A DNA stretch of 64,000 bases from a virus. A program made the position numbers and the translations under genes. Positions 1 to 64,000 of this stretch are shown here, one piece after another. The notes below the pieces were generated by a model. That model was not told where the DNA came from, made no database searches, and saw only the letters and a program-made list of their open reading frames with translations. Within the stretch, counting starts at the first letter, position 1, and each line of letters starts with the position of its first letter. The stretch lies in the IMG/VR virus record IMGVR_UViG_3300044799_000154, positions 57,518 to 121,517 of that record, one strand, 5' to 3'.

Positions 1-141
1 ATAATCTGTATGTTGTTAGAAATAAAAATAATACCTAAGCAGAACACCGTAGGCAGCGTCCTAAGTAAGAAATATCCAAAGAAAGCCTTGGTTCTTACTC
101 ATGTTATAAAAGACCTTGAAACTAAATTGAAATTAATATAG
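1..141 (+). CDS. 3' end of an upstream gene, or a short ORF
   Basis: Frame 1 is open from base 1 to TAG at 139-141, just before the GGAGG RBS of the next gene. Confidence 0.4.
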   Translation: MICMLLEIKIIPKQNTVGSVLSKKYPKKALVLTHVIKDLETKLKLI

Positions 142-154
142 GAGGAAAAAGAAA

Positions 155-1078
155 ATGTCATTTTGTTCTACAGGATGCAAGAGCTTGGATGATATGATGA
201 ATGGTGGATTCCCACTGAAAGCTCCTAGTTTAGTCTTTGGTATTCCAAACCTGGGAAAGACTTGGTTATGCTTTCAGACTGCTTCTAACTGCACTCGTGA
301 GATAAGCAAAGGTGGACTTGGAAGACCAGCTTTATACTTGGATACAGAATCATTCTTTACTCCAGATGTCTTTGATAGATTCTATGGATACTTTGGGAAG
401 AGATGGACTGACCTGCCCAAGAATCCAAAGATAGAAGTTAAGATGATCTCAGATATCTTCGAACTTGGTAAAGAATTCGGCATTCAGTATGAAATTGTTC
501 AAGAGGAAGCAAGAGTTTCTGTATTGGCTAAGTTCCCTACTGATAGGCAAGCAAAACTTGCTGAAGGAAAAGGAGATGTAGTAAAACAAACTGTTCAGAC
601 TTATGATTGGCTAACAGGATCTCCTATTTGGAAAGCAATGGAAGCTAAGAACTATGGCATAATAGTTCTGGATTCAATAACAGTACCAATTAAAAGTGTT
701 ATTCCAAAAGGAACACAACATTTGCCTGGACGAGGAACTCTAATAACATCATTACTAGGAACTTTATATCCAATAGCTAAACACTTCAATTGTGCAATTG
801 TTATAACAGATCACTACTCAAGCAATCCAATGATGGGATATGGTCAGGGATTTGGAGGGAGTGCATGGGGAGGTCAAGACATGATGTTCTACATTAAGTA
901 TCACTATGGAATAGCACCTGCTCTCAAAGAACAGAGAGAGAAATATGGACCAGATGCAGAAAGACTCAGAAGGATTGAAAGACATAGATTTCCAGGATTA
1001 GACAAAGATATTCAATTGTTCTTGCTAATGAAAGACTACGGATACACAGACGTACCTAGAGGTTCTAGACCTGCTTAG
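155..1078 (+). CDS. RadA/RadB-like RecA-family recombinase ATPase
   Basis: STGCKSLDDMMNGG start, Walker A GIPNLGKT, YLDTE, Walker B IIVLDS; lacks the N-terminal HhH domain. Confidence 0.88.
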   Translation: MSFCSTGCKSLDDMMNGGFPLKAPSLVFGIPNLGKTWLCFQTASNCTREISKGGLGRPALYLDTESFFTPDVFDRFYGYFGKRWTDLPKNPKIEVKMISDIFELGKEFGIQYEIVQEEARVSVLAKFPTDRQAKLAEGKGDVVKQTVQTYDWLTGSPIWKAMEAKNYGIIVLDSITVPIKSVIPKGTQHLPGRGTLITSLLGTLYPIAKHFNCAIVITDHYSSNPMMGYGQGFGGSAWGGQDMMFYIKYHYGIAPALKEQREKYGPDAERLRRIERHRFPGLDKDIQLFLLMKDYGYTDVPRGSRPA

Positions 1079-1089
1079 AGGGATAACCA

Positions 1090-1290
1090 ATGACAGGCAC
1101 TAAAACTACTGCAAAGACTGAATCCAAGAAGTATCCTTGTGTTTTTAAACTAACAGATGATTGCCCAGTGAAAGCTGAGTTTAAGTTGAAACCAGAGAAC
1201 TTGAGACCTTGGTGTGAAATATGTCCTATTAGACATCAAGAGATCAAAGAAGTTGAAGCTGAAGTAGAAGCAGATCAAGAAAAAAGTTAG
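1090..1290 (+). CDS. Small Cys4 putative zinc-binding protein
   Basis: CVFKLTDDCP...CEICP; similar to the C-terminal tail of the portal protein. Confidence 0.6.
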   Translation: MTGTKTTAKTESKKYPCVFKLTDDCPVKAEFKLKPENLRPWCEICPIRHQEIKEVEAEVEADQEKS

Positions 1291-1300
1291 GGATAAGAAG

Positions 1301-2044
1301 ATGAAGAAATCTCCAGACAATAATAATCTACAAATAACATTCCCAATAGAAGACCAACTGAAAGATGAAGAAGAGAAAAAGAATGGGAATGGTTTACAGA
1401 CCTCATTTGCTCCAGGATTTACAGGAATTATAGTTGATGTTCATGAGCCAAAGATAATTGCTCTATCTCTTCAGAAAGACAAAGGTCTTCTTGTTAAAGT
1501 TATGTCATTGAAATCTGGAGACTATGTCTTTGCAAATGTTGGAATTGAAAGGAAGGACTTTGGGGACTATATGACTAGCTTAACCTCTGGTCGGCTTTGG
1601 GAACAAATGTATAACTTAAAGAGAACTTATGAGAGACCTGTTCTAGTTGTTGAAGGTCTCAAAGATCCAACTTTACAATTGGCTGGAAACATCTCTATCA
1701 GGTTTGTTAGTTCTTTGTCAAGGATAATTCTTATGGGAATATCTGTTGTCGTACTTCCAACTCTTGCTCATTTTCTAAGTTTTATTCAGTATACATACTT
1801 ATCTTGTGGTCGGCAAGGAATAAGTATGAAACCAATTCCCAAGAAACCTTGGTATCGAGAGAAGGAAGAAATCAAAGAAGACCTTCTTTGTATGTGCCCA
1901 GGAATAGGAAGAAAGACAGCTAAATCTATCTTAGCTAGATTTAATACGTTTGATAAACTAATGGCTGCTAGTCCATTGGAGATAGCAAATACAGGTCTAG
2001 GGAAAAAGAGAAGTCAGGCACTCTGGGAAATACTTCATACCTGA
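1301..2044 (+). CDS. ERCC4/XPF-family structure-specific nuclease with HhH motifs
   Basis: IIVDVHE, GDY, ERKxxxD (ERKDFGD), and HhH motifs PGIGRKTA and GLGKKRS. Confidence 0.9.
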   Translation: MKKSPDNNNLQITFPIEDQLKDEEEKKNGNGLQTSFAPGFTGIIVDVHEPKIIALSLQKDKGLLVKVMSLKSGDYVFANVGIERKDFGDYMTSLTSGRLWEQMYNLKRTYERPVLVVEGLKDPTLQLAGNISIRFVSSLSRIILMGISVVVLPTLAHFLSFIQYTYLSCGRQGISMKPIPKKPWYREKEEIKEDLLCMCPGIGRKTAKSILARFNTFDKLMAASPLEIANTGLGKKRSQALWEILHT

Positions 2045-2058
2045 AGGAAGGATGCACA

Positions 2059-4845
2059 ATGAAAATTATACCAAATGAGAAGATCTGTATCAATTGTTGG
2101 GAATATCTAAACCTGCCAAATGCTCAGAAAGAGGTTGTTCCTGTAATCTTTGCATGGTACAGAGATTACCAAAAGAATAGAAAACGTCTTGTTTTTCGAG
2201 GCTTTGAACCTTATTGCTATGTAGATCAAAGTATTAGAGTGCCTCAATTCTTCTATCACAAGGAAACTGGAGAAAAAGAGAAGCTTGTTAAACGATTAGA
2301 GACAACCCGAATTAGAGATCCAGGTAATCCTATGTTATTGAAAGTATTCACATTCTTACCCTCTCAAGTTAGAGCTATTAGAATTCTTCTTGAATCACAA
2401 AATCCTCCTTTAGGAGATCATATCTTTGAAGCAGATATAGAATTTATCTATAGATTTATGATAGACAAGAAGATTAGATTCGCATTGGAAAGGACACCTT
2501 CTGGGTTCTTACCAATAGAAGAAGAGATTCCTTCAAATCTCAAATATGTCTTTCTAGACTTTGAAGTTTATACTAATAGAAAGCCTGATCCTAGAAAACT
2601 TAGGATAGGAGAGAAAGTTATCTGTGCTACTCTCTGGGATAATTATTCTAAGATATATCATCTTTTCTACGAATATTCTAGACAATTAACTTTACCTTCA
2701 TTTGGTTCAAATGTTGTAGTCCATTATTGTGTGAATGAGAGAGAACTCCTTAAATCAGTTACAAAATATCTGATGGAACAAGACCCAGATATCATTGCTG
2801 GATATAACATTGATTGGGACTTAACATGTCTTATCAAGACTATGGAACAACGGTATAAGATGTCTCCAGATGTTATTAGTCCACTCAAGAAAGTTAAGAT
2901 ACGCAATTCCAAGAAGAGACTTGGAGATATTCTCATTAATGCTCCTCGTGCTAGGATATGGGGTAGAAGTACATTAGACCTTCTGGAACTTTACATGAAG
3001 ATGCATCTTTCTGGATTAGAAGAAATGACATTGGAATATGTAGCTAAACTAGAGAAACTTCCAATTCAGAAGATTGTTGTTCCTGACTTCTTTGATACAT
3101 GGAATAAGAATCCTGAGTTGATTATTAGAAGGAACTTAGGAGATGTTCAGATTTATGTGGAATTAGAGAAGAAACTCAATCTCATTAGATTTGCAGATGA
3201 ACAGAGAAGACTAGTAGGCTGTAGATTAGAAGATACTCTCTCATCAAAGAAGATGTTAGACTTATTCATGATGAGAATGAAAGACAAGAAGATAATGCCT
3301 ACAGCTAGAAGTCGAGGAGCTAAGTATATTGGAGCTTATGTTAGAGATCCTATCTCTGGAATGTATTCCTGGGTTATACAATTAGACTTCTCTGCTCTAT
3401 ATCCTACTATAATGATATGCTTCAATATTGATCCTGATACTTTCAGAAATCCTCAGTTCTATAAGGGATCAGAGGATTTATTCAGATTAGATGAGAGCCA
3501 TGCTTTTGTTAAAGATCCAATTGGTCTTATTCCTAAGATGTTAAAGAAACTGCTAGAGCTAAGGGCTCAGAAGAAGCAACTTCAAGTAGAAGCTTTAGCT
3601 AAGAATGATGATGAAGCCTACAAGATGTATAACTTACAGGAAGGAGTAATCAAAGTTCTGAGCAATGCATTGTATGGAGTTATGGGTTATAGGTTTAGAA
3701 AAGGAAGTAAGGAAACGGTAGAGTCAGTAACTTTAATGGGCAGAAGTCTCATCACTTTTGTAGCTGAAAAATTAATTGAATCTAATAGGAAAGTAATATA
3801 TGGTGATACAGATTCAGTCTTCTTTGAAGCAAAAGGAAAGAGTTTAGATGAGTGTCTTGTAGAAGCAAAAGAAATACAAGCAATGATTCATGCAAAGTTA
3901 CCTGAATTCTTAGCTAAGTTTGGAGTAACAGGAGAACAGCCATTTAATATTGAACCTGCTCAAATTTATTCTGCTTTCTTCATATTGGAAGCTAAGAAAA
4001 GATATGCAGGAAAGATTGAATGGGATTCCAAAAGAGGGACCAAACTTAACTATAGGTACAATATCAAAGGTCTGGAAACAAGAAGATCAGATCTCTCGGT
4101 ATTAGGAAAGAGAATTCAGAAAGAAGTAATACATAAGCTTCTAGAGAAGACTTCCAAAGAAGAGATGCTCAAGTTCTTAGAAACAGAATTAAGTAATTTT
4201 GATACTCTACCATTGACAGAGATTGGTACTCCTTCTGCAATAGGACAGCCATTGAAAGCATATAAAGGAAATGCTATTCAGAAAACTTCTGCTGAATATT
4301 CCAATAACTTCTTACACACTCAATTTGATGTTGGATCTAAACCCAAAAGAATTGCAATAAAAGGAGTTCCTCCTCGAATAGAACAATCAGAAATTCTAGT
4401 AGGTTTACCAAAAGGACAAATTTATAGAGTCAAGAATGTTCCTTTGTCTGAAATAACAAAGTTAGAGATGGGATACTTAGATATCAAGAATAAACTCAAA
4501 AGTTATCATGCAGATGGATCTTTTGTTCTGGATCTTGAAGCTAAAAATCAAACTATCTCAATTAGTTATTTGCAAGGATATTCAGATACTCATTCTATAG
4601 CTATAGATTATGGTATAGTTCCACCTCCAGGATTCCAGATAGATTATTTGAAGATGTTGGATTCAACAGTAAAAAAGAAGATTGAGAAATTAATTGCTAT
4701 GATTGGAATAACTTGGGAAGAAATCAACCTAAAGCCTGAATTGAAGATTGTTCCCAAAGTTCCAAAGAAACGAAAAGAAAAAGTAGATAAAAAAGGAAAG
4801 ATAAAAGATGACAAGCAAAAAACCCTTAGCCAATTCAAGTGTTGA
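2059..4845 (+). CDS. polB: Family B DNA polymerase with 3'-5' exonuclease
   Basis: ExoI LDFE, GYNIDWD, motif A DFSALYP, motif B KVLSNALYG, motif C YGDTDS, KKRY, KGLETRRSD. Confidence 0.96.
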   Translation: MKIIPNEKICINCWEYLNLPNAQKEVVPVIFAWYRDYQKNRKRLVFRGFEPYCYVDQSIRVPQFFYHKETGEKEKLVKRLETTRIRDPGNPMLLKVFTFLPSQVRAIRILLESQNPPLGDHIFEADIEFIYRFMIDKKIRFALERTPSGFLPIEEEIPSNLKYVFLDFEVYTNRKPDPRKLRIGEKVICATLWDNYSKIYHLFYEYSRQLTLPSFGSNVVVHYCVNERELLKSVTKYLMEQDPDIIAGYNIDWDLTCLIKTMEQRYKMSPDVISPLKKVKIRNSKKRLGDILINAPRARIWGRSTLDLLELYMKMHLSGLEEMTLEYVAKLEKLPIQKIVVPDFFDTWNKNPELIIRRNLGDVQIYVELEKKLNLIRFADEQRRLVGCRLEDTLSSKKMLDLFMMRMKDKKIMPTARSRGAKYIGAYVRDPISGMYSWVIQLDFSALYPTIMICFNIDPDTFRNPQFYKGSEDLFRLDESHAFVKDPIGLIPKMLKKLLELRAQKKQLQVEALAKNDDEAYKMYNLQEGVIKVLSNALYGVMGYRFRKGSKETVESVTLMGRSLITFVAEKLIESNRKVIYGDTDSVFFEAKGKSLDECLVEAKEIQAMIHAKLPEFLAKFGVTGEQPFNIEPAQIYSAFFILEAKKRYAGKIEWDSKRGTKLNYRYNIKGLETRRSDLSVLGKRIQKEVIHKLLEKTSKEEMLKFLETELSNFDTLPLTEIGTPSAIGQPLKAYKGNAIQKTSAEYSNNFLHTQFDVGSKPKRIAIKGVPPRIEQSEILVGLPKGQIYRVKNVPLSEITKLEMGYLDIKNKLKSYHADGSFVLDLEAKNQTISISYLQGYSDTHSIAIDYGIVPPPGFQIDYLKMLDSTVKKKIEKLIAMIGITWEEINLKPELKIVPKVPKKRKEKVDKKGKIKDDKQKTLSQFKC

Positions 4846-4999
4846 CGATCTAATAGAAATGCTTAGAAAGTATAAAGAAGAGAAAGAAGCTAGAGACTTT
4901 CTTATGAGGATTCTATTAGAGCATCCAGAGAAGAAAACCGAAATGGATGAGGAATTGTGGAAGAAGAAGACTAATCCATCGAAGAGGAATAATAAATGA
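4808..4999 (+). CDS. Hypothetical protein
   Basis: Charged ORF overlapping the genes on both sides. Confidence 0.5.
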   Translation: MTSKKPLANSSVDDLIEMLRKYKEEKEARDFLMRILLEHPEKKTEMDEELWKKKTNPSKRNNK

Positions 5000-5277
5000 C
5001 GGGAAAGATAAAGTATGGGTTCCATGAATTACGCAATAAAAACCCAAATAAGTATACCAGAGAACTTTATAAAGTCAATTTAGACTATAAACAAAAGAAA
5101 ATAATTCGTAGTCTGAATTCTTATTATAATAATAAAACTTGGATGGTTAGAAATTGTATTACATGTGGTAGATTCTGCTCTAAGTATTCTAGTAAGTACT
5201 GCAAAGATTGTGCAGTAATCTTTCATATAATTGATTCTAGAATTGGAGCTTGTGAACAAAGGAGGAGGCAAAAATAG
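4996..5277 (+). CDS. Basic CxxC...CxxC zinc-finger protein
   Basis: CITCG...CKDC; start overlaps the previous stop. Confidence 0.55.
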   Translation: MTGKIKYGFHELRNKNPNKYTRELYKVNLDYKQKKIIRSLNSYYNNKTWMVRNCITCGRFCSKYSSKYCKDCAVIFHIIDSRIGACEQRRRQK

Positions 5278-5280
5278 TTT

Positions 5281-5706
5281 ATGAAAATCTTCACGAGATA
5301 TCCAAGAATATGTATGCGTGAGAAGAAAGTAGTCTTCTCAGAAGAAGAATTATTGGATAATATCCGAGAAGGAGCTCAAAATAGAAAGCAATGTATAATG
5401 AGCTTATACTCCTTTGAAGAAGTCTATGATAAGAAAGTAAGACCAGAGACTGCTGTTATTGATTGTGCTATGTGGATTGGAGATAGAGCATTCTGTGAAA
5501 GTAAATGTAAATTATTTCCACATGATTCATCTCTCGTTATTGATGAAGGCAAGGATCATTTAGCTATTGTCTTCAAGAACTTTACACGAGAACAATTACA
5601 AAGTTTAAATGCCTGTACAGAGTTAGATATTATGATTGTTGTGCCTGGTTGCTTGAACCTCCGCACAGGCAAGAAATGTACTATCGTCAAGAGGAATAAC
5701 ATTTGA
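5281..5706 (+). CDS. Miniaturised, probably inactive archaeo-eukaryotic primase (PriS)-like protein
   Basis: YPR..VFSEEEL..SLYSF..AVID and VPGCLNLRTGKKC recall viral AEP motifs, but the DxD motif reads IGD. Confidence 0.45.
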   Translation: MKIFTRYPRICMREKKVVFSEEELLDNIREGAQNRKQCIMSLYSFEEVYDKKVRPETAVIDCAMWIGDRAFCESKCKLFPHDSSLVIDEGKDHLAIVFKNFTREQLQSLNACTELDIMIVVPGCLNLRTGKKCTIVKRNNI

Positions 5707-5873
5707 AAATAATAGATAAAATTGCGAGTACAGTAATTTTAAATACAGGTGAAAATATTCAAATAGGACCAATATTACTAATGAATACAGCATCTGGAAA
5801 GAAATTACGAATCTCAATAGAAATATCTGAAGAAATAAATCCATCTGGGAGAAAAGAAAATGAAGAAACCTAA
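5703..5873 (+). CDS. Small hypothetical protein (56 aa, not in ORF track)
   Basis: TTG start overlapping the previous stop, GAGG upstream; MKIIDKIASTVILNTGENIQIGP...EET fills the gap exactly. Confidence 0.55.
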   Translation: MKIIDKIASTVILNTGENIQIGPILLMNTASGKKLRISIEISEEINPSGRKENEET

Positions 5874-6921
5874 GATCATTTGGATAACACAATTTCCTCT
5901 ATCTGGAGTATCCTTTGGTGCTGTTAGTCAGCAATTGCTAATGCCATTGACTAATAAATATGATATCTATTGCCTAAGCTTTGGATATGATGGACAGCCC
6001 CTCGACATAGGGTATACAATATTACCATTCTCATCTGGAAGTCATATTGACTTCTATTGGAAAGAGATCAAGCCAGACTTGGTAGTTCTATTCCATGCTG
6101 TAGTTGCTTTGCCTAAGATAATGTCTATGGGAAGATTTGCAGAGCCATCAATCTTGTATGTTCCTGTGGAAGGTCATAGAGTTCCTCCAAGTTATATTTC
6201 ATATTTCCAGCACTTTGATAGAATCATTACTCCTTCAAAATGGAGTCAAGATGCTTTAGCTAGAGACAAGATAAACGCTGAGATTCTACCTCATGGTGTC
6301 AATACTGACTTCTATCATCCTTATGAGAGGAAGAATGAGGCATTCACATTTGGGTATTTAGGTTCAAATGATACAAGGAAACAAGTACCCACGATTATGG
6401 ATGCATTTGCTAGAGTTAAAGGACCAAAGGAATTGAATATGGCAACTCCAATTCAAGGATACATGGATTTAGGAGAAGTTTCTAAGGAACTAAATATTGT
6501 TCCTAAGTTCCAGAAAGCATTGGGAAGAGGACTTCCAGTTACAGCAGATAAGATCAGAGACTTCTATTATGGTCTTGATGCTTATGTTGGTCTAGGAACT
6601 GAAGGATTTGGATTGCCAGCATTGGAATGTGCAAGTACACAGATTCCTAACATTGCAATGGATTATGGTGCTAGTAAAGAGATCTTAGGAAATTCTGCTG
6701 TTTATGTTAAACCAGTAACAACTCAATTGAGTCCTCTAGGAAGACTAGGTATCTGTGACTTCAAGGAAGTTGCTGATGCAATGCAAGCTTTGAAAGAGGA
6801 TGAGAATGAATGCAAGAGATTAGCAAAGAATGGTGTTATAAGAGCCAAGAAATTTCCATGGAATAAACCAATCAAAAGATTGGATGATATTATCCAGGAG
6901 GAATTAAATGCCAGCAAATGA
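5860..6921 (+). CDS. GT4-like (GT-B) glycosyltransferase
   Basis: PHGVNTDFY, RKQ, EGFGLPALE. Confidence 0.9.
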   Translation: MKKPKIIWITQFPLSGVSFGAVSQQLLMPLTNKYDIYCLSFGYDGQPLDIGYTILPFSSGSHIDFYWKEIKPDLVVLFHAVVALPKIMSMGRFAEPSILYVPVEGHRVPPSYISYFQHFDRIITPSKWSQDALARDKINAEILPHGVNTDFYHPYERKNEAFTFGYLGSNDTRKQVPTIMDAFARVKGPKELNMATPIQGYMDLGEVSKELNIVPKFQKALGRGLPVTADKIRDFYYGLDAYVGLGTEGFGLPALECASTQIPNIAMDYGASKEILGNSAVYVKPVTTQLSPLGRLGICDFKEVADAMQALKEDENECKRLAKNGVIRAKKFPWNKPIKRLDDIIQEELNASK

Positions 6922-7057
6922 ATGTAATCCAGAAGGATGGAAATGTCCTTTTTGTAAGAGTGAAGACTTGTTTGTTTGCATAGATTGTGGAGTAATAACT
7001 TGTTGTTCTTGTGGGAAAGTCTTCAAAAAAGATAAAATAAAGAAGGAGAAAAATTAG
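6908..7057 (+). CDS. Small Cys-rich zinc-ribbon protein (49 aa, not in ORF track)
   Basis: MPANECNPEGWKCPFCKSEDLFVCIDCGVITCCSCGKVF; fills the intergenic gap. Confidence 0.65.
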   Translation: MPANECNPEGWKCPFCKSEDLFVCIDCGVITCCSCGKVFKKDKIKKEKN

Positions 7058-7058
7058 A

Positions 7059-7376
7059 ATGCAAGAAGATAAGAAAGTAGATTATACAGGGCATCCGTGT
7101 TATGACCCTGCATCAGGTGTATTAAAAGGATTCATGTGTCCTTTCTGTGCTAGAATCTATCCTGCTGAAGAGCAAGCTAAACAATGTAAAGAGTCTCATG
7201 ATGATTTTGAGATAGATTATATCTTTGAGAAAGGATATAGGTTTCCAGCAGAAATTATCGTGAAAAGAATTAAAGGTAATGTTCTAATAGAAGTTGGAAC
7301 TTATATTGTAAAAAAAGTAGAGGTAATGGATGAAAATGGAAAAGTCAAAGAAACAATCCAAGATAAGCAAGTCTAA
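7059..7376 (+). CDS. C2H2-like zinc-finger protein
   Basis: FMCPFCARIY...CKESH; AAGGAG RBS. Confidence 0.6.
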   Translation: MQEDKKVDYTGHPCYDPASGVLKGFMCPFCARIYPAEEQAKQCKESHDDFEIDYIFEKGYRFPAEIIVKRIKGNVLIEVGTYIVKKVEVMDENGKVKETIQDKQV

Positions 7377-8709
7377 AGTTCAGACTGCTCCTTCTCAGAA
7401 ATCTCCTGAAGAGATGAAGAAGGAAATCAATGAATTCTTAGCAAGACAGAAGATTCTCAAACTAGCAATATATGGTGAAGCTCCATTTATCAAGAGTTCT
7501 AGTGGTATCTTAGCAAACTACTTTAGTCAAGGATTCTTGAGTATGGGTATTCCTGCTATTGTTATAGCTAATTATGGAGTAGAATCAGGAGGCTATCTAA
7601 GATTTGGACAAACCAATGTTCTTCCAGTAGTTAGATCAGAAGAAGACAAGAAAGGATTTGGAACTGCTTTACAGCATTTCTTCAAATTCAAATTAGATGT
7701 ATTCTTTTATGTTGATAAGGACTTCATAGCAGGAGCAAACATAGCTACTAAGATTCCAAATACATGGGTTCTAGCTCGATTAGATTCAACTCAGTATCCA
7801 CAGGAAGCAATTGATGCTTTGAAGACATATAGTGTTGTTATTTCTCCCACTAAGTTTGCAGAGAAAGAACTTAACAAGTACAAAATTAAGAATGAATATT
7901 TTCCAATTGGAGTGAATACAAAGATATTCCAGCAAACTCCTAAGATAGAAAGTAGGAAATACTTCATGGTTCCAAAGGATCATTTCTGCATTGGTCTAGT
8001 TGGAGATAACAAAGATAAAGAACCTTCCAATGGATGGGACTCAATGTTTGAGGCTATACAGATATTCTTCAAAATATGCCCAGAGGCTAAAACAAAGACT
8101 ACTATTCTAATACATTCAAATCGTAAAGACAAAGATGGAATAGATTTGGAGAAGCTAACAAAAGGATTTGATATAGATCAAAATTGTGTTTGTCAAGATC
8201 CTCATCTCATGATACTAGGTGTACCAGAAGGAGCAATGTCTAGAATGTATTCTTCAATGGATGTCCTTCTGCACTTATCAAGAAGATGTGGTTATGGAAT
8301 GACAATCTTAGAAGCAGGAGCTTGTGGAGTTCCAGCAATAGTTTCAGACTATGGTGCTCAGAGAGAAAGAGTCAATGATGGCAAATGTGGCTGGTTGATT
8401 CCTGTAGTCCATCTAGTTCCAAATGAAGATAAAACTCAGTCAGCTATTCCAGATGCTCGGAAAGCAGGAGAAGCATTAGCAGAAGCTTACAAGGATAAGA
8501 AAAAGAGAGATACTTTTGGGAAGAAAGCTAAAGCATATGCTTTGAACTATTCTTGGGAAGTTATCTTGGAACAGAAATGGTTACCTTTCTTACAAAAGAA
8601 GGGTGAAGAGATTCTTGGAAAGGAAGAAATAAAACCAGTGGAAGGAAAGCCAGTTGTCAAACCAGAAGAAACTAAAAAGAATCCTGATAGTCAGTCCTCT
8701 AAAGAATGA
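7330..8709 (+). CDS. GT4-like glycosyltransferase
   Basis: PIGVNTKIF, GYGMTILEAGACGVPAIVSD, YSWE. Confidence 0.9.
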   Translation: MKMEKSKKQSKISKSKVQTAPSQKSPEEMKKEINEFLARQKILKLAIYGEAPFIKSSSGILANYFSQGFLSMGIPAIVIANYGVESGGYLRFGQTNVLPVVRSEEDKKGFGTALQHFFKFKLDVFFYVDKDFIAGANIATKIPNTWVLARLDSTQYPQEAIDALKTYSVVISPTKFAEKELNKYKIKNEYFPIGVNTKIFQQTPKIESRKYFMVPKDHFCIGLVGDNKDKEPSNGWDSMFEAIQIFFKICPEAKTKTTILIHSNRKDKDGIDLEKLTKGFDIDQNCVCQDPHLMILGVPEGAMSRMYSSMDVLLHLSRRCGYGMTILEAGACGVPAIVSDYGAQRERVNDGKCGWLIPVVHLVPNEDKTQSAIPDARKAGEALAEAYKDKKKRDTFGKKAKAYALNYSWEVILEQKWLPFLQKKGEEILGKEEIKPVEGKPVVKPEETKKNPDSQSSKE

Positions 8710-9415
8710 AGCTCAGTGGATATCAAGACATCTAAAAGCCTGGGAGAAAGTAGATTATCCAGGAGATAAGATTAGATGGGTAATTCTCCTAGGTAAAAGT
8801 ATTGACAAGACAGAAGAGATATTGCTGAATTACTTTGAGAAGCATAAATGGCAAGTAGAAATTTACAAAGAACCTAAGTTCCATAATCCAACTGGAAATG
8901 CTCTGTATATAGCAGATGTAATGAATGAATTCAAAAAATACTATCAAGATGAAGATTATGTAGTCTTGGATGATGGTGATATAGTAAAGATTCCTAAGAC
9001 TTTCTTGGAAGAAACTACTGATTTGAACTTGGATATAGTAGCTCCTGGAATCTGGATAGAGAATACAGATCCTCCTCAGTTTTTTGATACTTATGTTTTT
9101 AGAACTATTGATGGATCTAAGTTTCCACCATTCGGTATCCCTTATGAAGACAGCAAGTTACCGATAGAAATAGGATCAGTTGGAACTCTTGTTGTTATGA
9201 AAGGAAAAATATTCAATAAGATTTCCTTTGAGAATCCTGTACCAACTTTGCAGTTCTGTAAAAATGCAAGGAACGCTGGTTACAAGATCTGGTTTGCTCC
9301 TTGGATAAAAGTAATTCATGCTAATGTTATGGAGATAGGAGAATACCATATGCCTCTTGAATTTTATGTCCAAGCAGGGAAACTTCCTAAAGAAGAATTG
9401 GAGAAAGTGCAATGA
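8654..9415 (+). CDS. GT-A fold glycosyltransferase (Anp1/GT2-like)
   Basis: IVSPLKNEA, DxD-type LDDGD, FCKNARNAGYKIW...VIH. Confidence 0.82.
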   Translation: MSNQKKLKRILIVSPLKNEAQWISRHLKAWEKVDYPGDKIRWVILLGKSIDKTEEILLNYFEKHKWQVEIYKEPKFHNPTGNALYIADVMNEFKKYYQDEDYVVLDDGDIVKIPKTFLEETTDLNLDIVAPGIWIENTDPPQFFDTYVFRTIDGSKFPPFGIPYEDSKLPIEIGSVGTLVVMKGKIFNKISFENPVPTLQFCKNARNAGYKIWFAPWIKVIHANVMEIGEYHMPLEFYVQAGKLPKEELEKVQ

Positions 9416-10503
9416 ATAAAATAAAATATGCCTGGGCTATTCCAGATATTGGTGAAGAAGAAAGATTAGCCGTAGATGAAGTCATGAAATCTGGATGGAT
9501 ATCTGGGACAACTCCTTACAATGAACTCTTTGAGAAAGCATTTGCTAAAACTGTAAGAGCTAAGTATGCTGTATCTGTAAGTAATGGAACAGCAGCTTTG
9601 ATATTAGGACTTATGGCAATAGAAAGAAGATTGAACCTAAAGTCTATGGAAAAGATGAGCATTGTTGTTCCTGCATGGACTTATATTGCTACAGCTAATA
9701 CAGCTAGATTCATGGGAAGAACAATATTAACAGACTGTGGTCGAGATACATTTTGTATTAAGATTCAAGGAATTCCGAAGAGTCAAGTTGTTATGCCTGT
9801 AGACATTGGTGGTTGTCCTTGTGAATATGATGACTTAAAGAATCTATCTTGGAAACCAATTCTCTTTGCAGATTCGGCAGAGGCTATTGGATCTATGTAC
9901 AAAGGGCATCCAGTTGGAAGTCAAGCATTACTACACATGTTTTCATTACATGCTACTAAAGTAATCACAACTGGAGAAGGTGGAATGCTAACTACTAATG
10001 ATCTAGCATTATATGAACAATTGAAATGTTTGAATAATCAAGGACATCCAATTGGGTATAAAACTTCAGACTATGAGCATCCAGAACTTGGATATAACTT
10101 TAGAATGCCAGCTCCTCAAGCAGCAATTGGTCTAGTTCAATTGAAGAAGCTTCCAGGATACTTAAAGAAAAGAGAAGAGTTCTCTCATATCTATAGTGAC
10201 ATTCTCGGAGATAAAGTTGGGTATCAATTTATACCAAGTTATTCTAGAAGTTGTAACTTCTTATTCACTATATTAGTTGATCCAAATCAGAAAATTGATT
10301 TCATGGATGAGATGTTGAAGCAAGGAATTCAGACTAAGAGTTGGAAACCAGTTCATATGCAACCTTGCTATAGTCTTTGGAATTCTATTAGTTTTCCAAA
10401 TGCAGAAGATCTGTACAAGAGAAATGTGCATCTTCCAATACACAACAAACTCTCTGATGAGGATATTAAATTCATTGCCGAAACAGCTAAAAGCTTGTTA
10501 TAG
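9412..10503 (+). CDS. DegT/DnrJ/EryC1/StrS PLP-dependent sugar aminotransferase
   Basis: SNGTAAL, DSAEAIG, FSLHATKVITTGEGGML, GYNFRM. Confidence 0.95.
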   Translation: MNKIKYAWAIPDIGEEERLAVDEVMKSGWISGTTPYNELFEKAFAKTVRAKYAVSVSNGTAALILGLMAIERRLNLKSMEKMSIVVPAWTYIATANTARFMGRTILTDCGRDTFCIKIQGIPKSQVVMPVDIGGCPCEYDDLKNLSWKPILFADSAEAIGSMYKGHPVGSQALLHMFSLHATKVITTGEGGMLTTNDLALYEQLKCLNNQGHPIGYKTSDYEHPELGYNFRMPAPQAAIGLVQLKKLPGYLKKREEFSHIYSDILGDKVGYQFIPSYSRSCNFLFTILVDPNQKIDFMDEMLKQGIQTKSWKPVHMQPCYSLWNSISFPNAEDLYKRNVHLPIHNKLSDEDIKFIAETAKSLL

Positions 10504-10525
10504 AAGTATATAGGTGTGAATCAAG

Positions 10526-11545
10526 TTGACACAAAAGAAAGATATTGTTGTTAAAGGTTCTAGTGTTTTGGTAACTGGCGGTGCAGGATTCATAGGATCT
10601 GCCTTAGTAAGAAAATTAGAGACTCTAAATTGTGATGTAACTATTGTAGACAATCTAGTTGCTGGAAGACAAGATCATTTGACAGGATGTAAAGCAAGAC
10701 TAGTTGAAGGAGACATTAGGAATAAAGAACTTTTGAAAGAGATCATGAAAAGAGATAGTCCCTCACTTTGCTTCCATCTTGCTGCTGAACCATTCATACC
10801 CAAAGGTTATCAGAACCCTGAGATAATGTTTGACGTAAATACTATGGGAACGATCTCTGTTCTTAAAGCTTGTCAATCTAGTAAGATTCAACGAGTAATC
10901 TATTACTCAACTTCTGAAGTTTATGGAACTGCTAGAACTTTGCCAATGTCTGAGAGTCATCCAACTACAATGCATTCGATGTATGCTCTTGCTAAGTTTG
11001 CAGGAGATAGAGCATGCTTCATCCTTTGGAAAGAAAGAAATATTCCTGTTGTCATCCTTAGACAATTTAATTGCTTTGGTCCTAGAGAAGCTCAACCTTA
11101 TATTATTCCTGAGATTATCAGACAGTTCAATGTAGGGAATGAATTACATCTAGGAAACATAGACGCTAAAAGAGATTTCCTTTGGGTTTATGACCACTGT
11201 GAAGCAGTAACTAAACTAATGGAAGTTCCAGATATTGAAGGAACAGTAGTCAATTGTGGAAGAGGAAAAAACTGGTCTATCAGAGAAATAGTTGATAAAC
11301 TTGCTAAGATCATGAATAGAGAACCTTACACAATAATACAAGAACGAAAGAGACTTAGACCTTATGATGTAGATGAGCTTCTATGTGATAATACTCTGTT
11401 TGATCAACTTACAGGTGGAATAAAATACACTGACTTTGAGGATGGATTGAAATGGTTAGTAGACTGGTATCACCGACATGGTGATAAATGGTCATGGGAA
11501 AGAGAGAAGGAAATGACTGTTGAAGCAAGTGCAAGGAAAAAGTAA
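10526..11545 (+). CDS. NAD-dependent NDP-sugar 4,6-dehydratase/epimerase (extended SDR)
   Basis: TGGAGFIGS, HLAA, STSEVYG, YALAK, RDFLWV. Confidence 0.95.
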   Translation: MTQKKDIVVKGSSVLVTGGAGFIGSALVRKLETLNCDVTIVDNLVAGRQDHLTGCKARLVEGDIRNKELLKEIMKRDSPSLCFHLAAEPFIPKGYQNPEIMFDVNTMGTISVLKACQSSKIQRVIYYSTSEVYGTARTLPMSESHPTTMHSMYALAKFAGDRACFILWKERNIPVVILRQFNCFGPREAQPYIIPEIIRQFNVGNELHLGNIDAKRDFLWVYDHCEAVTKLMEVPDIEGTVVNCGRGKNWSIREIVDKLAKIMNREPYTIIQERKRLRPYDVDELLCDNTLFDQLTGGIKYTDFEDGLKWLVDWYHRHGDKWSWEREKEMTVEASARKK

Positions 11546-11969
11546 GAAAATTATCGGCATGGATTTTGATGGAGTATTTAACATACTTATTCCTCCCATG
11601 CAATGGATTATGAAAAATCTAAGACCAGGTGACATCTGGGAAAGAAGTCATTTGACAAAACTTCTAAGTTTAATACTTAAAATATATTCTCATCTTCCTT
11701 TTATTTTAGATGGAAGAACTGTAAACAAAACTCCTAGAACTGTATTTATTATTTCTGGGAGAGTCCTTAAACGATCAGAAGCTAGAAAGCTTTTAGAGAA
11801 GTATGGATTCAGATTCTTTTTCTTTAGACCTAATAATAAGATAGGAGAATTTGAATGGAAATTGAGAATGTGTAAATTACTAGGAGTTACTGAATTTTAT
11901 GATGATCGCCCAAGTATTGTTGAAAGACTTAGAAAAGAAGGAATAGATGCGAGGTTAAATGTAAGATGA
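11520..11969 (+). CDS. HAD-superfamily phosphatase
   Basis: Motif I DFDGV, motif II ISGR, conserved Lys, motif IV YDD. Confidence 0.8.
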   Translation: MKQVQGKSKKIIGMDFDGVFNILIPPMQWIMKNLRPGDIWERSHLTKLLSLILKIYSHLPFILDGRTVNKTPRTVFIISGRVLKRSEARKLLEKYGFRFFFFRPNNKIGEFEWKLRMCKLLGVTEFYDDRPSIVERLRKEGIDARLNVR

Positions 11970-13033
11970 GAGAAACCATATCGGTCCTTGGTTATTGGAT
12001 TCCTTATTTATCAGCCAATCAATTACAGGGATTTCCACCACCAAGATTCTTCTTACCAGCTCTTGAAGCTGTTGGATATGATGTAGATTTTGTTAATATC
12101 TATGAGATTTCTCAAATGAAAGTAAATCCTCTTCAAAGAACTCATGAGCAAACCCATGATGATATTTTGGGTGCAATAAAAGCTTGCAAAGGTCAAAAGG
12201 TTATTCTTTCATACTGGGATTATATCTATAATAGAGATCTTGAAGCTATCTTCTCAGATCCAAGTAAGAAGATTTTATTCAATGTCAATTGGAATGAAGA
12301 ACCAAAAACTGTAGAACAGAAGATCGCTATTCTACAGAACTCATCTTATGTAACTGTATCTCAAGAACATTTTAGGAACCAATGGTGGCAAGATCTAGGT
12401 CCTGAAAATGCTAAGATCTTTGAAGACAAATTAAAGATCTGGAGATTCCCTTGTACTATAGGAGCTTCCTTAAACAAAGAAGCAGCAAAGAAACGAATTG
12501 GTATATCTACTACAAAATCTATTCTAATGTGGGGCTATTATGGATCAGGAAAAGGAGCAGATGATATCCTTCAGTGGTGTTCTTCAATGTTTGAAACTTC
12601 AGTCTTGTTCTGTGGAACTCCTGCTGCCGAGACTGCTGGTGAATATCTATTAGCTAAGTCAATGGAATTGAATATGAAAGATAGAGTGTTCTTTTCTAAA
12701 TCATTGATCTCTGATGAAGAAGCAGATCTATGGTTTTCAGCAGCAGATATAGTTGTTATTCCCTATTGGCATAAAATAGGTGAATCTGCTTTAGCATATG
12801 CTCTTGGACATAATAAGGTATGTATTACTTCTGATCTATATTGCTTCAAAGAATATGCAGATCAAGGAGCTTGCATATCAACTACAAAAGAAGCTTTCAA
12901 AAGCACATTAGAAAAATATCTTAATGATGTTGATCTAGCTAAGATTCAAGAACAGAAAGCTAGAGATTATGCTCAGAAATACAATTGGCAATCAACAGCC
13001 ATTCAGTTCAAAGAACTATTGGATAAGATGTGA
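11966..13033 (+). CDS. GT4-like glycosyltransferase
   Basis: WGYYGSGKG, WFSAADIVVIPY, C-terminal YNW; paralog of 16425..17441. Confidence 0.85.
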   Translation: MRETISVLGYWIPYLSANQLQGFPPPRFFLPALEAVGYDVDFVNIYEISQMKVNPLQRTHEQTHDDILGAIKACKGQKVILSYWDYIYNRDLEAIFSDPSKKILFNVNWNEEPKTVEQKIAILQNSSYVTVSQEHFRNQWWQDLGPENAKIFEDKLKIWRFPCTIGASLNKEAAKKRIGISTTKSILMWGYYGSGKGADDILQWCSSMFETSVLFCGTPAAETAGEYLLAKSMELNMKDRVFFSKSLISDEEADLWFSAADIVVIPYWHKIGESALAYALGHNKVCITSDLYCFKEYADQGACISTTKEAFKSTLEKYLNDVDLAKIQEQKARDYAQKYNWQSTAIQFKELLDKM

Positions 13034-13037
13034 TAAA

Positions 13038-14471
13038 ATGAGGATACTACTCTATATACCTCACTTTGGATGGGGCTCAGGTTTGATCTCTTCTATGCCA
13101 AGTGATACTTTCTACATTGCAAACAAATTAATGCCTGGAGAGAATAGAGGTGGAGATCTTTGTGTACTTAACGAATATTGGTCTTGGTGGAGATCAATAA
13201 AACCCAAACCTCCAAATGCAATTCTCTTAGGTCAAAATTGGAAAGAAATTGATACTCAGGATTATGATGTAGCTATCTTGATTGCAGATGCTGGACAAAT
13301 GAATCTATTATCTTATGTTGAAGATATGCCTAGAGTCTTTAAATTCCATCTTAAGAATCCAGGAACCAAAAACAGCATGCAAACTCTGCTAAGAGAAATT
13401 GGTAACTATCCACTTATCTTCTCTGCTGATAGCCAGAAAGAATGGTATGGTAACCCACCTAATTCCTGGGTTATAACTGGAGGAAAAGATCCAGACCTTT
13501 ACAAAGGATGGATTGGAGATTGGGAAAAAGTTCTCTGGGTATGTGAGAGAATATCAGTACCTGGAACTATAAGGTGGGAAGAACGTGGAGGAAGACTTTG
13601 GACAGATATAGCAGATGATTTACCATCTCTTCGATTGGGATTGGATATTGATAGAGCAACTCCATTAGAAGCATTTGAAAATGTTATCCTTGCTTTCAAG
13701 CATAGTAGAGTTTTCTTTGAAGCTGCCGAGAATACTCTTTTAACAGATGGATTGATGGAAGCTATGATGACTGGAATGCCAATAGTAGCTTATCCAAACA
13801 ATGAAATGGATAGAGTAATTACTCATGGAGTCAATGGATTCAAATCATCTAATCCAGAAGAATTGAAAGGATACTGCAAGACTCTATTGAAAAATGAAGA
13901 TCTAGCTAGAAAGATGGGAGCAGAAGCAAGAAAAACTGCCATTGAAGTTTGGAATCCCAAGAAAACAGAAAAATTTCATCACTTAGTATTTGAAGAAGCA
14001 ATGAAGGTTTACAATGCAGATAAAGTTCCAAGTGTTAGAACTTTCCACTTAGATCCTCCAACTCAACCAAATAGAACTGATCTCTTCTTTGCTTCAACAA
14101 TTGATAAAAGAATCCAAGAACGAGAAATAGAATATCATTCTGAATTGGGTTGGTTCAATTGTCCTCAATGTGGAGAAACCTATAGGGTTATTCATAGGAA
14201 AGGAAAACATGAATTGGAATTAATGAAAGAACTTGGTCCCAAAGAGAAGAAGTTATTCTTTCCACAACCTAGAGCACCTGATATGATGAAAGTTAATGCT
14301 TTAGAAGTTGAACTTGAACCAGAAATAGAAAGTTATACTTCATCAAATCCTTGTCCTTATTGCCATACAGATCAGATAGTAAAAGTCAGGGATAAAATTG
14401 TTTGTGAAGGTTGTAGAAGATTCTTAGGAACTTACAAAGAATGGAAAGCAAAGGAGAAGAAACATCAGTGA
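13038..14471 (+). CDS. GT4-like glycosyltransferase with two C-terminal zinc-ribbon motifs
   Basis: LMEAMMTGMPIV, THGVNGF; then CPQCG and CPYC...CEGC. Start at ATG 13038 preferred over 12969. Confidence 0.85.
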   Translation: MRILLYIPHFGWGSGLISSMPSDTFYIANKLMPGENRGGDLCVLNEYWSWWRSIKPKPPNAILLGQNWKEIDTQDYDVAILIADAGQMNLLSYVEDMPRVFKFHLKNPGTKNSMQTLLREIGNYPLIFSADSQKEWYGNPPNSWVITGGKDPDLYKGWIGDWEKVLWVCERISVPGTIRWEERGGRLWTDIADDLPSLRLGLDIDRATPLEAFENVILAFKHSRVFFEAAENTLLTDGLMEAMMTGMPIVAYPNNEMDRVITHGVNGFKSSNPEELKGYCKTLLKNEDLARKMGAEARKTAIEVWNPKKTEKFHHLVFEEAMKVYNADKVPSVRTFHLDPPTQPNRTDLFFASTIDKRIQEREIEYHSELGWFNCPQCGETYRVIHRKGKHELELMKELGPKEKKLFFPQPRAPDMMKVNALEVELEPEIESYTSSNPCPYCHTDQIVKVRDKIVCEGCRRFLGTYKEWKAKEKKHQ

Positions 14472-15544
14472 AAACAATTCTAATACTTGGTTCTTCTGGA
14501 CAAGCAGCTTTATCAGTGATTAAGTGTTTACGACTGGCTAACTTGAAAGAACTAAAGTATAGAATCATAACTGAAGATCTGGATCCTCTATTGCCTGGAG
14601 CTTATGTTGGAGATGTAGGATATATTAATGAGAAAGATAATGACAAATGGATTGCTGGAATCAATAGGATCATTGCTGAAGAGAAAATTGATTTGGTAGT
14701 TCCATGTCATGACATTCCAGTTGATATTGTATCTGAAAGACGAGATGAAATCAATGCTCCAATACTAGTTACTCAGAATGAAAAAATCAAAATAACTAGA
14801 GACAAATGGTTGTTCAACCAATGGCTCAAACTGAATGGTTATCCTGCACCAAAGACCTGGCTTGGATTACCAATAGTTCTACACTTTCCTGAGTTTGTTC
14901 CTTATCCAGTGATTATCAAGCCAAGAGGAGGATATGGAAGCAAAGATCAATATACAATAAATTCACAGGAAGAAATGGAAGCATTGAAGGATCTATTCAA
15001 AGCTAAAGAACTCAATGAGGAAGATTATATAACTCAAGAAAAGTTAGAAGGTACAGAACTTAGTGGTATGGCTTTGGTCTCAAAGGATGGAGAGATCTTG
15101 AGTATTACTTGTGCAGAATCAGTCAAGAAGTTTGGCATGTCATATAAGACAATACATGGAAGTGAACAAGATAATCTAGACTTCAAATTACTTGTTGCTA
15201 AGATAGTTGGACGAATGGGCATAACAGGTCCAGTTTCAGTTCAGGGTTTCCGCACTAGCAAGATCTGTGACGCTTGCACCGTTACTCCCTACGATAGTAT
15301 CAAACTGTTTGAGATCAATCCAAGGTTTACTGGTGCTCAGGTGGTTCGAGCTATGGGTGGAGTTAACGGACCAGAAGTGTTGATTGACAATTGGTTGGAA
15401 GGAACCAAAGTTTATCCAATTTGTAAGGAAAGAATAATAGCACTATGGGTGGCAGATTATGGATATATCTCAGAAAAAGATTATCTAGAACTGAAAGAGA
15501 AAAAGAAAATAGCTAGAAAAGCAAAGTTTACAAATTTGTTATAA
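14441..15544 (+). CDS. ATP-grasp ligase (type found in polysaccharide gene clusters)
   Basis: RDKW, IIKPRGGYGS, QEKLEG, FEINPRFTG; true start may be GTG at 14468. Confidence 0.88.
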   Translation: MESKGEETSVKTILILGSSGQAALSVIKCLRLANLKELKYRIITEDLDPLLPGAYVGDVGYINEKDNDKWIAGINRIIAEEKIDLVVPCHDIPVDIVSERRDEINAPILVTQNEKIKITRDKWLFNQWLKLNGYPAPKTWLGLPIVLHFPEFVPYPVIIKPRGGYGSKDQYTINSQEEMEALKDLFKAKELNEEDYITQEKLEGTELSGMALVSKDGEILSITCAESVKKFGMSYKTIHGSEQDNLDFKLLVAKIVGRMGITGPVSVQGFRTSKICDACTVTPYDSIKLFEINPRFTGAQVVRAMGGVNGPEVLIDNWLEGTKVYPICKERIIALWVADYGYISEKDYLELKEKKKIARKAKFTNLL

Positions 15545-15556
15545 GGAGAAAAAAGT

Positions 15557-15940
15557 ATGAATGAAAGAGAAAAGAAGAAATATCCTGTCAAGAAATATTA
15601 TGCAAAATATTATCGCAATCATAAGAAGCAAAGACATGATGCTACTACAAAATATATACATAAAATTAGAAATAAAGCTATCGAGTGTCTAGGTGGGAAA
15701 TGTTCCAATCCTAATTGTCTGGTCCCTGGAGGATGCAAAGATTTTCGTTGTTTACAAATAGATCACATTTATGGCAATGGAAATCATGATAACAGGAAAT
15801 CTAGTGCTTATTATAATCGAGTAATAGAAAGCTTCAAGAAAGGAGAGAGAAAATATCAACTTCTTTGTGCGAACTGCAACTGGATTAAAAGATGTGAGAA
15901 TAAAGAATACCTCAATACTGTAGGAGTTCCCTTGCTATGA
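15557..15940 (+). CDS. HNH-family endonuclease
   Basis: GGKCSNPNC...LQIDHI...YQLLCANCN. Confidence 0.8.
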   Translation: MNEREKKKYPVKKYYAKYYRNHKKQRHDATTKYIHKIRNKAIECLGGKCSNPNCLVPGGCKDFRCLQIDHIYGNGNHDNRKSSAYYNRVIESFKKGERKYQLLCANCNWIKRCENKEYLNTVGVPLL

Positions 15941-16428
15941 GAATCAAAATATTAGAGTCTGGAGATGAAGAATTGTTCTTGGAGTTCTTACAGTGGTTAA
16001 CACCAGAATCATTGAATCTTTGGTATCCATATGGAAAGACCTTTGATCCAAGTAAAGCAAAAGAGATCTTAGCAAGACCAGATGAATTAAGAATTGCAGG
16101 GATTGATATAGTGAAGAAAGATGTATCTCTAAGCTATTCGGAGTCACCAGAGAAAGAACGAATTGTTGTTTATGGACACTTGTATCATTTCACTGATGAT
16201 TCATGCAGACTAGGAATAATCTCTGGCATAACTGGGAAAGGATATGGAACTCAAATGATGAAGATTCTAATTAACTATGCAAAGTCCTCTGGTGTTAAAA
16301 GACTTCTACTCTCAGTCGATCAAAACAATTATCCAGCATTAGCTTTGTACAAGAAGTTTAATTTCAAAATCATTCAAACATTCACAGACAAACTTAGACC
16401 TAGATTCGAAATGGAGAAAGACCTATGA
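15937..16428 (+). CDS. GNAT N-acetyltransferase
   Basis: GKGYGTQMM acetyl-CoA loop, NYPALALYKKFNF. Confidence 0.88.
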   Translation: MRIKILESGDEELFLEFLQWLTPESLNLWYPYGKTFDPSKAKEILARPDELRIAGIDIVKKDVSLSYSESPEKERIVVYGHLYHFTDDSCRLGIISGITGKGYGTQMMKILINYAKSSGVKRLLLSVDQNNYPALALYKKFNFKIIQTFTDKLRPRFEMEKDL

Positions 16429-17441
16429 CAATACAACCTGATTTTGCTTTCATCTTCTGGACTTACAAACAAAGAGAAGTGCCAGTAGGTTACCCTTTTC
16501 CACATCTTCTTGTTCCTGCTTTCAAGCGTATTGGAAAGAATCCACAAGTAATCGAATTTCAACAATATTATGGAACAAATGTATATGTGCCTACAAATAA
16601 AGAACCTTTTAAACAGATACTAGCTCAGTTGAAAACTGACAAGATTCTTTTAGAGTGGGACTATGTTACTGAAATATCAGACCATTATGCTCTTTTCAAT
16701 GCCAAAAAAGATCTTTACATTATTCCTCACAACGAAGATCTAGTTAACAACAAGTGGAAGAAAGAAATGATAGAGAATAGCAAAGTGATTCTCGGAATGA
16801 ATGTTTACAAAGAAATGTGGAAGAACTTATTTCCAGATCAAATCTCTAAGATGGAATTGATCCATCCTCCTACACGCTTGGGGCAAAGATTGAATAAAGA
16901 GCAGTGTAAGCAAACTTTGAATATAAAGACCAAGTATTCTATCATTTGTTGGGGAAGCTATTCATCGAAAAAGTTCTTAACAGTGATTCCTTATCTCTCA
17001 GAATGGAAAGATACTTCTCTACTCTTTTGTGGTTCATCTCGTGGGTGTAAGCCAGAATATCAGAAGATTGCTTCTGAAAATGGAGTCTTAGATAGAGTCT
17101 TCTTTTCCAAAGAAGCAATTTTAGAAGAAGAAGCAGATACATGGTTCTCAGCTTCTGATTTAGCTGTTTATCCTTGTCCTGTAGAACATGGTTGGAGTGC
17201 AACAGTAATAGATTGCATTGGGTTTGGAAAAACTTGTGTAACTCCTGATTTCCCTGTCTTCAGGGAACTTTCAAATATAAGTGGAGTGATTCCAACCTTA
17301 GATATTAAAGAACGCATTAGGACTCTTCTTTTAGATGAGGATACAAGAGAAGAATGTGAGAAGAAATCTAGAACTTATGCTCAAGAGAACTCATTTGAAA
17401 AATATGCAGAGAAAGTAACTAAAATTATGGGGATAAACTAA
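16425..17441 (+). CDS. GT4-like glycosyltransferase
   Basis: RVFFSK...EADTWFSASDLAVYP, shared with 11966..13033. Confidence 0.82.
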   Translation: MTIQPDFAFIFWTYKQREVPVGYPFPHLLVPAFKRIGKNPQVIEFQQYYGTNVYVPTNKEPFKQILAQLKTDKILLEWDYVTEISDHYALFNAKKDLYIIPHNEDLVNNKWKKEMIENSKVILGMNVYKEMWKNLFPDQISKMELIHPPTRLGQRLNKEQCKQTLNIKTKYSIICWGSYSSKKFLTVIPYLSEWKDTSLLFCGSSRGCKPEYQKIASENGVLDRVFFSKEAILEEEADTWFSASDLAVYPCPVEHGWSATVIDCIGFGKTCVTPDFPVFRELSNISGVIPTLDIKERIRTLLLDEDTREECEKKSRTYAQENSFEKYAEKVTKIMGIN

Positions 17442-18379
17442 TGAAAGTTTTGCTACATGCTCCACTTCATCCTACCTTATGGATTTATCTAATGGAAGCA
17501 CTTAAGGAACACGAGTTCTTTATAGAACCTACTGCTGATTTCCAAGAAGCTGACACTCCTAGAACACAAATAAAATATGAAGTAGTACCAAGGAAACCTA
17601 ATAGTAATTTTGATGTTCAAATCATTGCTTTGCATGGAATAGGATATCATACGCCACAAGAACTTTTGAAAATATTTCCTGTACCAGTTGTTTGGATAGA
17701 ATTCCAAAGAACACTTTTACCTTTCACAGGAAACTATCCTTTGATCACTACTTGCCAAACTAGTTGCACTAGAAGATACCCTAATTGGAAATATTGGTGT
17801 CCTGTAGTTTCCAGAACCTTGTGGAATGAAGATTGGATAGGAGATGTACCAATAATAAATTGCACAGTTGGAGCTTATGCATGTCATCCAGATTTGGTCC
17901 CAATCTTGAACTATCTTAAAAAGGAAAATGTGCCTTTGGATATGAGAACTACTTCAAGAAGACTAGTTCCTTTTGCAGATTGGAAATCAAAGTTCATTCA
18001 TGATAGGGTTCTCTTTGAACTAACATTGAAACCATCTTCATTTACTATCTTGGAAGCAACTACAATAGGGATGCCAGTGGTTACATTGAATTGGTTTGAT
18101 CATTCAAAGATGATCCGAGATAATATAGATGGATTCACATTTGGATTTGGAGGACCCAATCCTGCTCATTTAACTGACTTAACTCTTCTTTTAAATAAAT
18201 TTCTAAATGATTATGATTTTGCTAAAGAATGGGGAAAGAAATCTAAGGAACGAGGAAATCAATTGAACTCCATAGAGAACACCAAAACAATCTGGAATCA
18301 AGCATTTGAAGATTCTATACGCATCTTCAAACAAAATCCTGGAAATCCTTTTGGGAAAGAAAAAAAATGGGAACCATAG
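17441..18379 (+). CDS. GT4-like glycosyltransferase (paralog family)
   Basis: WIGD, RVLFE, LEATTIGMPVV, DNIDGF. Confidence 0.8.
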   Translation: MKVLLHAPLHPTLWIYLMEALKEHEFFIEPTADFQEADTPRTQIKYEVVPRKPNSNFDVQIIALHGIGYHTPQELLKIFPVPVVWIEFQRTLLPFTGNYPLITTCQTSCTRRYPNWKYWCPVVSRTLWNEDWIGDVPIINCTVGAYACHPDLVPILNYLKKENVPLDMRTTSRRLVPFADWKSKFIHDRVLFELTLKPSSFTILEATTIGMPVVTLNWFDHSKMIRDNIDGFTFGFGGPNPAHLTDLTLLLNKFLNDYDFAKEWGKKSKERGNQLNSIENTKTIWNQAFEDSIRIFKQNPGNPFGKEKKWEP

Positions 18380-18391
18380 AGAGGAAAGAAT

Positions 18392-19369
18392 TTGAAAATC
18401 TTACTAATAGGTCCATGGTGGCATCCAGCTCTTCTTTCAAGCCTAACTTTAGTATTCCGAGAACATCAGTTCTTTATTACTGGACCTAAGATAAATCCTA
18501 GAGCTCTGACTCAACCAATGGGCTCAAATCTTCAACCCATTGAAGCATTTGGAAGTATTACTCAGAAGCGTTTAGATGATTTCGACTTACTCATAGATTA
18601 TTCAGAAAACAAATTCAAAGGATACCTAGAAAATTGGGAGATTCCTAAAATTTGGTTTTCCTGGTATCCTCTGGCAGGGAAGATTAAAACTGTTATCAAA
18701 ATAAATGAGCCAGTAGTCTATACTTCTTTTTGGACTAGAACTCAAAGCATAGCTGATTCCAAATTAATGAACTACACTGAGGAAAACATAAGAGGACCAG
18801 TTGTTTATCCTTATCGAGATCCCAATATTTTCAAAGGGTATACAGGAGAACTAGCTTCAGGATTGATAGTAGTAAATGACTTCTGGAATCGAAAAGTATT
18901 TGGAGCTATGAAGTACCAAGAAATGATCACAATAGAAAAAGATCTGCCAATTAAAATTATCGGTGATTATTCATATTCTTTCACTAAACTTCTAGAGAAC
19001 TATCAGAAAAACAGGGTCTTTCTAGAACTAACAGAAGCTGGAAGACCAAGTACTTCTACTATGGGAGAAGCTATGACTGTTGGGATGCCTATAATTGCCA
19101 CTTCCTTTGGAGATTTTCCAATCTTAATTAGGAATGATATAGAAGGATTCATTAGTTTGGATCCTAAAGAGATTATTAAATGTTTCAAAGTTTTAGTTAA
19201 TGATCAATCTAAAGCTCAAGAACTTGGTAGAAACTCAAGATCAAGAGCTCTAGAAGTTAATGGAGAAACTCAATTCAGAACAGGTCTTGAAGAAGCTTTT
19301 GGGTTTGCTCTAAAAGGACAAAAATGGATTGTCAATCAAGATCAAAGAAAGCAAAAATTAGAGGAATAA
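18392..19369 (+). CDS. GT4-like glycosyltransferase (paralog family)
   Basis: GYTGE, RVFLE, EAMTVGMPII, NDIEGF. Confidence 0.8.
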   Translation: MKILLIGPWWHPALLSSLTLVFREHQFFITGPKINPRALTQPMGSNLQPIEAFGSITQKRLDDFDLLIDYSENKFKGYLENWEIPKIWFSWYPLAGKIKTVIKINEPVVYTSFWTRTQSIADSKLMNYTEENIRGPVVYPYRDPNIFKGYTGELASGLIVVNDFWNRKVFGAMKYQEMITIEKDLPIKIIGDYSYSFTKLLENYQKNRVFLELTEAGRPSTSTMGEAMTVGMPIIATSFGDFPILIRNDIEGFISLDPKEIIKCFKVLVNDQSKAQELGRNSRSRALEVNGETQFRTGLEEAFGFALKGQKWIVNQDQRKQKLEE

Positions 19370-19372
19370 AAT

Positions 19373-20290
19373 ATGAAAATTTTAATGAAAGGATTTGTTC
19401 ACCAAGTATTCCTTCAAAGTCTAACAGAAACATTCAGCAAAGATTCTTTCTATCTAACAAATAGAATCTATCATCCTAAATATCCTGATAACTACTTCCC
19501 TAAACCTTCTCCTAATGTTAGAGTTATTCCAGAAATTCAAGATCTAAAAGAATTAGATGATTATGATATCTTCATTGGAGTTTTTGGAGGACGAGTAATG
19601 GAGGATACTAAAGATTGGAAGATTCCTACTGTCTGGAGAACGTATGTCCCTATTTCTCAGAATTGGCAGTACCTAAGAGGAGCACCAGTAGTTTACAATG
19701 CATCAATTTCTAAGAATGTTACTCTTGGAGCTTCTAAAATGCAGAAAGTATATTCTTCAAATCTTGATGGACCTTATAGTTATGATTATAGAGATCCTAA
19801 AGTCTACTGCTCATGGAATGGAAATATTGAGAAAGGTATGGTTGTTGGAGTAGCAGCAGGTCTAGGATATGGTAGAGATCTTTGTGAGGAAATCAAGAAA
19901 ACAATTCCAATTGATGTTATTGAGAATGTACCCTATTGGTATCTTGTTGAAGCTTTTAAGGACCATCGAGTCTATCTAGAAGTGAACAAGACTTCAAGAG
20001 TCATTAGTGCAGCATTCACAGAAGCTATGCTTACTGGAACTCCTATCGTGTCAAATAGAGTAGGTGAATTCAAAGAATTAATAGAGCATGGGAAGAATGG
20101 TTTCCTAAATGCTAAATCTCATGATCCCCAAGATATGGTGGAATATGCCTCACAATTATTACAAGACAAAAAATTAGCTAAAAAGATAAGCCAAGAAGAA
20201 CGCAAAAGAGCACTAGAATTGTTCAGCAAAAAAAGAGTGAAAGAATCATTTGAAAGTGCATTTAAATATACTAAGGATGGGAAATGGTAA
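19373..20290 (+). CDS. GT4-like glycosyltransferase (paralog family)
   Basis: WNGN, HRVYLE, EAMLTGTPIV, HGKNGF. Confidence 0.8.
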   Translation: MKILMKGFVHQVFLQSLTETFSKDSFYLTNRIYHPKYPDNYFPKPSPNVRVIPEIQDLKELDDYDIFIGVFGGRVMEDTKDWKIPTVWRTYVPISQNWQYLRGAPVVYNASISKNVTLGASKMQKVYSSNLDGPYSYDYRDPKVYCSWNGNIEKGMVVGVAAGLGYGRDLCEEIKKTIPIDVIENVPYWYLVEAFKDHRVYLEVNKTSRVISAAFTEAMLTGTPIVSNRVGEFKELIEHGKNGFLNAKSHDPQDMVEYASQLLQDKKLAKKISQEERKRALELFSKKRVKESFESAFKYTKDGKW

Positions 20291-21274
20291 ATGAAGATTT
20301 TAATGAAAGGACCTCAAGTTCATCCCTCATACTTGAATAGTTTGACACAAGTTTTCCCAGAACATACTTTTCATTTAACTGGTTATAAAGATCGGATTAC
20401 TCAAGAGTTAAAATTAACCGACTTCACTTATTTGTATCCAATGCAACCAAATGTGAAGATTGAAATTCCCTGGGATGAACTATTACAGATCAAAGATTGG
20501 CAAGACAATTATGATCTATTTATAGGAGATACAGAAGGAACTCAACCAAAAGAATTGGAAAAATATACTATCATTCCTAAAGTCTGGAGAACTTTCTCTA
20601 TTCTTGATTTCAGTAAAGTACCAATACTAGGTGGACCAGTTGTATTCAATTCTTATACTTCTAGGAATTTTGCTGTTAGAGAATGTAGGAAGCATGAAGT
20701 TCTAACTAGAGATATGGGCAAATATGTTGCTTATGATTATAAGAATCCTTCTGTCTATAAAGGATGGACAGGAGACAATCCTAATCCTCTAATAGTAACT
20801 CATAACTTCTTTACTAGAGGAGCAGTAGGAAATGAACTATATGCAAAATTAGATCCAAAGATAAAATCAAATGTTAGAGTAATAGATGGCAATCTTCATT
20901 TCGAAGATCTATTGAAAGCTTATAGAGAACATAGAGTTCTGTTAGAATTAACTCAAGGAGGAAGATTGATTACTGGAACTATAATGGAAGGGATGATGAC
21001 AGGAATGCCAGTAATAGCTACTTCAGAAGCTGATTTCCCAATGTTTGTTAGACCATGGATTGAAGGATTTCTTTCAGATGATCCAGCCAGAATCTCTCAT
21101 TTTTCAGATTTCCTATCATATGATTTTATTACTGCTCAAGATATGGGACATAATGCTAGAATGCGAGCTTTAGAACTTTGTAGTTATTCTTCTATTCGAG
21201 CAGTGTGGGAAGATGCTATCCATGAAGTTACCAAAGCAGGACCTTGGAGTGAAGTAGGTAGGATGTGGGGCTAA
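20291..21274 (+). CDS. GT4-like glycosyltransferase (paralog family)
   Basis: GWTGD, HRVLLE, EGMMTGMPVI, WIEGF. Confidence 0.8.
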   Translation: MKILMKGPQVHPSYLNSLTQVFPEHTFHLTGYKDRITQELKLTDFTYLYPMQPNVKIEIPWDELLQIKDWQDNYDLFIGDTEGTQPKELEKYTIIPKVWRTFSILDFSKVPILGGPVVFNSYTSRNFAVRECRKHEVLTRDMGKYVAYDYKNPSVYKGWTGDNPNPLIVTHNFFTRGAVGNELYAKLDPKIKSNVRVIDGNLHFEDLLKAYREHRVLLELTQGGRLITGTIMEGMMTGMPVIATSEADFPMFVRPWIEGFLSDDPARISHFSDFLSYDFITAQDMGHNARMRALELCSYSSIRAVWEDAIHEVTKAGPWSEVGRMWG

Positions 21275-21886
21275 ATGGAAGACTTTACCAAATATTCTAA
21301 GAATGATCCTCAGAATAGAATGAAGGTTCTTTCTCCAACCAGAATAGACTTTACTGCACATGATGAGATTTCATATATGTGGAAAGAAATAGATTCTAAG
21401 AAATCTTTGAACTTGATAACTAAAGTAAAAGTAAAGCCTAGAATTGGAGCAGGATTCTCATTGTTAATCTTCTATAGTTTAGCCAATGAACTTCAATATG
21501 GAAAGTATTTCAGAGATCAGAAAAAGAAATGCATATGGATCTGCTTTGAGACTGTACAAGGAAAACCTAGATTAGCAATATACTATGAAGGAGATCAAGG
21601 AGCACAACATAATGGTCCTCTCCTTTCATGGAATAAAATCTATTCGATAACAATTGTTAGAAGTCCTCAGGATCTTTCATTGGAAGCACTTGATGAAGAA
21701 GGAAAGAATGTAAGTTCTCTAAAAGTTAGATTGGAAGATTCACCTAAGTTCCAATACTTCTTTATATGCAACAATTGGTTTTTCAATGATTCAAAGGAAC
21801 CAATGTGGTTCAGAGGAGAAATATTAGACTTGGAATTTGCAGAGGAAGTTGAAAAGAAAAGTTTCTTTAGGAGTTTGAGATCATGA
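21275..21886 (+). CDS. Stand-alone beta-sandwich (ConA/lectin-like) protein
   Basis: Alternating beta-strand pattern; aligns by eye with an internal domain of the 23974..26634 protein. Confidence 0.5.
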   Translation: MEDFTKYSKNDPQNRMKVLSPTRIDFTAHDEISYMWKEIDSKKSLNLITKVKVKPRIGAGFSLLIFYSLANELQYGKYFRDQKKKCIWICFETVQGKPRLAIYYEGDQGAQHNGPLLSWNKIYSITIVRSPQDLSLEALDEEGKNVSSLKVRLEDSPKFQYFFICNNWFFNDSKEPMWFRGEILDLEFAEEVEKKSFFRSLRS

Positions 21887-22767
21887 AAATAGTTTTCTTC
21901 CAATGGGGTCCACACCATCAAGCAACTTGGGAATATCTTTTTAGTCAATTAGAACTGAAAGGTTTTAATCCCATAAATCATAGTGGACAAGAGAATGGTA
22001 AGAAAATTGCTGATGATGCAGATATAGTCTTTATTACCTCTGATAGAGATCGTCCTATTAAGAATCCCAAAACCAAGACATGTTTTATAGGACACGGAAT
22101 GGGTTTGGAAAGTTGGGATCCTGGAATGAACACGGATGATCGTGTATTTCTTGCGGGAAAAAAACCTTGGACTCCGCCTCTAGATGCTTCAAATTGGAGA
22201 ATGGTTGGTTGGAGTAAATCTGATGTTCTATGGTATCCTGAAAAAGAAAAAGTAGATTATGTCAGAGACTTCATGGCTAAGTTTCCTTATGAGACTTCTA
22301 TCTTATTTGTTCCTCCTCAAGATAGAAATGATCTTCCTCATCTTGATTTCATAGTAGAATATGCAGATCAGCATAAGTATAACTTGATAGTTCCATTTAG
22401 GAAAAGAAGTCAAGCTTACAATATCGAAGAAGGAATTGCAAGATACAAAAAGTATGCTAATGTTCAATGCCCAGAGATCTTGAATCTATATTACTTCAAA
22501 CCTTATATCAAAATAGTAGCAATAATGGGTTTGTCTTCAGTTGGGAGAGAATTCTATCCAACTGGTCTTCCAACCTTACATGCTGGTTTTGGATTTGAAG
22601 AGTCTCATTTTAGTTATCCTATTGAAAGAGACTTTCCTAAGTTTCTAGAAGAAGCTATTATAGATCCAAAGAAATATCTACAACCACCTGAAGTAGTTAG
22701 AAGCTTTCATGAAATCTGGGATGGAGAAGCTACAAAAAGAATAATAGCTGAAATAGAAAAAATGTAA
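21883..22767 (+). CDS. CDP-glycerol:glycerophosphotransferase (TagB/TagF)-like GT-B protein
   Basis: FIGHG, VGWSKSD, ILFVP and DGEATKRI match the HG / GxPRxD / LYAP / DGxAxxR pattern. Confidence 0.7.
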   Translation: MKIVFFQWGPHHQATWEYLFSQLELKGFNPINHSGQENGKKIADDADIVFITSDRDRPIKNPKTKTCFIGHGMGLESWDPGMNTDDRVFLAGKKPWTPPLDASNWRMVGWSKSDVLWYPEKEKVDYVRDFMAKFPYETSILFVPPQDRNDLPHLDFIVEYADQHKYNLIVPFRKRSQAYNIEEGIARYKKYANVQCPEILNLYYFKPYIKIVAIMGLSSVGREFYPTGLPTLHAGFGFEESHFSYPIERDFPKFLEEAIIDPKKYLQPPEVVRSFHEIWDGEATKRIIAEIEKM

Positions 22768-22904
22768 GTCTCCGAGAAGGAAAATTCTAGAATAAATATA
22801 AGCACTAAATAGATTAATCCATCTGAACAAAAACGATTTCAAAGATAAGGCTAAAGAAGAAATCTTTATATGTTTCTTTCTTATCCTTTAAGTGAGGAAA
22901 TTAA

Positions 22905-23342
22905 ATGCCTTGGAGTAAAGAGAAACTTAAGGAGTATATGAAAAAGAAATATCATGAAGATTCTGATTATAGAGAAAAAGTGAAAAAGAAATCAAGAGAA
23001 AGACAAAGGAAGAACTATTATGACAAGAATCTTCGACCATATAGACAGAAGTTAAGAGCAGAAATTTTGGAACTTTTAGGAAACAAATGCAATAATTCAG
23101 GTTGTCTCATTCCAGGAGGTTGTAAAGACATTCGGTGTTTGGAAATTGATCATGTAAAAAATAATGGATATCTCCATAGAAAGAAATTTGGGGGTGTTCG
23201 TCTGAATTATACTAGTTATTTGATAGAAATTAGAAATGCAATTCTTCATGGTTCAAAAGATTATCAACTTTTGTGCTCAAACTGTAACAAGATAAAAGAA
23301 TTTGAAAGAATGGAAATTAAAAGAAAGCAAAGATTTCTTTAG
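22905..23342 (+). CDS. HNH-family endonuclease
   Basis: GNKCNNSGC...LEIDHV...YQLLCSNCN; close paralog of 15557..15940. Confidence 0.8.
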   Translation: MPWSKEKLKEYMKKKYHEDSDYREKVKKKSRERQRKNYYDKNLRPYRQKLRAEILELLGNKCNNSGCLIPGGCKDIRCLEIDHVKNNGYLHRKKFGGVRLNYTSYLIEIRNAILHGSKDYQLLCSNCNKIKEFERMEIKRKQRFL

Positions 23343-23424
23343 TAACATTTTTTCAGAAATTAAAATTTGCCTTTCTCATCCTTTTCTAAGAACTTAGTAT
23401 TTTAAAAAAAGAAATGTTTGGAAC

Positions 23425-23766
23425 TTAAGCATATTTGGCTTTAATAGCTTTATATGCTTTCACTACAAATTTACGCCAAATAACTTTGACTGCTTGATCT
23501 GCAAACATTGTTATAGCAGTTAACACAATAGCTTTTAGAGCTTCTGCTGGTATTCCAACTTCTGCAAAAGAATCCCATTGAGCATCTGTTATTCCTGCAC
23601 CTGCTATTCCACCTAAGATTGAACCAATGATTACTGTCTTTGCTAATTTTTGTTTATCAATAGATTCCCAAGGTTCATTCTTTGCCATTCCAATGCCAGC
23701 AGCTATAGCACCATAGACAATACCTTTTCCAATTCCAATAAGTATTCGTACTATTTCTGGATTCAT
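23425..23766 (-). CDS. Small membrane protein (holin-like)
   Basis: Two to three hydrophobic segments and a basic C-terminus; last gene of the late operon. Confidence 0.55.
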   Translation of the reverse strand: MNPEIVRILIGIGKGIVYGAIAAGIGMAKNEPWESIDKQKLAKTVIIGSILGGIAGAGITDAQWDSFAEVGIPAEALKAIVLTAITMFADQAVKVIWRKFVVKAYKAIKAKYA

Positions 23767-23798
23767 ATTCTCTCCCTACCTATTATAAGTTATTTAAC

Positions 23799-23972
23799 CT
23801 ATATAAGTGTTTTGGATTCTTTCTCACACTTTTTACAAAGATATGTGATCTTAATGCTCCCATTCTCAAATTTCTGTTGAACTTCAGTCATATTCCTAAA
23901 ATCATCTAAGTTCCCACATTTGTAACATATGTATGGAATATATTCTATTTTAGGTTTTGCTTGAGATTCCAT
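23799..23972 (-). CDS. Small zinc-ribbon protein
   Basis: CYKCG...CKKC; ATG at 23972 with GGAG upstream. Confidence 0.6.
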   Translation of the reverse strand: MESQAKPKIEYIPYICYKCGNLDDFRNMTEVQQKFENGSIKITYLCKKCEKESKTLI

Positions 23973-23973
23973 T

Positions 23974-26634
23974 CTAATTGCTCCATAATGCATTTATTCC
24001 AGTTGTACCTGTGCTTAAAGCTAGAGTACTACTAACACTCAAAGTAGAAATATCTACCTTTTTAATCTCATTGATGTTTCCACCACCAACATATAGATAA
24101 TCACCAGATCCTATAGCACAACCAAATGAGGTCCAATCAGTATCACTATCAGCAAGCTCTTTCTCAAAACCAAAGGCTCCCATTCTCAACTTAAGCAAAT
24201 GTTTGAAAGTGCATCCAGTAACCCAGAATAAATCATTCCAAGGTTTGGAACCAGCATAGAAGAAGCATTCCATCTTAGGAGTGTGAGAAGATCCAGTTGG
24301 AATAAGATAATTGCTTGTACTCAATGTAAGATCTGCCTTAGTAATTTTATAGCACATACCATTTGTCGTAAAGGCATAGATGTAAGTATCATCAAGATAG
24401 AATGTTTCTATCTGTCCAGGAGTAGTTACTTCACCAATTGCTAAGTTCTCAATGTCTAGATCACAAGTCTTATTGCTTCCATCATTGTAAGTATCTCCAG
24501 CATAAAGATATCTGAAAGTATGATTGGCATGAAGTGTCAAAGTTTTAGTTCCCAAATCACCTGATGCTCCAGCATCTAAAAGAGCTTGACTTGAATAAAC
24601 ATCTAATGTAAGAGTTGTAGTACTCTTGACTAGTCTACAGAAATAGAAAGTTGTAAGAGCTATTGTTAAAGCAGTATCCTCATACGCTGATCCACCATTA
24701 TCTTCATGAAGATAAAGTTTATAACTGGAAGCACCATCTTGAGTAACTCTAACTCCTATGAAAATTTTAGATCCATCATGCAATCCTTTGGCATCATCTA
24801 GAGTGTCTTTAGCTAAAAGATAAGGATAAGCAACTGCTCCTTCAGCAGAACTATCTATACAGAATTTAAATTTATGAGTGAAATTTCCAAAGTGATCTGC
24901 TGTATAATCTTTAGTTACTCTAGCATCTTGAGAAGTATTAGCATTGAAGTCTAGATAATTGTGATGAATAATATCTATCCAAGTCGCTGGATCAGTCTCT
25001 GTAAATCCTTTAAGATCTTCATAGACTCTATTATCTTGGAAAATTGTATATTTGTAAGAAGCTGTTATTGTTGAAAAGTCTGCAATAGCAATAGTCCAAA
25101 AAGCAGACTTTGCTGTAGCTACAGATCCACCTATCCTTAGATCTGTACCATCAACTGAGATTGGACCAACACTATCAGCACTATCTCCACCAATAGTACT
25201 TAAAATTTTTACAGTCTCTGTCCAATCACTCTTAGCTATTTTAATTACTCTTGGAGATGAAGCTCCAGTACCATCCTGTAAACAAGTAACATAAATATAA
25301 TCTCCACTTTGAACAATACCTCTAATCTTTCGTCCATTTGTAAGAGTATGAGTAGAATTAACTCCCATGTCTCCAGAGCCATCTACTTTCTTGATAATAT
25401 TCTCATTGGTTCCTCCGCCAGCTATGTAAAGCCAATTGGTGTCCCCGACAAGAACTAGATAACCTGCCATATTCTCCCCTACTTCTTCTATCTCATATAC
25501 ACATAAAAACCCTTCGGAAGAACTGTAAATTTCTCCCCATGTATACTTAATTGTTGTATAATTAATTACATCCATCAAACCCCAACCTTGATGAGCACCA
25601 CTATATACCGTTTCATCAAGGCTCCAAGTATCGCCACTATCCAATGTTTTGAAAATTAAAACTTGAAATGGAGTAGCATAATCCAAAATAACTGTGTAGG
25701 TAGTTGCATCTACAACGTCAATTTTTCCCCAACCCTCAGAACCATTTCCAGAGTTACCTGCTGCGGTAATTGCTTTAATACTCCATGTTGAACCAGTCCA
25801 ACTTGCAGTATGCCATTCCATATTACCACTCAGACCATGTACTGTAAATAGAATAATTGGATTACCATTTGGTAGAAGTCTTAAGTGTGCCCCTCTTGTT
25901 GCAGCACCAGAACTATCATATACCTTATCAGAAGTTGTAGCATTTGCTGGAGTCGTTATAACTGTACCATCAGCCTTTTTCCAAATTGTACCGCCAGATT
26001 CTCCAACTATATAATATACATCTACTAATGCTTCATCTCCAGCATCTTTTTCCCAAAGGATATGGATTTTATCATTACTATCCATCCAGCAGTATGAGTT
26101 CCATAAGAAAATTGTACCACTGAAATCAGCAAGTTCCCCACTAATTGGATTGCTCCAAGTATCTCCACCATCTGTTGATTTTCTAATACGCACTACTCTA
26201 CGAGATGATACATTATGTTGACATATAAAATATAAGTTTCCGACAGAATCCACTAAAATGTTAGGTTCATTGCATGAAGTTATATCGCTTGGTGGAGTTT
26301 TAGTTGCCCAACTAGTAATATCATAAGGATTAACACTTCTTTTGTATTTAGGTGCAGTATTACCACAAGAATAAAAAACATGAATATAGCCATCCTTGTC
26401 AACATTCATACAAGGTCTGCCTATATCTATACCAGCAGCATTATCAGTAGCAACTGTAACTACGTCATGCCATTCCTCAGTTGTATGGTTGTAAGCAGTT
26501 ATAATAATGTTTGCAGCACTCCTCTCATCAGAACAAACATATGTTGTACCATTAGCGTATACACTCGCTGGATTCATATAATTACATTGTTGACAGAATT
26601 TATCTGTAATTGCCAATTTTTTGTATCCTACCAT
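23974..26634 (-). CDS. Virion appendage / receptor-binding protein: BNR (Asp-box) propeller plus a second propeller with an inserted lectin-like domain
   Basis: KSTDGGDTWS and KTLDSGDTWS Asp-boxes; repeated YLYV...IKKVD blades. Confidence 0.72.
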   Translation of the reverse strand: MVGYKKLAITDKFCQQCNYMNPASVYANGTTYVCSDERSAANIIITAYNHTTEEWHDVVTVATDNAAGIDIGRPCMNVDKDGYIHVFYSCGNTAPKYKRSVNPYDITSWATKTPPSDITSCNEPNILVDSVGNLYFICQHNVSSRRVVRIRKSTDGGDTWSNPISGELADFSGTIFLWNSYCWMDSNDKIHILWEKDAGDEALVDVYYIVGESGGTIWKKADGTVITTPANATTSDKVYDSSGAATRGAHLRLLPNGNPIILFTVHGLSGNMEWHTASWTGSTWSIKAITAAGNSGNGSEGWGKIDVVDATTYTVILDYATPFQVLIFKTLDSGDTWSLDETVYSGAHQGWGLMDVINYTTIKYTWGEIYSSSEGFLCVYEIEEVGENMAGYLVLVGDTNWLYIAGGGTNENIIKKVDGSGDMGVNSTHTLTNGRKIRGIVQSGDYIYVTCLQDGTGASSPRVIKIAKSDWTETVKILSTIGGDSADSVGPISVDGTDLRIGGSVATAKSAFWTIAIADFSTITASYKYTIFQDNRVYEDLKGFTETDPATWIDIIHHNYLDFNANTSQDARVTKDYTADHFGNFTHKFKFCIDSSAEGAVAYPYLLAKDTLDDAKGLHDGSKIFIGVRVTQDGASSYKLYLHEDNGGSAYEDTALTIALTTFYFCRLVKSTTTLTLDVYSSQALLDAGASGDLGTKTLTLHANHTFRYLYAGDTYNDGSNKTCDLDIENLAIGEVTTPGQIETFYLDDTYIYAFTTNGMCYKITKADLTLSTSNYLIPTGSSHTPKMECFFYAGSKPWNDLFWVTGCTFKHLLKLRMGAFGFEKELADSDTDWTSFGCAIGSGDYLYVGGGNINEIKKVDISTLSVSSTLALSTGTTGINALWSN

Positions 26635-26643
26635 AAACTCCCT

Positions 26644-27984
26644 CTAAGTTATTGTTAAAATTTTCTCCTCTATTAAAGTACTTAAATCAATCCTAAAAAC
26701 ATTATTTTCCCTGTCAACCACAAAGATCTTTCCAGTAGATAAAGTTGGAGTTGTCGTAGTTGCATTATTCTCTGAATAACCATCAGAGTAATAACCAGAG
26801 TCTGAATCATAAGCCCAAGCCCTGTAATAATAATGAACTCCTCCAATTAATCCTATATTATTGTAAGATGTTCCAATGTCAAAATAAACTAAATCACCAT
26901 CTGAAATATTTGCTGGATAAGAACCTATCTTTCGTATAATCTTAGTCTTATCTCCACCTGTTCCTTTTGTCCAAGCAAGATTGATTTGATGAGAATCTAT
27001 TATAGTACATCCTAGACTAGAAGGATCATTTGGTTTGGTATAAAAGGTTACTTCATTACCATAGCCATATCCTACTGAATTGTAAGCATAAGCTCTAACA
27101 TAATACAAAGTTCCAGGAGCAAGACTTGTCATTGATTCAGTGAAAGCTCCAGTTCCAAAAGGACCAGGACTTTCTTCGGTCTTAGAATCAGATATTGTTG
27201 GAGTCCCAGTTGTGTTCCAACAAATTCCTCTCTTAGTACAATTTGCTCCACCAGTAGCGGTAATAGTTCCATTTCCAGTAGCCGTGGTTTCTTCTACACT
27301 GGAAACTGCTTCAGTTGTAACTGTTGGAGCTGTTGGAGCTACATATTCCATAATTGCATCAGCAATCAAATTCCAGTAAGTAGTACCAAATGTCCAATTT
27401 ACTGCTGTTGCAGATTGAGTAGCTGTAACAACTTTATACTCTCCATGTTCAAGATTATTTACACAACTTACAATAAGTGTAAATCCAGAACCAACAGTTG
27501 GTGTCCCAACATTATACTTATATAAGAGTCCAACTATCATATCATGAGCATTTGATGTTGTAATGTTGACACTTGGATTGGAAGTACCATCGCCACCAGC
27601 AGACGGATTAGCTCCCGCATTACTATCAAAAATTGTTGTAGTATCTGCTCCACTAATGCCAAATGCTATCCCAGTCCAACCTTGAACATTTGGAGCACCA
27701 CTTACCGCAACTGTTATAGAAATAGTTCCATGACTTGTCCAGACAGCATACCACTCTTCAAAGTTTTGATAAGCACTACCATGAATATATTGTACTCGTT
27801 TCCTTAAAGTCCATGTAAGGGCAGGATTTGATGTTATACCAGTAACAGTTTTATAACCACCACTATCAAAAGAACCTGCTGTAACAATTAAAACATCATT
27901 ATCCTGAGTAGTAACCAAATTAAATGTCGTTGGTGGGTAAGAGCCATTTAAACCTGAAACAGCTCCATCAATAGCTAAAGTCAT
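26644..27984 (-). CDS. Virion appendage protein with FN3-like domains
   Basis: PTVTT, RGICWNTT, LAPGTLYYVRAYAYN, YYYRAWAY; Thr/Ser-rich. Confidence 0.75.
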   Translation of the reverse strand: MTLAIDGAVSGLNGSYPPTTFNLVTTQDNDVLIVTAGSFDSGGYKTVTGITSNPALTWTLRKRVQYIHGSAYQNFEEWYAVWTSHGTISITVAVSGAPNVQGWTGIAFGISGADTTTIFDSNAGANPSAGGDGTSNPSVNITTSNAHDMIVGLLYKYNVGTPTVGSGFTLIVSCVNNLEHGEYKVVTATQSATAVNWTFGTTYWNLIADAIMEYVAPTAPTVTTEAVSSVEETTATGNGTITATGGANCTKRGICWNTTGTPTISDSKTEESPGPFGTGAFTESMTSLAPGTLYYVRAYAYNSVGYGYGNEVTFYTKPNDPSSLGCTIIDSHQINLAWTKGTGGDKTKIIRKIGSYPANISDGDLVYFDIGTSYNNIGLIGGVHYYYRAWAYDSDSGYYSDGYSENNATTTTPTLSTGKIFVVDRENNVFRIDLSTLIEEKILTIT

Positions 27985-28040
27985 AACCTCTTAAACCCAT
28001 CTTTTTTTCAATTTTATCTCCATGTTATCTTAACTTTCTT

Positions 28041-29072
28041 TCAAGTTACAACAAGTTTTTTCTCTTCAACCAGACCACTAAGATCTATCCTAAATACATT
28101 GTTATCTTTGTCAATTACAAATATTTTGTTAGAAGGCAAAGTAGGTTGTTCTTCTATTCCCCATGTATCATGTGCTGGTTCAGTTGCTTGGTATTTAGAT
28201 ACGAATATCCAATCCAAATCAAGAGTAGGATTAACACTATAACCACCTTCCATTTCAAAAAGAGTTACATTTACTGGTATATGTGTAGTATGATTTACTA
28301 TTTGACTTCCATTATCTACATAATATGATGATGATGTATTAGCAATCCATCTTAATTCATAAAGATGAAATACATTAGCAGATGGTGCTGTCCAAGCGGT
28401 TTTATCTTCAGCAGTATAATAATCCAAGATTTGACCCGCCCCAGATTGAAATATTGAATATTCTGCATTATCAGATTTTTGAAGACCATAATCAGACCCA
28501 TTAGTGGCACTACTTCTTAGATTAAATTTTAGTCTGAGTGAAGTTGGAAGTGTTCCTTTGCTTCTTTCCTTACTATTAACACCAGACAGTGTTAAGTAGC
28601 CACCAGATTCAACTATTGTACCACTTACTGCTGTCCATTTGTTACTATCAATAGAACCATCAGCAAAGTTATCAAAGAATATGAATGTGGCTACACCTTG
28701 GGCTAAATCAGTTGCTAAATAAGGATATGTAGCATCAGACTTACTATAATAAACATAGATAGTTTTATCTACTGTACTTAAGTCTCCAGCAACTTCTACC
28801 CAGAATATGGCACTTGTACCAGAAACATAAGATTCCATCCAACAATCTATTAAAGTATTTCCAGTATCATCAGTAAATCTAATATCACCAAAATCGTTTC
28901 TACAATGACTGTCACAACTAACTTTTCCAGCAGTTACTCCACCAATGGTTTCAGTTCCGTTTGCTGTTCCAACTTTGTAAACTTTAATGCAAGTCTGATA
29001 GAGTGTTCCAGCATTAGCTGCATGAACAATAAGATGAGACTTTCTATAATTCCAACCAGTAAGCCAAGCCAT
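28041..29072 (-). CDS. DUF2341-like domain virion protein
   Basis: WLTGWNYRK, CRNDFGDIRFTD, IFWVEV, IYVYY, FIFFDNF. Confidence 0.75.
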   Translation of the reverse strand: MAWLTGWNYRKSHLIVHAANAGTLYQTCIKVYKVGTANGTETIGGVTAGKVSCDSHCRNDFGDIRFTDDTGNTLIDCWMESYVSGTSAIFWVEVAGDLSTVDKTIYVYYSKSDATYPYLATDLAQGVATFIFFDNFADGSIDSNKWTAVSGTIVESGGYLTLSGVNSKERSKGTLPTSLRLKFNLRSSATNGSDYGLQKSDNAEYSIFQSGAGQILDYYTAEDKTAWTAPSANVFHLYELRWIANTSSSYYVDNGSQIVNHTTHIPVNVTLFEMEGGYSVNPTLDLDWIFVSKYQATEPAHDTWGIEEQPTLPSNKIFVIDKDNNVFRIDLSGLVEEKKLVVT

Positions 29073-29075
29073 ATT

Positions 29076-30215
29076 TTAATTCAGTCTCCTTTTACTTTCT
29101 TTTATTCTTCTAACTTTAATTTGAGGAGGAAGGATAACCAGTTCACAATTTCCTTCCTTCTCAATATTAGTATACTTGCAGATTATTGAATGATTTCCAG
29201 AGCCAGCAAATAAAGTTCCTATGTAATTACTATTCATATCCAGAACTGGAGACCCTGAATCTCCACCAAGACTAAAGTTCTTGCCTGAAACTAGAATACA
29301 ATCAATAAATGTAGCAGAACCTCTTGAATATTTTACAGTACCTGTCCAACTTGTAGATACTACACTTCCAACTGTTACTCCAGTAGTTCTTCCTACTTTC
29401 TGTACTCTTTGATTAAGATTTGGAAGTTTCTTTCCAATTGGTAATCCAATACCATATATTTTAACAAGACAGATATTTGTTATAGGATTACATTTAGGAC
29501 AATTGGAACATCCAATGAAAGAAGCAAAGGCGATGTCTACTCGGTTAAAGAAAGCTTCTTCAGGTCTGAAAGTTTTAAAGATCTTAAGAAAAAAATCTTT
29601 GATAGGATTCTTGACCTGTATAAACTTGATCTCAATACATTTGTAGAATTCTCCTATTTTATCTATAGGTTCTATTCCACCATCGTAAGGAGAAGGTTGC
29701 AGTATAGAATCTCCTACCTTAGCTGTATTCTCTTTTCCAAAACAATGATTATTAGAAGCCATAAGCAATCTTCCAGTTCCATTTTCAATAAATAAACAAT
29801 TTAATGTACAGGCAGTAGATCTATAATGTGTTGCTGAGGTCCCTGCTAGAAGAGGACGATATCTTAATTGTGTTTTTTGTCTTGGTGTAACAGGTCTAGG
29901 AGCAACTACTTCTACTTCATCAAGAGAATGAACTTCTCCCATTTCAACTACATCCACAGGATAACCATTAATAGTTTCTGGAATTAGATCTTCAAGAGAA
30001 AGATGTTTATTAAAAATCTTTGAGATCACATTTCGTTTTCTAAACTGATCTCGTGGAATCTTCTTTGAAACATAAACTCTAATAGCCAAAGAATTGAGAA
30101 TCTTTCCATCCTTGATTTTGGGTTGTAATTCTCCATCAATACCAATTACATTAGGATATTTCCTCAGATCTAGAAAACATTTAGTTAACTCTTCTTCTGT
30201 ACTGAATGCTTGCAT
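29076..30215 (-). CDS. Chymotrypsin-like (S1) serine protease
   Basis: Catalytic triad motifs SNNHC, RVDIA and GGDSGS; KVGRTTGVT. Confidence 0.88.
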   Translation of the reverse strand: MQAFSTEEELTKCFLDLRKYPNVIGIDGELQPKIKDGKILNSLAIRVYVSKKIPRDQFRKRNVISKIFNKHLSLEDLIPETINGYPVDVVEMGEVHSLDEVEVVAPRPVTPRQKTQLRYRPLLAGTSATHYRSTACTLNCLFIENGTGRLLMASNNHCFGKENTAKVGDSILQPSPYDGGIEPIDKIGEFYKCIEIKFIQVKNPIKDFFLKIFKTFRPEEAFFNRVDIAFASFIGCSNCPKCNPITNICLVKIYGIGLPIGKKLPNLNQRVQKVGRTTGVTVGSVVSTSWTGTVKYSRGSATFIDCILVSGKNFSLGGDSGSPVLDMNSNYIGTLFAGSGNHSIICKYTNIEKEGNCELVILPPQIKVRRIKESKRRLN

Positions 30216-30293
30216 GTTCTTTTACCTTCTAGGAATGGAGTTCTCTACTAATAGAAAGTATATAGAAATTAATAAGGTTATCTAAGGTATGGA

Positions 30294-30779
30294 TCATTTG
30301 TTCCACATATCCTTTTTCTTATATAGACATTTCCTATGAGGATTCTCTATATATCCATTCTTTCTAAGGATCTCCCAGAGGATCCTAGCTTGTTGAGATA
30401 GACCTTCATGACAAGAATAGAATTTACCATCTTTCTTGCTTATAGATATTGACTTCTGATTCTTGTATTGTAGAATGAAAGAATCATCTTCTTCAATAAT
30501 ATCTATGTCAGCATGACTGTCTCGGAATATCTTCTTTAGGATTGTTTTAGAGAGATTCTCTGTCATTATTCTACCTTGACAGAATTGTAATCCTCTAGCA
30601 TTCTTGTTTATTGGTTGGACTTCAAGAGGATATGCTTTACTAGGTTTGAAGGAAATATTTAGACTCTCGTCCCTAGAATCATCTTTTGCACTAGAAGAAG
30701 TCTTACTAAAATGTTCGGGATGAGACCATCCCTCAATCAGTCGTTTACCCTCCTTACCTTTCATTCCACATCTATCCAA
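30294..30779 (-). CDS. Hypothetical protein (start uncertain)
   Basis: ORF in the operon orientation, no recognisable motif. Confidence 0.45.
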   Translation of the reverse strand: MDRCGMKGKEGKRLIEGWSHPEHFSKTSSSAKDDSRDESLNISFKPSKAYPLEVQPINKNARGLQFCQGRIMTENLSKTILKKIFRDSHADIDIIEEDDSFILQYKNQKSISISKKDGKFYSCHEGLSQQARILWEILRKNGYIENPHRKCLYKKKDMWNK

Positions 30780-30821
30780 TTACAAGATAATTGCTTACTT
30801 ACCTTTAATAGTGTTTCACAC

Positions 30822-30836
30822 CTATTTAAAGCTTTG
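30822..30836 (-). promoter_or_regulatory. Archaeal BRE-TATA-like promoter
   Basis: CAAAGCTTTAAATAG on the minus strand in an intergenic gap. Confidence 0.5.
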
Positions 30837-30855
30837 TTCTTCATTAAAATAAATA

Positions 30856-32166
30856 TTAGAGAGTTGTGATTTCCTCAGGTCCCCAATCCCCATGACTGGG
30901 CTCAGGACTAACATATTTACTTGCAAATATCCAATCAACATAGCCAATATTTGTCCCTGCACCATAGAATGCTATGCCAATTAAACCACTTGCTGAACCT
31001 GCATCTATCCCAGTAATTTCATTAATACCGTCAAATAATGCCTTATGACTACTACCTACAACCATTTCTTCCATTAGATGCCAAACACCCAAAGTTAAAA
31101 ATGGAGCAGAGGTTCCGAAGAAATAACTAGGAGGTATTCTATAATGCTGACAGACCCACCCAAAAGGAGGTCCATAAACCATATAAAATGTATTTGCATT
31201 AGTATAACGATATATTAAATCCATGTCACTTGCAGAAACCTTGATACATCGAGACTTAATTCTTGCATTTGTTATAGTTGAATTAGTTAAACAAGCCATA
31301 CCTCCACTAGGAAAAGTACTAGTACACTGGATTGTTCCATCTCCAATAGCTACCCATGAACCACTCACTATTGTCCAACCAGTTAATACATCACAATCAT
31401 CAAAATGTAAGAAAGTATTATCTCCATTACTTGTTGTCGTGGCATCTGCTTTACCATAATACACATAAATTCTCTGATTTATTGAACTTAGATCATCTGC
31501 CACTTCAACCCAAAATATAGCATAGTTGCCATCAACTTTACTTTCCATCCAATAATCTAAAAGTGTAAAGCCGTCATCATCAGTAAATCTTACATCACCA
31601 AAATCAGTTCTACAATGATTATTAAGATAAACATCATCATCATTGTCTATTCCACTTCCAAAGTGAACAGTTATCAGTTTCTGATAGTTAGTTCCAGCTC
31701 CAGCAGCATAATTAATAATATGATATTTTCGATATTCCCAACCTAGTAACCATTCCAAAGTCGAAGAGGTTGCACTAATAGCTATGAAATCATATTCTTC
31801 TTCTAGCCATCCAGAAACTGGAATATTGATAGTAGCTTTCTTGAACCTACAATTGTAAAGATATAGAGAAGGAGAGCTAGGATCAGTAGAACTTTCCAAT
31901 AACAAATCAAAAGGAATATTATTGTTCCAAGAGAAAGGAGATATATTTATACCAAGAAGGCTAAGATAATAAGTATTAACCCAAAGCCGTTTGATATGTC
32001 CTAAGATTTCTTGGGTTCCTTCGGTAATAATTGTATTAGGAGTTATTTGTTCTATCCCATAGTATTCTTCTAAGCTATTGTTTATTTCTATAGAGACATT
32101 AGAACAACCAACTTCTATTCCATTAATCAGAATCTTAGCAGTTCCACTCTTGAAGATCTTTCCCAT
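30856..32166 (-). CDS. Tail-tube-like domain fused to a DUF2341-like domain
   Basis: N-terminal 130 aa share WVNxYYL and LYLYNCRFKK..YDF with 40899..41306; C-terminal part is paralogous to 28041..29072. Confidence 0.78.
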   Translation of the reverse strand: MGKIFKSGTAKILINGIEVGCSNVSIEINNSLEEYYGIEQITPNTIITEGTQEILGHIKRLWVNTYYLSLLGINISPFSWNNNIPFDLLLESSTDPSSPSLYLYNCRFKKATINIPVSGWLEEEYDFIAISATSSTLEWLLGWEYRKYHIINYAAGAGTNYQKLITVHFGSGIDNDDDVYLNNHCRTDFGDVRFTDDDGFTLLDYWMESKVDGNYAIFWVEVADDLSSINQRIYVYYGKADATTTSNGDNTFLHFDDCDVLTGWTIVSGSWVAIGDGTIQCTSTFPSGGMACLTNSTITNARIKSRCIKVSASDMDLIYRYTNANTFYMVYGPPFGWVCQHYRIPPSYFFGTSAPFLTLGVWHLMEEMVVGSSHKALFDGINEITGIDAGSASGLIGIAFYGAGTNIGYVDWIFASKYVSPEPSHGDWGPEEITTL

Positions 32167-32172
32167 TTTAGA

Positions 32173-32676
32173 TCATTCCCTTTGGTCTTTCAAATGTTTT
32201 GCTCGCATAGGTAAAGTTTCTATTTGGTAACCAAAATGTCTTATTTTACTCCACATATAAAGACATTCACAGATTCCAGAAGGATTCCAATCATAATATT
32301 TCTTAAGTAGATCTGTTCTCCATATACTTGTTCCAAATGCTAAATGTCCTTGAAGAGTCTCATAATCAAGAGCAACTACTCCCACTTTATCATTTTTTTC
32401 TAAGATCTGTAAAGCTTCATCAACATAACCATAAGGAAGTAAAGTATCTGAGTCCAAAACAAGAATATATTTTGTTGAAGTGAGATCAATCATCTTTCTC
32501 CTAGCTTCCCAAAACTTCATGTCAGATATCTCTACATTGTTCACAAATAGTATTGTATCAGAAGTAGCAATTATGCGGATTGGATATTTCTTGAAGAGCT
32601 CTCTATGATGCTCAATAAATTTAACTAAGATTTCTTTCTTCTCTTTGATAGGAATTGTGATAGTTAAAAGATCCAT
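32173..32676 (-). CDS. Minimal GT2-like (GT-A) glycosyltransferase inside the tail module
   Basis: ITIPIK, YILVLDSD (DxD), C-terminal His. Confidence 0.75.
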   Translation of the reverse strand: MDLLTITIPIKEKKEILVKFIEHHRELFKKYPIRIIATSDTILFVNNVEISDMKFWEARRKMIDLTSTKYILVLDSDTLLPYGYVDEALQILEKNDKVGVVALDYETLQGHLAFGTSIWRTDLLKKYYDWNPSGICECLYMWSKIRHFGYQIETLPMRAKHLKDQRE

Positions 32677-32692
32677 TAATGTTCATCCTCCA

Positions 32693-33418
32693 TTAACATC
32701 CTGAATGATGAAAAACTGCTGTTATTGTACAAGTTCCAGAAATGTGAGCTACAGTACTAATAAGAGAAGGATCATCCAAAACAACAGAACCAGTACTTTC
32801 CCAATGATTAAAAATATTAGAATCAGTTTCAATATAAGTTATAGTATAATCTCCTGCTGCTTTTGTTAAAGTTTGAGGTAAAGGAACGTAAGTTTCTAGA
32901 GGAGGAGAAATAGTTATCTCTCCTTCATGATCATGCCAAGGTTCCCATTCACATCTTGAGTCTATTACTACACTATAAGTTGGAAGTGGAGGGATAGTAT
33001 TTGTACCAGCAGAAAAAGCTATAAAATCATAAGATTCCTCTAGCCAACCATTTGCTGGTATTGAGATTGATCCTTTCTTAAATCTACAATTATAAAGATA
33101 TAAAATAGGAGAGTCTGGATCAGAAGAAGCTTGAAGTCTCATATCAAATTCAAAATTGGGAACTGTTGGTCCTACTCCACCAAGAAGAAGTCTTAGATAA
33201 TAAATGTTAACCCAAGCTTTCTCAATAGTTCCAGAAATTTCTATTAGCCCAAACTCATCAGCAGAAGCAACAGGATGATGATACATGTTCGGATCTTCAA
33301 TTGAATAATAAGGTTCTACAGGAGTATTGTAATCTACCTTGACGCTTCTACAATCTATGATTTCCATGTCTTGAAGGTAGATCTTAGCTGTCCATCCCCT
33401 AAATATTCTGTGAGACAC
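32693..33418 (-). CDS. Tail-tube-like domain fused to an Ig-like domain
   Basis: KAWVNIYYL, LYLYNCRFKKG, ESYDF; C-terminal FNHWE...TITAVF. Confidence 0.75.
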   Translation of the reverse strand: MSHRIFRGWTAKIYLQDMEIIDCRSVKVDYNTPVEPYYSIEDPNMYHHPVASADEFGLIEISGTIEKAWVNIYYLRLLLGGVGPTVPNFEFDMRLQASSDPDSPILYLYNCRFKKGSISIPANGWLEESYDFIAFSAGTNTIPPLPTYSVVIDSRCEWEPWHDHEGEITISPPLETYVPLPQTLTKAAGDYTITYIETDSNIFNHWESTGSVVLDDPSLISTVAHISGTCTITAVFHHSGC

Positions 33419-33419
33419 A

Positions 33420-36400
33420 TTAGTCTACCTCCGTTGGATTCTCGGCTGGTTTCCTTCTTCCTTTCTGTTCTATTCGTCTAACTCTTTCAGAGATCTGGTA
33501 AACATTACCTTCAAAGTAAATTGGATCTAAAGACAGAATTAGATCTACATAGTAATCATTTTCTTCAATATGATGAATGATTGTCTCAATTCTGTAACTT
33601 CTATTGTCAAGAGTCATATCAGCAAATTCAGGGACAGAGTTATCAACTACTAGAACTTTTCCAGGGTCTAAGTTTTCCATTCCAATATATTCTGCTTCTA
33701 CATTCTTTATTGTTATAATTGGATCTTTGTACTTGACTACAAATTCAAGAGCTCTTCTTGCAGCAGCAGTATCTGAGTATAGAGTCTCATCAAATAATTC
33801 TTTAAATCGAACACCATTGCCAAACTCAGAAGTAGCATCCTCATATTCTCCATACCATCTAGCTTGATCGAAATGAATCCAATCAATTAAGAGATAATCT
33901 CCAACTGCTGGTACTCCTCCAAAAGTAGCTGTTAGTTCAAATTCAATACTCTGCAAAGTTCCTACACAATTTCCTGTCCATCCATCAGCATCTTCACCTA
34001 CAGGAATTTCTATAGTTGTCCAGTTATCACTTGTCATTCCAGAAAATTGGACTTGAGTAGTAGCTGTATTACCATCTGCAAAGATAAATCTAACTACTAA
34101 TTGTGAGATTCCAGTTGGGAAATTACCATAATGAGGAGCAGCTACAAACTTAAAGGATTTAGCTGAAGCTTTAGTTTCTAGATCAACTATTTCATCCAAT
34201 GGATTAGAATTAACCAGCCAATCTAAACGATAAGTAGCAGTTACATTTCCACTTCCATGGAATCGTATTGATCGAATATGATCCCAACCAGTATAACCTC
34301 CAATAGTTGCAAAGTCTGCTCTTGCAGGTTCAAACCATTTCCATCCTACGAAATTATCAGTGATTTGATACCTATACCCATCTATCATAACTGGAACATA
34401 TACTGCTTTGGAGAACTCAATATCAATTGTTGATCCTGTATTCTGTCCATATAGCCAGAATCCTATATTGGGCTTAGAAGCAGAACTGTAATTTTGATCT
34501 ACACTGTAGTTATGATAGAAATCTAAAGTTTGTGTAGACAAGATCACTTTATAAGAGCTAGAGCCTTTTTTCATTTCCTCAGAATCATCTTCAGCACTTC
34601 CTGAAATTAGACTCCAGAAAGCAGTTCCTCCATCAGTCCAAATAACTACTGGAGATGGTATTGTTAATCTAGCTGAAAACTTCTCTGTTCCTGCAACAGA
34701 ATTGTCGGCATAATAGACAGTAAAGTTATTCATGCATCCAGTAGAATACAATCCCATTCCTGTAAGTTTGTATTTAATATAAAGATCTGTGTCTGTAGGT
34801 CCTTCAACATAATCAGGAGGTCCTGGAGGCAAATATGGAAAGAGATCTTGATACTCATCAGTGATATTATCATCTGGATACAATAACCTTACATAAGTTC
34901 CACCAGAACCCCATTTGTAATAAACTTCAACATGTCCAGTTCCTGTATGGAAACAACCAGCACTATGAAGTCTCATCTTTTTACCTGAAGAACAACCCAA
35001 ACTGAATTCTACTTCTAAACTTCCAGGTCCAAAAAGAACAGGAGTATGACACCAACCATCTGGATGATTCCATATCCACCAAGAACCAGTTGTAGCTCCT
35101 GAGATCTTAATTGAATTTGTTCCAGCTTTTGGAGTAGGTGGTGCAGGTTGTAAAGTACATGAGCAGGTAAGAAGTCCAGTCCATACAAATGGTAATGAAC
35201 CTCCACCTAAAGAATCAGACCAACGATCATAATCCCAAGGAATAACTTTGTTATCTCGACCATAGACTTTTACTTTATTACAAAGCAATTCTTCTGGATC
35301 AGTTACATCATAATCAGTTAGATCTTCTCTATAAAGTACAAGTGGAATAGTAGGAGGATCATCTCGATATTGGATATGTCCAACTGTATCTCTTCTCTTG
35401 AACCATCTAGCCATTTTCTCTTCATCAATATACCAATCATGCTCTGTTGCATCACTTACTTTAGTCATTGCATCAATTAAAGGTTCTCCATCAAAATCTA
35501 GTTGTCTAGTGGGTCTAGGTATCAAATCTTCAATATGATCAGTACCTATTACTGCTGAAATATTTAGATTACATTTTTCAGTAGCAAGAGGTTCTTCTGT
35601 TCCTGTGCCTCCATTCCATCTAATAGCTATTTCAGAAGTTGAAAGAACTCCTGAATAAAGAACTATTTCATCTAGTTTAGTGTAATAAAGATGATCGGCA
35701 ATAGTATTGGAACCAAATCTTAGAGGTTCAGTATTCAATATTGAAGCAGTAAGATTATCTTCAACAACAAGTGGAGCTTTTAATGTATTATCTATGTACA
35801 ATTTAATTCCACTTGCAACTCCACTACCATCATAAGTCATTACTAAATGATGCCAAGCACTATTTAACCATGAACAAGGATACACTCCTTCAGTAAGTGT
35901 AAGAAGTATTCTATTACCAGTTAAACCATTAGAACTAAGAACTATATTTAAATTAAGTCCATCCTGTTCAAATATAGTCCAACCTGTGAAAGGAGTACCT
36001 GAATATTTTGAGATTAAAGGAAAGATTCCAGCCCAGTCAGTTTCAAGTTTACTTGAATCCATCCAGAACCAGAATTCCACAGAGAAAGGAGTATTCCAAT
36101 CAAAATCAGTGATATCTCCACAAGTTACTGATCCAGTCTGAGAGGATTGAAAATATAAAGCGTTTCCCAATTTTCCAGAGACCCAAGTTGGTGCTAGACC
36201 TGGATTCAATAAATCCTCATAAGTTCCATCTCTTCCAAAATAGCTTGAATCAGTTATTAGAGTTCCAGATCCTTCATTAATATGCCAATGTCCTTCTTCA
36301 AAGAAAGATGGTGTAAAAGATGAGAGAATGTCAAGAACAATTTGTGTAGCATATTCAGTTTCTGGATATGATTGAGTAAATTTATCTGTCAAAAGAAGAA

Positions 36401-36773
36401 ATGACCAATCTCTAGCTCTCAAAGTTAGTGTTTTATCTTCATCATCTGAGGTTTTAGCAGCTTCATAAACTACGCCACTAAATACTTTTTGAAGAACGCT
36501 TCCAGTCGCTTCGAATCCTAACCAAATAAGAATAATATCTCCAGCTTCAAATCTTTTAGTAGGATCATTATCAAAAGATACTTCTGCTTCAGCTACCTGA
36601 CCTGAGACTGTTTGAGTTGCTTTTATTTTTATTAATTCAGACAATAGAAATTCATGAATATCATCTGGAGTAGTATTCTGAGGAGGAGGATTAACATAAG
36701 TGGCATTATTATCAATGCGAGTACAAATTCCACTTATTTTTCTATAAATCTGAATATCATAGTCAGGTATCAT
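33420..36773 (-). CDS. Tail-tip/hub protein with inserted LamG and carbohydrate-binding-like domains
   Basis: Follows the tape measure and Dit-like genes; KVFSGVV, LRARDW, CNKVKVYG hub pattern; LamG motifs FSVEFWF, WHHLVMTYD, LDEIVLY. Confidence 0.72.
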   Translation of the reverse strand: MIPDYDIQIYRKISGICTRIDNNATYVNPPPQNTTPDDIHEFLLSELIKIKATQTVSGQVAEAEVSFDNDPTKRFEAGDIILIWLGFEATGSVLQKVFSGVVYEAAKTSDDEDKTLTLRARDWSFLLLTDKFTQSYPETEYATQIVLDILSSFTPSFFEEGHWHINEGSGTLITDSSYFGRDGTYEDLLNPGLAPTWVSGKLGNALYFQSSQTGSVTCGDITDFDWNTPFSVEFWFWMDSSKLETDWAGIFPLISKYSGTPFTGWTIFEQDGLNLNIVLSSNGLTGNRILLTLTEGVYPCSWLNSAWHHLVMTYDGSGVASGIKLYIDNTLKAPLVVEDNLTASILNTEPLRFGSNTIADHLYYTKLDEIVLYSGVLSTSEIAIRWNGGTGTEEPLATEKCNLNISAVIGTDHIEDLIPRPTRQLDFDGEPLIDAMTKVSDATEHDWYIDEEKMARWFKRRDTVGHIQYRDDPPTIPLVLYREDLTDYDVTDPEELLCNKVKVYGRDNKVIPWDYDRWSDSLGGGSLPFVWTGLLTCSCTLQPAPPTPKAGTNSIKISGATTGSWWIWNHPDGWCHTPVLFGPGSLEVEFSLGCSSGKKMRLHSAGCFHTGTGHVEVYYKWGSGGTYVRLLYPDDNITDEYQDLFPYLPPGPPDYVEGPTDTDLYIKYKLTGMGLYSTGCMNNFTVYYADNSVAGTEKFSARLTIPSPVVIWTDGGTAFWSLISGSAEDDSEEMKKGSSSYKVILSTQTLDFYHNYSVDQNYSSASKPNIGFWLYGQNTGSTIDIEFSKAVYVPVMIDGYRYQITDNFVGWKWFEPARADFATIGGYTGWDHIRSIRFHGSGNVTATYRLDWLVNSNPLDEIVDLETKASAKSFKFVAAPHYGNFPTGISQLVVRFIFADGNTATTQVQFSGMTSDNWTTIEIPVGEDADGWTGNCVGTLQSIEFELTATFGGVPAVGDYLLIDWIHFDQARWYGEYEDATSEFGNGVRFKELFDETLYSDTAAARRALEFVVKYKDPIITIKNVEAEYIGMENLDPGKVLVVDNSVPEFADMTLDNRSYRIETIIHHIEENDYYVDLILSLDPIYFEGNVYQISERVRRIEQKGRRKPAENPTEVD

Positions 36774-36785
36774 TAAGATTCATTC

Positions 36786-37283
36786 CTATACTGTGCAAGT
36801 CCAAGGATCAGTATATCCAGTAATATTCTCACAGTTAACTCTTTCAAGATCTATTGTATAGTCTAACCAACCAATCCTTCCTTCTGTTTGAGTAAACTTT
36901 ACATTCTTGAAAACTACAAAAACAATTTCCCAAGTATGTGCATTAGCACCTGCTGGATTTGGACATAGAAAAATCTGAGGTGTGTTAGAATCTATAACTA
37001 CTTGGAACTTAGAGTTCCTTTTGGAATAAAATTCTATTAGGTTAGCAAGAGCATCTGAACTGTAAGATCCTTGACAACTTCCTTGTAAGTTCCAAGTTAT
37101 AGTTTCTCGTGTACGGAACTTAGCTTTCTTTAATTTTCTCCTTCCTCTGTGAGCAACTCTCCACTGAACCTCAACTGATTTAGTAATAGACTTAGGTCCA
37201 GGAGAGAAAGTTAAAGTAGTTCCACTAGTTGCATATGAACTTCCATCCCAGTAATATTCTGTTAATCTTAAACTTACTGTCAT
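36786..37283 (-). CDS. Distal tail protein-like
   Basis: Directly downstream of the tape measure gene; beta-rich, ending YTIDLER. Confidence 0.55.
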   Translation of the reverse strand: MTVSLRLTEYYWDGSSYATSGTTLTFSPGPKSITKSVEVQWRVAHRGRRKLKKAKFRTRETITWNLQGSCQGSYSSDALANLIEFYSKRNSKFQVVIDSNTPQIFLCPNPAGANAHTWEIVFVVFKNVKFTQTEGRIGWLDYTIDLERVNCENITGYTDPWTCTV

Positions 37284-37285
37284 TA

Positions 37286-39754
37286 TTAATACACTCTTCC
37301 ACCATATTCTTTACTTTGCTTTTCAGATATCTTCTTTGCCAATTTATCTATATCTGCATCTTCTCGGATAGTAGCTTGTATATTATAGGTATTGTATATT
37401 GAACCTATTCCACCTACTGCTCCACCTGGAGGTACAACTACTTCTGCTGGTTCCAAATAAGCTACTCCTCCTCTCTCTACAACTCCTCCAGCTTGTAACA
37501 TTGGAATACCTCCCATTACTCCACCTATGAATCCAGCTATTCCTCCTACTATTCCAGTTGCCCAAGCAGGGATAGCACTCAAAGATGCAGCTAGAGCACC
37601 TACTGCTCCTGCTAAGAGACCTATTGACCCTGCAACCATTGCTATTCCAGCAGCACCTAAGAACAACCCAGGCATAGCAATTAGAAGTGCTGTTCCCAAA
37701 ACTACAAATGCAAGACCTAATCCTAGAATTATTCCTAAAGCAGCAGCCATTTGAGGAATTGAACCAATTATAGTATTGAAGAATCCAGTTGAAGCAACCA
37801 TTACACTTATGAATGCATTTGCTAAGTTCTGCACTCCTATTGAGAATACTAAGAATGCAGCAGCAGCTACCAAAACAGCTCCTGCTAAAACCATGAAAAC
37901 AGCAGCTCCCAGAAGAGTTAAAGGAGCTAAAGCACCCATGATTGTCATTGCTACCATTAATGCTAAGAATGCACCCACAAATGCATACATTACTGATATC
38001 ATATCCCCAATATTTCCACCCATAGCTCCCAAAGCAAGAAACATTCCAGTGAATGCTCCTATTAGCATGATGATAGGAATTGTCATCACAATCATAGCAG
38101 CAGCTCCTTGCATTATCTGACCAGAGAATGCATTGAGAATAACTATGATTCCAGTCATTATTCCCATTAATGATCCTATTGCTCCAGCCATGCTGAATAG
38201 GAATCCTACTACTTCCCCTACTGATAGTCCTGCATTACCAATGACAGTTAAGAATAATGTGAACATTCCTATTAAAATGTCAACAGCAAGAGATAATGCT
38301 ATGAGTACTCCTACTGCTTTGTAAGTATCAGCCTCTAATCCACTCATACTTCTAATGAAGAATACTAGAGCTCCAACAATTGCTATGATATTTACTGATA
38401 AAGTTCCCAGATATCCAAAGAGATCAGCTAGACTAATCTTGAAAGTTCCTACAGTTTTTAGAATCTCGTTTATAGCTAACAATAATGGAGTCAAAGCTAG
38501 AACTAGAGCAGCAAGGGCAGCAATATTCTTCCAAGCACTATCTCCTGTACCAGTTACAGCACCACTTGCATCTTCTGCTCCACCAGCTACTTGTCCAAAA
38601 GCTCCACCCAATTTTCCTAGAGCACCTGAAAAAGCTGGAATAAACTTAGCAAAAAGCATTACTCCTGCCAGAGAAAGTAAGATTGCTACTACCAATGCTT
38701 GATTATTTTCTATGAAATCAACTATCATATCTATAACAGGTTCTAAGCTTTCAAAGACTGCTTCGAAAGCATCACCTATAGCTTCAAAAATAGGGGATAT
38801 AAGTTCTATTATCGGACCTAGGGCAAGGAACAAGATAGCCATTGGACCCAAGAATGTAACAAGATTCTTGATTGTTGACCCTATGCTTTTAAAAACATCG
38901 GCTACTCCTTTGCCTTCTTTCTTTCCTTGTGCTTCTCCTTTATTCAGACCTTCTCTTTCTTTCTTTAGTTTGCCCATCTCTTCTTTAGTATTAATTATAG
39001 TATCTTGGTGCTTTGCTTCTTCAGCTCTAAGATTAGCTAATTTCTTTGCTTGATCAGCAGTCATTGAAGCTTCATCTGCTCCAGACAATAGGTTTTGATT
39101 AACTATTTTCTGAATTTCTTTTCTTGTATTCTTAAGTTGTTGTTGAGCTAAATTCAAGGCTACTGTTTTATCTTGCAAAGTTCCTTCTATTACAGCTAAT
39201 TTTTCTGTATTGGAAATAGCACCTTTTAGAAAAGGAAAAGCATTTCTAAAAGTATTGAAAAGATTAGAGGCATCTTTAGAAGTAGATTTCATTGTTCCTC
39301 TAATCATTACTAGAGCACCCCAAAGTTTGGTGAAGAGAGCTACCAAAGTTAAGAGTACTACTCCACCAAGGATGACTAGACCAATTATCATTTTCAGAGG
39401 ATCAGGAAGACCTTCGAATGCATCTGCTACTTTCTCTAAGATATCTCCTACTGTTTCCAAAATAGGAGATAAAGCATCACCTATTGAAGCAGCTATATCT
39501 TCTATTGCCCAATTGATATCTTCTACAGCAGCACCTAACTCTAGAGAACTAGAAGTCATCATATTCCAACCTTTCATGAATACATCTGCAAAGGTTGTAA
39601 CTACACCTGATAAACGCATTATGTCTCTTCCTAAGATTCTAGTTTCAAAGCCCAAGTTCTTAGCTGCTTCTGCTCCAGCTTTCGCTGCATTAGTCATTGG
39701 ATTAGTATTTAGGTATACTTCCAATACTGAAAGTGGAGCACTTGTTCCTGCCAT
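37286..39754 (-). CDS. Tail tape measure protein
   Basis: 822 aa, Ala/Gly/Leu-rich helical and hydrophobic repeats, coiled coil, LQAGGVV...EVVVP C-terminal motif, follows the chaperone. Confidence 0.9.
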   Translation of the reverse strand: MAGTSAPLSVLEVYLNTNPMTNAAKAGAEAAKNLGFETRILGRDIMRLSGVVTTFADVFMKGWNMMTSSSLELGAAVEDINWAIEDIAASIGDALSPILETVGDILEKVADAFEGLPDPLKMIIGLVILGGVVLLTLVALFTKLWGALVMIRGTMKSTSKDASNLFNTFRNAFPFLKGAISNTEKLAVIEGTLQDKTVALNLAQQQLKNTRKEIQKIVNQNLLSGADEASMTADQAKKLANLRAEEAKHQDTIINTKEEMGKLKKEREGLNKGEAQGKKEGKGVADVFKSIGSTIKNLVTFLGPMAILFLALGPIIELISPIFEAIGDAFEAVFESLEPVIDMIVDFIENNQALVVAILLSLAGVMLFAKFIPAFSGALGKLGGAFGQVAGGAEDASGAVTGTGDSAWKNIAALAALVLALTPLLLAINEILKTVGTFKISLADLFGYLGTLSVNIIAIVGALVFFIRSMSGLEADTYKAVGVLIALSLAVDILIGMFTLFLTVIGNAGLSVGEVVGFLFSMAGAIGSLMGIMTGIIVILNAFSGQIMQGAAAMIVMTIPIIMLIGAFTGMFLALGAMGGNIGDMISVMYAFVGAFLALMVAMTIMGALAPLTLLGAAVFMVLAGAVLVAAAAFLVFSIGVQNLANAFISVMVASTGFFNTIIGSIPQMAAALGIILGLGLAFVVLGTALLIAMPGLFLGAAGIAMVAGSIGLLAGAVGALAASLSAIPAWATGIVGGIAGFIGGVMGGIPMLQAGGVVERGGVAYLEPAEVVVPPGGAVGGIGSIYNTYNIQATIREDADIDKLAKKISEKQSKEYGGRVY

Positions 39755-39768
39755 TTCTTTCTACCTTC

Positions 39769-39903
39769 TTATCTTCTTCGACTTGCTTTTCTAATTGCTT
39801 CAGCTTCTTGATCCTTGTACCATTTTATTCCTGTAGCAAGGAAATTAAGCTGGTCCATTGTCATCCTTTGAACATCTTCATATGTATATCCAAATTCATA
39901 CAT
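39769..39903 (-). CDS. Tail assembly chaperone C-terminal extension (gpT-like, not in ORF track)
   Basis: MYEFGYTYEDVQRMTMDQLNFL...RRR; in the -1 frame of 39906..40259. Confidence 0.75.
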   Translation of the reverse strand: MYEFGYTYEDVQRMTMDQLNFLATGIKWYKDQEAEAIRKASRRR

Positions 39904-39905
39904 TA

Positions 39906-40259
39906 CTATGAAGATTGTTCTACAGGTCCGATCCCCAATAAATTTTGCATACGATCTACTGAGGCTTTATCAAGACCAGAATATTTAGAAATCTCGCCAC
40001 CTAGTTCAAGAAGCACATCATGAGGCAATTTCTTAACATCAGCGATAGACATCTTTGGGTCTATCATACACCTGAAGACCAGCCATGTGAATTGTTCCAT
40101 AGCATTATCTTTAGCTGCATTCATAATGTCAGAAAGTTCACCTACTGTTGCTTTCTTGATCTTAACTTTTAGCCCACAGGTCTTCAGTTGAACTACTTTC
40201 TCACCTTGACCTAGTGCTAATAGTTCGGCAGCAGATGCCATACTTTGTTCATCTGTCAT
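39906..40259 (-). CDS. Tail assembly chaperone (gpG-like)
   Basis: Lies between the tail tube and tape measure genes; slippery site near the 3' end. Confidence 0.78.
   Translation of the reverse strand: MTDEQSMASAAELLALGQGEKVVQLKTCGLKVKIKKATVGELSDIMNAAKDNAMEQFTWLVFRCMIDPKMSIADVKKLPHDVLLELGGEISKYSGLDKASVDRMQNLLGIGPVEQSS
39939..39945 (-). other. Programmed -1 frameshift slippery heptamer A AAT TTA
   Basis: X XXY YYZ in the correct frame; the -1 frame is open to TAA at 39769. Confidence 0.75.
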
Positions 40260-40265
40260 TTCTCT

Positions 40266-40682
40266 TTACACCTCCACCTTACTTGATGCGAGTATTTTAT
40301 CTTTTAATTCTAAATAAAGAGGCACTAATCCAGAGTCAACTTTTTCTACAAACCAGTGACAAGGAACACAAATCCAGATTCCTATCTCAGGATGTTTGTC
40401 ATCCCAATGATGATAGTGCAAATGATTTTCTAGAATGTTATAAGATCTATGGCAAAGCTCACAAAATGCTGATTTTGGTCTTTTCTCAATACCATAAATG
40501 AAAACTTTCTTTCCATTAATAGTAGTACTTAATCTACATTGATATTTCCTAAGTTTCCATTCTGGATGTTCTTTTCGCCAACCAATCTGATATCTTCTAT
40601 TGTATTCTCTAATACCAATACTAAGCCTAGTTTCTCCTATTCCTAGAATTCCAAATGGATTCTTTCTTCTTTTATCTGTCAT
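40266..40682 (-). CDS. HNH-like endonuclease
   Basis: CELC...LHYHHWD...ICVPCH. Confidence 0.7.
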   Translation of the reverse strand: MTDKRRKNPFGILGIGETRLSIGIREYNRRYQIGWRKEHPEWKLRKYQCRLSTTINGKKVFIYGIEKRPKSAFCELCHRSYNILENHLHYHHWDDKHPEIGIWICVPCHWFVEKVDSGLVPLYLELKDKILASSKVEV

Positions 40683-40898
40683 TTCTCATTTCATCTCTTT
40701 ACTTAGAGCATGTTTTCTTACAAGCCAAGAACAACAGATTCACACTACAAGCTAGGGACAAAAAAAGAGTTTGTGTCCTTATTGGACAACTTATGCTTAT
40801 AGCTTTATTCATCGTCTCTCTTTCTCCTTACTTGGAGCACGAACACATCCTTTCTTGGATGGATCTCTTCTTGAGACCAGTTGAAATTGCTTACTCTA

Positions 40899-41306
40899 TT
40901 ATGTGACTACTCCGACCCAGATGCTTGTAGCCCTGAAGTCGTAAGACTCTTTCAATACACCATCTGTGGGTATATCCAAAGAACCTTTCTCGAACATGCA
41001 ATCATAGAGATACACCATTGGTGAATCAACTTCTGTTGAAGCTTTAAAGACTATCTTGAACTTTGGAGGCATTGCAGTTATATCAGCTAAACCCAATAGA
41101 TTTAGGTAATAGATATTTACCCAAGCATGAGTTATGCTTCCAGTAATCTCAAAGTTTCCTGGAACTACTGCATAAGCATCTCTTTTACCAATACAATAGT
41201 ATGCATCCAAACTTGCAGATATATCAACAGACGCTGATTCAGCACAAGCTATCTCTATGTCATCAATGTAGAGTCTTGCATTCCAACCTTTGTATACTGT
41301 TCCCAT
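40899..41306 (-). CDS. Major tail tube protein
   Basis: 135 aa beta-rich protein after the terminator-like gene, with its own promoter-like motif and GGAG RBS. Confidence 0.75.
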   Translation of the reverse strand: MGTVYKGWNARLYIDDIEIACAESASVDISASLDAYYCIGKRDAYAVVPGNFEITGSITHAWVNIYYLNLLGLADITAMPPKFKIVFKASTEVDSPMVYLYDCMFEKGSLDIPTDGVLKESYDFRATSIWVGVVT

Positions 41307-41342
41307 GTTTTTCTCTCCTAATATATTCTTACTCTTTTATTC

Positions 41343-41356
41343 CTTTTAAACTTTTC
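41343..41356 (-). promoter_or_regulatory. Archaeal BRE-TATA-like promoter for the tail tube gene
   Basis: GAAAAGTTTAAAAG about 37 nt upstream of ATG 41306. Confidence 0.6.
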
Positions 41357-41511
41357 TACCGTCCATGTCTTCGCCATCTTCGAATCATTATTAAATCAAC
41401 ATAGCAGTCCTTACAAACTACTATGAACTTAGGATCCTTCTCAGATTTAGGCTCAAGATACCATGTTTTCTCGGCTTCATTCTGTCCACAAATTTCACAT
41501 TTCATTTCCAT
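41356..41511 (-). CDS. Small zinc-finger protein (51 aa, not in ORF track)
   Basis: MEMKCEICGQNEA...VCKDCY. Confidence 0.6.
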   Translation of the reverse strand: MEMKCEICGQNEAEKTWYLEPKSEKDPKFIVVCKDCYVDLIMIRRWRRHGR

Positions 41512-41527
41512 CCCTCTTTATTTACTA

Positions 41528-42022
41528 TTATGGAGAATCAGTTTTAGTTCTATAGTAATACACTCTTATGGTTACTGTTCTTCTAAAGATCTCATAAGCA
41601 TCCATGTATGGAATAGTTAAAGTAGAAACTATTTCAAGATCATAGATTTGATTACTTATTCTCAGTGATTTCTTTCCATTCATAAGAGTTTGAATAACAT
41701 CATCTCCCATTCGATCTCGTAAAGCAGTACCTGCATGTTTAGGAGCAGGAGCAGGATCTACCTGTATTGCATTTCCTTTTTGAACCCAGATATCTATATC
41801 ATAACTTGTATATTGATATTCCCCTTTGTTAGTTGGTCCCAACTCCCCAATTCCAGCAGAAGCAGTTGAATGACCTGATTGGCTAACAGAAATTCTAGGA
41901 AATGTAGCATCTGGTCTAGGATAATCCATATATATTGATTTAGACCAATCTAACCCAGTATAAGCAGGAAGATTGAGTCTAAGCAGATCAACGATAACTC
42001 TATTTAATGCTTCTATTTTCAT
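41528..42022 (-). CDS. Tail terminator/completion protein
   Basis: FPRISVS, YDIDIW, RRTVTIRVYY; position before the tail tube gene. Confidence 0.65.
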   Translation of the reverse strand: MKIEALNRVIVDLLRLNLPAYTGLDWSKSIYMDYPRPDATFPRISVSQSGHSTASAGIGELGPTNKGEYQYTSYDIDIWVQKGNAIQVDPAPAPKHAGTALRDRMGDDVIQTLMNGKKSLRISNQIYDLEIVSTLTIPYMDAYEIFRRTVTIRVYYYRTKTDSP

Positions 42023-42642
42023 TATCCCATCACCTTAAATTTGATTTTTCTTGTTTTCTTAGCAATCTCATCGCCATTCATTCTTGATCTAAAGATAGTA
42101 AAGAAGTTAGATTGAGTATTTTCAAAAGCTCTGATATGGAATTTATTGAAAGTTACTTGTTTGGGAGCTCTAGCGAAAGTAATATATATCCAAGCAACTG
42201 AAGGATCTTCAGGTATTCCTTTTGGAGGAGGAACTTCTACTTCTGGATTTCTAAGTTCTGATCTTAGAACTGGAAATTGCATTGGCTTCATTCTTGCTTT
42301 AGGTGCAACCCAACCTCTATGAAGAACTTGAGTGATAATCCAAGCTCTATCTTGGTCTGTTGTTTGTCCCATTCCAGTTGCTCCTGGGATTCCACAAGTC
42401 AAATATGTTCTTCCACTCTTTGTTTGAGCAGTTACTTGACCAATGTATTGTTTTAACAATCCTTTTGGATGATATTGTTCTCTTGGATCTGGACCTTGAT
42501 ATATTGGAGCTGCAAACTTAGTAGCAGGAATAACATTCTGTCTTTGCCATTGTGAGAAAGATTCAATCACTCTTTCTTCCAAGATCTTAGCTAAATCTTT
42601 TGAATCCCAGATGTATCCTTTGACTCCAGATTTTGATGACAT
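42022..42642 (-). CDS. Neck protein (HK97 gp10-like position)
   Basis: AP...GLLKQ pattern; synteny. Confidence 0.5.
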   Translation of the reverse strand: MSSKSGVKGYIWDSKDLAKILEERVIESFSQWQRQNVIPATKFAAPIYQGPDPREQYHPKGLLKQYIGQVTAQTKSGRTYLTCGIPGATGMGQTTDQDRAWIITQVLHRGWVAPKARMKPMQFPVLRSELRNPEVEVPPPKGIPEDPSVAWIYITFARAPKQVTFNKFHIRAFENTQSNFFTIFRSRMNGDEIAKKTRKIKFKVMG

Positions 42643-42644
42643 TA

Positions 42645-43466
42645 TTATTCACCTACTACTTTCTTTAGATAACATTCTTTCAGAAGAATACTATCTTTAG
42701 TATAATAATCAATAACAAGTTCAACATGATATCTTTTGTTTTGATGGTCTATGACTTCATCATCTACAGCTATCTTTATTCCAAAGATCATCTTTACTTC
42801 TTTAAGTTCTGGAGTTGATACACCATCATCACTATGTAAGAATGCTTTCCATTTAAAACATCCTGAAGTTAAAGGAAGAGTACTCAAATGAGCTATTATA
42901 TCAGCAGTTGTATTAGACTGAGAATAAGTTCCATCTGAAAGAGCCCATATTGCTCCATCCCACCAATACCAAGTTAAACCATTATTCCCTGAGAGAATAA
43001 ATTTAATTTGAGTATGTGTAGGAATTGTAGATTTAATTGTGAAAGAGAATGCAGGAACACTAAAAGTACAACACCATGAAGGCATAATAGTAGGATTTGT
43101 TATAGGATAAAGCATACATGGATCTGTTCCTGGTTTGAGTTTAGCTAAAGAATTTACTACTACGATCTTAGTGATATCATAAGAATAAAGTATTGGATCT
43201 TCAAAAGTTGCTACGCAAGTTGACATAGCTATTAGTTCTTTGAACCAACCTCTTGCATCTCCTACATTTAGTATTCCTGGTTGAAGCCAAACTAGATCCT
43301 CTGAAGTAACTGGTTGTATCTCACAATTAAGAACAGGATACTCAGTGAAAGATTCAATGCCTTGTTCATATTGATCATTAATCATAGCAACAGTTTTCTT
43401 TCGTAGAGTACTATGCTGTCTAAGATATGCTTTCTTCAATTGCCAATTTGGAGGATATTTTAACAT
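42645..43466 (-). CDS. Head-closure/stopper-like protein with an inserted domain
   Basis: N- and C-terminal stopper-like strands interrupted by a Trp-rich insert; synteny. Confidence 0.5.
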   Translation of the reverse strand: MLKYPPNWQLKKAYLRQHSTLRKKTVAMINDQYEQGIESFTEYPVLNCEIQPVTSEDLVWLQPGILNVGDARGWFKELIAMSTCVATFEDPILYSYDITKIVVVNSLAKLKPGTDPCMLYPITNPTIMPSWCCTFSVPAFSFTIKSTIPTHTQIKFILSGNNGLTWYWWDGAIWALSDGTYSQSNTTADIIAHLSTLPLTSGCFKWKAFLHSDDGVSTPELKEVKMIFGIKIAVDDEVIDHQNKRYHVELVIDYYTKDSILLKECYLKKVVGE

Positions 43467-43477
43467 GTAGATCCACC

Positions 43478-44197
43478 TTAATCAGGACATTTAGGACAAC
43501 TGTCATCTCTTGCACAAGATTGATCTTCTTCAGAGAACTGTTCAGCTTCACCAACTTCTTCTTTCAGTGTTAATCCTCTAGGAGCTTTTACCATCTTTTC
43601 ATAGGAAACTTTATCCATAGCTTTCTCAAGTAACAAGTGCATTATTCTTTCAAAGTTCTGATTACAGACATTCCAATACTCATAACCCTTTGAAGTAACT
43701 CTCCCTATTCTTACTGTTTGAGGTACAAGCATTAGTTCTCTTTCTACCCACATCTTAGCAGCATAATATGCAGCAGCTAAGTTCATCATGTCCCAATCCA
43801 CTTGGTTCATATAATAGGAATAATCTACTGTGATTGAATATCCTGTAGGAATTGCAGCAACTAGAACTATTCTTCCACCAATAGGATTTAAAGATAATAC
43901 ATCTACTTGAGTCTTGGTAGATTCATCACCTAGAGTTCCCCATTTAAAGACAGCAATGTCATCTTTGTTTATAATAGTATCTCCATTAACATCAGCTATA
44001 TAATCTTGAAGACAGTACCATTCAGTTCCATTAGTCGTATAACCTTGCTCTGGTTCTTCATTAATAACCCTAACAGTTAATCTACGGATAATTACTTTGG
44101 TAGCATCATTAATGAAAGGATTCAAGATCTCATCTGTTGCATCTTCATCTGATACTCCTAAGATACTTCTTATTTTAGCAGGAGTTGTGTATGCCAT
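43478..44197 (-). CDS. Head-tail adaptor protein
   Basis: MAYTTPAKIR...FINDAT start, AAAYYAA; directly after the capsid gene. Confidence 0.7.
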   Translation of the reverse strand: MAYTTPAKIRSILGVSDEDATDEILNPFINDATKVIIRRLTVRVINEEPEQGYTTNGTEWYCLQDYIADVNGDTIINKDDIAVFKWGTLGDESTKTQVDVLSLNPIGGRIVLVAAIPTGYSITVDYSYYMNQVDWDMMNLAAAYYAAKMWVERELMLVPQTVRIGRVTSKGYEYWNVCNQNFERIMHLLLEKAMDKVSYEKMVKAPRGLTLKEEVGEAEQFSEEDQSCARDDSCPKCPD

Positions 44198-44234
44198 ATC
44201 TGACCCTCTATTAAAAATAAGGATCTCTAACTTA

Positions 44235-44247
44235 ATAAGCTTATCGG
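44235..44247 (-). promoter_or_regulatory. Promoter/operator motif CCGATAAGCTTAT (also at 60249..60261)
   Basis: Identical 13-mer containing the palindrome ATAAGCTTAT, upstream of two minus-strand gene blocks. Confidence 0.5.
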
Positions 44248-44274
44248 CTGGAATAAACAGAGCCTATCGAGAGC

Positions 44275-44357
44275 AAAAACAAATAAAAAGAATAAATAAA
44301 TAAACAGGGAAAATATCAGAAAAAAGAAATACCTGACTCGCTACAAGAGCTGAGTCA
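44275..44357 (-). terminator. Hairpin plus long T-rich tract after the capsid gene
   Basis: TGACTCGCT/AGCTGAGTCA stem (44334-44357, one bulge) followed on the minus strand by about 55 nt of T-rich sequence. Confidence 0.6.
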
Positions 44358-44394
44358 AGTTGTATTGGATTCCAATGAACTTAGCTAGAAATTC

Positions 44395-45477
44395 CTACAG
44401 AGCTTTGTTAGCATCGAATTGGCAGTCATAGACGATGGCAATGCAATCAGCATTCACAACTTTCGGAGCAAACTCAAAGTAGAAGTAAAGTTCTACTGCG
44501 TCTGATCTTGGGTTGTCCCATCTCTTGAGATCTACATTCCTCTTGATTACGAGGTATGCAGCTCTTGTACTGTCAACACAGAATACTACACCAGCAGGAA
44601 TGTTTGTAGTTGCCAACAGCTTCATTGCACCAACCTTGCCAACTTCACCAGTCAACAGAGGTTCAGCAGATCCATACTGACTTGCGTCAATGAATCTAGC
44701 ATCCTTGATCAAATCAGCCATCTCTTCAGGGTTCAATACCATGAAGTTAGGTGACCATTTGTGACTTCGGATGAAAGTGCCCATAGCTGTAATGTCTTCA
44801 TACTTTAGAATCTTATCAGTTGTAGAATCAATTGCTCCTCTTGCAGTTCCAGCTACAGTATACCAGTACTTGAAGTGAAGATTATCTCCACCCAGGTTCT
44901 CGGCAATCTGTACTTTTCCAGCAAGGTAATCAACACCTTCTACTGTGACATTTGCAGCAGCATCATTCTTTGCTGTCAGCCATGTCAAAACTAATGGATG
45001 TGCTAAAGTATAAACATTGTGTGCAGCAGCACCCGCAATCACTTGAGTTACTTCAACTTTACCCAAGAATTCCCAGACTATTTCCTGGTCTTCTAGGTCA
45101 GCCAAAGCTTCACCCGCTTCTCGGATGTGGTCTCTTATCAGGTCAAACTCTGAAGCATCAAGTGCTTCTTGAGTCAACGCAGCATAAGACACAACCTTGA
45201 ATGGAGTGATTTCAATTGTGGTATATGCAGGTGATGTTCCATCGGCAAAAGCATTCAATTCAGTGCCTTCAGCCACACGAGCAGCAGACATGATTGTTCT
45301 CTTTGGAACATGGATAGATCGACCTTGCTTTCCAACAAGATCTGCATTTATCTTTACCAAAGCACGACCAAATCTACGAGCTCTTGCAGCCTCTTCTACC
45401 TCTGATATGATTATCTTTGGTAGGATTGCTGTAATGTCGCCTGTAGTCATCTTTGCTAGTTCTTCTAATGTTTTCAT
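44395..45477 (-). CDS. Major capsid protein (HK97 fold) with an inserted beta domain
   Basis: GRSIHVPK, VAEG, ITPFKV, FMVLNPE, GEVGKVGAMKL; GAGGAG RBS before ATG 45477. Confidence 0.9.
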   Translation of the reverse strand: MKTLEELAKMTTGDITAILPKIIISEVEEAARARRFGRALVKINADLVGKQGRSIHVPKRTIMSAARVAEGTELNAFADGTSPAYTTIEITPFKVVSYAALTQEALDASEFDLIRDHIREAGEALADLEDQEIVWEFLGKVEVTQVIAGAAAHNVYTLAHPLVLTWLTAKNDAAANVTVEGVDYLAGKVQIAENLGGDNLHFKYWYTVAGTARGAIDSTTDKILKYEDITAMGTFIRSHKWSPNFMVLNPEEMADLIKDARFIDASQYGSAEPLLTGEVGKVGAMKLLATTNIPAGVVFCVDSTRAAYLVIKRNVDLKRWDNPRSDAVELYFYFEFAPKVVNADCIAIVYDCQFDANKAL

Positions 45478-45527
45478 TTTTATTCTCCTCAATTTAATTT
45501 GAGTTCACTATAATAAAATAGGGTTAT

Positions 45528-45544
45528 TATTTATAAGGCTTTCC
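45528..45544 (-). promoter_or_regulatory. Archaeal BRE-TATA-like promoter for the capsid gene
   Basis: GGAAAGCCTTATAAATA about 50 nt upstream of the start. Confidence 0.6.
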
Positions 45545-45549
45545 ATGTT

Positions 45550-45912
45550 TCACTCAGAGTCAGATTGATAGCTTCCAGGTTCCATTCTGGGACCTTTCTT
45601 AATGAGGTCATGTTCAATAGCTATTTTAACAGCTTCTCCAACAGATATCTTGCCTTTAAGATCTTCTGGATTGCTATAGCCAACTCGACTCTTGGGTTTG
45701 GGTCTTTCCTCGGTAGTTGCAGTCAACTGCTCGGGATTCTTACCCATCCTCAATACATTTTCAGAGAGAGTTGCATATCTCTCTTTCCATGAATTGAGTT
45801 CAGATCTGATAGATCCGAGTTCTATTTCTAGGGCAATCTTTTGATCTGTGAGTTCATCTAATTTCTTTGATAGAGCAATTATTCTTTTATCTGACTCAGA
45901 TTGTTCTGTCAT
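45550..45912 (-). CDS. Coiled-coil scaffold-like protein
   Basis: Heptad-rich N-terminal half; lies between the protease and capsid genes. Confidence 0.55.
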   Translation of the reverse strand: MTEQSESDKRIIALSKKLDELTDQKIALEIELGSIRSELNSWKERYATLSENVLRMGKNPEQLTATTEERPKPKSRVGYSNPEDLKGKISVGEAVKIAIEHDLIKKGPRMEPGSYQSDSE

Positions 45913-48080
45913 TGTTTTGACCTCTTGCTATCCAACCATTTCTCTAAGATAACCCGCTTGGCTTCTGGATGTTCTTTCAGAGCTTGTAGCAGTTGTTCCT
46001 CGGTCATAGGAACCTCTTTTGGAGCTTCTATGATCTTAGGCTCTTCAACCTTTGGTGCTTCAGCCTTAGGAGCTTCAACCTTAGGTTCCTCTTTTGGTAG
46101 TTCTCTAATACTTGGAACTATCACTATTGGAATCTCAAATGGTTTTTGCTCTACCTTAGGTTCCTCTTTAGGAGCTTCAACCTTAGGTACTTCTACCTTT
46201 GGCTCTTCCTTTGGAGCTTCGACCTTTGGTGCTTCAACAACCTTAGGTGCCTCTTCTTTAGGAGCTTCAACTTTTGGAGCTTCTACTTTGGGCTCTTCTT
46301 TCTTCACCTCAGCAACCTTGGGTTCTTCTTTCTTTTCCGACATTATTTCCTTTCCCTCCTTCAAATTTATACCATCTTTAGGTGGCATACCATATTCAGG
46401 TGACTGATCAGGTTTGGGTTTGTATTGACCATATTTTTCAACATGAGTGTCCATCCAATGTTTGTTGAAGATCACTTCATCAGTAAACTTCTCTCCACAT
46501 ACTGGACAAACTATTTGATCAGCAGCCTTCTCTTCTTTACCACCAGTCTTGACAAATTTCTTAGCCTCTGCTTGAGTATCAAAGACTTTAACTATTTTCC
46601 ACAAGCCTTCTTCAGGAACTTCGAAAACAGTGTATTTCTCAGTACCCTTATTAAAAACAACCTTTAGTACACCTTTCTTCAGGTCATCAGATTGCTTCTC
46701 ATATTTCGGGTAATAAGGATAGTATGGGTAATAAGGATAATATTGTTCACCATAGTATGGATAATACCCATAACCTTGCTTTTCAGCAGGAGTGTACTTT
46801 CCATATTTCTCCATGTGATCCTTACTCCAATGCTTTATGAAGTCTTTGAAGTTTGAGAACTTAGCACCACATGCTTTACACACGATACTATCTTCCATCT
46901 CTTCAAAAGGATCCTCATCAGATTTCTTCTCGGGCTTGGGATAAGCTTTGTATTTCTTATACTTATATGGATAATATCCATATGGAGAATATGCATACTT
47001 GTATCCTTTGAGTTTCTTAGTGCTCTCAGGAAGTTTACACATTCTTCTAAGATCATCCAATTCAGCCTCTGATTGTAATGGAACCTCTTCAAGATATTCT
47101 CCTTCTTCAACTAGAGCTACAACAAATGGAATGTCAGACTGAGCTACTGGTTTCTTATATTTCTTGTATTTGTAAGGATAGTAACCAGGGTAATTACCAT
47201 AACCATAATGTGGGTAATAACCATAGCCATAATATGGATAACCATCTAGTTTAGGATAACCATAATAGTATCCATAGACTTTCTTATTCTTTCTAAGTTC
47301 TTCCAATTGCTCTTCAGAACTTAATTCCATGAGCTCTAGATCTTCATTGTCTTCTACCCAAGCAAGGATAATTGGTCCTTCCTCTTCAGAGATTTCTAGG
47401 TTAGGAGCAGAGTTTTCTTCTTTTTCCATTTTATTTTCGCCTACTATACTTTCTTTCTTTTCTACTTTTAAATCTTTCTCCATTCTTGATAATTTCTCGC
47501 AATGGAATATAAAACAGCGATCACAGGCAGGATTTGATACTAATGAGAGTTCAGCAAACTTGAAATCAAGACCCATTTTGATTCCCTCTTGACCAATTGG
47601 AATCTTATCCATCCAAGTAGACATAGATACAGCTTTGAACCTACCTGCATTAACATAATCAATAGCTTTTTGATCTGTTAATCTAGCCTTAAATTTCAAA
47701 GCTTTAAGAAGTTCATCCCATAGAGCTTCTATGACTTCTCCAACAGTTCGATCTCCAAATTCTTTATCTTGACCATGTTCGATCTTTAAAGGTTTACCAA
47801 TTAGTTGATCAGCAGCTTTCTTGATCTCTTCTGAAGAATAAACAACATTCTTCCAGATACCTTCAGCTAAAGCAACACCAGTAACTAAAAGACCTTTATC
47901 TTCAAGAACAGTAAAAAAATCAAAAGCTAGTTCTTCTTGGACAGATTCAGGCTTAACAGTGTTCTTAAGATTCTCTATCTCAAGTTTCCTAGCCTGGAGA
48001 TCTTGTTCTAATTGTTCAATCTCAGCTTCCAAGATTTCCTGGATGCCTGATTGATCTTCGATAGTTTCCATTTTCTTCAC
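45909..48080 (-). CDS. Prohead protease fused to Tyr/Gly/Pro repeats, two C2H2 fingers and an EAPK repeat tail
   Basis: GKPLKIEH, AVSMS, FAELSLVSNPAC protease motifs in about the first 195 aa. Confidence 0.85.
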   Translation of the reverse strand: MKKMETIEDQSGIQEILEAEIEQLEQDLQARKLEIENLKNTVKPESVQEELAFDFFTVLEDKGLLVTGVALAEGIWKNVVYSSEEIKKAADQLIGKPLKIEHGQDKEFGDRTVGEVIEALWDELLKALKFKARLTDQKAIDYVNAGRFKAVSMSTWMDKIPIGQEGIKMGLDFKFAELSLVSNPACDRCFIFHCEKLSRMEKDLKVEKKESIVGENKMEKEENSAPNLEISEEEGPIILAWVEDNEDLELMELSSEEQLEELRKNKKVYGYYYGYPKLDGYPYYGYGYYPHYGYGNYPGYYPYKYKKYKKPVAQSDIPFVVALVEEGEYLEEVPLQSEAELDDLRRMCKLPESTKKLKGYKYAYSPYGYYPYKYKKYKAYPKPEKKSDEDPFEEMEDSIVCKACGAKFSNFKDFIKHWSKDHMEKYGKYTPAEKQGYGYYPYYGEQYYPYYPYYPYYPKYEKQSDDLKKGVLKVVFNKGTEKYTVFEVPEEGLWKIVKVFDTQAEAKKFVKTGGKEEKAADQIVCPVCGEKFTDEVIFNKHWMDTHVEKYGQYKPKPDQSPEYGMPPKDGINLKEGKEIMSEKKEEPKVAEVKKEEPKVEAPKVEAPKEEAPKVVEAPKVEAPKEEPKVEVPKVEAPKEEPKVEQKPFEIPIVIVPSIRELPKEEPKVEAPKAEAPKVEEPKIIEAPKEVPMTEEQLLQALKEHPEAKRVILEKWLDSKRSKQ
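46015..46330 (-). repeat. Coding tandem repeats (EEPKV/EAPKV/EAPK)
   Basis: Degenerate 12-15 nt units such as TTAGGAGCTTCAACC on the plus strand. Confidence 0.85.
47465..47478 (-). promoter_or_regulatory. Internal BRE-TATA-like motif within the protease gene
   Basis: GAAAGATTTAAAAG, 36 nt upstream of the in-frame ATG 47429. Confidence 0.45.
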
Positions 48081-48094
48081 CTTAATTAAAACTA

Positions 48095-48340
48095 CTAAGA
48101 TCTAACAATACTGGTAACTTTCTTATCAGCATTATAGGCAAAAGTTAGAGTAAACAATAAAGTGCTATTCTCATAAGCTCTAAGAGTTTCAACTAATTTG
48201 TCAACATTGTAAGTAAATACTAGAGAAGTTATAGAAGTGTGTCCTTGAGGTATTTGCATTATGTCAGTAACAGCATTTCTAATAGCATCTTGTACTCCTA
48301 CTGTTCTTCCACCTACTTCAATAAATGGATCTGATGTCAT
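48095..48340 (-). CDS. Small hypothetical virion-associated protein
   Basis: GGTG RBS; TLTFAYNADKKVTSIVRS; promoter-like GAAATGTTTAAAAAG at 48372..48386. Confidence 0.6.
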   Translation of the reverse strand: MTSDPFIEVGGRTVGVQDAIRNAVTDIMQIPQGHTSITSLVFTYNVDKLVETLRAYENSTLLFTLTFAYNADKKVTSIVRS

Positions 48341-48386
48341 GTTTTACACCTACCTATTAATTGTCTTTCTCCTTTTTAAACATTTC

Positions 48387-50225
48387 TTAACTAAGTTGGA
48401 TTAGATTTCCATTTCCCAATCTCAAGTATAGATTTCCATCTTTTGTTATTATAAGATCTTTAGATAGATATACAAGAGGAACATCTCCAGAACTTTGGAA
48501 TCCAAGAAAATGAGTTCTATAGATCTCATCTGCTGAAGAAGCAGTTGCTTTGTATATTGCTCTTAAAGTTCCTCCAGGGGAAGCAACAGTTACAGTAGTA
48601 GGATTAGCAGTTGGATCTAAGACACTAATTCCATCAGTAACTACCCAATGATCGAACTCATAGCCTACGACTGCATTGTACAGAGCAGAATAGCTTCCTA
48701 TTGTTTTTCCAACATCATTTGGAAGAGTATATGTTATTCCATCAAATGTTATAGTTCCAAGATTAGAAGTAGAACTGTCATCTTGCAAAGATTCCAAATG
48801 AACAGGAGGATCTGCTGGCATGAACCAAAGATCTCCAAGAGCATGGTGAGGCATAGTAGTAAAAATACCATTCCTAAAGAGTACTTTTGGATATAAATCT
48901 GATCCCATTTCCTTTAAAGTATGTGTCATTCTATTTCCAAGATTATCATTGGTTAGATATTCTTCAACTGACCAAGTAGCTCCACCATCTGTAGATTTCT
49001 TCATCACTATATCTAGGTTAGCATGAGGTACATTTGTAGGATAAGCTACAAAAAGATTGTTTGCATCTTTGTATGCAAGAGAATATTCCCAAAGATATCC
49101 ATTTTGAGTTCCAGTAGCAATATAAACTTGAGCATTCCATGCTGTAGCTGTAATTGTCTTAGGATTAGTTGTTTTCCTAAATACAACATTGGCTCCATTT
49201 AAATCATAGATCATGCAGATTCTATCATCTGGTAGAACTCTCAATTGGCATTGACCAGAACCTGCTGAAGAAACTGCTTGCCAAGCTGCTCCTGTGGAGT
49301 TAGCATTTGCTGAACCACTTCCAGTACCACTAGTAATTGTCATAACTGAATTTGTTAGAATTGTAGAAATAGCGTCTATTACCCAAGTGCGAGTAGTGTT
49401 GTTGTAACTCAATAGAACACCAATTTCAGTACCATCATCTTTAACTTGTTTTCCAACATCTCCAGGAACACAGCCAACATACCCAGATGATTTCAATATT
49501 AATGTTTGTGGAGTATATCCCCAACTTGGTCCAGCACGATAACCTATCTTGATAGCATAATTTTGTCGTGGACCAAAAGCTGCAAAGGAAGAATCTCCAA
49601 CTCCTACATATAAATTATTGGCTGAATCTTTGTCAATACTTGGAGCCATCAACAAATTGAACATACCAATAGATGGAAGAGTTGTTTTAGTCCAAGTAGC
49701 ACCACCATTAATTGATCTAGCCCATATAGGAGGACCATTTGCTCCTTTCATATAAGTAATATGAATATAATTGTTAGAATCAACTACAATATCAGGAACA
49801 TCAATATAATTGGAATCAGAATCTACAGTTATTTCAGCTCCCAAGTTCCAAATCCAGAGTGTAGGATTAGTTTTGTCTACTGTTCCTTTTCTAAAGTATA
49901 TAACATCTAAACTGGGACTTGGAGGAGTCTCAACTCTTGAAAAGTAAAGATTTCCAGTCGCATCTGAGCATATTGTAGGAAAATCTATATCTCCTTGACC
50001 TGCTGGATACTCATACAAAATAACATTAGTCCAAGTACTTCCACCATCTCGACTATATGACCACATTACCCAAGATTTATCTGAACTTGGAAAGAAAGGA
50101 GGACCATAGCAACTAACAGCATGAATAGTGCCATCAGGTGTCCTACACATTTTCTTCTGAGTTACATAATTACAAATTGTACTAATTGTTCCGTCACCAT
50201 ATATTTTTACTTTAGGTAATACCAT
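48387..50225 (-). CDS. BNR/Asp-box beta-propeller protein with a C-terminal Ig-like domain
   Basis: SRDGGSTW, SINGGATW, STDGGATW; AAGGAG RBS before ATG 50225. Confidence 0.75.
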   Translation of the reverse strand: MVLPKVKIYGDGTISTICNYVTQKKMCRTPDGTIHAVSCYGPPFFPSSDKSWVMWSYSRDGGSTWTNVILYEYPAGQGDIDFPTICSDATGNLYFSRVETPPSPSLDVIYFRKGTVDKTNPTLWIWNLGAEITVDSDSNYIDVPDIVVDSNNYIHITYMKGANGPPIWARSINGGATWTKTTLPSIGMFNLLMAPSIDKDSANNLYVGVGDSSFAAFGPRQNYAIKIGYRAGPSWGYTPQTLILKSSGYVGCVPGDVGKQVKDDGTEIGVLLSYNNTTRTWVIDAISTILTNSVMTITSGTGSGSANANSTGAAWQAVSSAGSGQCQLRVLPDDRICMIYDLNGANVVFRKTTNPKTITATAWNAQVYIATGTQNGYLWEYSLAYKDANNLFVAYPTNVPHANLDIVMKKSTDGGATWSVEEYLTNDNLGNRMTHTLKEMGSDLYPKVLFRNGIFTTMPHHALGDLWFMPADPPVHLESLQDDSSTSNLGTITFDGITYTLPNDVGKTIGSYSALYNAVVGYEFDHWVVTDGISVLDPTANPTTVTVASPGGTLRAIYKATASSADEIYRTHFLGFQSSGDVPLVYLSKDLIITKDGNLYLRLGNGNLIQLS

Positions 50226-50248
50226 TTTAACAATCTCCTTTTCTTGTA

Positions 50249-52447
50249 TTAATCTTTTCCTTTCTTTATCATTTCTTGAGTCCATGTATGAAGGTTATTA
50301 TCTTTGATCCATTTGGTAGCAGTCTCTATTGGAGCATCACCTTTAAACTTAACTTGGGATACTCTTGCCCAATGGAAAGTACCTGGCTTTGGATATAGAC
50401 ATACAAGGATATCTTCCACATAATCTGGAATGCTAAGATCTGGGAAGTAAGTTTTATAATCAGACTCACATCTAGTGAATGTCCTCATGTCATAAAGATG
50501 AAGCCAATAGTAATCCCATCCTTTCTTCTGTCCTTGAATGAATGGATCATAATAGTCTCCTTTGACTGGGTCTCCACTTAAAGTCTGAGCTTCAGGTAAT
50601 TTAGATTTTATAAAGAACCAATCTCCTTCAGGGGATTTTTTCAGGACCCAGTATCCTTTTATTTTGTCTCCATAGAGTTTCATTGACATGAATCCACCAG
50701 TTTGCTCAATGATATCTATCTTACCATGATCTAAGACATCAACAAAAGTTTCCAAAGATCCTACCTTTCTAGGAAGCTTTTGTCCTTCGGTCATAAACCA
50801 ATCTTTGGGATTATTACATGTCTTTAGAAGTCCTGGTATCGGGTCTCCAGTATTAGCTTCAAGAGGATTCTTCCATAGGTTCCATTCTACTAGAACTTTG
50901 GGATTCTCAGTTATCTTCACTCTAATATCCCAATGTTGTTTATTATCCCAATAATGTCGATGAAGTACAAACTCTCCAGATGCTAGAGAACTTTGTTCTT
51001 TAGCTTTCCAAGAATACATGTTTGCTCCTTTCTCTTCTTGGATTAAATCATAGTTTCCTTTCATGATCTTACCATGAAGCTTCAAATGATAGATCTTTCT
51101 ATTCTGATCATCAGTTTCTAGTTCAACAGTAGCAGAACCAGAATCAAAGTTCCTCATTGTAGCAATCAATGTCTTCGTTGGATTATACATTTCTCCTGGA
51201 TGTATCTTACCTTCCCATGTCATCCATTTCTTATTCACTTTGCCTTCATACATTGCTCCTAGTTCATTAACTCTAGCTGGATCACCATCCAGATACCAGG
51301 AGTCTACTCCAGTAGTTTGAAGACGGAAAAAGAACTCTACATGAGGTACTGCTCTAACAACTACTTGTCCCATATAAGTATTAACTTGAAGATTGAATTT
51401 AGCACCAGCTAATGGATTTACAGGTTCTTTCATTTCAAAATCTTCACATGCTGGTTCTTCAATAGATAGATCTTTGATACAATGCATACAATGAATACAT
51501 TCTTCACATGTAAAATCATCTAAGATCTCACCTGTTTTTCTAGCAATCACAGCACAATAAGCGGATGCTCTCTTTTCATCCCAACCTTTCTTTTCCATGA
51601 TCTGTTTTACACAATCTTTGAAATTCTTATAACCAGCAAATGGAAGTCCTTCTAATTCTCTAAGACTTTCTTTAGTTAGACTCTTACCTTCCATGTATGC
51701 TTGCCATTTATCCCAGAGTTCTCCAGATCTCTGATCAGGTGGAATTGGAATAACACCTTTTGGAGGTTTCCAACCTTTCTTTATTCCTCGTTGTAAAGCA
51801 TAAGCTATTTGGTTGCCAGGAATCATGCATTTCCACATGTATTCTGTTTGACCCTTAATTGGTTTCTTAGTGACTGGATCTATCTTAGGGACTTGAACTC
51901 CTCTGAAGACAACACGAGCCCATTTACCTTTTGGAAGGAAGTTACCTACGTCAGTCTTCAGGAAGTATTCATGGAAATAAGATTTCTGAGTTCCTTCCCA
52001 GAACACGCCATGCTCAATAATGTCTACCACTCCAGTCTCTTCTTTAGTAGCTCCTACCTCTCCAGGCTTAACTACACCATTAACTTTCAACCATTCTTTT
52101 GGCTGTCTAGCTTTTGTTTCTGCTCTCAATCCTTTATTCTTCTTTGTGAAATCAAAAGCCCAATCCAATTTCTTTATCTGAGCTTCAGCTTCAGGCATAG
52201 TTGTTACCTCAGGAGTTCCAGAAGGATTATCTAAGATCGTCCATCCAACAAGGTGATTATTCATTTCCATTCTGAAATCTTTGTGAACAGAAGCTCCTCT
52301 CCAATGATGCTGCATGACAAATCTTCGTTTACATCCTGAAGGAGGATATTCCATGTATTGAGAGACACCTGTAACTTGTAATTCTTCCTGGAATATTCCT
52401 AGTTCTTCTAAGAACTTAGGATCAATCATTTCACGAGTTATTTTCAT
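50249..52447 (-). CDS. Protein with three LigD 3'-phosphoesterase (PE)-like domains and small head-protein-type domains
   Basis: FVMQHHWRGASVHKDFRME and FVLHRHYWDNKQHWDIRV match the PE motif FVxQxH...HxDxRxE; the middle copy is degenerate; LHGKIMKGNY and LYGDKIKGYW are PE C-terminal motifs. Confidence 0.75.
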   Translation of the reverse strand: MKITREMIDPKFLEELGIFQEELQVTGVSQYMEYPPSGCKRRFVMQHHWRGASVHKDFRMEMNNHLVGWTILDNPSGTPEVTTMPEAEAQIKKLDWAFDFTKKNKGLRAETKARQPKEWLKVNGVVKPGEVGATKEETGVVDIIEHGVFWEGTQKSYFHEYFLKTDVGNFLPKGKWARVVFRGVQVPKIDPVTKKPIKGQTEYMWKCMIPGNQIAYALQRGIKKGWKPPKGVIPIPPDQRSGELWDKWQAYMEGKSLTKESLRELEGLPFAGYKNFKDCVKQIMEKKGWDEKRASAYCAVIARKTGEILDDFTCEECIHCMHCIKDLSIEEPACEDFEMKEPVNPLAGAKFNLQVNTYMGQVVVRAVPHVEFFFRLQTTGVDSWYLDGDPARVNELGAMYEGKVNKKWMTWEGKIHPGEMYNPTKTLIATMRNFDSGSATVELETDDQNRKIYHLKLHGKIMKGNYDLIQEEKGANMYSWKAKEQSSLASGEFVLHRHYWDNKQHWDIRVKITENPKVLVEWNLWKNPLEANTGDPIPGLLKTCNNPKDWFMTEGQKLPRKVGSLETFVDVLDHGKIDIIEQTGGFMSMKLYGDKIKGYWVLKKSPEGDWFFIKSKLPEAQTLSGDPVKGDYYDPFIQGQKKGWDYYWLHLYDMRTFTRCESDYKTYFPDLSIPDYVEDILVCLYPKPGTFHWARVSQVKFKGDAPIETATKWIKDNNLHTWTQEMIKKGKD

Positions 52448-52449
52448 AA

Positions 52450-55398
52450 TTATTCACCTATCTTCTTACAGGGACATTCTTCATCCCTTTGTGTCTCTTC
52501 ATCAGTTTCTGGATCAACCAAGTAGTCGTAATAGTAAGGCTTGACATATCTACATTTCCAGTAATAAGCTAATGAACAAGCAACTGGGAATTTAAGATAC
52601 ATTCTCTTAGATAAATCATCCATGGTTCTAGCAAATCTAGGTTTCATAGGGCATACTTTTAGATCCTCATAAAATGGACATGTTGGAAGTTGGACTACTT
52701 CTTCAGCTAGAGTACTCAATGGAGCAGTTCCTGCTACTATTAATTTCTTAACTACATCCAACCCATCAGGTTCACTCTTGTTTGGATTTCTAGCTTTGAC
52801 AGTTGGAAACATCCATGTCCAATAAATTCTTCCTTTCTCTTCGAATTGAGCAACTCTAATTGGTCTAATTGCTAGGATATCTCCCTTTCCACATTTGACA
52901 GCAGAAGCATAACTTCTTCCAATAAGATAATAACATTTTCCTTTCCATTCTTTGAAGCCATCTTCTTTGATCTTATCTTTCATTCCACAAGGAACAGAGA
53001 TAACACAATCATACATATATTGCCCTGGAATAATCTGACCTGTTTTTGACTCTTTCTTAGGAATAACTTCCCAGACCATTACATCAATTTCTTTGACATT
53101 CTTTATCTTAGCCCAATCAGTAGTTCTACCAGTCAACTTGTAGATAGAATCTGCTTGCTTGAGCATTGCTCCTTCAGAACCTCTGATCCTTCTGACCTTA
53201 GCTAGAGTTCTATCAAACTCTCTCTTATCATGAACCTCATAACCTGGAACTGCTTTGAAATGATATGTTCCTGATGGAATTATTTTATCAACAGCAGTTA
53301 ATCTCTCAGTATATCCTTTCTGAGTCATATCTTGCCCATCATACATCATACAATCATGAACATGGAAAACAATATCTTCATCATCAAGCTTCATTTTTGT
53401 AGAAGTAATCCAAGGAATCATTTCTTCTCTTGGACGAGGTTGACAGAAAGCTTCTTTATCTTTAGTATCTTTACCTTGACAATTATACCAGACCATCTCA
53501 GTATCAATAATGAAATTATCAGCTTTGAAATGCTTAACCAATTCTTCTACTGATTTCTTAAAGACATCTGCTCGATCTCTCTGTCTATCTTCTGTAAAGA
53601 ACCAGATCTTGTCTCCCTTTCTATGGATTTGAATTCTCATACCATCAAATTTCTTCTGCATCACTATACCTTTCTCAATTCTAGATGCAGCCCAATTATT
53701 CCACAATGGAACTGGATCAAAGAATTCAAATTTGTCAAATCCTGTACCTGATTTCAAAGATCTAATAGGTTTTCCCAAAGCTATATCGGAAAGATATTCC
53801 CAAGGAGAATGTTTACCCCATTCATTTGGAGGCACTCTAACATAAGCTAATCTGTAGATAGGCATTGAATATCCTACCTGTGGACCATGAGGATCAAAGA
53901 CCCAGTGAATCCTATTTGCAACTTCAGGATCTCTTGCTCGAATTGCAGTAGTTAAAGCGGTCATCAATCTCTTATCTGGAAATGATTGTTTTACCAATAC
54001 ATCTATGTCATGACCTGGTTGAGAAAGATCTTTATTAACAGTGCTTCCACAAACATGAATATGAGCTGGAGGGTCCATAAGAATGATCTGCTCTGGAAAT
54101 GCACTTAGAATTCTAAGAACTGGAAGATCTTGGAAATTAGCAGGAATGTTTTCATCAACTTTATCTTTAGAAGCAAATCCTCTTGGTGTTGGATATTCTA
54201 CTACATCTAAAGCTGTAGCATCTGTCAATGGATCTTCAATGGTATGACGAATATTTCTATGCACCATTTCTGACCAAACAAAGATATGAGCATTGCTTAA
54301 AGGCTCAGTAATCTTACTCTGTTCTCGATAGATAGCATGAAGTCGTTTATCCAAAGATACAAGATCTTTGTCACTAAGTTTTCTAGAATAAATATCATCT
54401 ATTGCTTCAAGATCTTTGAACTCTATCTTTGAGACATCTATCAATAGTTCTTCCTCAATTGAAGAAAGAGTTTCAAAGAATTCTTCAAAAGTAGCTTCAC
54501 CTTCAACATTACTCAATGAACTCGATTCTTTCAAAGGAGTATAATTCCAGCCCATCTTCTTGAAAGCTTCAAGAATGTTGTTATCAAGTCCTTTTACTAT
54601 TTTTTTCTGCTCTTCTAGAGTATAATCTTTGAATTGTGGACTCATCATTCTTTTACCAGATTGGAGAAGATTCCACCAAGCATGAACTATTCTATGATCA
54701 TCCAAGACTACTTTCCTTCCACGAGGAGTCTTTATCAATTCCATTGCATCATAAGTCTTCCAATCTCTAATCAAGAATTCCTCTATTCTATCCAAGAAGT
54801 CTAAATAAGGATGTGTCATATTTCTATCTGAAAATTCTTTAGTTATTAGAGCATGAAGTTCTGTATCTCTGACTAAATGAGAATGAGCATGAAGTCTTAA
54901 AATTGCTCCCATTGGAAGTTCCTTCATTTTCTCAAATTTGATATTCTTAGCATCTATCCAATTCTGTGTTCCCTTTGGAAGAGTAACTACAGTGGGAGGT
55001 TTAAATCGTTCTACCATCTTGACAGGATAAAAATATAGTGGACCTTTACACCAGGCTTTGTAAACTTTGCACCATTTCTCTCTTGTCTTCTCTGAGATTC
55101 TGTGCTTGGGCTCTAATTGATGAAAATCTTTTATTGAGATTTCTATAGGTTCTCCTATACGCATAGTTCCATAACACAATCCATGTCCCAAGAGATAAAC
55201 AGGTTCATCTGGATTTACATCATATTTCTTTGACTTACAAAAAGCGGTCTTAAATCCTGTAGATATCCAGTGAGCATGAGGCTCTATCAAATACAAACCA
55301 GTCCTCGGAGCAGTCTCTACTTTCTTGATAAAAATCTTTGGAACAATTGGTTGAATATCAACAGTTGTAATAGCTGTATTATTTTCTTTCTCTGGCAT
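52450..55398 (-). CDS. ASCH + His-rich repeats + Pol-beta-like nucleotidyltransferase + ATP-dependent ligase fusion
   Basis: LYLIEPHAHWISTGFKT (ASCH); VCGS...HDIDVLV (NTase); ligase motifs KKFDGMR, IIDTE, FHVHD, EGAMLK, WAKIK. Confidence 0.85.
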   Translation of the reverse strand: MPEKENNTAITTVDIQPIVPKIFIKKVETAPRTGLYLIEPHAHWISTGFKTAFCKSKKYDVNPDEPVYLLGHGLCYGTMRIGEPIEISIKDFHQLEPKHRISEKTREKWCKVYKAWCKGPLYFYPVKMVERFKPPTVVTLPKGTQNWIDAKNIKFEKMKELPMGAILRLHAHSHLVRDTELHALITKEFSDRNMTHPYLDFLDRIEEFLIRDWKTYDAMELIKTPRGRKVVLDDHRIVHAWWNLLQSGKRMMSPQFKDYTLEEQKKIVKGLDNNILEAFKKMGWNYTPLKESSSLSNVEGEATFEEFFETLSSIEEELLIDVSKIEFKDLEAIDDIYSRKLSDKDLVSLDKRLHAIYREQSKITEPLSNAHIFVWSEMVHRNIRHTIEDPLTDATALDVVEYPTPRGFASKDKVDENIPANFQDLPVLRILSAFPEQIILMDPPAHIHVCGSTVNKDLSQPGHDIDVLVKQSFPDKRLMTALTTAIRARDPEVANRIHWVFDPHGPQVGYSMPIYRLAYVRVPPNEWGKHSPWEYLSDIALGKPIRSLKSGTGFDKFEFFDPVPLWNNWAASRIEKGIVMQKKFDGMRIQIHRKGDKIWFFTEDRQRDRADVFKKSVEELVKHFKADNFIIDTEMVWYNCQGKDTKDKEAFCQPRPREEMIPWITSTKMKLDDEDIVFHVHDCMMYDGQDMTQKGYTERLTAVDKIIPSGTYHFKAVPGYEVHDKREFDRTLAKVRRIRGSEGAMLKQADSIYKLTGRTTDWAKIKNVKEIDVMVWEVIPKKESKTGQIIPGQYMYDCVISVPCGMKDKIKEDGFKEWKGKCYYLIGRSYASAVKCGKGDILAIRPIRVAQFEEKGRIYWTWMFPTVKARNPNKSEPDGLDVVKKLIVAGTAPLSTLAEEVVQLPTCPFYEDLKVCPMKPRFARTMDDLSKRMYLKFPVACSLAYYWKCRYVKPYYYDYLVDPETDEETQRDEECPCKKIGE

Positions 55399-55409
55399 TA
55401 AAGTTCACT

Positions 55410-55796
55410 TCACGAAATATACTGTTTGCCACCGTTCTTGCTTGGTTGCTTATCAGCTTCTTTCTCTTTCTCTTTCTTTCTAGAAGCTATTTCTGCTTCC
55501 TTATGTTCTTTCAATTTCTTGGTCCATTTAACATCAAATTCTAGAAATTCAACAGACATCTTTCTAATTTCTTCAGCAATCTCAGTTAATTCTTTCTCAT
55601 CAAAAAGCTTCATGATAGATGGATGTTGTAACCAAGAACTCCATCCCATTGTTGATGCATTAACAGCAGTAATAGCTTCCTCAATCAAGGAAACTAAATC
55701 TAGACGATCTCCTAGCTTCTTATCTTTCAAATGCTTAATGATAACTTCTGATTTCTTAATATAATCATCTACTGGAGATTCTTCTGACATTATCAC
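55410..55796 (-). CDS. DUF2153-like archaeal protein
   Basis: DRLDLV...GWSSWLQHPSIMKLFDEKEL...FLEFD pattern; GGTG RBS. Confidence 0.65.
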   Translation of the reverse strand: MIMSEESPVDDYIKKSEVIIKHLKDKKLGDRLDLVSLIEEAITAVNASTMGWSSWLQHPSIMKLFDEKELTEIAEEIRKMSVEFLEFDVKWTKKLKEHKEAEIASRKKEKEKEADKQPSKNGGKQYIS

Positions 55797-55834
55797 ACCT
55801 ACTTATATTAGATCATATACTCCTTAAAAAAGAT

Positions 55835-56266
55835 TTAGGAAAGGAGGACCTTAAGATAATCATTGCTATCTCTTCCAAGATACTCTATAGCTTTTTCTAA
55901 GATTAGAATTGAATCTCCAGATAGACCTATCATGAAATTACATTTATTGCAAAGAAGACCTCTAATTTTCTTAGTTTCATGGTTATGGTCTATAGATGGT
56001 TCTTTAAAAGGTTTAAATTTCTCATTGCAAATAGCACATCTATTATCTTGAAGTTCAAGCATAGAATCATAATCTTCCTTAGTAATATTATAAGGCTTCA
56101 ATCTTTGAACATTCTTCCAATATTTTCTTTGATATTCATTTATTGCGTCTTTTCTTTCAGCTCTCTTTTTCATAATTTCTTCCTTGTGTTCCTTGAAGCG
56201 TATTTTAGCTTGAAGAAGCTTATGTTCTCTGTGGTCTTGATAATATTCTGATTCACTTCTAACCAT
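55835..56266 (-). CDS. Endonuclease VII-family (His-Me finger) protein
   Basis: QDNRCAIC, IDHNH, IRGLLCNKCN. Confidence 0.88.
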   Translation of the reverse strand: MVRSESEYYQDHREHKLLQAKIRFKEHKEEIMKKRAERKDAINEYQRKYWKNVQRLKPYNITKEDYDSMLELQDNRCAICNEKFKPFKEPSIDHNHETKKIRGLLCNKCNFMIGLSGDSILILEKAIEYLGRDSNDYLKVLLS

Positions 56267-56283
56267 TTAATTTCCTCCAAAAT

Positions 56284-58458
56284 TTATTGAAGAAGCACTC
56301 GAAGATAATCATCCAAAGTCTTCCCTGGTCTCACGACCACTTTAAAGTCTGTGGGCTCTATTGAAAATTGATAGTTTTTATCAGGAATCACTACTTCCTT
56401 GAAGTTCCAACTTTCAGCAGCTTTGATTTTCTCATATAATCCACCAACAGCAGTGATCTCTATCTCATTATCTGAAGATATATTTATCTCTCCAGTCACA
56501 GCAACATCTTGTCTAATTGGTTTCTTCTCTAACAGAGAACACAAAGCAAGAGTCATTGTAACACCAGCAGAGGGACCATCTACTGCATAAGACTGAGAAA
56601 AGTCTATGTGAGTACAATAATCTTTAGATACATCTGCACCATATTTCTTCAGGATTACAGATCTTACCTTAGATATTGACCCAGGCATGTATAAAGCATC
56701 TTTTGGAACACCAGTTACTTTGAAATATCCGCAGTCTTTCTTAGCTTTTATCATTTGTGCTTTTATTCTTAAGACTGATCCGACAGATTCTCCTGAGAGT
56801 GGATCGGAAGATACTGCCAAACCATAGATTACTCCTAATTTCTTTCCAGATGGTTTAATCTCCAAGAACTTGTTTTCTTCCTGGATATAGTTCTCCAAGA
56901 TTTGTTTCTGAATGGTCTTACAATGTTCCTCGATAGCTTCCCTTACACGCTTACCAGATACTTCTGTCTCTCCTGCATTCATAGCCAAGACAGATGCTGT
57001 TTTTAGGATTGATATCAAAGGTCTGAACTTAGCTGTTAAAGTGTCTCTTTTATCAGACTTTCTTCTAGCTTCTTCAATCACTTCAATGCAAGCATCTCTT
57101 GTGAAGGGCATTAGATTGAATCTATTAATTTCCTGAGCAATGAATTGGACATACTTTCTTCTGCTTTCATCCGTATTTGGAAAATCATTGTTCATTCTAA
57201 CTACTTTTCCATATCCATAGATACGATCCATCAAAGCAGGATGTATCTGACAAATAGAATCAAAGTTTCCTGCTCCTACAAGAAAAGTAACACATGGAAT
57301 TGGTTCAGTAGATACAGCCATTGCAGAAGTATCTCCACCATGAAGTTGAGATCTTAGAGCAATTGGTAGTTGACCATCTTCTAAAACTGATAACAAAGTT
57401 ATTGCCTCGGCTGGCATCAAGTTCTTCAATTCATCTATGTATAGAATTCCCAGATTAGCTCTATGAACATCTCCAGCAGATACTCTTTGATGTTCTGGAG
57501 TTCCAAGTCCACCTGTCTGATATGGATCCCAAGCTATTGATCCAAAGAGTTGTGAAGAACCATGTCCAGTTGCATCAATGAACTGAGCTATTTGTTGAGA
57601 GTTATCAATCAACATCTTAGGAGCATCAGTATTCTCTGAACCACCGATTCCTTTCATTCCACCCTGGGATCCCAAAAACTTAAATAGATAACTTATGAAG
57701 ATACTTGAGAATAACAAAGATCCTCCAGCCATTAACAAGAAAGCAGTATCTGGTAATGCAGCCATAAAGTACTGGAAGAAGTTTCCATCGTATAAAATTT
57801 GAAGAGGAACACCATATCCTGTCATTTGATTGGTAGCCCAAGGCATGGTAATAGTATACAAAGCACAGAAGAGTAATAGGAGTCCCAATCCAGCACACAA
57901 CCATTTAACTGAACTAATTCCCAAGCTTTTCTTCCAAGCTTGTCTCTCTACTTTCTGTCTCTCTTTTATAACAAAATCTTTTCCTTTTGGTGATGGATGT
58001 ATTGAGATTCTAGGTTCACTAGGAATTGTCTTATTTTTCCAAGATAGAACATCATACATCTTTACATTGTTTTCTCTATAAAGGTCAGTAAGTTTCTCAG
58101 CAAGAGCTCTACCTATCAGAGACTTTCCTGTTCCTGGATCACCTAGCAAGAATAAATAAGGACCAGGGGAAAGTTTCTTCTTAACTGTTGGCTTAACATT
58201 CTCTGGATTCTCCCAATCCTTCCACCAATGATCTTTATCTAAGTTCTTGAGTTTGTGTACCCATTCATCAAGACATAAGTAACATTCTTTCATTGCCTGG
58301 TCTTGACCTATGACCCAGTCTAGAAGTTTAGTAGAAAGAGGGAATCCTTCAGTAGAATGAAAATCTTTCCAATCCCATTCTACTTCTGGACAATTAGCCC
58401 ACTTTATCTTTGACTTTCCTTTGCCGAAGTATTTTTCTTTTCTTTCTTGTTCAGACAT
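56284..58458 (-). CDS. lonB: Archaeal LonB-type membrane-anchored ATP-dependent protease
   Basis: VIGQD, Walker A GDPGTGKS, two transmembrane segments inside the AAA+ domain, GGLGTPEHQRV, YIDE, catalytic DGPSAG and EKIKAA. Confidence 0.93.
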   Translation of the reverse strand: MSEQERKEKYFGKGKSKIKWANCPEVEWDWKDFHSTEGFPLSTKLLDWVIGQDQAMKECYLCLDEWVHKLKNLDKDHWWKDWENPENVKPTVKKKLSPGPYLFLLGDPGTGKSLIGRALAEKLTDLYRENNVKMYDVLSWKNKTIPSEPRISIHPSPKGKDFVIKERQKVERQAWKKSLGISSVKWLCAGLGLLLLFCALYTITMPWATNQMTGYGVPLQILYDGNFFQYFMAALPDTAFLLMAGGSLLFSSIFISYLFKFLGSQGGMKGIGGSENTDAPKMLIDNSQQIAQFIDATGHGSSQLFGSIAWDPYQTGGLGTPEHQRVSAGDVHRANLGILYIDELKNLMPAEAITLLSVLEDGQLPIALRSQLHGGDTSAMAVSTEPIPCVTFLVGAGNFDSICQIHPALMDRIYGYGKVVRMNNDFPNTDESRRKYVQFIAQEINRFNLMPFTRDACIEVIEEARRKSDKRDTLTAKFRPLISILKTASVLAMNAGETEVSGKRVREAIEEHCKTIQKQILENYIQEENKFLEIKPSGKKLGVIYGLAVSSDPLSGESVGSVLRIKAQMIKAKKDCGYFKVTGVPKDALYMPGSISKVRSVILKKYGADVSKDYCTHIDFSQSYAVDGPSAGVTMTLALCSLLEKKPIRQDVAVTGEINISSDNEIEITAVGGLYEKIKAAESWNFKEVVIPDKNYQFSIEPTDFKVVVRPGKTLDDYLRVLLQ

Positions 58459-59858
58459 TCTAATCCTTCCTCTTTACTTAATCCCTCTTTTGTTTTGGGA
58501 CAATTCTGACAATACTTGAATAGTTCACTCAAAGGTATGTTCTTTTCTTTTCTTATTGGACACTCAATATCTTCTTGATAAACACAATTGATGGCTTGTA
58601 CTTTGTCCTTACTCTCATCTTCTAAGAGTGGCAAACCAAGTTCTCCTCTCAATTTGTTTTCCAAAGACCTATCCACATGGAGAACTCCTTTCTCAGTTAG
58701 CATTGAGATTGATCTCATTCTAAGCATCTGAGTCTCAGGAGAAGATTCTCCAAACTCTACCTCTGGAATGCTTTGTAGTTTTTTCTGGATTCTCACTTCG
58801 GCTAGGAGTTGTTCATCCAGTTCAGCTTTAATTTCCTCTGTGTACATCTTAGCTGCTTTTTCAAAATCAATATTAGAAAATGTTGCACCACCTTTGCTCT
58901 CTGTGGATCCCGATGGTACTATGAATCCAACTGGATTATCCAATGCTCTAGCTATTTCTCCTGCTAAGAAAGCCCATAGATCAACTATAGGTGCCAAAGG
59001 AGTCTTGCTTTCTAATCTTCCTGGTTTTATCCAGACAGGAAGTATAAGTTCCTCAGCACTCTCTAAGTTCTTGAGAATTTTCTTTGCTTCAGCGATCAAA
59101 GGTGCATCAATAGGATGATTTAAATCACCAATGTTGAAGTATATAATTGGAAATCCATGTCTATACAGAGCTTCTCCATAAGCCTCTTCCAAGTTCATTC
59201 TAATCCAGGATGCCTTGAACGCAGGTTCTAATGGAGATATTCCTAGGCATTCAACTCCCAAAGTAAAGAAGTTCATTAGAACTACATCTTTCATTGGAAG
59301 ATCAATGCTATCACTATTTACTGTTTGTACCAATCCAACAGGGTTCAAATTGTCATCTAACAATATTTTTCCATCTCTATCTTTCTGCCAATCCACAGTC
59401 TTTGGATCTACAATGACAAGCTGAACTATGTTACCCTTTGAATCTCGGACCTTTTCAATAACAGAATATCCATAAATGATAATATCCAAAATAGCTTCCC
59501 AAAGTACTTTCTTCAAGTTCACAGTTCGAGCCCAAGCTTCCATAGCAGTACGATCTTGCTCAACTCCACCTGAGAAGTAAACTCTTGGAGAAGCTATAGC
59601 TCTCCTAAGACGGTTTACACCAGCGAAGATGAGTGGATCCATTCTATAAAGAAGCTCTGCTTTCTTTTGAACTTGAGTTTCTTTCTTTAATCTCTCAGTA
59701 TCTCCCTTACTCTTCCTAGTTCTAGTAATTGCCACTAGGTCTGACAATGACAATTCAACTTTTTCAGGTGGGATGTCACTTGGTCTGCTTCGTCTCAAAG
59801 CATCATAAAGTTTTCTTACTCTAGATCTTGAATCATCTTTTGGTGCTTCATTAGTCAT
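58404..59858 (-). CDS. Portal protein with a C-terminal Cys4 motif
   Basis: IIIYGYSVIE, VDPKTV, LGISPLEPA, LRGELGLP; first large gene of the head operon. Confidence 0.85.
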   Translation of the reverse strand: MTNEAPKDDSRSRVRKLYDALRRSRPSDIPPEKVELSLSDLVAITRTRKSKGDTERLKKETQVQKKAELLYRMDPLIFAGVNRLRRAIASPRVYFSGGVEQDRTAMEAWARTVNLKKVLWEAILDIIIYGYSVIEKVRDSKGNIVQLVIVDPKTVDWQKDRDGKILLDDNLNPVGLVQTVNSDSIDLPMKDVVLMNFFTLGVECLGISPLEPAFKASWIRMNLEEAYGEALYRHGFPIIYFNIGDLNHPIDAPLIAEAKKILKNLESAEELILPVWIKPGRLESKTPLAPIVDLWAFLAGEIARALDNPVGFIVPSGSTESKGGATFSNIDFEKAAKMYTEEIKAELDEQLLAEVRIQKKLQSIPEVEFGESSPETQMLRMRSISMLTEKGVLHVDRSLENKLRGELGLPLLEDESKDKVQAINCVYQEDIECPIRKEKNIPLSELFKYCQNCPKTKEGLSKEEGLECLNKKEKKNTSAKESQR

Positions 59859-60054
59859 AATGTTTCTCCCCTGCTATAATGTGTCTCCTGAATGAAGAGT
59901 AGGAAAGATTGTATGCTTCATTCTTTGTTTCTTGGTATTTCTGTCTAGCCATTCTCTGAAGTTGTCTCAAAGATCTTGACTCTTTGAACAATTCATCGTG
60001 GAATGCTGGATCTAAGTCTTTCAATTGACAAACTTTACATCTAGGTTCCATCAA
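59851..60054 (-). CDS. Small Zn-binding HTH protein (terminase small subunit-like)
   Basis: CKVC...SLRQL...SYSSFRRH. Confidence 0.55.
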   Translation of the reverse strand: MMEPRCKVCQLKDLDPAFHDELFKESRSLRQLQRMARQKYQETKNEAYNLSYSSFRRHIIAGEKHYD

Positions 60055-60185
60055 GATTCCTCCTTAGGTATCTTGTCATCTAGATCCATTTTAATTAATT
60101 CCCTGAGTCTAGCAGAAGCTGATTTATGTTTCTTGATAAATTCTGCCCACATTTCTTCATCTACTACAAAGGATCTAGTTTTCAT
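60051..60185 (-). CDS. Ribbon-helix-helix transcriptional regulator (44 aa, not in ORF track)
   Basis: MKTRSFVVDEEMWAEF...SASARLRELIK: alternating strand followed by two helices; GAGG RBS. Confidence 0.7.
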   Translation of the reverse strand: MKTRSFVVDEEMWAEFIKKHKSASARLRELIKMDLDDKIPKEES

Positions 60186-60440
60186 ATTTCTTCCTCTCTT
60201 TATGATAGTTATTTAACCTATCTAACATACATAAGGTATTTAACATATATAAGCTTATCGGTATGATTCTACCGAGAGGGAAAATATCTAAATAAGTATT
60301 AAAGTGTTTCATTGTTTCAGGTTCGGCAATATAACCATAGGGACCCAAGTTTCGGATCGCCCTTTCCCTACCTACGGGTGTACCTGGATATTCTTCCCTG
60401 GATATAGGAAAGTATAAGAAAGAGGAGACACTAAAGATAG

Positions 60441-62057
60441 ATGAGGAATAAGATGCCAAGAGTACCTCAAGTGGAAATAGCAGAAGCTCAATGGACTAGA
60501 TGGACCCACCTGAACTTCTTTTTTGAAGATCTTACTAGAACTAACGTCTTTCCAAAGCAGAAACAATTCTTTGACTTTGTAGAAGACATTGATAATGAAG
60601 ATCATATCTGTTTGTGTGCTGGAAGAGGTTGTGGTAAAACATGGTCTCTTGCAGTTGTAGCCTTATGGTGTGCTTTCGTCCTAGCTCATGTTCAAAATGA
60701 ACCAATAGCAGTAGCTGTATTAGCGGGCTCAAAAGATGAATCTCAAAGATTATTTACTTACATACGGAGGATTCTAAAAGGTCACAAGGAACTTGATCAG
60801 TATATATCTGAGAACTTAAAAGGTGGTCTAAGATTCACCAAAGATTATATTGAGTTTAAAGATGGATCAACAATAGAAGCTCTTGCTTGTTCTATGACTG
60901 GAGTATGTGGTCCTCGTGCCAATCTTCTGATTATAGATGAAGCTGGTCTAGAAGAGTTCAAGGAAGATGTGAAAAATGAATCCTTTGAAATTATCACTGG
61001 TCAGAAATGGGGAAGAATTATTATGGCTTCAACTCCATATTACTATAGATCTCCTTTCGTCAATATCTATCTAGCTAACCAAGGTTGGAGAAAAGTCAAT
61101 TGGTCTCAAGAAGATTGTCCATGGATCAAGAAAACTGAGATAGAAAGAAAGAAAAAAGATTATACTGAAGTTGAGTTCAAAATTAGAATTCAAGGAATAC
61201 CAACTCCTCAAGAAGGAAAGATGTTTGAACCAGCAAAACTTAGAACTGTACTTAAAGATCCAACTGAGATACATTATTCAGATTATTCAAGAATCATTGC
61301 TGGTCTAGATTTTGGACAAAATATTTCACAGACTGCTCTTGTCATTATAGATATAAATCCAGTGGATAAGAAGGTCCGTGTTGTAAACTCCTGGTTATTT
61401 TCCACTCCAGACCATTCAGAAATTATTCCATCAATAGTTCAACTATTGACTCAGAATCAGGTTACAAAACTAGTTATGGATATTCAGCCTCCTAGTGCTT
61501 GTGCAATGATGAAGAAAGCTTTACTTCATATTAATGTTGAAGTTAGAGAACAGTCTTTTACTCATGGACGAGGAGATGCAATGTATCATAATCTGAAGAG
61601 ATTAATAGAGAAAGACTTGATTGAAATTCCACATGTCTATACTGGTCAGATGAATACATTAGCTGAACAACTTAGAGAAATGCAGTGGGAGAAAGATCCC
61701 AAAGTAAGAACTGACTTGGTAGATGCACTAGCTCTTGCTTGCTCTGAAGAAGGTGGATATGAAGTCTTTCGTGAAGAAGAGACTAAAAATACAATGAAAG
61801 ATCAGATGAAAGCCTGGACAGATGCAATGAAAACTTCTAAAGATATCAAGGTTGTCCCAGATGAATATACTCAGCCAGAAGTAGAGGAAGAACCATTTGA
61901 TTATCCAAAGGAATTACAAGGAAATCCAGAGGATAAGATTTTCTGGGAAGATCCTAACTTTGGAGATATGAGAATAATGTCTAAGGCTGAAGCACGAGCA
62001 ATCTATAAGAAAGGGACAAAACATAAGCTTGCTGGTCCAAGAGGTGAACGCATGTGA
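60441..62057 (+). CDS. terL: Terminase large subunit
   Basis: Walker A AGRGCGKT, Walker B LIIDEA, coupling motif ASTP, nuclease AGLDFG and DLVDALALA. Confidence 0.93.
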   Translation: MRNKMPRVPQVEIAEAQWTRWTHLNFFFEDLTRTNVFPKQKQFFDFVEDIDNEDHICLCAGRGCGKTWSLAVVALWCAFVLAHVQNEPIAVAVLAGSKDESQRLFTYIRRILKGHKELDQYISENLKGGLRFTKDYIEFKDGSTIEALACSMTGVCGPRANLLIIDEAGLEEFKEDVKNESFEIITGQKWGRIIMASTPYYYRSPFVNIYLANQGWRKVNWSQEDCPWIKKTEIERKKKDYTEVEFKIRIQGIPTPQEGKMFEPAKLRTVLKDPTEIHYSDYSRIIAGLDFGQNISQTALVIIDINPVDKKVRVVNSWLFSTPDHSEIIPSIVQLLTQNQVTKLVMDIQPPSACAMMKKALLHINVEVREQSFTHGRGDAMYHNLKRLIEKDLIEIPHVYTGQMNTLAEQLREMQWEKDPKVRTDLVDALALACSEEGGYEVFREEETKNTMKDQMKAWTDAMKTSKDIKVVPDEYTQPEVEEEPFDYPKELQGNPEDKIFWEDPNFGDMRIMSKAEARAIYKKGTKHKLAGPRGERM

Positions 62058-62419
62058 CAGGTTGTAGTTTGTGTAAACTGAAGAATGAAAACATGAGAGC
62101 TCAAGTGGAACTTATTGAAATGATGCTCAGAGACAAAGGTCACACAGATTGGAATCTATCTAAACCATTATCCTATAATCAAATATGTTATATAGCTTAT
62201 ATAGCTCTTGGAATAGAAATTGAAAGACATGCTCTTCAAAGACATTTCGTAATTTGTATGGGACAAAGTCATTTGAAAGCACCAATACATTATAATCCTC
62301 ATTCGAAGCTTTGGTTGAATAGAAAAGGAGAAATCATTCCTAAGGAACAGGTTGGAAAGTTCAAGAGAACTAGATCTCATGGCACTCTAAATCAAGATCC
62401 TCCAACATCTACAGAATAA
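62054..62419 (+). CDS. Zn-binding HTH protein, probable paralog of 59851..60054
   Basis: CSLC...SYNQI...ALQRHFVIC; GAGGTG RBS. Confidence 0.55.
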   Translation: MTGCSLCKLKNENMRAQVELIEMMLRDKGHTDWNLSKPLSYNQICYIAYIALGIEIERHALQRHFVICMGQSHLKAPIHYNPHSKLWLNRKGEIIPKEQVGKFKRTRSHGTLNQDPPTSTE

Positions 62420-64000
62420 CTCTCCGATGAATATCATACAGGCTAGATACGAAACAGAGTGTACAACTGGTAGAGAACCAAGAATCATATCATCAAGTTG
62501 AATTCAGAATTTTTCTGAATCCCTCCCTTGTGTCTATGTGTTGTACGAGCCTACAATGTTCTTTCTAGAACGTCTATGCTTCTAAGTTCTTTTGACTAGG
62601 CTTGGCTCAGGAAGACTCTGTTTTAAAAAAGAAGCTCATTCTGAAGCCTTCTGTCAGGACGCTGTCTATAGCGTTGTGCTTTTCATGTTCTAAGCTCAAA
62701 GCTTGACTCTTTTCCCTATTCATCCTATTCTAAGTTCCCAATAGTCATAAGAGCATTAAAAGAACTATATATTTGTTCCCTTTATGTAGGAATAGGTTCA
62801 ACTCTTTTATCACTAGGTTTAGGCAATGGAAAAGGCTAAAAATGACTAAGTTTCTAAGGACTTAGAAAAATCGAATAATCGAAACAATGGGCAACTTAGA
62901 GTTTAATTCTCTATTGTCCAAAACCATGATTATATAAGCAATGTGTATAAGTGTTGTGCAGTTAATTTTTCCATGCTAACTGTATTTATGTTAAACATAA
63001 CTACATTGTATTATTGTTGAACATATCAGATTTTTCTATGTTCATATTGACTGTATTTGTGTCATACAGTTTCTTAGAACTTAGAAATATTGTGTATTTG
63101 TGAACAACAACATTTTAAAATTCTAGTGCTTAAACTATTTAAATTCATTCTGACATTATGAAGAAAAACACTAAATACTATTTAAGAACATTGTTCTATG
63201 TGTAGGTGAAAGCAGTATTTAAGAACATTAGAGGATGTGTATATTGACTTGATTTGAGGTTATTGAGTATGCTTGACATCCAAATAATTGTCCTTTAGCT
63301 GAAAGCACCTCAGGATAGGCTTGGATTAACTGTATATTGAAAAGTCAATTTTGAGAAAATAGAGGTTTAGAGATATTGTTTTAAATTCCCTAAGTTTCTC
63401 CATTGCTAGAATGAACAGAAAAAGCTCTTGTGTATTGTTGTTATACACAAATACATAGAAGACATGGAGAGCCTAAACTCTATCGCCTTAGATTGGGCTC
63501 AGTTTGGTTGCTTTATGGAGTTAGGAGTATCCATTCATGGAAAGAACCCTGAAATGAGGTTCTTTTTCACCAATTTTCACTTTTTACCATAAAGCCATTA
63601 AAGTGTATATTGGCAAAAAACTTTACGAATGTAAACCCTTTTTAAAAAACTCAAAGCTCTGGACTTTGTTTGTCAGGTTGATGTTGATAAAATGACTCTA
63701 TTGCCAGCAAAGTTCTTAAATCTTAAGCAATTTGGAAAAGAGTCTGAAATTGGAGAACTCTGGGCAAATAAGACTGTTTGCACTTAGTAACCATAAAGAC
63801 CATTAAATTAATGAATTCCTTATATATCAACCCTAAACAATAGTTTATATAATCATGCAACTAATCTTTAAGAACTGGGGTTCATTCTGGGAAAGGAGTC
63901 AGATTCTTGTTGCTTTTTAATTGAAAAACATACAATAGGCTAAAACCAACATTGGATAATTGCAAGTTTAATTCTGAGTTTACGAAGTGTATATTTAGAG
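62420..64000. other. Long AT-rich non-coding region with palindromes and short repeats
   Basis: No ORF in the supplied track over 1.6 kb, in an otherwise densely coding genome. Confidence 0.7.

Follow-up and report, generated by a model that had tools for sequence, protein, structure and literature searches.

A membrane-type LonB protease gene adjoins the portal gene in large head-tailed viruses with Bathyarchaeia as probable hosts

Introduction

Among the ATP-dependent proteases of archaea, LonB is the principal membrane-bound enzyme. Other viruses also carry host-derived proteostasis genes, among them phage ClpP/S49-type proteases and phage chaperonins, and the S16 Lon protease domain occurs in Lon-domain defence proteins of the BrxL type and similar ones. 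The assembly and exit of archaeal tailed viruses are poorly understood. Bathyarchaeia, a major uncultured lineage of sediments, have few known viruses.

We analysed a 64,000-nucleotide stretch of viral DNA (the window; part of IMG/VR record IMGVR_UViG_3300044799_000154), in which a LonB-type gene directly follows the portal gene. As far as the searches of the literature and of phage records show, there is no earlier report of a full-length viral LonB. None of the 50,697 deposited phage records contains a full-length match to Lon and none covers 80% of it; the best deposited-phage match covers 56% of the query at 25–27% identity. A single PHROGs family, of unknown function, matches Lon, and it matches the protease domain alone. 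No description of a linkage between Lon and portal was found in the literature, with supplementary gene tables (e.g. PMC10848311 Table S4) lying outside the search. The whole word 'Lon' was not found in the accessible parts of PMC5434244, PMC10160649, PMC11706807, PMC10848311, PMC13465236 and PMC7824862, and within the accessible part of PMC11953307 it occurs only in the reference list.

Results

Gene string around the portal and Lon

The window contains terminase, portal, protease, capsid and tail genes. The features that bear on the position of Lon are as follows.

60441–62057, plus strand: terminase large subunit (TerL); Pfam Terminase_6N, 27.3 bits; PHROG 2, E 1e-24
60220–60300, minus strand: AT-rich stretch preceding the late gene string, a putative promoter recognised by eye
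58404–59858, minus strand: portal protein; Pfam Portal_Mu, 37.4 bits (cut-off 23.9); PHROG portal families
56284–58458, minus strand: LonB-type AAA+ protease P0001, 724 aa; Pfam, NCBIfam, motifs and PDB match
55835–56266, minus strand: Endonuclease VII-family (EndoVII) gene; Pfam Endonuclease_7, 77.1 bits (cut-off 23.6); PHROG endonuclease VII families, E 1e-31
55410–55796, minus strand: DUF2153 (COG4755/arCOG04123) gene; Pfam PF09921, 36.6 bits (cut-off 23)
52450–55398, minus strand: 982-aa protein with an ATP-dependent DNA ligase domain; Pfam DNA_ligase_A_M, 95.6 bits; PHROG 114
50249–52447, minus strand: 732-aa protein with a short LigD_N (3'-phosphoesterase) match; Pfam, 37.5 bits, partial
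45909–48080, minus strand: 723-aa protein with an N-terminal prohead protease domain; fold matches, invariant His and Ser
45550–45912, minus strand: 120-aa coiled-coil-like protein preceding the capsid gene, a possible scaffold; weak coiled-coil-type Pfam hits
44395–45492, minus strand: HK97-type major capsid protein; PHROG 267, E 4e-14; Phage_capsid_4, 28.7 bits; Phage_capsid, 27.4 bits

The terminase gene is oriented divergently from the late gene string on the minus strand. The last 55 nt of the portal gene (58404–58458) overlap the start of Lon, and the following gaps are 17 nt between Lon and EndoVII, 38–44 nt between EndoVII and DUF2153, and 11 nt between DUF2153 and the next gene. The ORF coordinates and Pfam matches confirm both this overlap and the order portal, Lon, EndoVII, DUF2153, as an earlier note on this DNA had claimed. 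The same note had placed Lon in a capsid operon, but the genes behind the portal do not form a pure one: a non-structural block comprising Lon, EndoVII, DUF2153, the ligase-domain protein and others intervenes between the portal and the protease, scaffold-like and capsid genes, which are located approximately 8 kb further on.

The viral Lon matches LonB in profile and motifs

The Lon protein matches Pfam Lon_C (PF05362) with 75.4 bits (cut-off 21.1) and LonB_AAA-LID (PF20436) with 38.4 bits (cut-off 22.4), and the NCBIfam LonB model TIGR00764 with an E value of 6e-113 and 378.4 bits (378–385 bits for the viral Lons), which is below the equivalog cut-off of 516.6 bits. Cellular Bathyarchaeia proteins, with 396–407 bits, miss this cut-off too, and therefore the shortfall is a trait of the lineage rather than of the viruses. 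The LonA-type N-terminal substrate domain is absent: Pfam finds no LON N-domain, and only about 95 residues precede Walker A. The nearest solved structure is PDB 3k1j (E 7e-88), which we take to be LonB of Thermococcus onnurineus. The functional elements of the protein are listed below.

58120–58143, minus strand: Walker A, GDPGTGKS, residues 106–113; as GxxGTGKS in 17 of 17 viral copies
57634–57948, minus strand: hydrophobic membrane insert, residues 171–275, with two predicted helices, by hydropathy; a variable mosaic segment
57421–57450, minus strand: Walker B, GILYIDELKN, residues 337–346; motif ILYIDE
56557–56583, minus strand: catalytic serine motif, VDGPSAGVT, Ser630; GPSAG in 17 of 17 viral copies
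56413–56445, minus strand: catalytic lysine motif, GGLYEKIKAAE, Lys677; invariant in alignment A1 and in 17 of 17 viral copies

Both Walker motifs are invariant or near-invariant in alignment A1 and in the viral copies, and Ser630, like Lys677, is invariant in both. All 17 viral copies possess the Walker motifs, the AGN and DR motifs, the GPSAG serine, the EKI lysine and the hydrophobic insert. The insert, called from Kyte–Doolittle hydropathy alone and not by a topology predictor, contains hydrophobic segments at residues 178–209 and 237–259, between Walker A and Walker B; at least one hydrophobic segment is present in every viral copy. Judged by its sequence, the ORF at 56284–58458 encodes a complete LonB-type AAA+ protease that is catalytically intact by motif and predicted to be membrane-anchored. 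The Pfam scores and the conservation in all 17 copies thus bear out what the earlier note had described, a complete LonB with Walker motifs, hydrophobic insert and Ser-Lys dyad, and support its placing of a viral, membrane-type enzyme in the tightly packed, co-directional gene string of the portal.

The portal/Lon junction is genuine

A chimeric assembly, or a cellular fragment misnamed as viral, might explain a Lon that is plainly of cellular type on a record that is a linear metagenome contig. The probability of such an artefact is negligible. A run from another peat sample and another study contains a 927-nt contig over 58199–59125 with 0 differences, and the stretch from Lon to portal is contained in a 19-kb contig of a relative from sediment. 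The independent peat run bridges portal and Lon, and so excludes the chimeric junction that the earlier note had named as fatal to its reading. The GC content, even at 0.33–0.40, the recurrence of the same arrangement in many contigs from other samples, and the viral genes in the same window complete the refutation. Three complete Lon-bearing genomes have terminal repeats (G126, G130 and G129); the examined flanks of G126 and G130 also include TerL, and Lon adjoins an MCM helicase gene in G129.

A capsid maturation protease is encoded elsewhere in the gene string

Like Lon, prohead proteases of the HK97/herpesvirus-assemblin type are serine proteases whose genes lie behind the portal gene in the head region, but they are unrelated to Lon in fold and family. 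Lon could be imagined to have replaced the capsid maturation protease, since it sits after the portal, in the usual place of that gene. Profile searches of the genome with PF04586, PF03420 and PF00574 gave 0 matches at E ≤ 1, and PF04586 gave 0 matches in five related viral genomes. However, the ORF at 45909–48080, located just before the scaffold-like and capsid genes, has an N-terminal protease domain (approximately residues 10–310; 498 relatives) with H102 and S152 invariant in 40 sequences. The top PDB match of its AF2 model is the EBV protease (1o6e_A, E 3e-4), and 188 BFVD models match it at E ≤ 0.001, the named ones being prohead or head maturation proteases. According to the predicted model, this domain is a capsid maturation protease of the assemblin fold. 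A role of Lon in capsid maturation is unlikely because a prohead protease of canonical fold is present elsewhere in the operon. The substitution of Lon for that enzyme, which retains next to no probability, is rejected on this fold-level assignment.

Portal–Lon linkage across relatives

The viruses of the clade are large and head-tailed, of about 90–156 kb, and range over peat, sediment, groundwater and other metagenomes. A portal homologue is located directly upstream of Lon, on the same strand, in 12 of 22 IMG/VR loci and in one mis-binned MAG contig. The portal relatives are 35–95% identical, and the portal is always upstream of Lon. The two ORFs overlap by 8–68 nt in nine of the 11 loci with a full Lon ORF, which suggests coupled translation. 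Metagenome relatives of the portal are accompanied by Lon in 30 of 43 cases, and in 25 of the 34 that have at least 900 nt downstream. The linkage, for which the earlier note had proposed a survey, proved common within the viral clade, as Lon adjoins the portal in all 12 portal relatives found in IMG/VR, but not universal: six portal relatives have a glycosyltransferase gene directly after the portal and no Lon at that site. Lon is therefore dispensable for some members of the clade, and history alone may explain its position next to the portal. The Lon-less sister lineages are L143, L144/L165 and L153/L154. Lon has different neighbours in other viral contigs, namely MCM, a transglutaminase-like gene or a p732-like gene, and three further viral groups have Lon away from any recognisable portal. 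Two contigs, Ga0114930_10000030 and Ga0315274_10000054, extend beyond the proviral records trimmed from them.

EndoVII and DUF2153

The EndoVII gene is absent from all relatives examined. Contigs of relatives join 55852 directly to 56302, and the last eight residues of EndoVII are the C-terminus of Lon in relative L003. As read from these joins, EndoVII is a mobile, strain-specific insertion in the 3' end of Lon.

The accessible part of PMC9425974 describes DUF2153 (COG4755/arCOG04123) as a family of unknown function. Translation of the gene more probably starts from the ATG at 55790, so that the ORF spans 55410–55790 and the protein has 126 residues; it is predicted to be a three-helix bundle (AF2 pLDDT 88) and has a Lys-rich tail ending in Y-I-S (alignment A2). 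Its relatives also carry PF09921. Comparison of the model with the PDB gave no match at E ≤ 0.001 (best E 2). DUF2153 directly follows Lon only in the subgroup of the window; in other relatives it directly precedes the homologue of the ligase-domain gene, which is its more constant neighbour. The earlier note had raised the possibility that Lon and DUF2153 are neighbours in candidate hosts, and this was not borne out, since the two genes are adjacent in only one of 79 cellular loci (L100; L105 is the same contig). PF09921 was found in two of five Bathyarchaeia genomes, and on the one complete Bathyarchaeia chromosome with both genes they are 0.55 Mb apart.

Origin and selection

Cellular Bathyarchaeia Lons are 57–62% identical to the viral Lon over the full length, and 78 of its 80 best genome hits are titled Bathyarchaeia, -ota or -ales. 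The use of Lon as a host-prediction marker, suggested in the earlier note, thus points to Bathyarchaeia, which are probably the hosts of the viral clade, an assignment made from gene kinship alone. In the Lon tree, the viral copies fall into deep groups that branch at the base of the Lon radiation of Bathyarchaeia, with branches of 0.3–0.55 in comparison with a cellular median of 0.09. The tree was calculated without L012, which is a near-copy, and without the partial Lons L006, L010, L013, L016, L022, L023, L085 and L105. The portal tree, from which L151 (identical to L150) and the partial portals L158, L161, L166, L167, L169 and L170 were left out, contains the same three groups. The presence of Lon requires four changes on the portal tree, and when the tree is rooted on the four most distant portals these are one gain and three losses. 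For a single origin of all viral Lons, the AU test, calculated for a 50-row subset (16 viral rows, 31 of the 81 cellular ones and 3 outgroup rows), gave a p value of 0.064.

In comparison with L003, the dN/dS of Lon is 0.19 overall and 0.09–0.12 outside the insert, and the viral Lon evolves under purifying selection. The insert is only 46% identical to that of L003, whereas the rest of Lon is 87–95% identical, and its dS is 1.75 in contrast to about 0.4 in the flanks. In the contig of one relative the insert is exchanged for 318 other letters.

Lon is an old, vertically inherited gene of host origin that was lost in a few relatives. A recently captured auxiliary host gene was considered and rejected, given the identity to cellular proteins of at most 62%, the deep branches, and the ancestral presence with losses on the portal tree.

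Discussion

Based on the gene arrangement, the trees and the motifs, a role for the viral Lon can be proposed, and we hold it with moderate confidence: a host-derived membrane LonB, made late in infection, works as cellular LonB does, in proteolysis and quality control. The clade took LonB from its hosts, probably Bathyarchaeia, long ago and has passed it on vertically since; the gene has stayed immediately behind that of the portal, in most cases with an overlap. Lon is probably produced together with the portal in the late phase. Its ring would sit on the cytoplasmic side of the host membrane, unfolding and degrading proteins, so that the infected cell would gain a virus-controlled supply of LonB during the late, protein-heavy phase. 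The purpose may be quality control or the removal of surplus, misassembled or unwanted proteins.

Instead of serving general quality control, the viral LonB may have been retargeted against particular host proteins in host takeover or counter-defence, which we consider unlikely. The targets would be regulators, proteins of host defence, or membrane proteins at the surface or related to receptors, the last in superinfection exclusion. Long retention under purifying selection, the long viral branches and the mosaic, fast-changing membrane insert are consistent with retargeting. So is the loss of the gene in some relatives, as genes engaged in conflict are often accessory and lost in this way. 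However, the known functional loops and motifs are identical to those of cellular proteins, the insert is variable in cellular proteins too, and no candidate target was identified. A PADLOC search with Lon gave no Lon-type defence match, the only match being a 19.9-bit P-loop match to mad8.

Two further proposals start from the late gene string. A morphogenetic partnership with the portal, in which the membrane ring nucleates, checks or releases procapsids or removes the scaffold protein, is improbable. It would fit the position of Lon directly after the portal in 13 loci, with portal identity down to about 35%, and the recurrent ORF overlap. Against it stand the six close portal relatives that lack Lon at this site, the three viral groups with Lon away from a portal, and the presence of a prohead protease of canonical fold alongside a scaffold-like gene. 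A more specific idea is very improbable: a membrane-anchored six-fold LonB ring would dock the twelve-fold portal and so make the host membrane the site at which procapsids start, are checked or are released. If it were true, Lon would serve virus assembly as a protease-chaperone instead of being a housekeeping enzyme, and the conserved portal–Lon overlap would reflect coupled production of the two rings. It is also highly unlikely that Lon times lysis or egress as a late membrane protease that frees virions by breaking down membrane or envelope-anchoring proteins. Its late position and membrane insert would suit such a function, and no holin or endolysin family was found among the proteins scanned, which represent part of the genome. 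Nevertheless, the gene is lost in some relatives, and in the solved LonB structure the chamber of the protease is on the cytoplasmic side.

The viral Lon is a long-kept signature gene of the clade rather than a stray acquisition, and as a marker it links the clade with Bathyarchaeia. Sister viruses that have or lack Lon constitute a natural experiment on the benefit of owning a cellular protease, and the viral Lons offer soluble, testable proteins for the discovery of LonB substrates. If Lon acts with the portal or in release, it bears on how archaeal tailed viruses assemble and leave the cell.

Comparison with known systems

The closest relatives of the viral Lon are the cellular Bathyarchaeia proteins annotated as 'S16 family serine protease' (P0033, P0075; loci L025–L104), which belong to the same length class (about 730–760 aa) and share the N-terminal W-rich segment, the Walker motifs, the two-helix insert, the LID and the Ser/Lys protease domain. 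The viral Lons differ in their location beside the portal gene on viral genomes and in their longer branches. In the group of the window, six residues are deleted where the protease domain begins, and the C-terminal tail of some cellular Bathyarchaeia Lons is missing. PDB 3k1j ('ATP-dependent protease Lon') aligns over residues 279–723 and also at Walker A, and has the same domain order, with the two Walker motifs likewise separated by an insert. It is a more distant match, however, and the N-terminal segment and the insert are longer in the viral and Bathyarchaeia type. The BrxL-type defence proteins have the S16 Lon protease domain in common with the viral Lon. Phage ClpP/S49-type proteases and chaperonins are likewise cellular protein-handling machines carried by viruses; the machine carried here is instead a full-length membrane LonB.

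Gene order around the portal and Lon genes

The IMG/VR record is a 121,517-bp linear viral contig, 92% complete according to the CheckV estimate, and the window covers its right-hand 64 kb. From about 60.3 kb to 23.4 kb, every sizeable ORF is located on the minus strand and the gaps are very short. ARAGORN found no tRNA genes in window positions 1–64000.

Genes of the late string, in order of reading, and the divergent terminase gene
60051–60185, minus: 44-aa ORF, first of the late gene string
between the 44-aa ORF and the portal, minus: 67-aa ORF
58404–59858, minus: portal
56284–58458, minus: Lon, next after the portal
55835–56266, minus: EndoVII, next after Lon
55410–55790/55796, minus: DUF2153, next after EndoVII
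next after DUF2153, minus: 982-aa protein with an ATP-dependent DNA ligase domain
next after the ligase-domain protein, minus: 732-aa protein with a short LigD_N match
between the 732-aa and 723-aa proteins, minus: ORFs of 632 and 81 aa
ahead of the capsid gene, minus: 723-aa protein, then a 120-aa coiled-coil-like protein
44395–45492, minus: HK97-type capsid protein, followed by the tail genes
60441–62057, plus: TerL, divergent from the minus-strand string

The 44-aa ORF lies just after an AT-rich stretch (60220–60300) and by eye resembles a small DNA-binding protein. The portal and Lon ORFs overlap by 55 nt. The ATG of Lon is preceded by a purine-rich stretch, and the first residues of the protein are conserved among viral and cellular relatives alike, which makes the start of Lon and its overlap with the portal credible.

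The placement of Lon beside the portal is not an artefact. The GC content is even over the window, and in a peat run that is a possible source of the record a single 60-kb contig spans 55300–60100. Identical contigs from a second peat run, of a different sample and study, cover the stretch, and one of them (58199–59125) bridges the overlap, so the chimeric junction considered in the earlier note is not there. Groundwater and freshwater sediment runs contain relatives that are 90–95% alike, including one 19-kb contig extending from Lon into the portal.

Lon has the features of archaeal LonB

The protein matches two Pfam families over their cut-offs, Lon_C at 75.4 bits and the LID domain specific to LonB at 38.4 bits, and its closest solved structure is 3k1j, an ATP-dependent protease Lon (E 7e-88). 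It scores 378 bits (E 6e-113) against the NCBIfam LonB model and does not reach the equivalog cut-off of 516.6. Two further viral copies score 385 bits and two cellular Bathyarchaeia homologues 396 and 407 bits, and therefore the low score is a trait of the archaeal lineage, not of the virus. Walker A, Walker B, AGN, DR, the GPSAG serine and the EKI lysine, as well as the hydrophobic segments between Walker A and B, are retained in all 17 viral Lon copies examined. The description of the gene as a complete LonB with intact Walker and Ser/Lys motifs, an insert and a 55-nt portal overlap thus holds.

Comparison with the Lon of L003, a related viral locus (86% identical), gave a dN/dS of 0.19 overall and 0.09–0.12 outside the insert (residues 171–275; 57634–57948). 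The insert is 46% identical between the two, versus 87–95% elsewhere in Lon, and its dS of 1.75 is about four times the value of ~0.4 in the flanks. The contig of a sediment relative has the insert swapped outright for 318 other letters, and the insert is likewise the least conserved part of cellular Lon proteins. It behaves like a mosaic segment subject to recombination rather than one under simple positive selection. In the related loci L150 and L151 (~4831–7857), Lon is interrupted: residues 1–181, 277–311 and 307–723 match as separate pieces, with ~0.9 kb between the last two. The interruption may be an intein or another insertion. Hint/LAGLIDADG Pfam domains occur in relatives (proteins P0288 and P0291) of the divergent Lon found at locus L024.

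Distribution and origin of viral Lon

A search of IMG/VR with the Lon alignment identified 22 viral contigs carrying a relative at 32–84% identity. In 12 of them, a portal homologue (35–95% identical) is located directly upstream on the same strand; the reciprocal search with the portal alignment returned exactly the same contigs, so that 12/12 portal relatives carry Lon. Among 43 portal relatives from JGI metagenomes, Lon is just downstream in 30, or in 25 of the 34 that have at least 900 nt downstream; these counts are not independent of those from IMG/VR, since several metagenome contigs are the same records. Of the nine without Lon among these 34, six carry the glycosyltransferase of other members, which there comes after Lon, immediately behind the portal, and the remaining three are the most distant portals (30–31% identity). 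The window has its own sugar-modification cluster (5860–15544) with four GT4 glycosyltransferase-like genes, a DegT/DnrJ aminotransferase, an NAD-dependent epimerase/dehydratase and an ATP-grasp enzyme. A GT4 gene stands directly behind Lon in relatives, or behind the portal if Lon is missing.

Other contexts of viral Lon include the order DUF2153, Lon, opposite-strand TerL and capsid gene (three contigs), an upstream relative of the 732-aa protein (five contigs) and an upstream MCM helicase (one contig); in a relative, L017, an MCM helicase adjoins Lon. The 107-kb viral contig L024 has a very different LonB (32% identity; 9854–12229) beside TerL, with relatives named Bathyarchaeia and Caldarchaeum, and may be a separate acquisition of LonB by a different archaeal tailed virus. 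The portal-then-Lon order is also present on one contig binned into a 'Haiyanarchaeum' MAG. This locus (L086, 'Candidatus Haiyanarchaeum thermophilum'), with its TerL, portal and Lon genes, is evidently viral, and L067, binned as 'Sulfotelmatobacter', bears a Lon of the Bathyarchaeia type; binning errors are likely in both cases.

The closest cellular proteins are 57–62% identical over the whole length of Lon and are encoded on Bathyarchaeia contigs of up to 2.2 Mb, under the titles S16 family serine protease or AAA family ATPase. As many as 78 of the 80 best genome matches are titled Bathyarchaeia, -ota or -ales. Only four of 121 genomes, sampled evenly across the phylum to which one such chromosome belongs, contain a close homologue, and a few more encode a paralogue at 25–27% identity. 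When 102 Lon sequences were placed in a tree, the clade of the Bathyarchaeia type divided into 75 cellular rows, a group of 13 viral rows to which the window belongs, and three viral rows sister to six cellular ones. A single clade of all 16 viral rows obtained a p-AU of 0.064 (AU test on a subset of rows), so the viral copies may stem from one capture or from more than one. The phylogeny proposed in the earlier note places the nearest kin of Lon in Bathyarchaeia, with the viral rows in separate groups. The portal tree contains the same three virus groups, which fits vertical descent of portal and Lon as a pair. The distance to cellular proteins, the viral groups and the matching trees differ from the pattern of a recent auxiliary gene pick-up. 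On a portal tree built from 36 loci and the window, the presence of Lon needs four changes; if the root is assumed to lie at the four most distant portals, these amount to a single gain followed by three small losses.

Genes downstream of Lon

EndoVII is absent from every related locus compared, and contigs of relatives join 55852 straight to 56302. Its last eight residues, DYLKVLLS, are the C-terminus of Lon in L003, and the Lon of the window ends in DYLRVLLQ. Because the last eight codons of EndoVII equal the ancestral end of Lon, the gene (in the region 55835–56302) is a mobile insertion that landed inside the 3' end of Lon. With it came a new end that replaces the former one in Lon, and the old end now serves EndoVII as its own. 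Such a pattern is typical of free-standing homing-type endonucleases.

DUF2153 is present in four of five related Lon-bearing viral genomes and in the flanks of nine viral loci. Only in the subgroup of the window (L003, L004, L020) does it come directly after Lon. It is immediately upstream of the ligase-domain gene in L003, L009, L020 and L021, and 249 nt before it in L004. Lon and DUF2153 are not neighbours in cells, a point that the earlier note wanted checked in candidate hosts: they adjoin in one of 79 cellular loci and are 0.55 Mb apart on a complete chromosome. The structure of DUF2153, predicted with confidence, comprises a bundle of three helices and a Lys-rich tail that closes with a conserved Y-[IV]-[SA]; no look-alike was found among solved structures. 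The family is listed as COG4755/arCOG04123, of unknown function, in PMC9425974. Two large late-string proteins with DNA-end-repair domains are encoded at 50249–55398; the ligase domain of the 982-aa protein comprises residues 575–766, and the LigD_N phosphoesterase match of the 732-aa protein is short. Together with DUF2153, they may constitute a module for DNA end joining or repair that lies among the head genes.

Proposed function of viral Lon

Archaeal LonB forms a membrane-seated ring and draws proteins into a cytoplasm-facing Ser/Lys chamber. Since all features of recognised importance for LonB are intact and constrained in viral Lon, it should act in the same way, as a ring in the membrane pulling proteins into such a chamber. 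The gene lies in the late string and usually overlaps that of the portal, an arrangement suggesting synthesis at the time when structural proteins are mass-produced. The age of the gene and the constraint on it show that it benefits the virus; that three small lineages have lost it, and that its neighbours differ elsewhere, shows that it is helpful and not indispensable for virion building. We favour, with some reservation, the view that the virus keeps membrane Lon of its own for proteolysis or quality control in the late phase. The main rival, retargeting of viral Lon to destroy particular host proteins, appears unlikely, and a role tied to virion assembly or egress is less likely.

Tailed viruses usually keep a prohead protease at the position where Lon sits here, and prohead-protease sequence models found no match in the genome searched. 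Lon as a stand-in is ruled out by the 723-aa ORF (45909–48080), located just before the scaffold-like and capsid genes. Its N-terminal domain has 498 relatives, and His102 and Ser152 are invariant in 40 aligned ones. A PDB comparison of its AlphaFold model (pLDDT 75.8, core >90) gave the Epstein-Barr virus protease as a match (E 3e-4, probability 1.00). The model also resembles 188 viral models at E≤0.001, and those that bear a name are proteases of prohead or head maturation. The protease escapes Pfam and PHROG sequence models and is clear by its fold and His102/Ser152. Fused to it are a region with C2H2/zinc-ribbon-like motifs (residues ~395–550) and a C-terminal domain (~575–690) that recurs in much larger proteins.

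Relation to known viruses

No full-length match to Lon was found among 50,697 deposited phage records, and its sole PHROG match, to a family of unknown function, covers the protease domain only. Linkage of Lon to the portal, which the earlier note allowed might be common and already described, is common among portal relatives, but no description of it and no mention of a Lon gene in archaeal viruses were found in the article text searched. Neither 'Lon' nor 'protease' occurs in the main text of the paper on Bathyarchaeia virus families. The families published there comprise smaller or different viruses. Lon itself is unremarkable within the Bathyarchaeia LonB lineage; the novelty lies in its carrier and in how stably it is carried.
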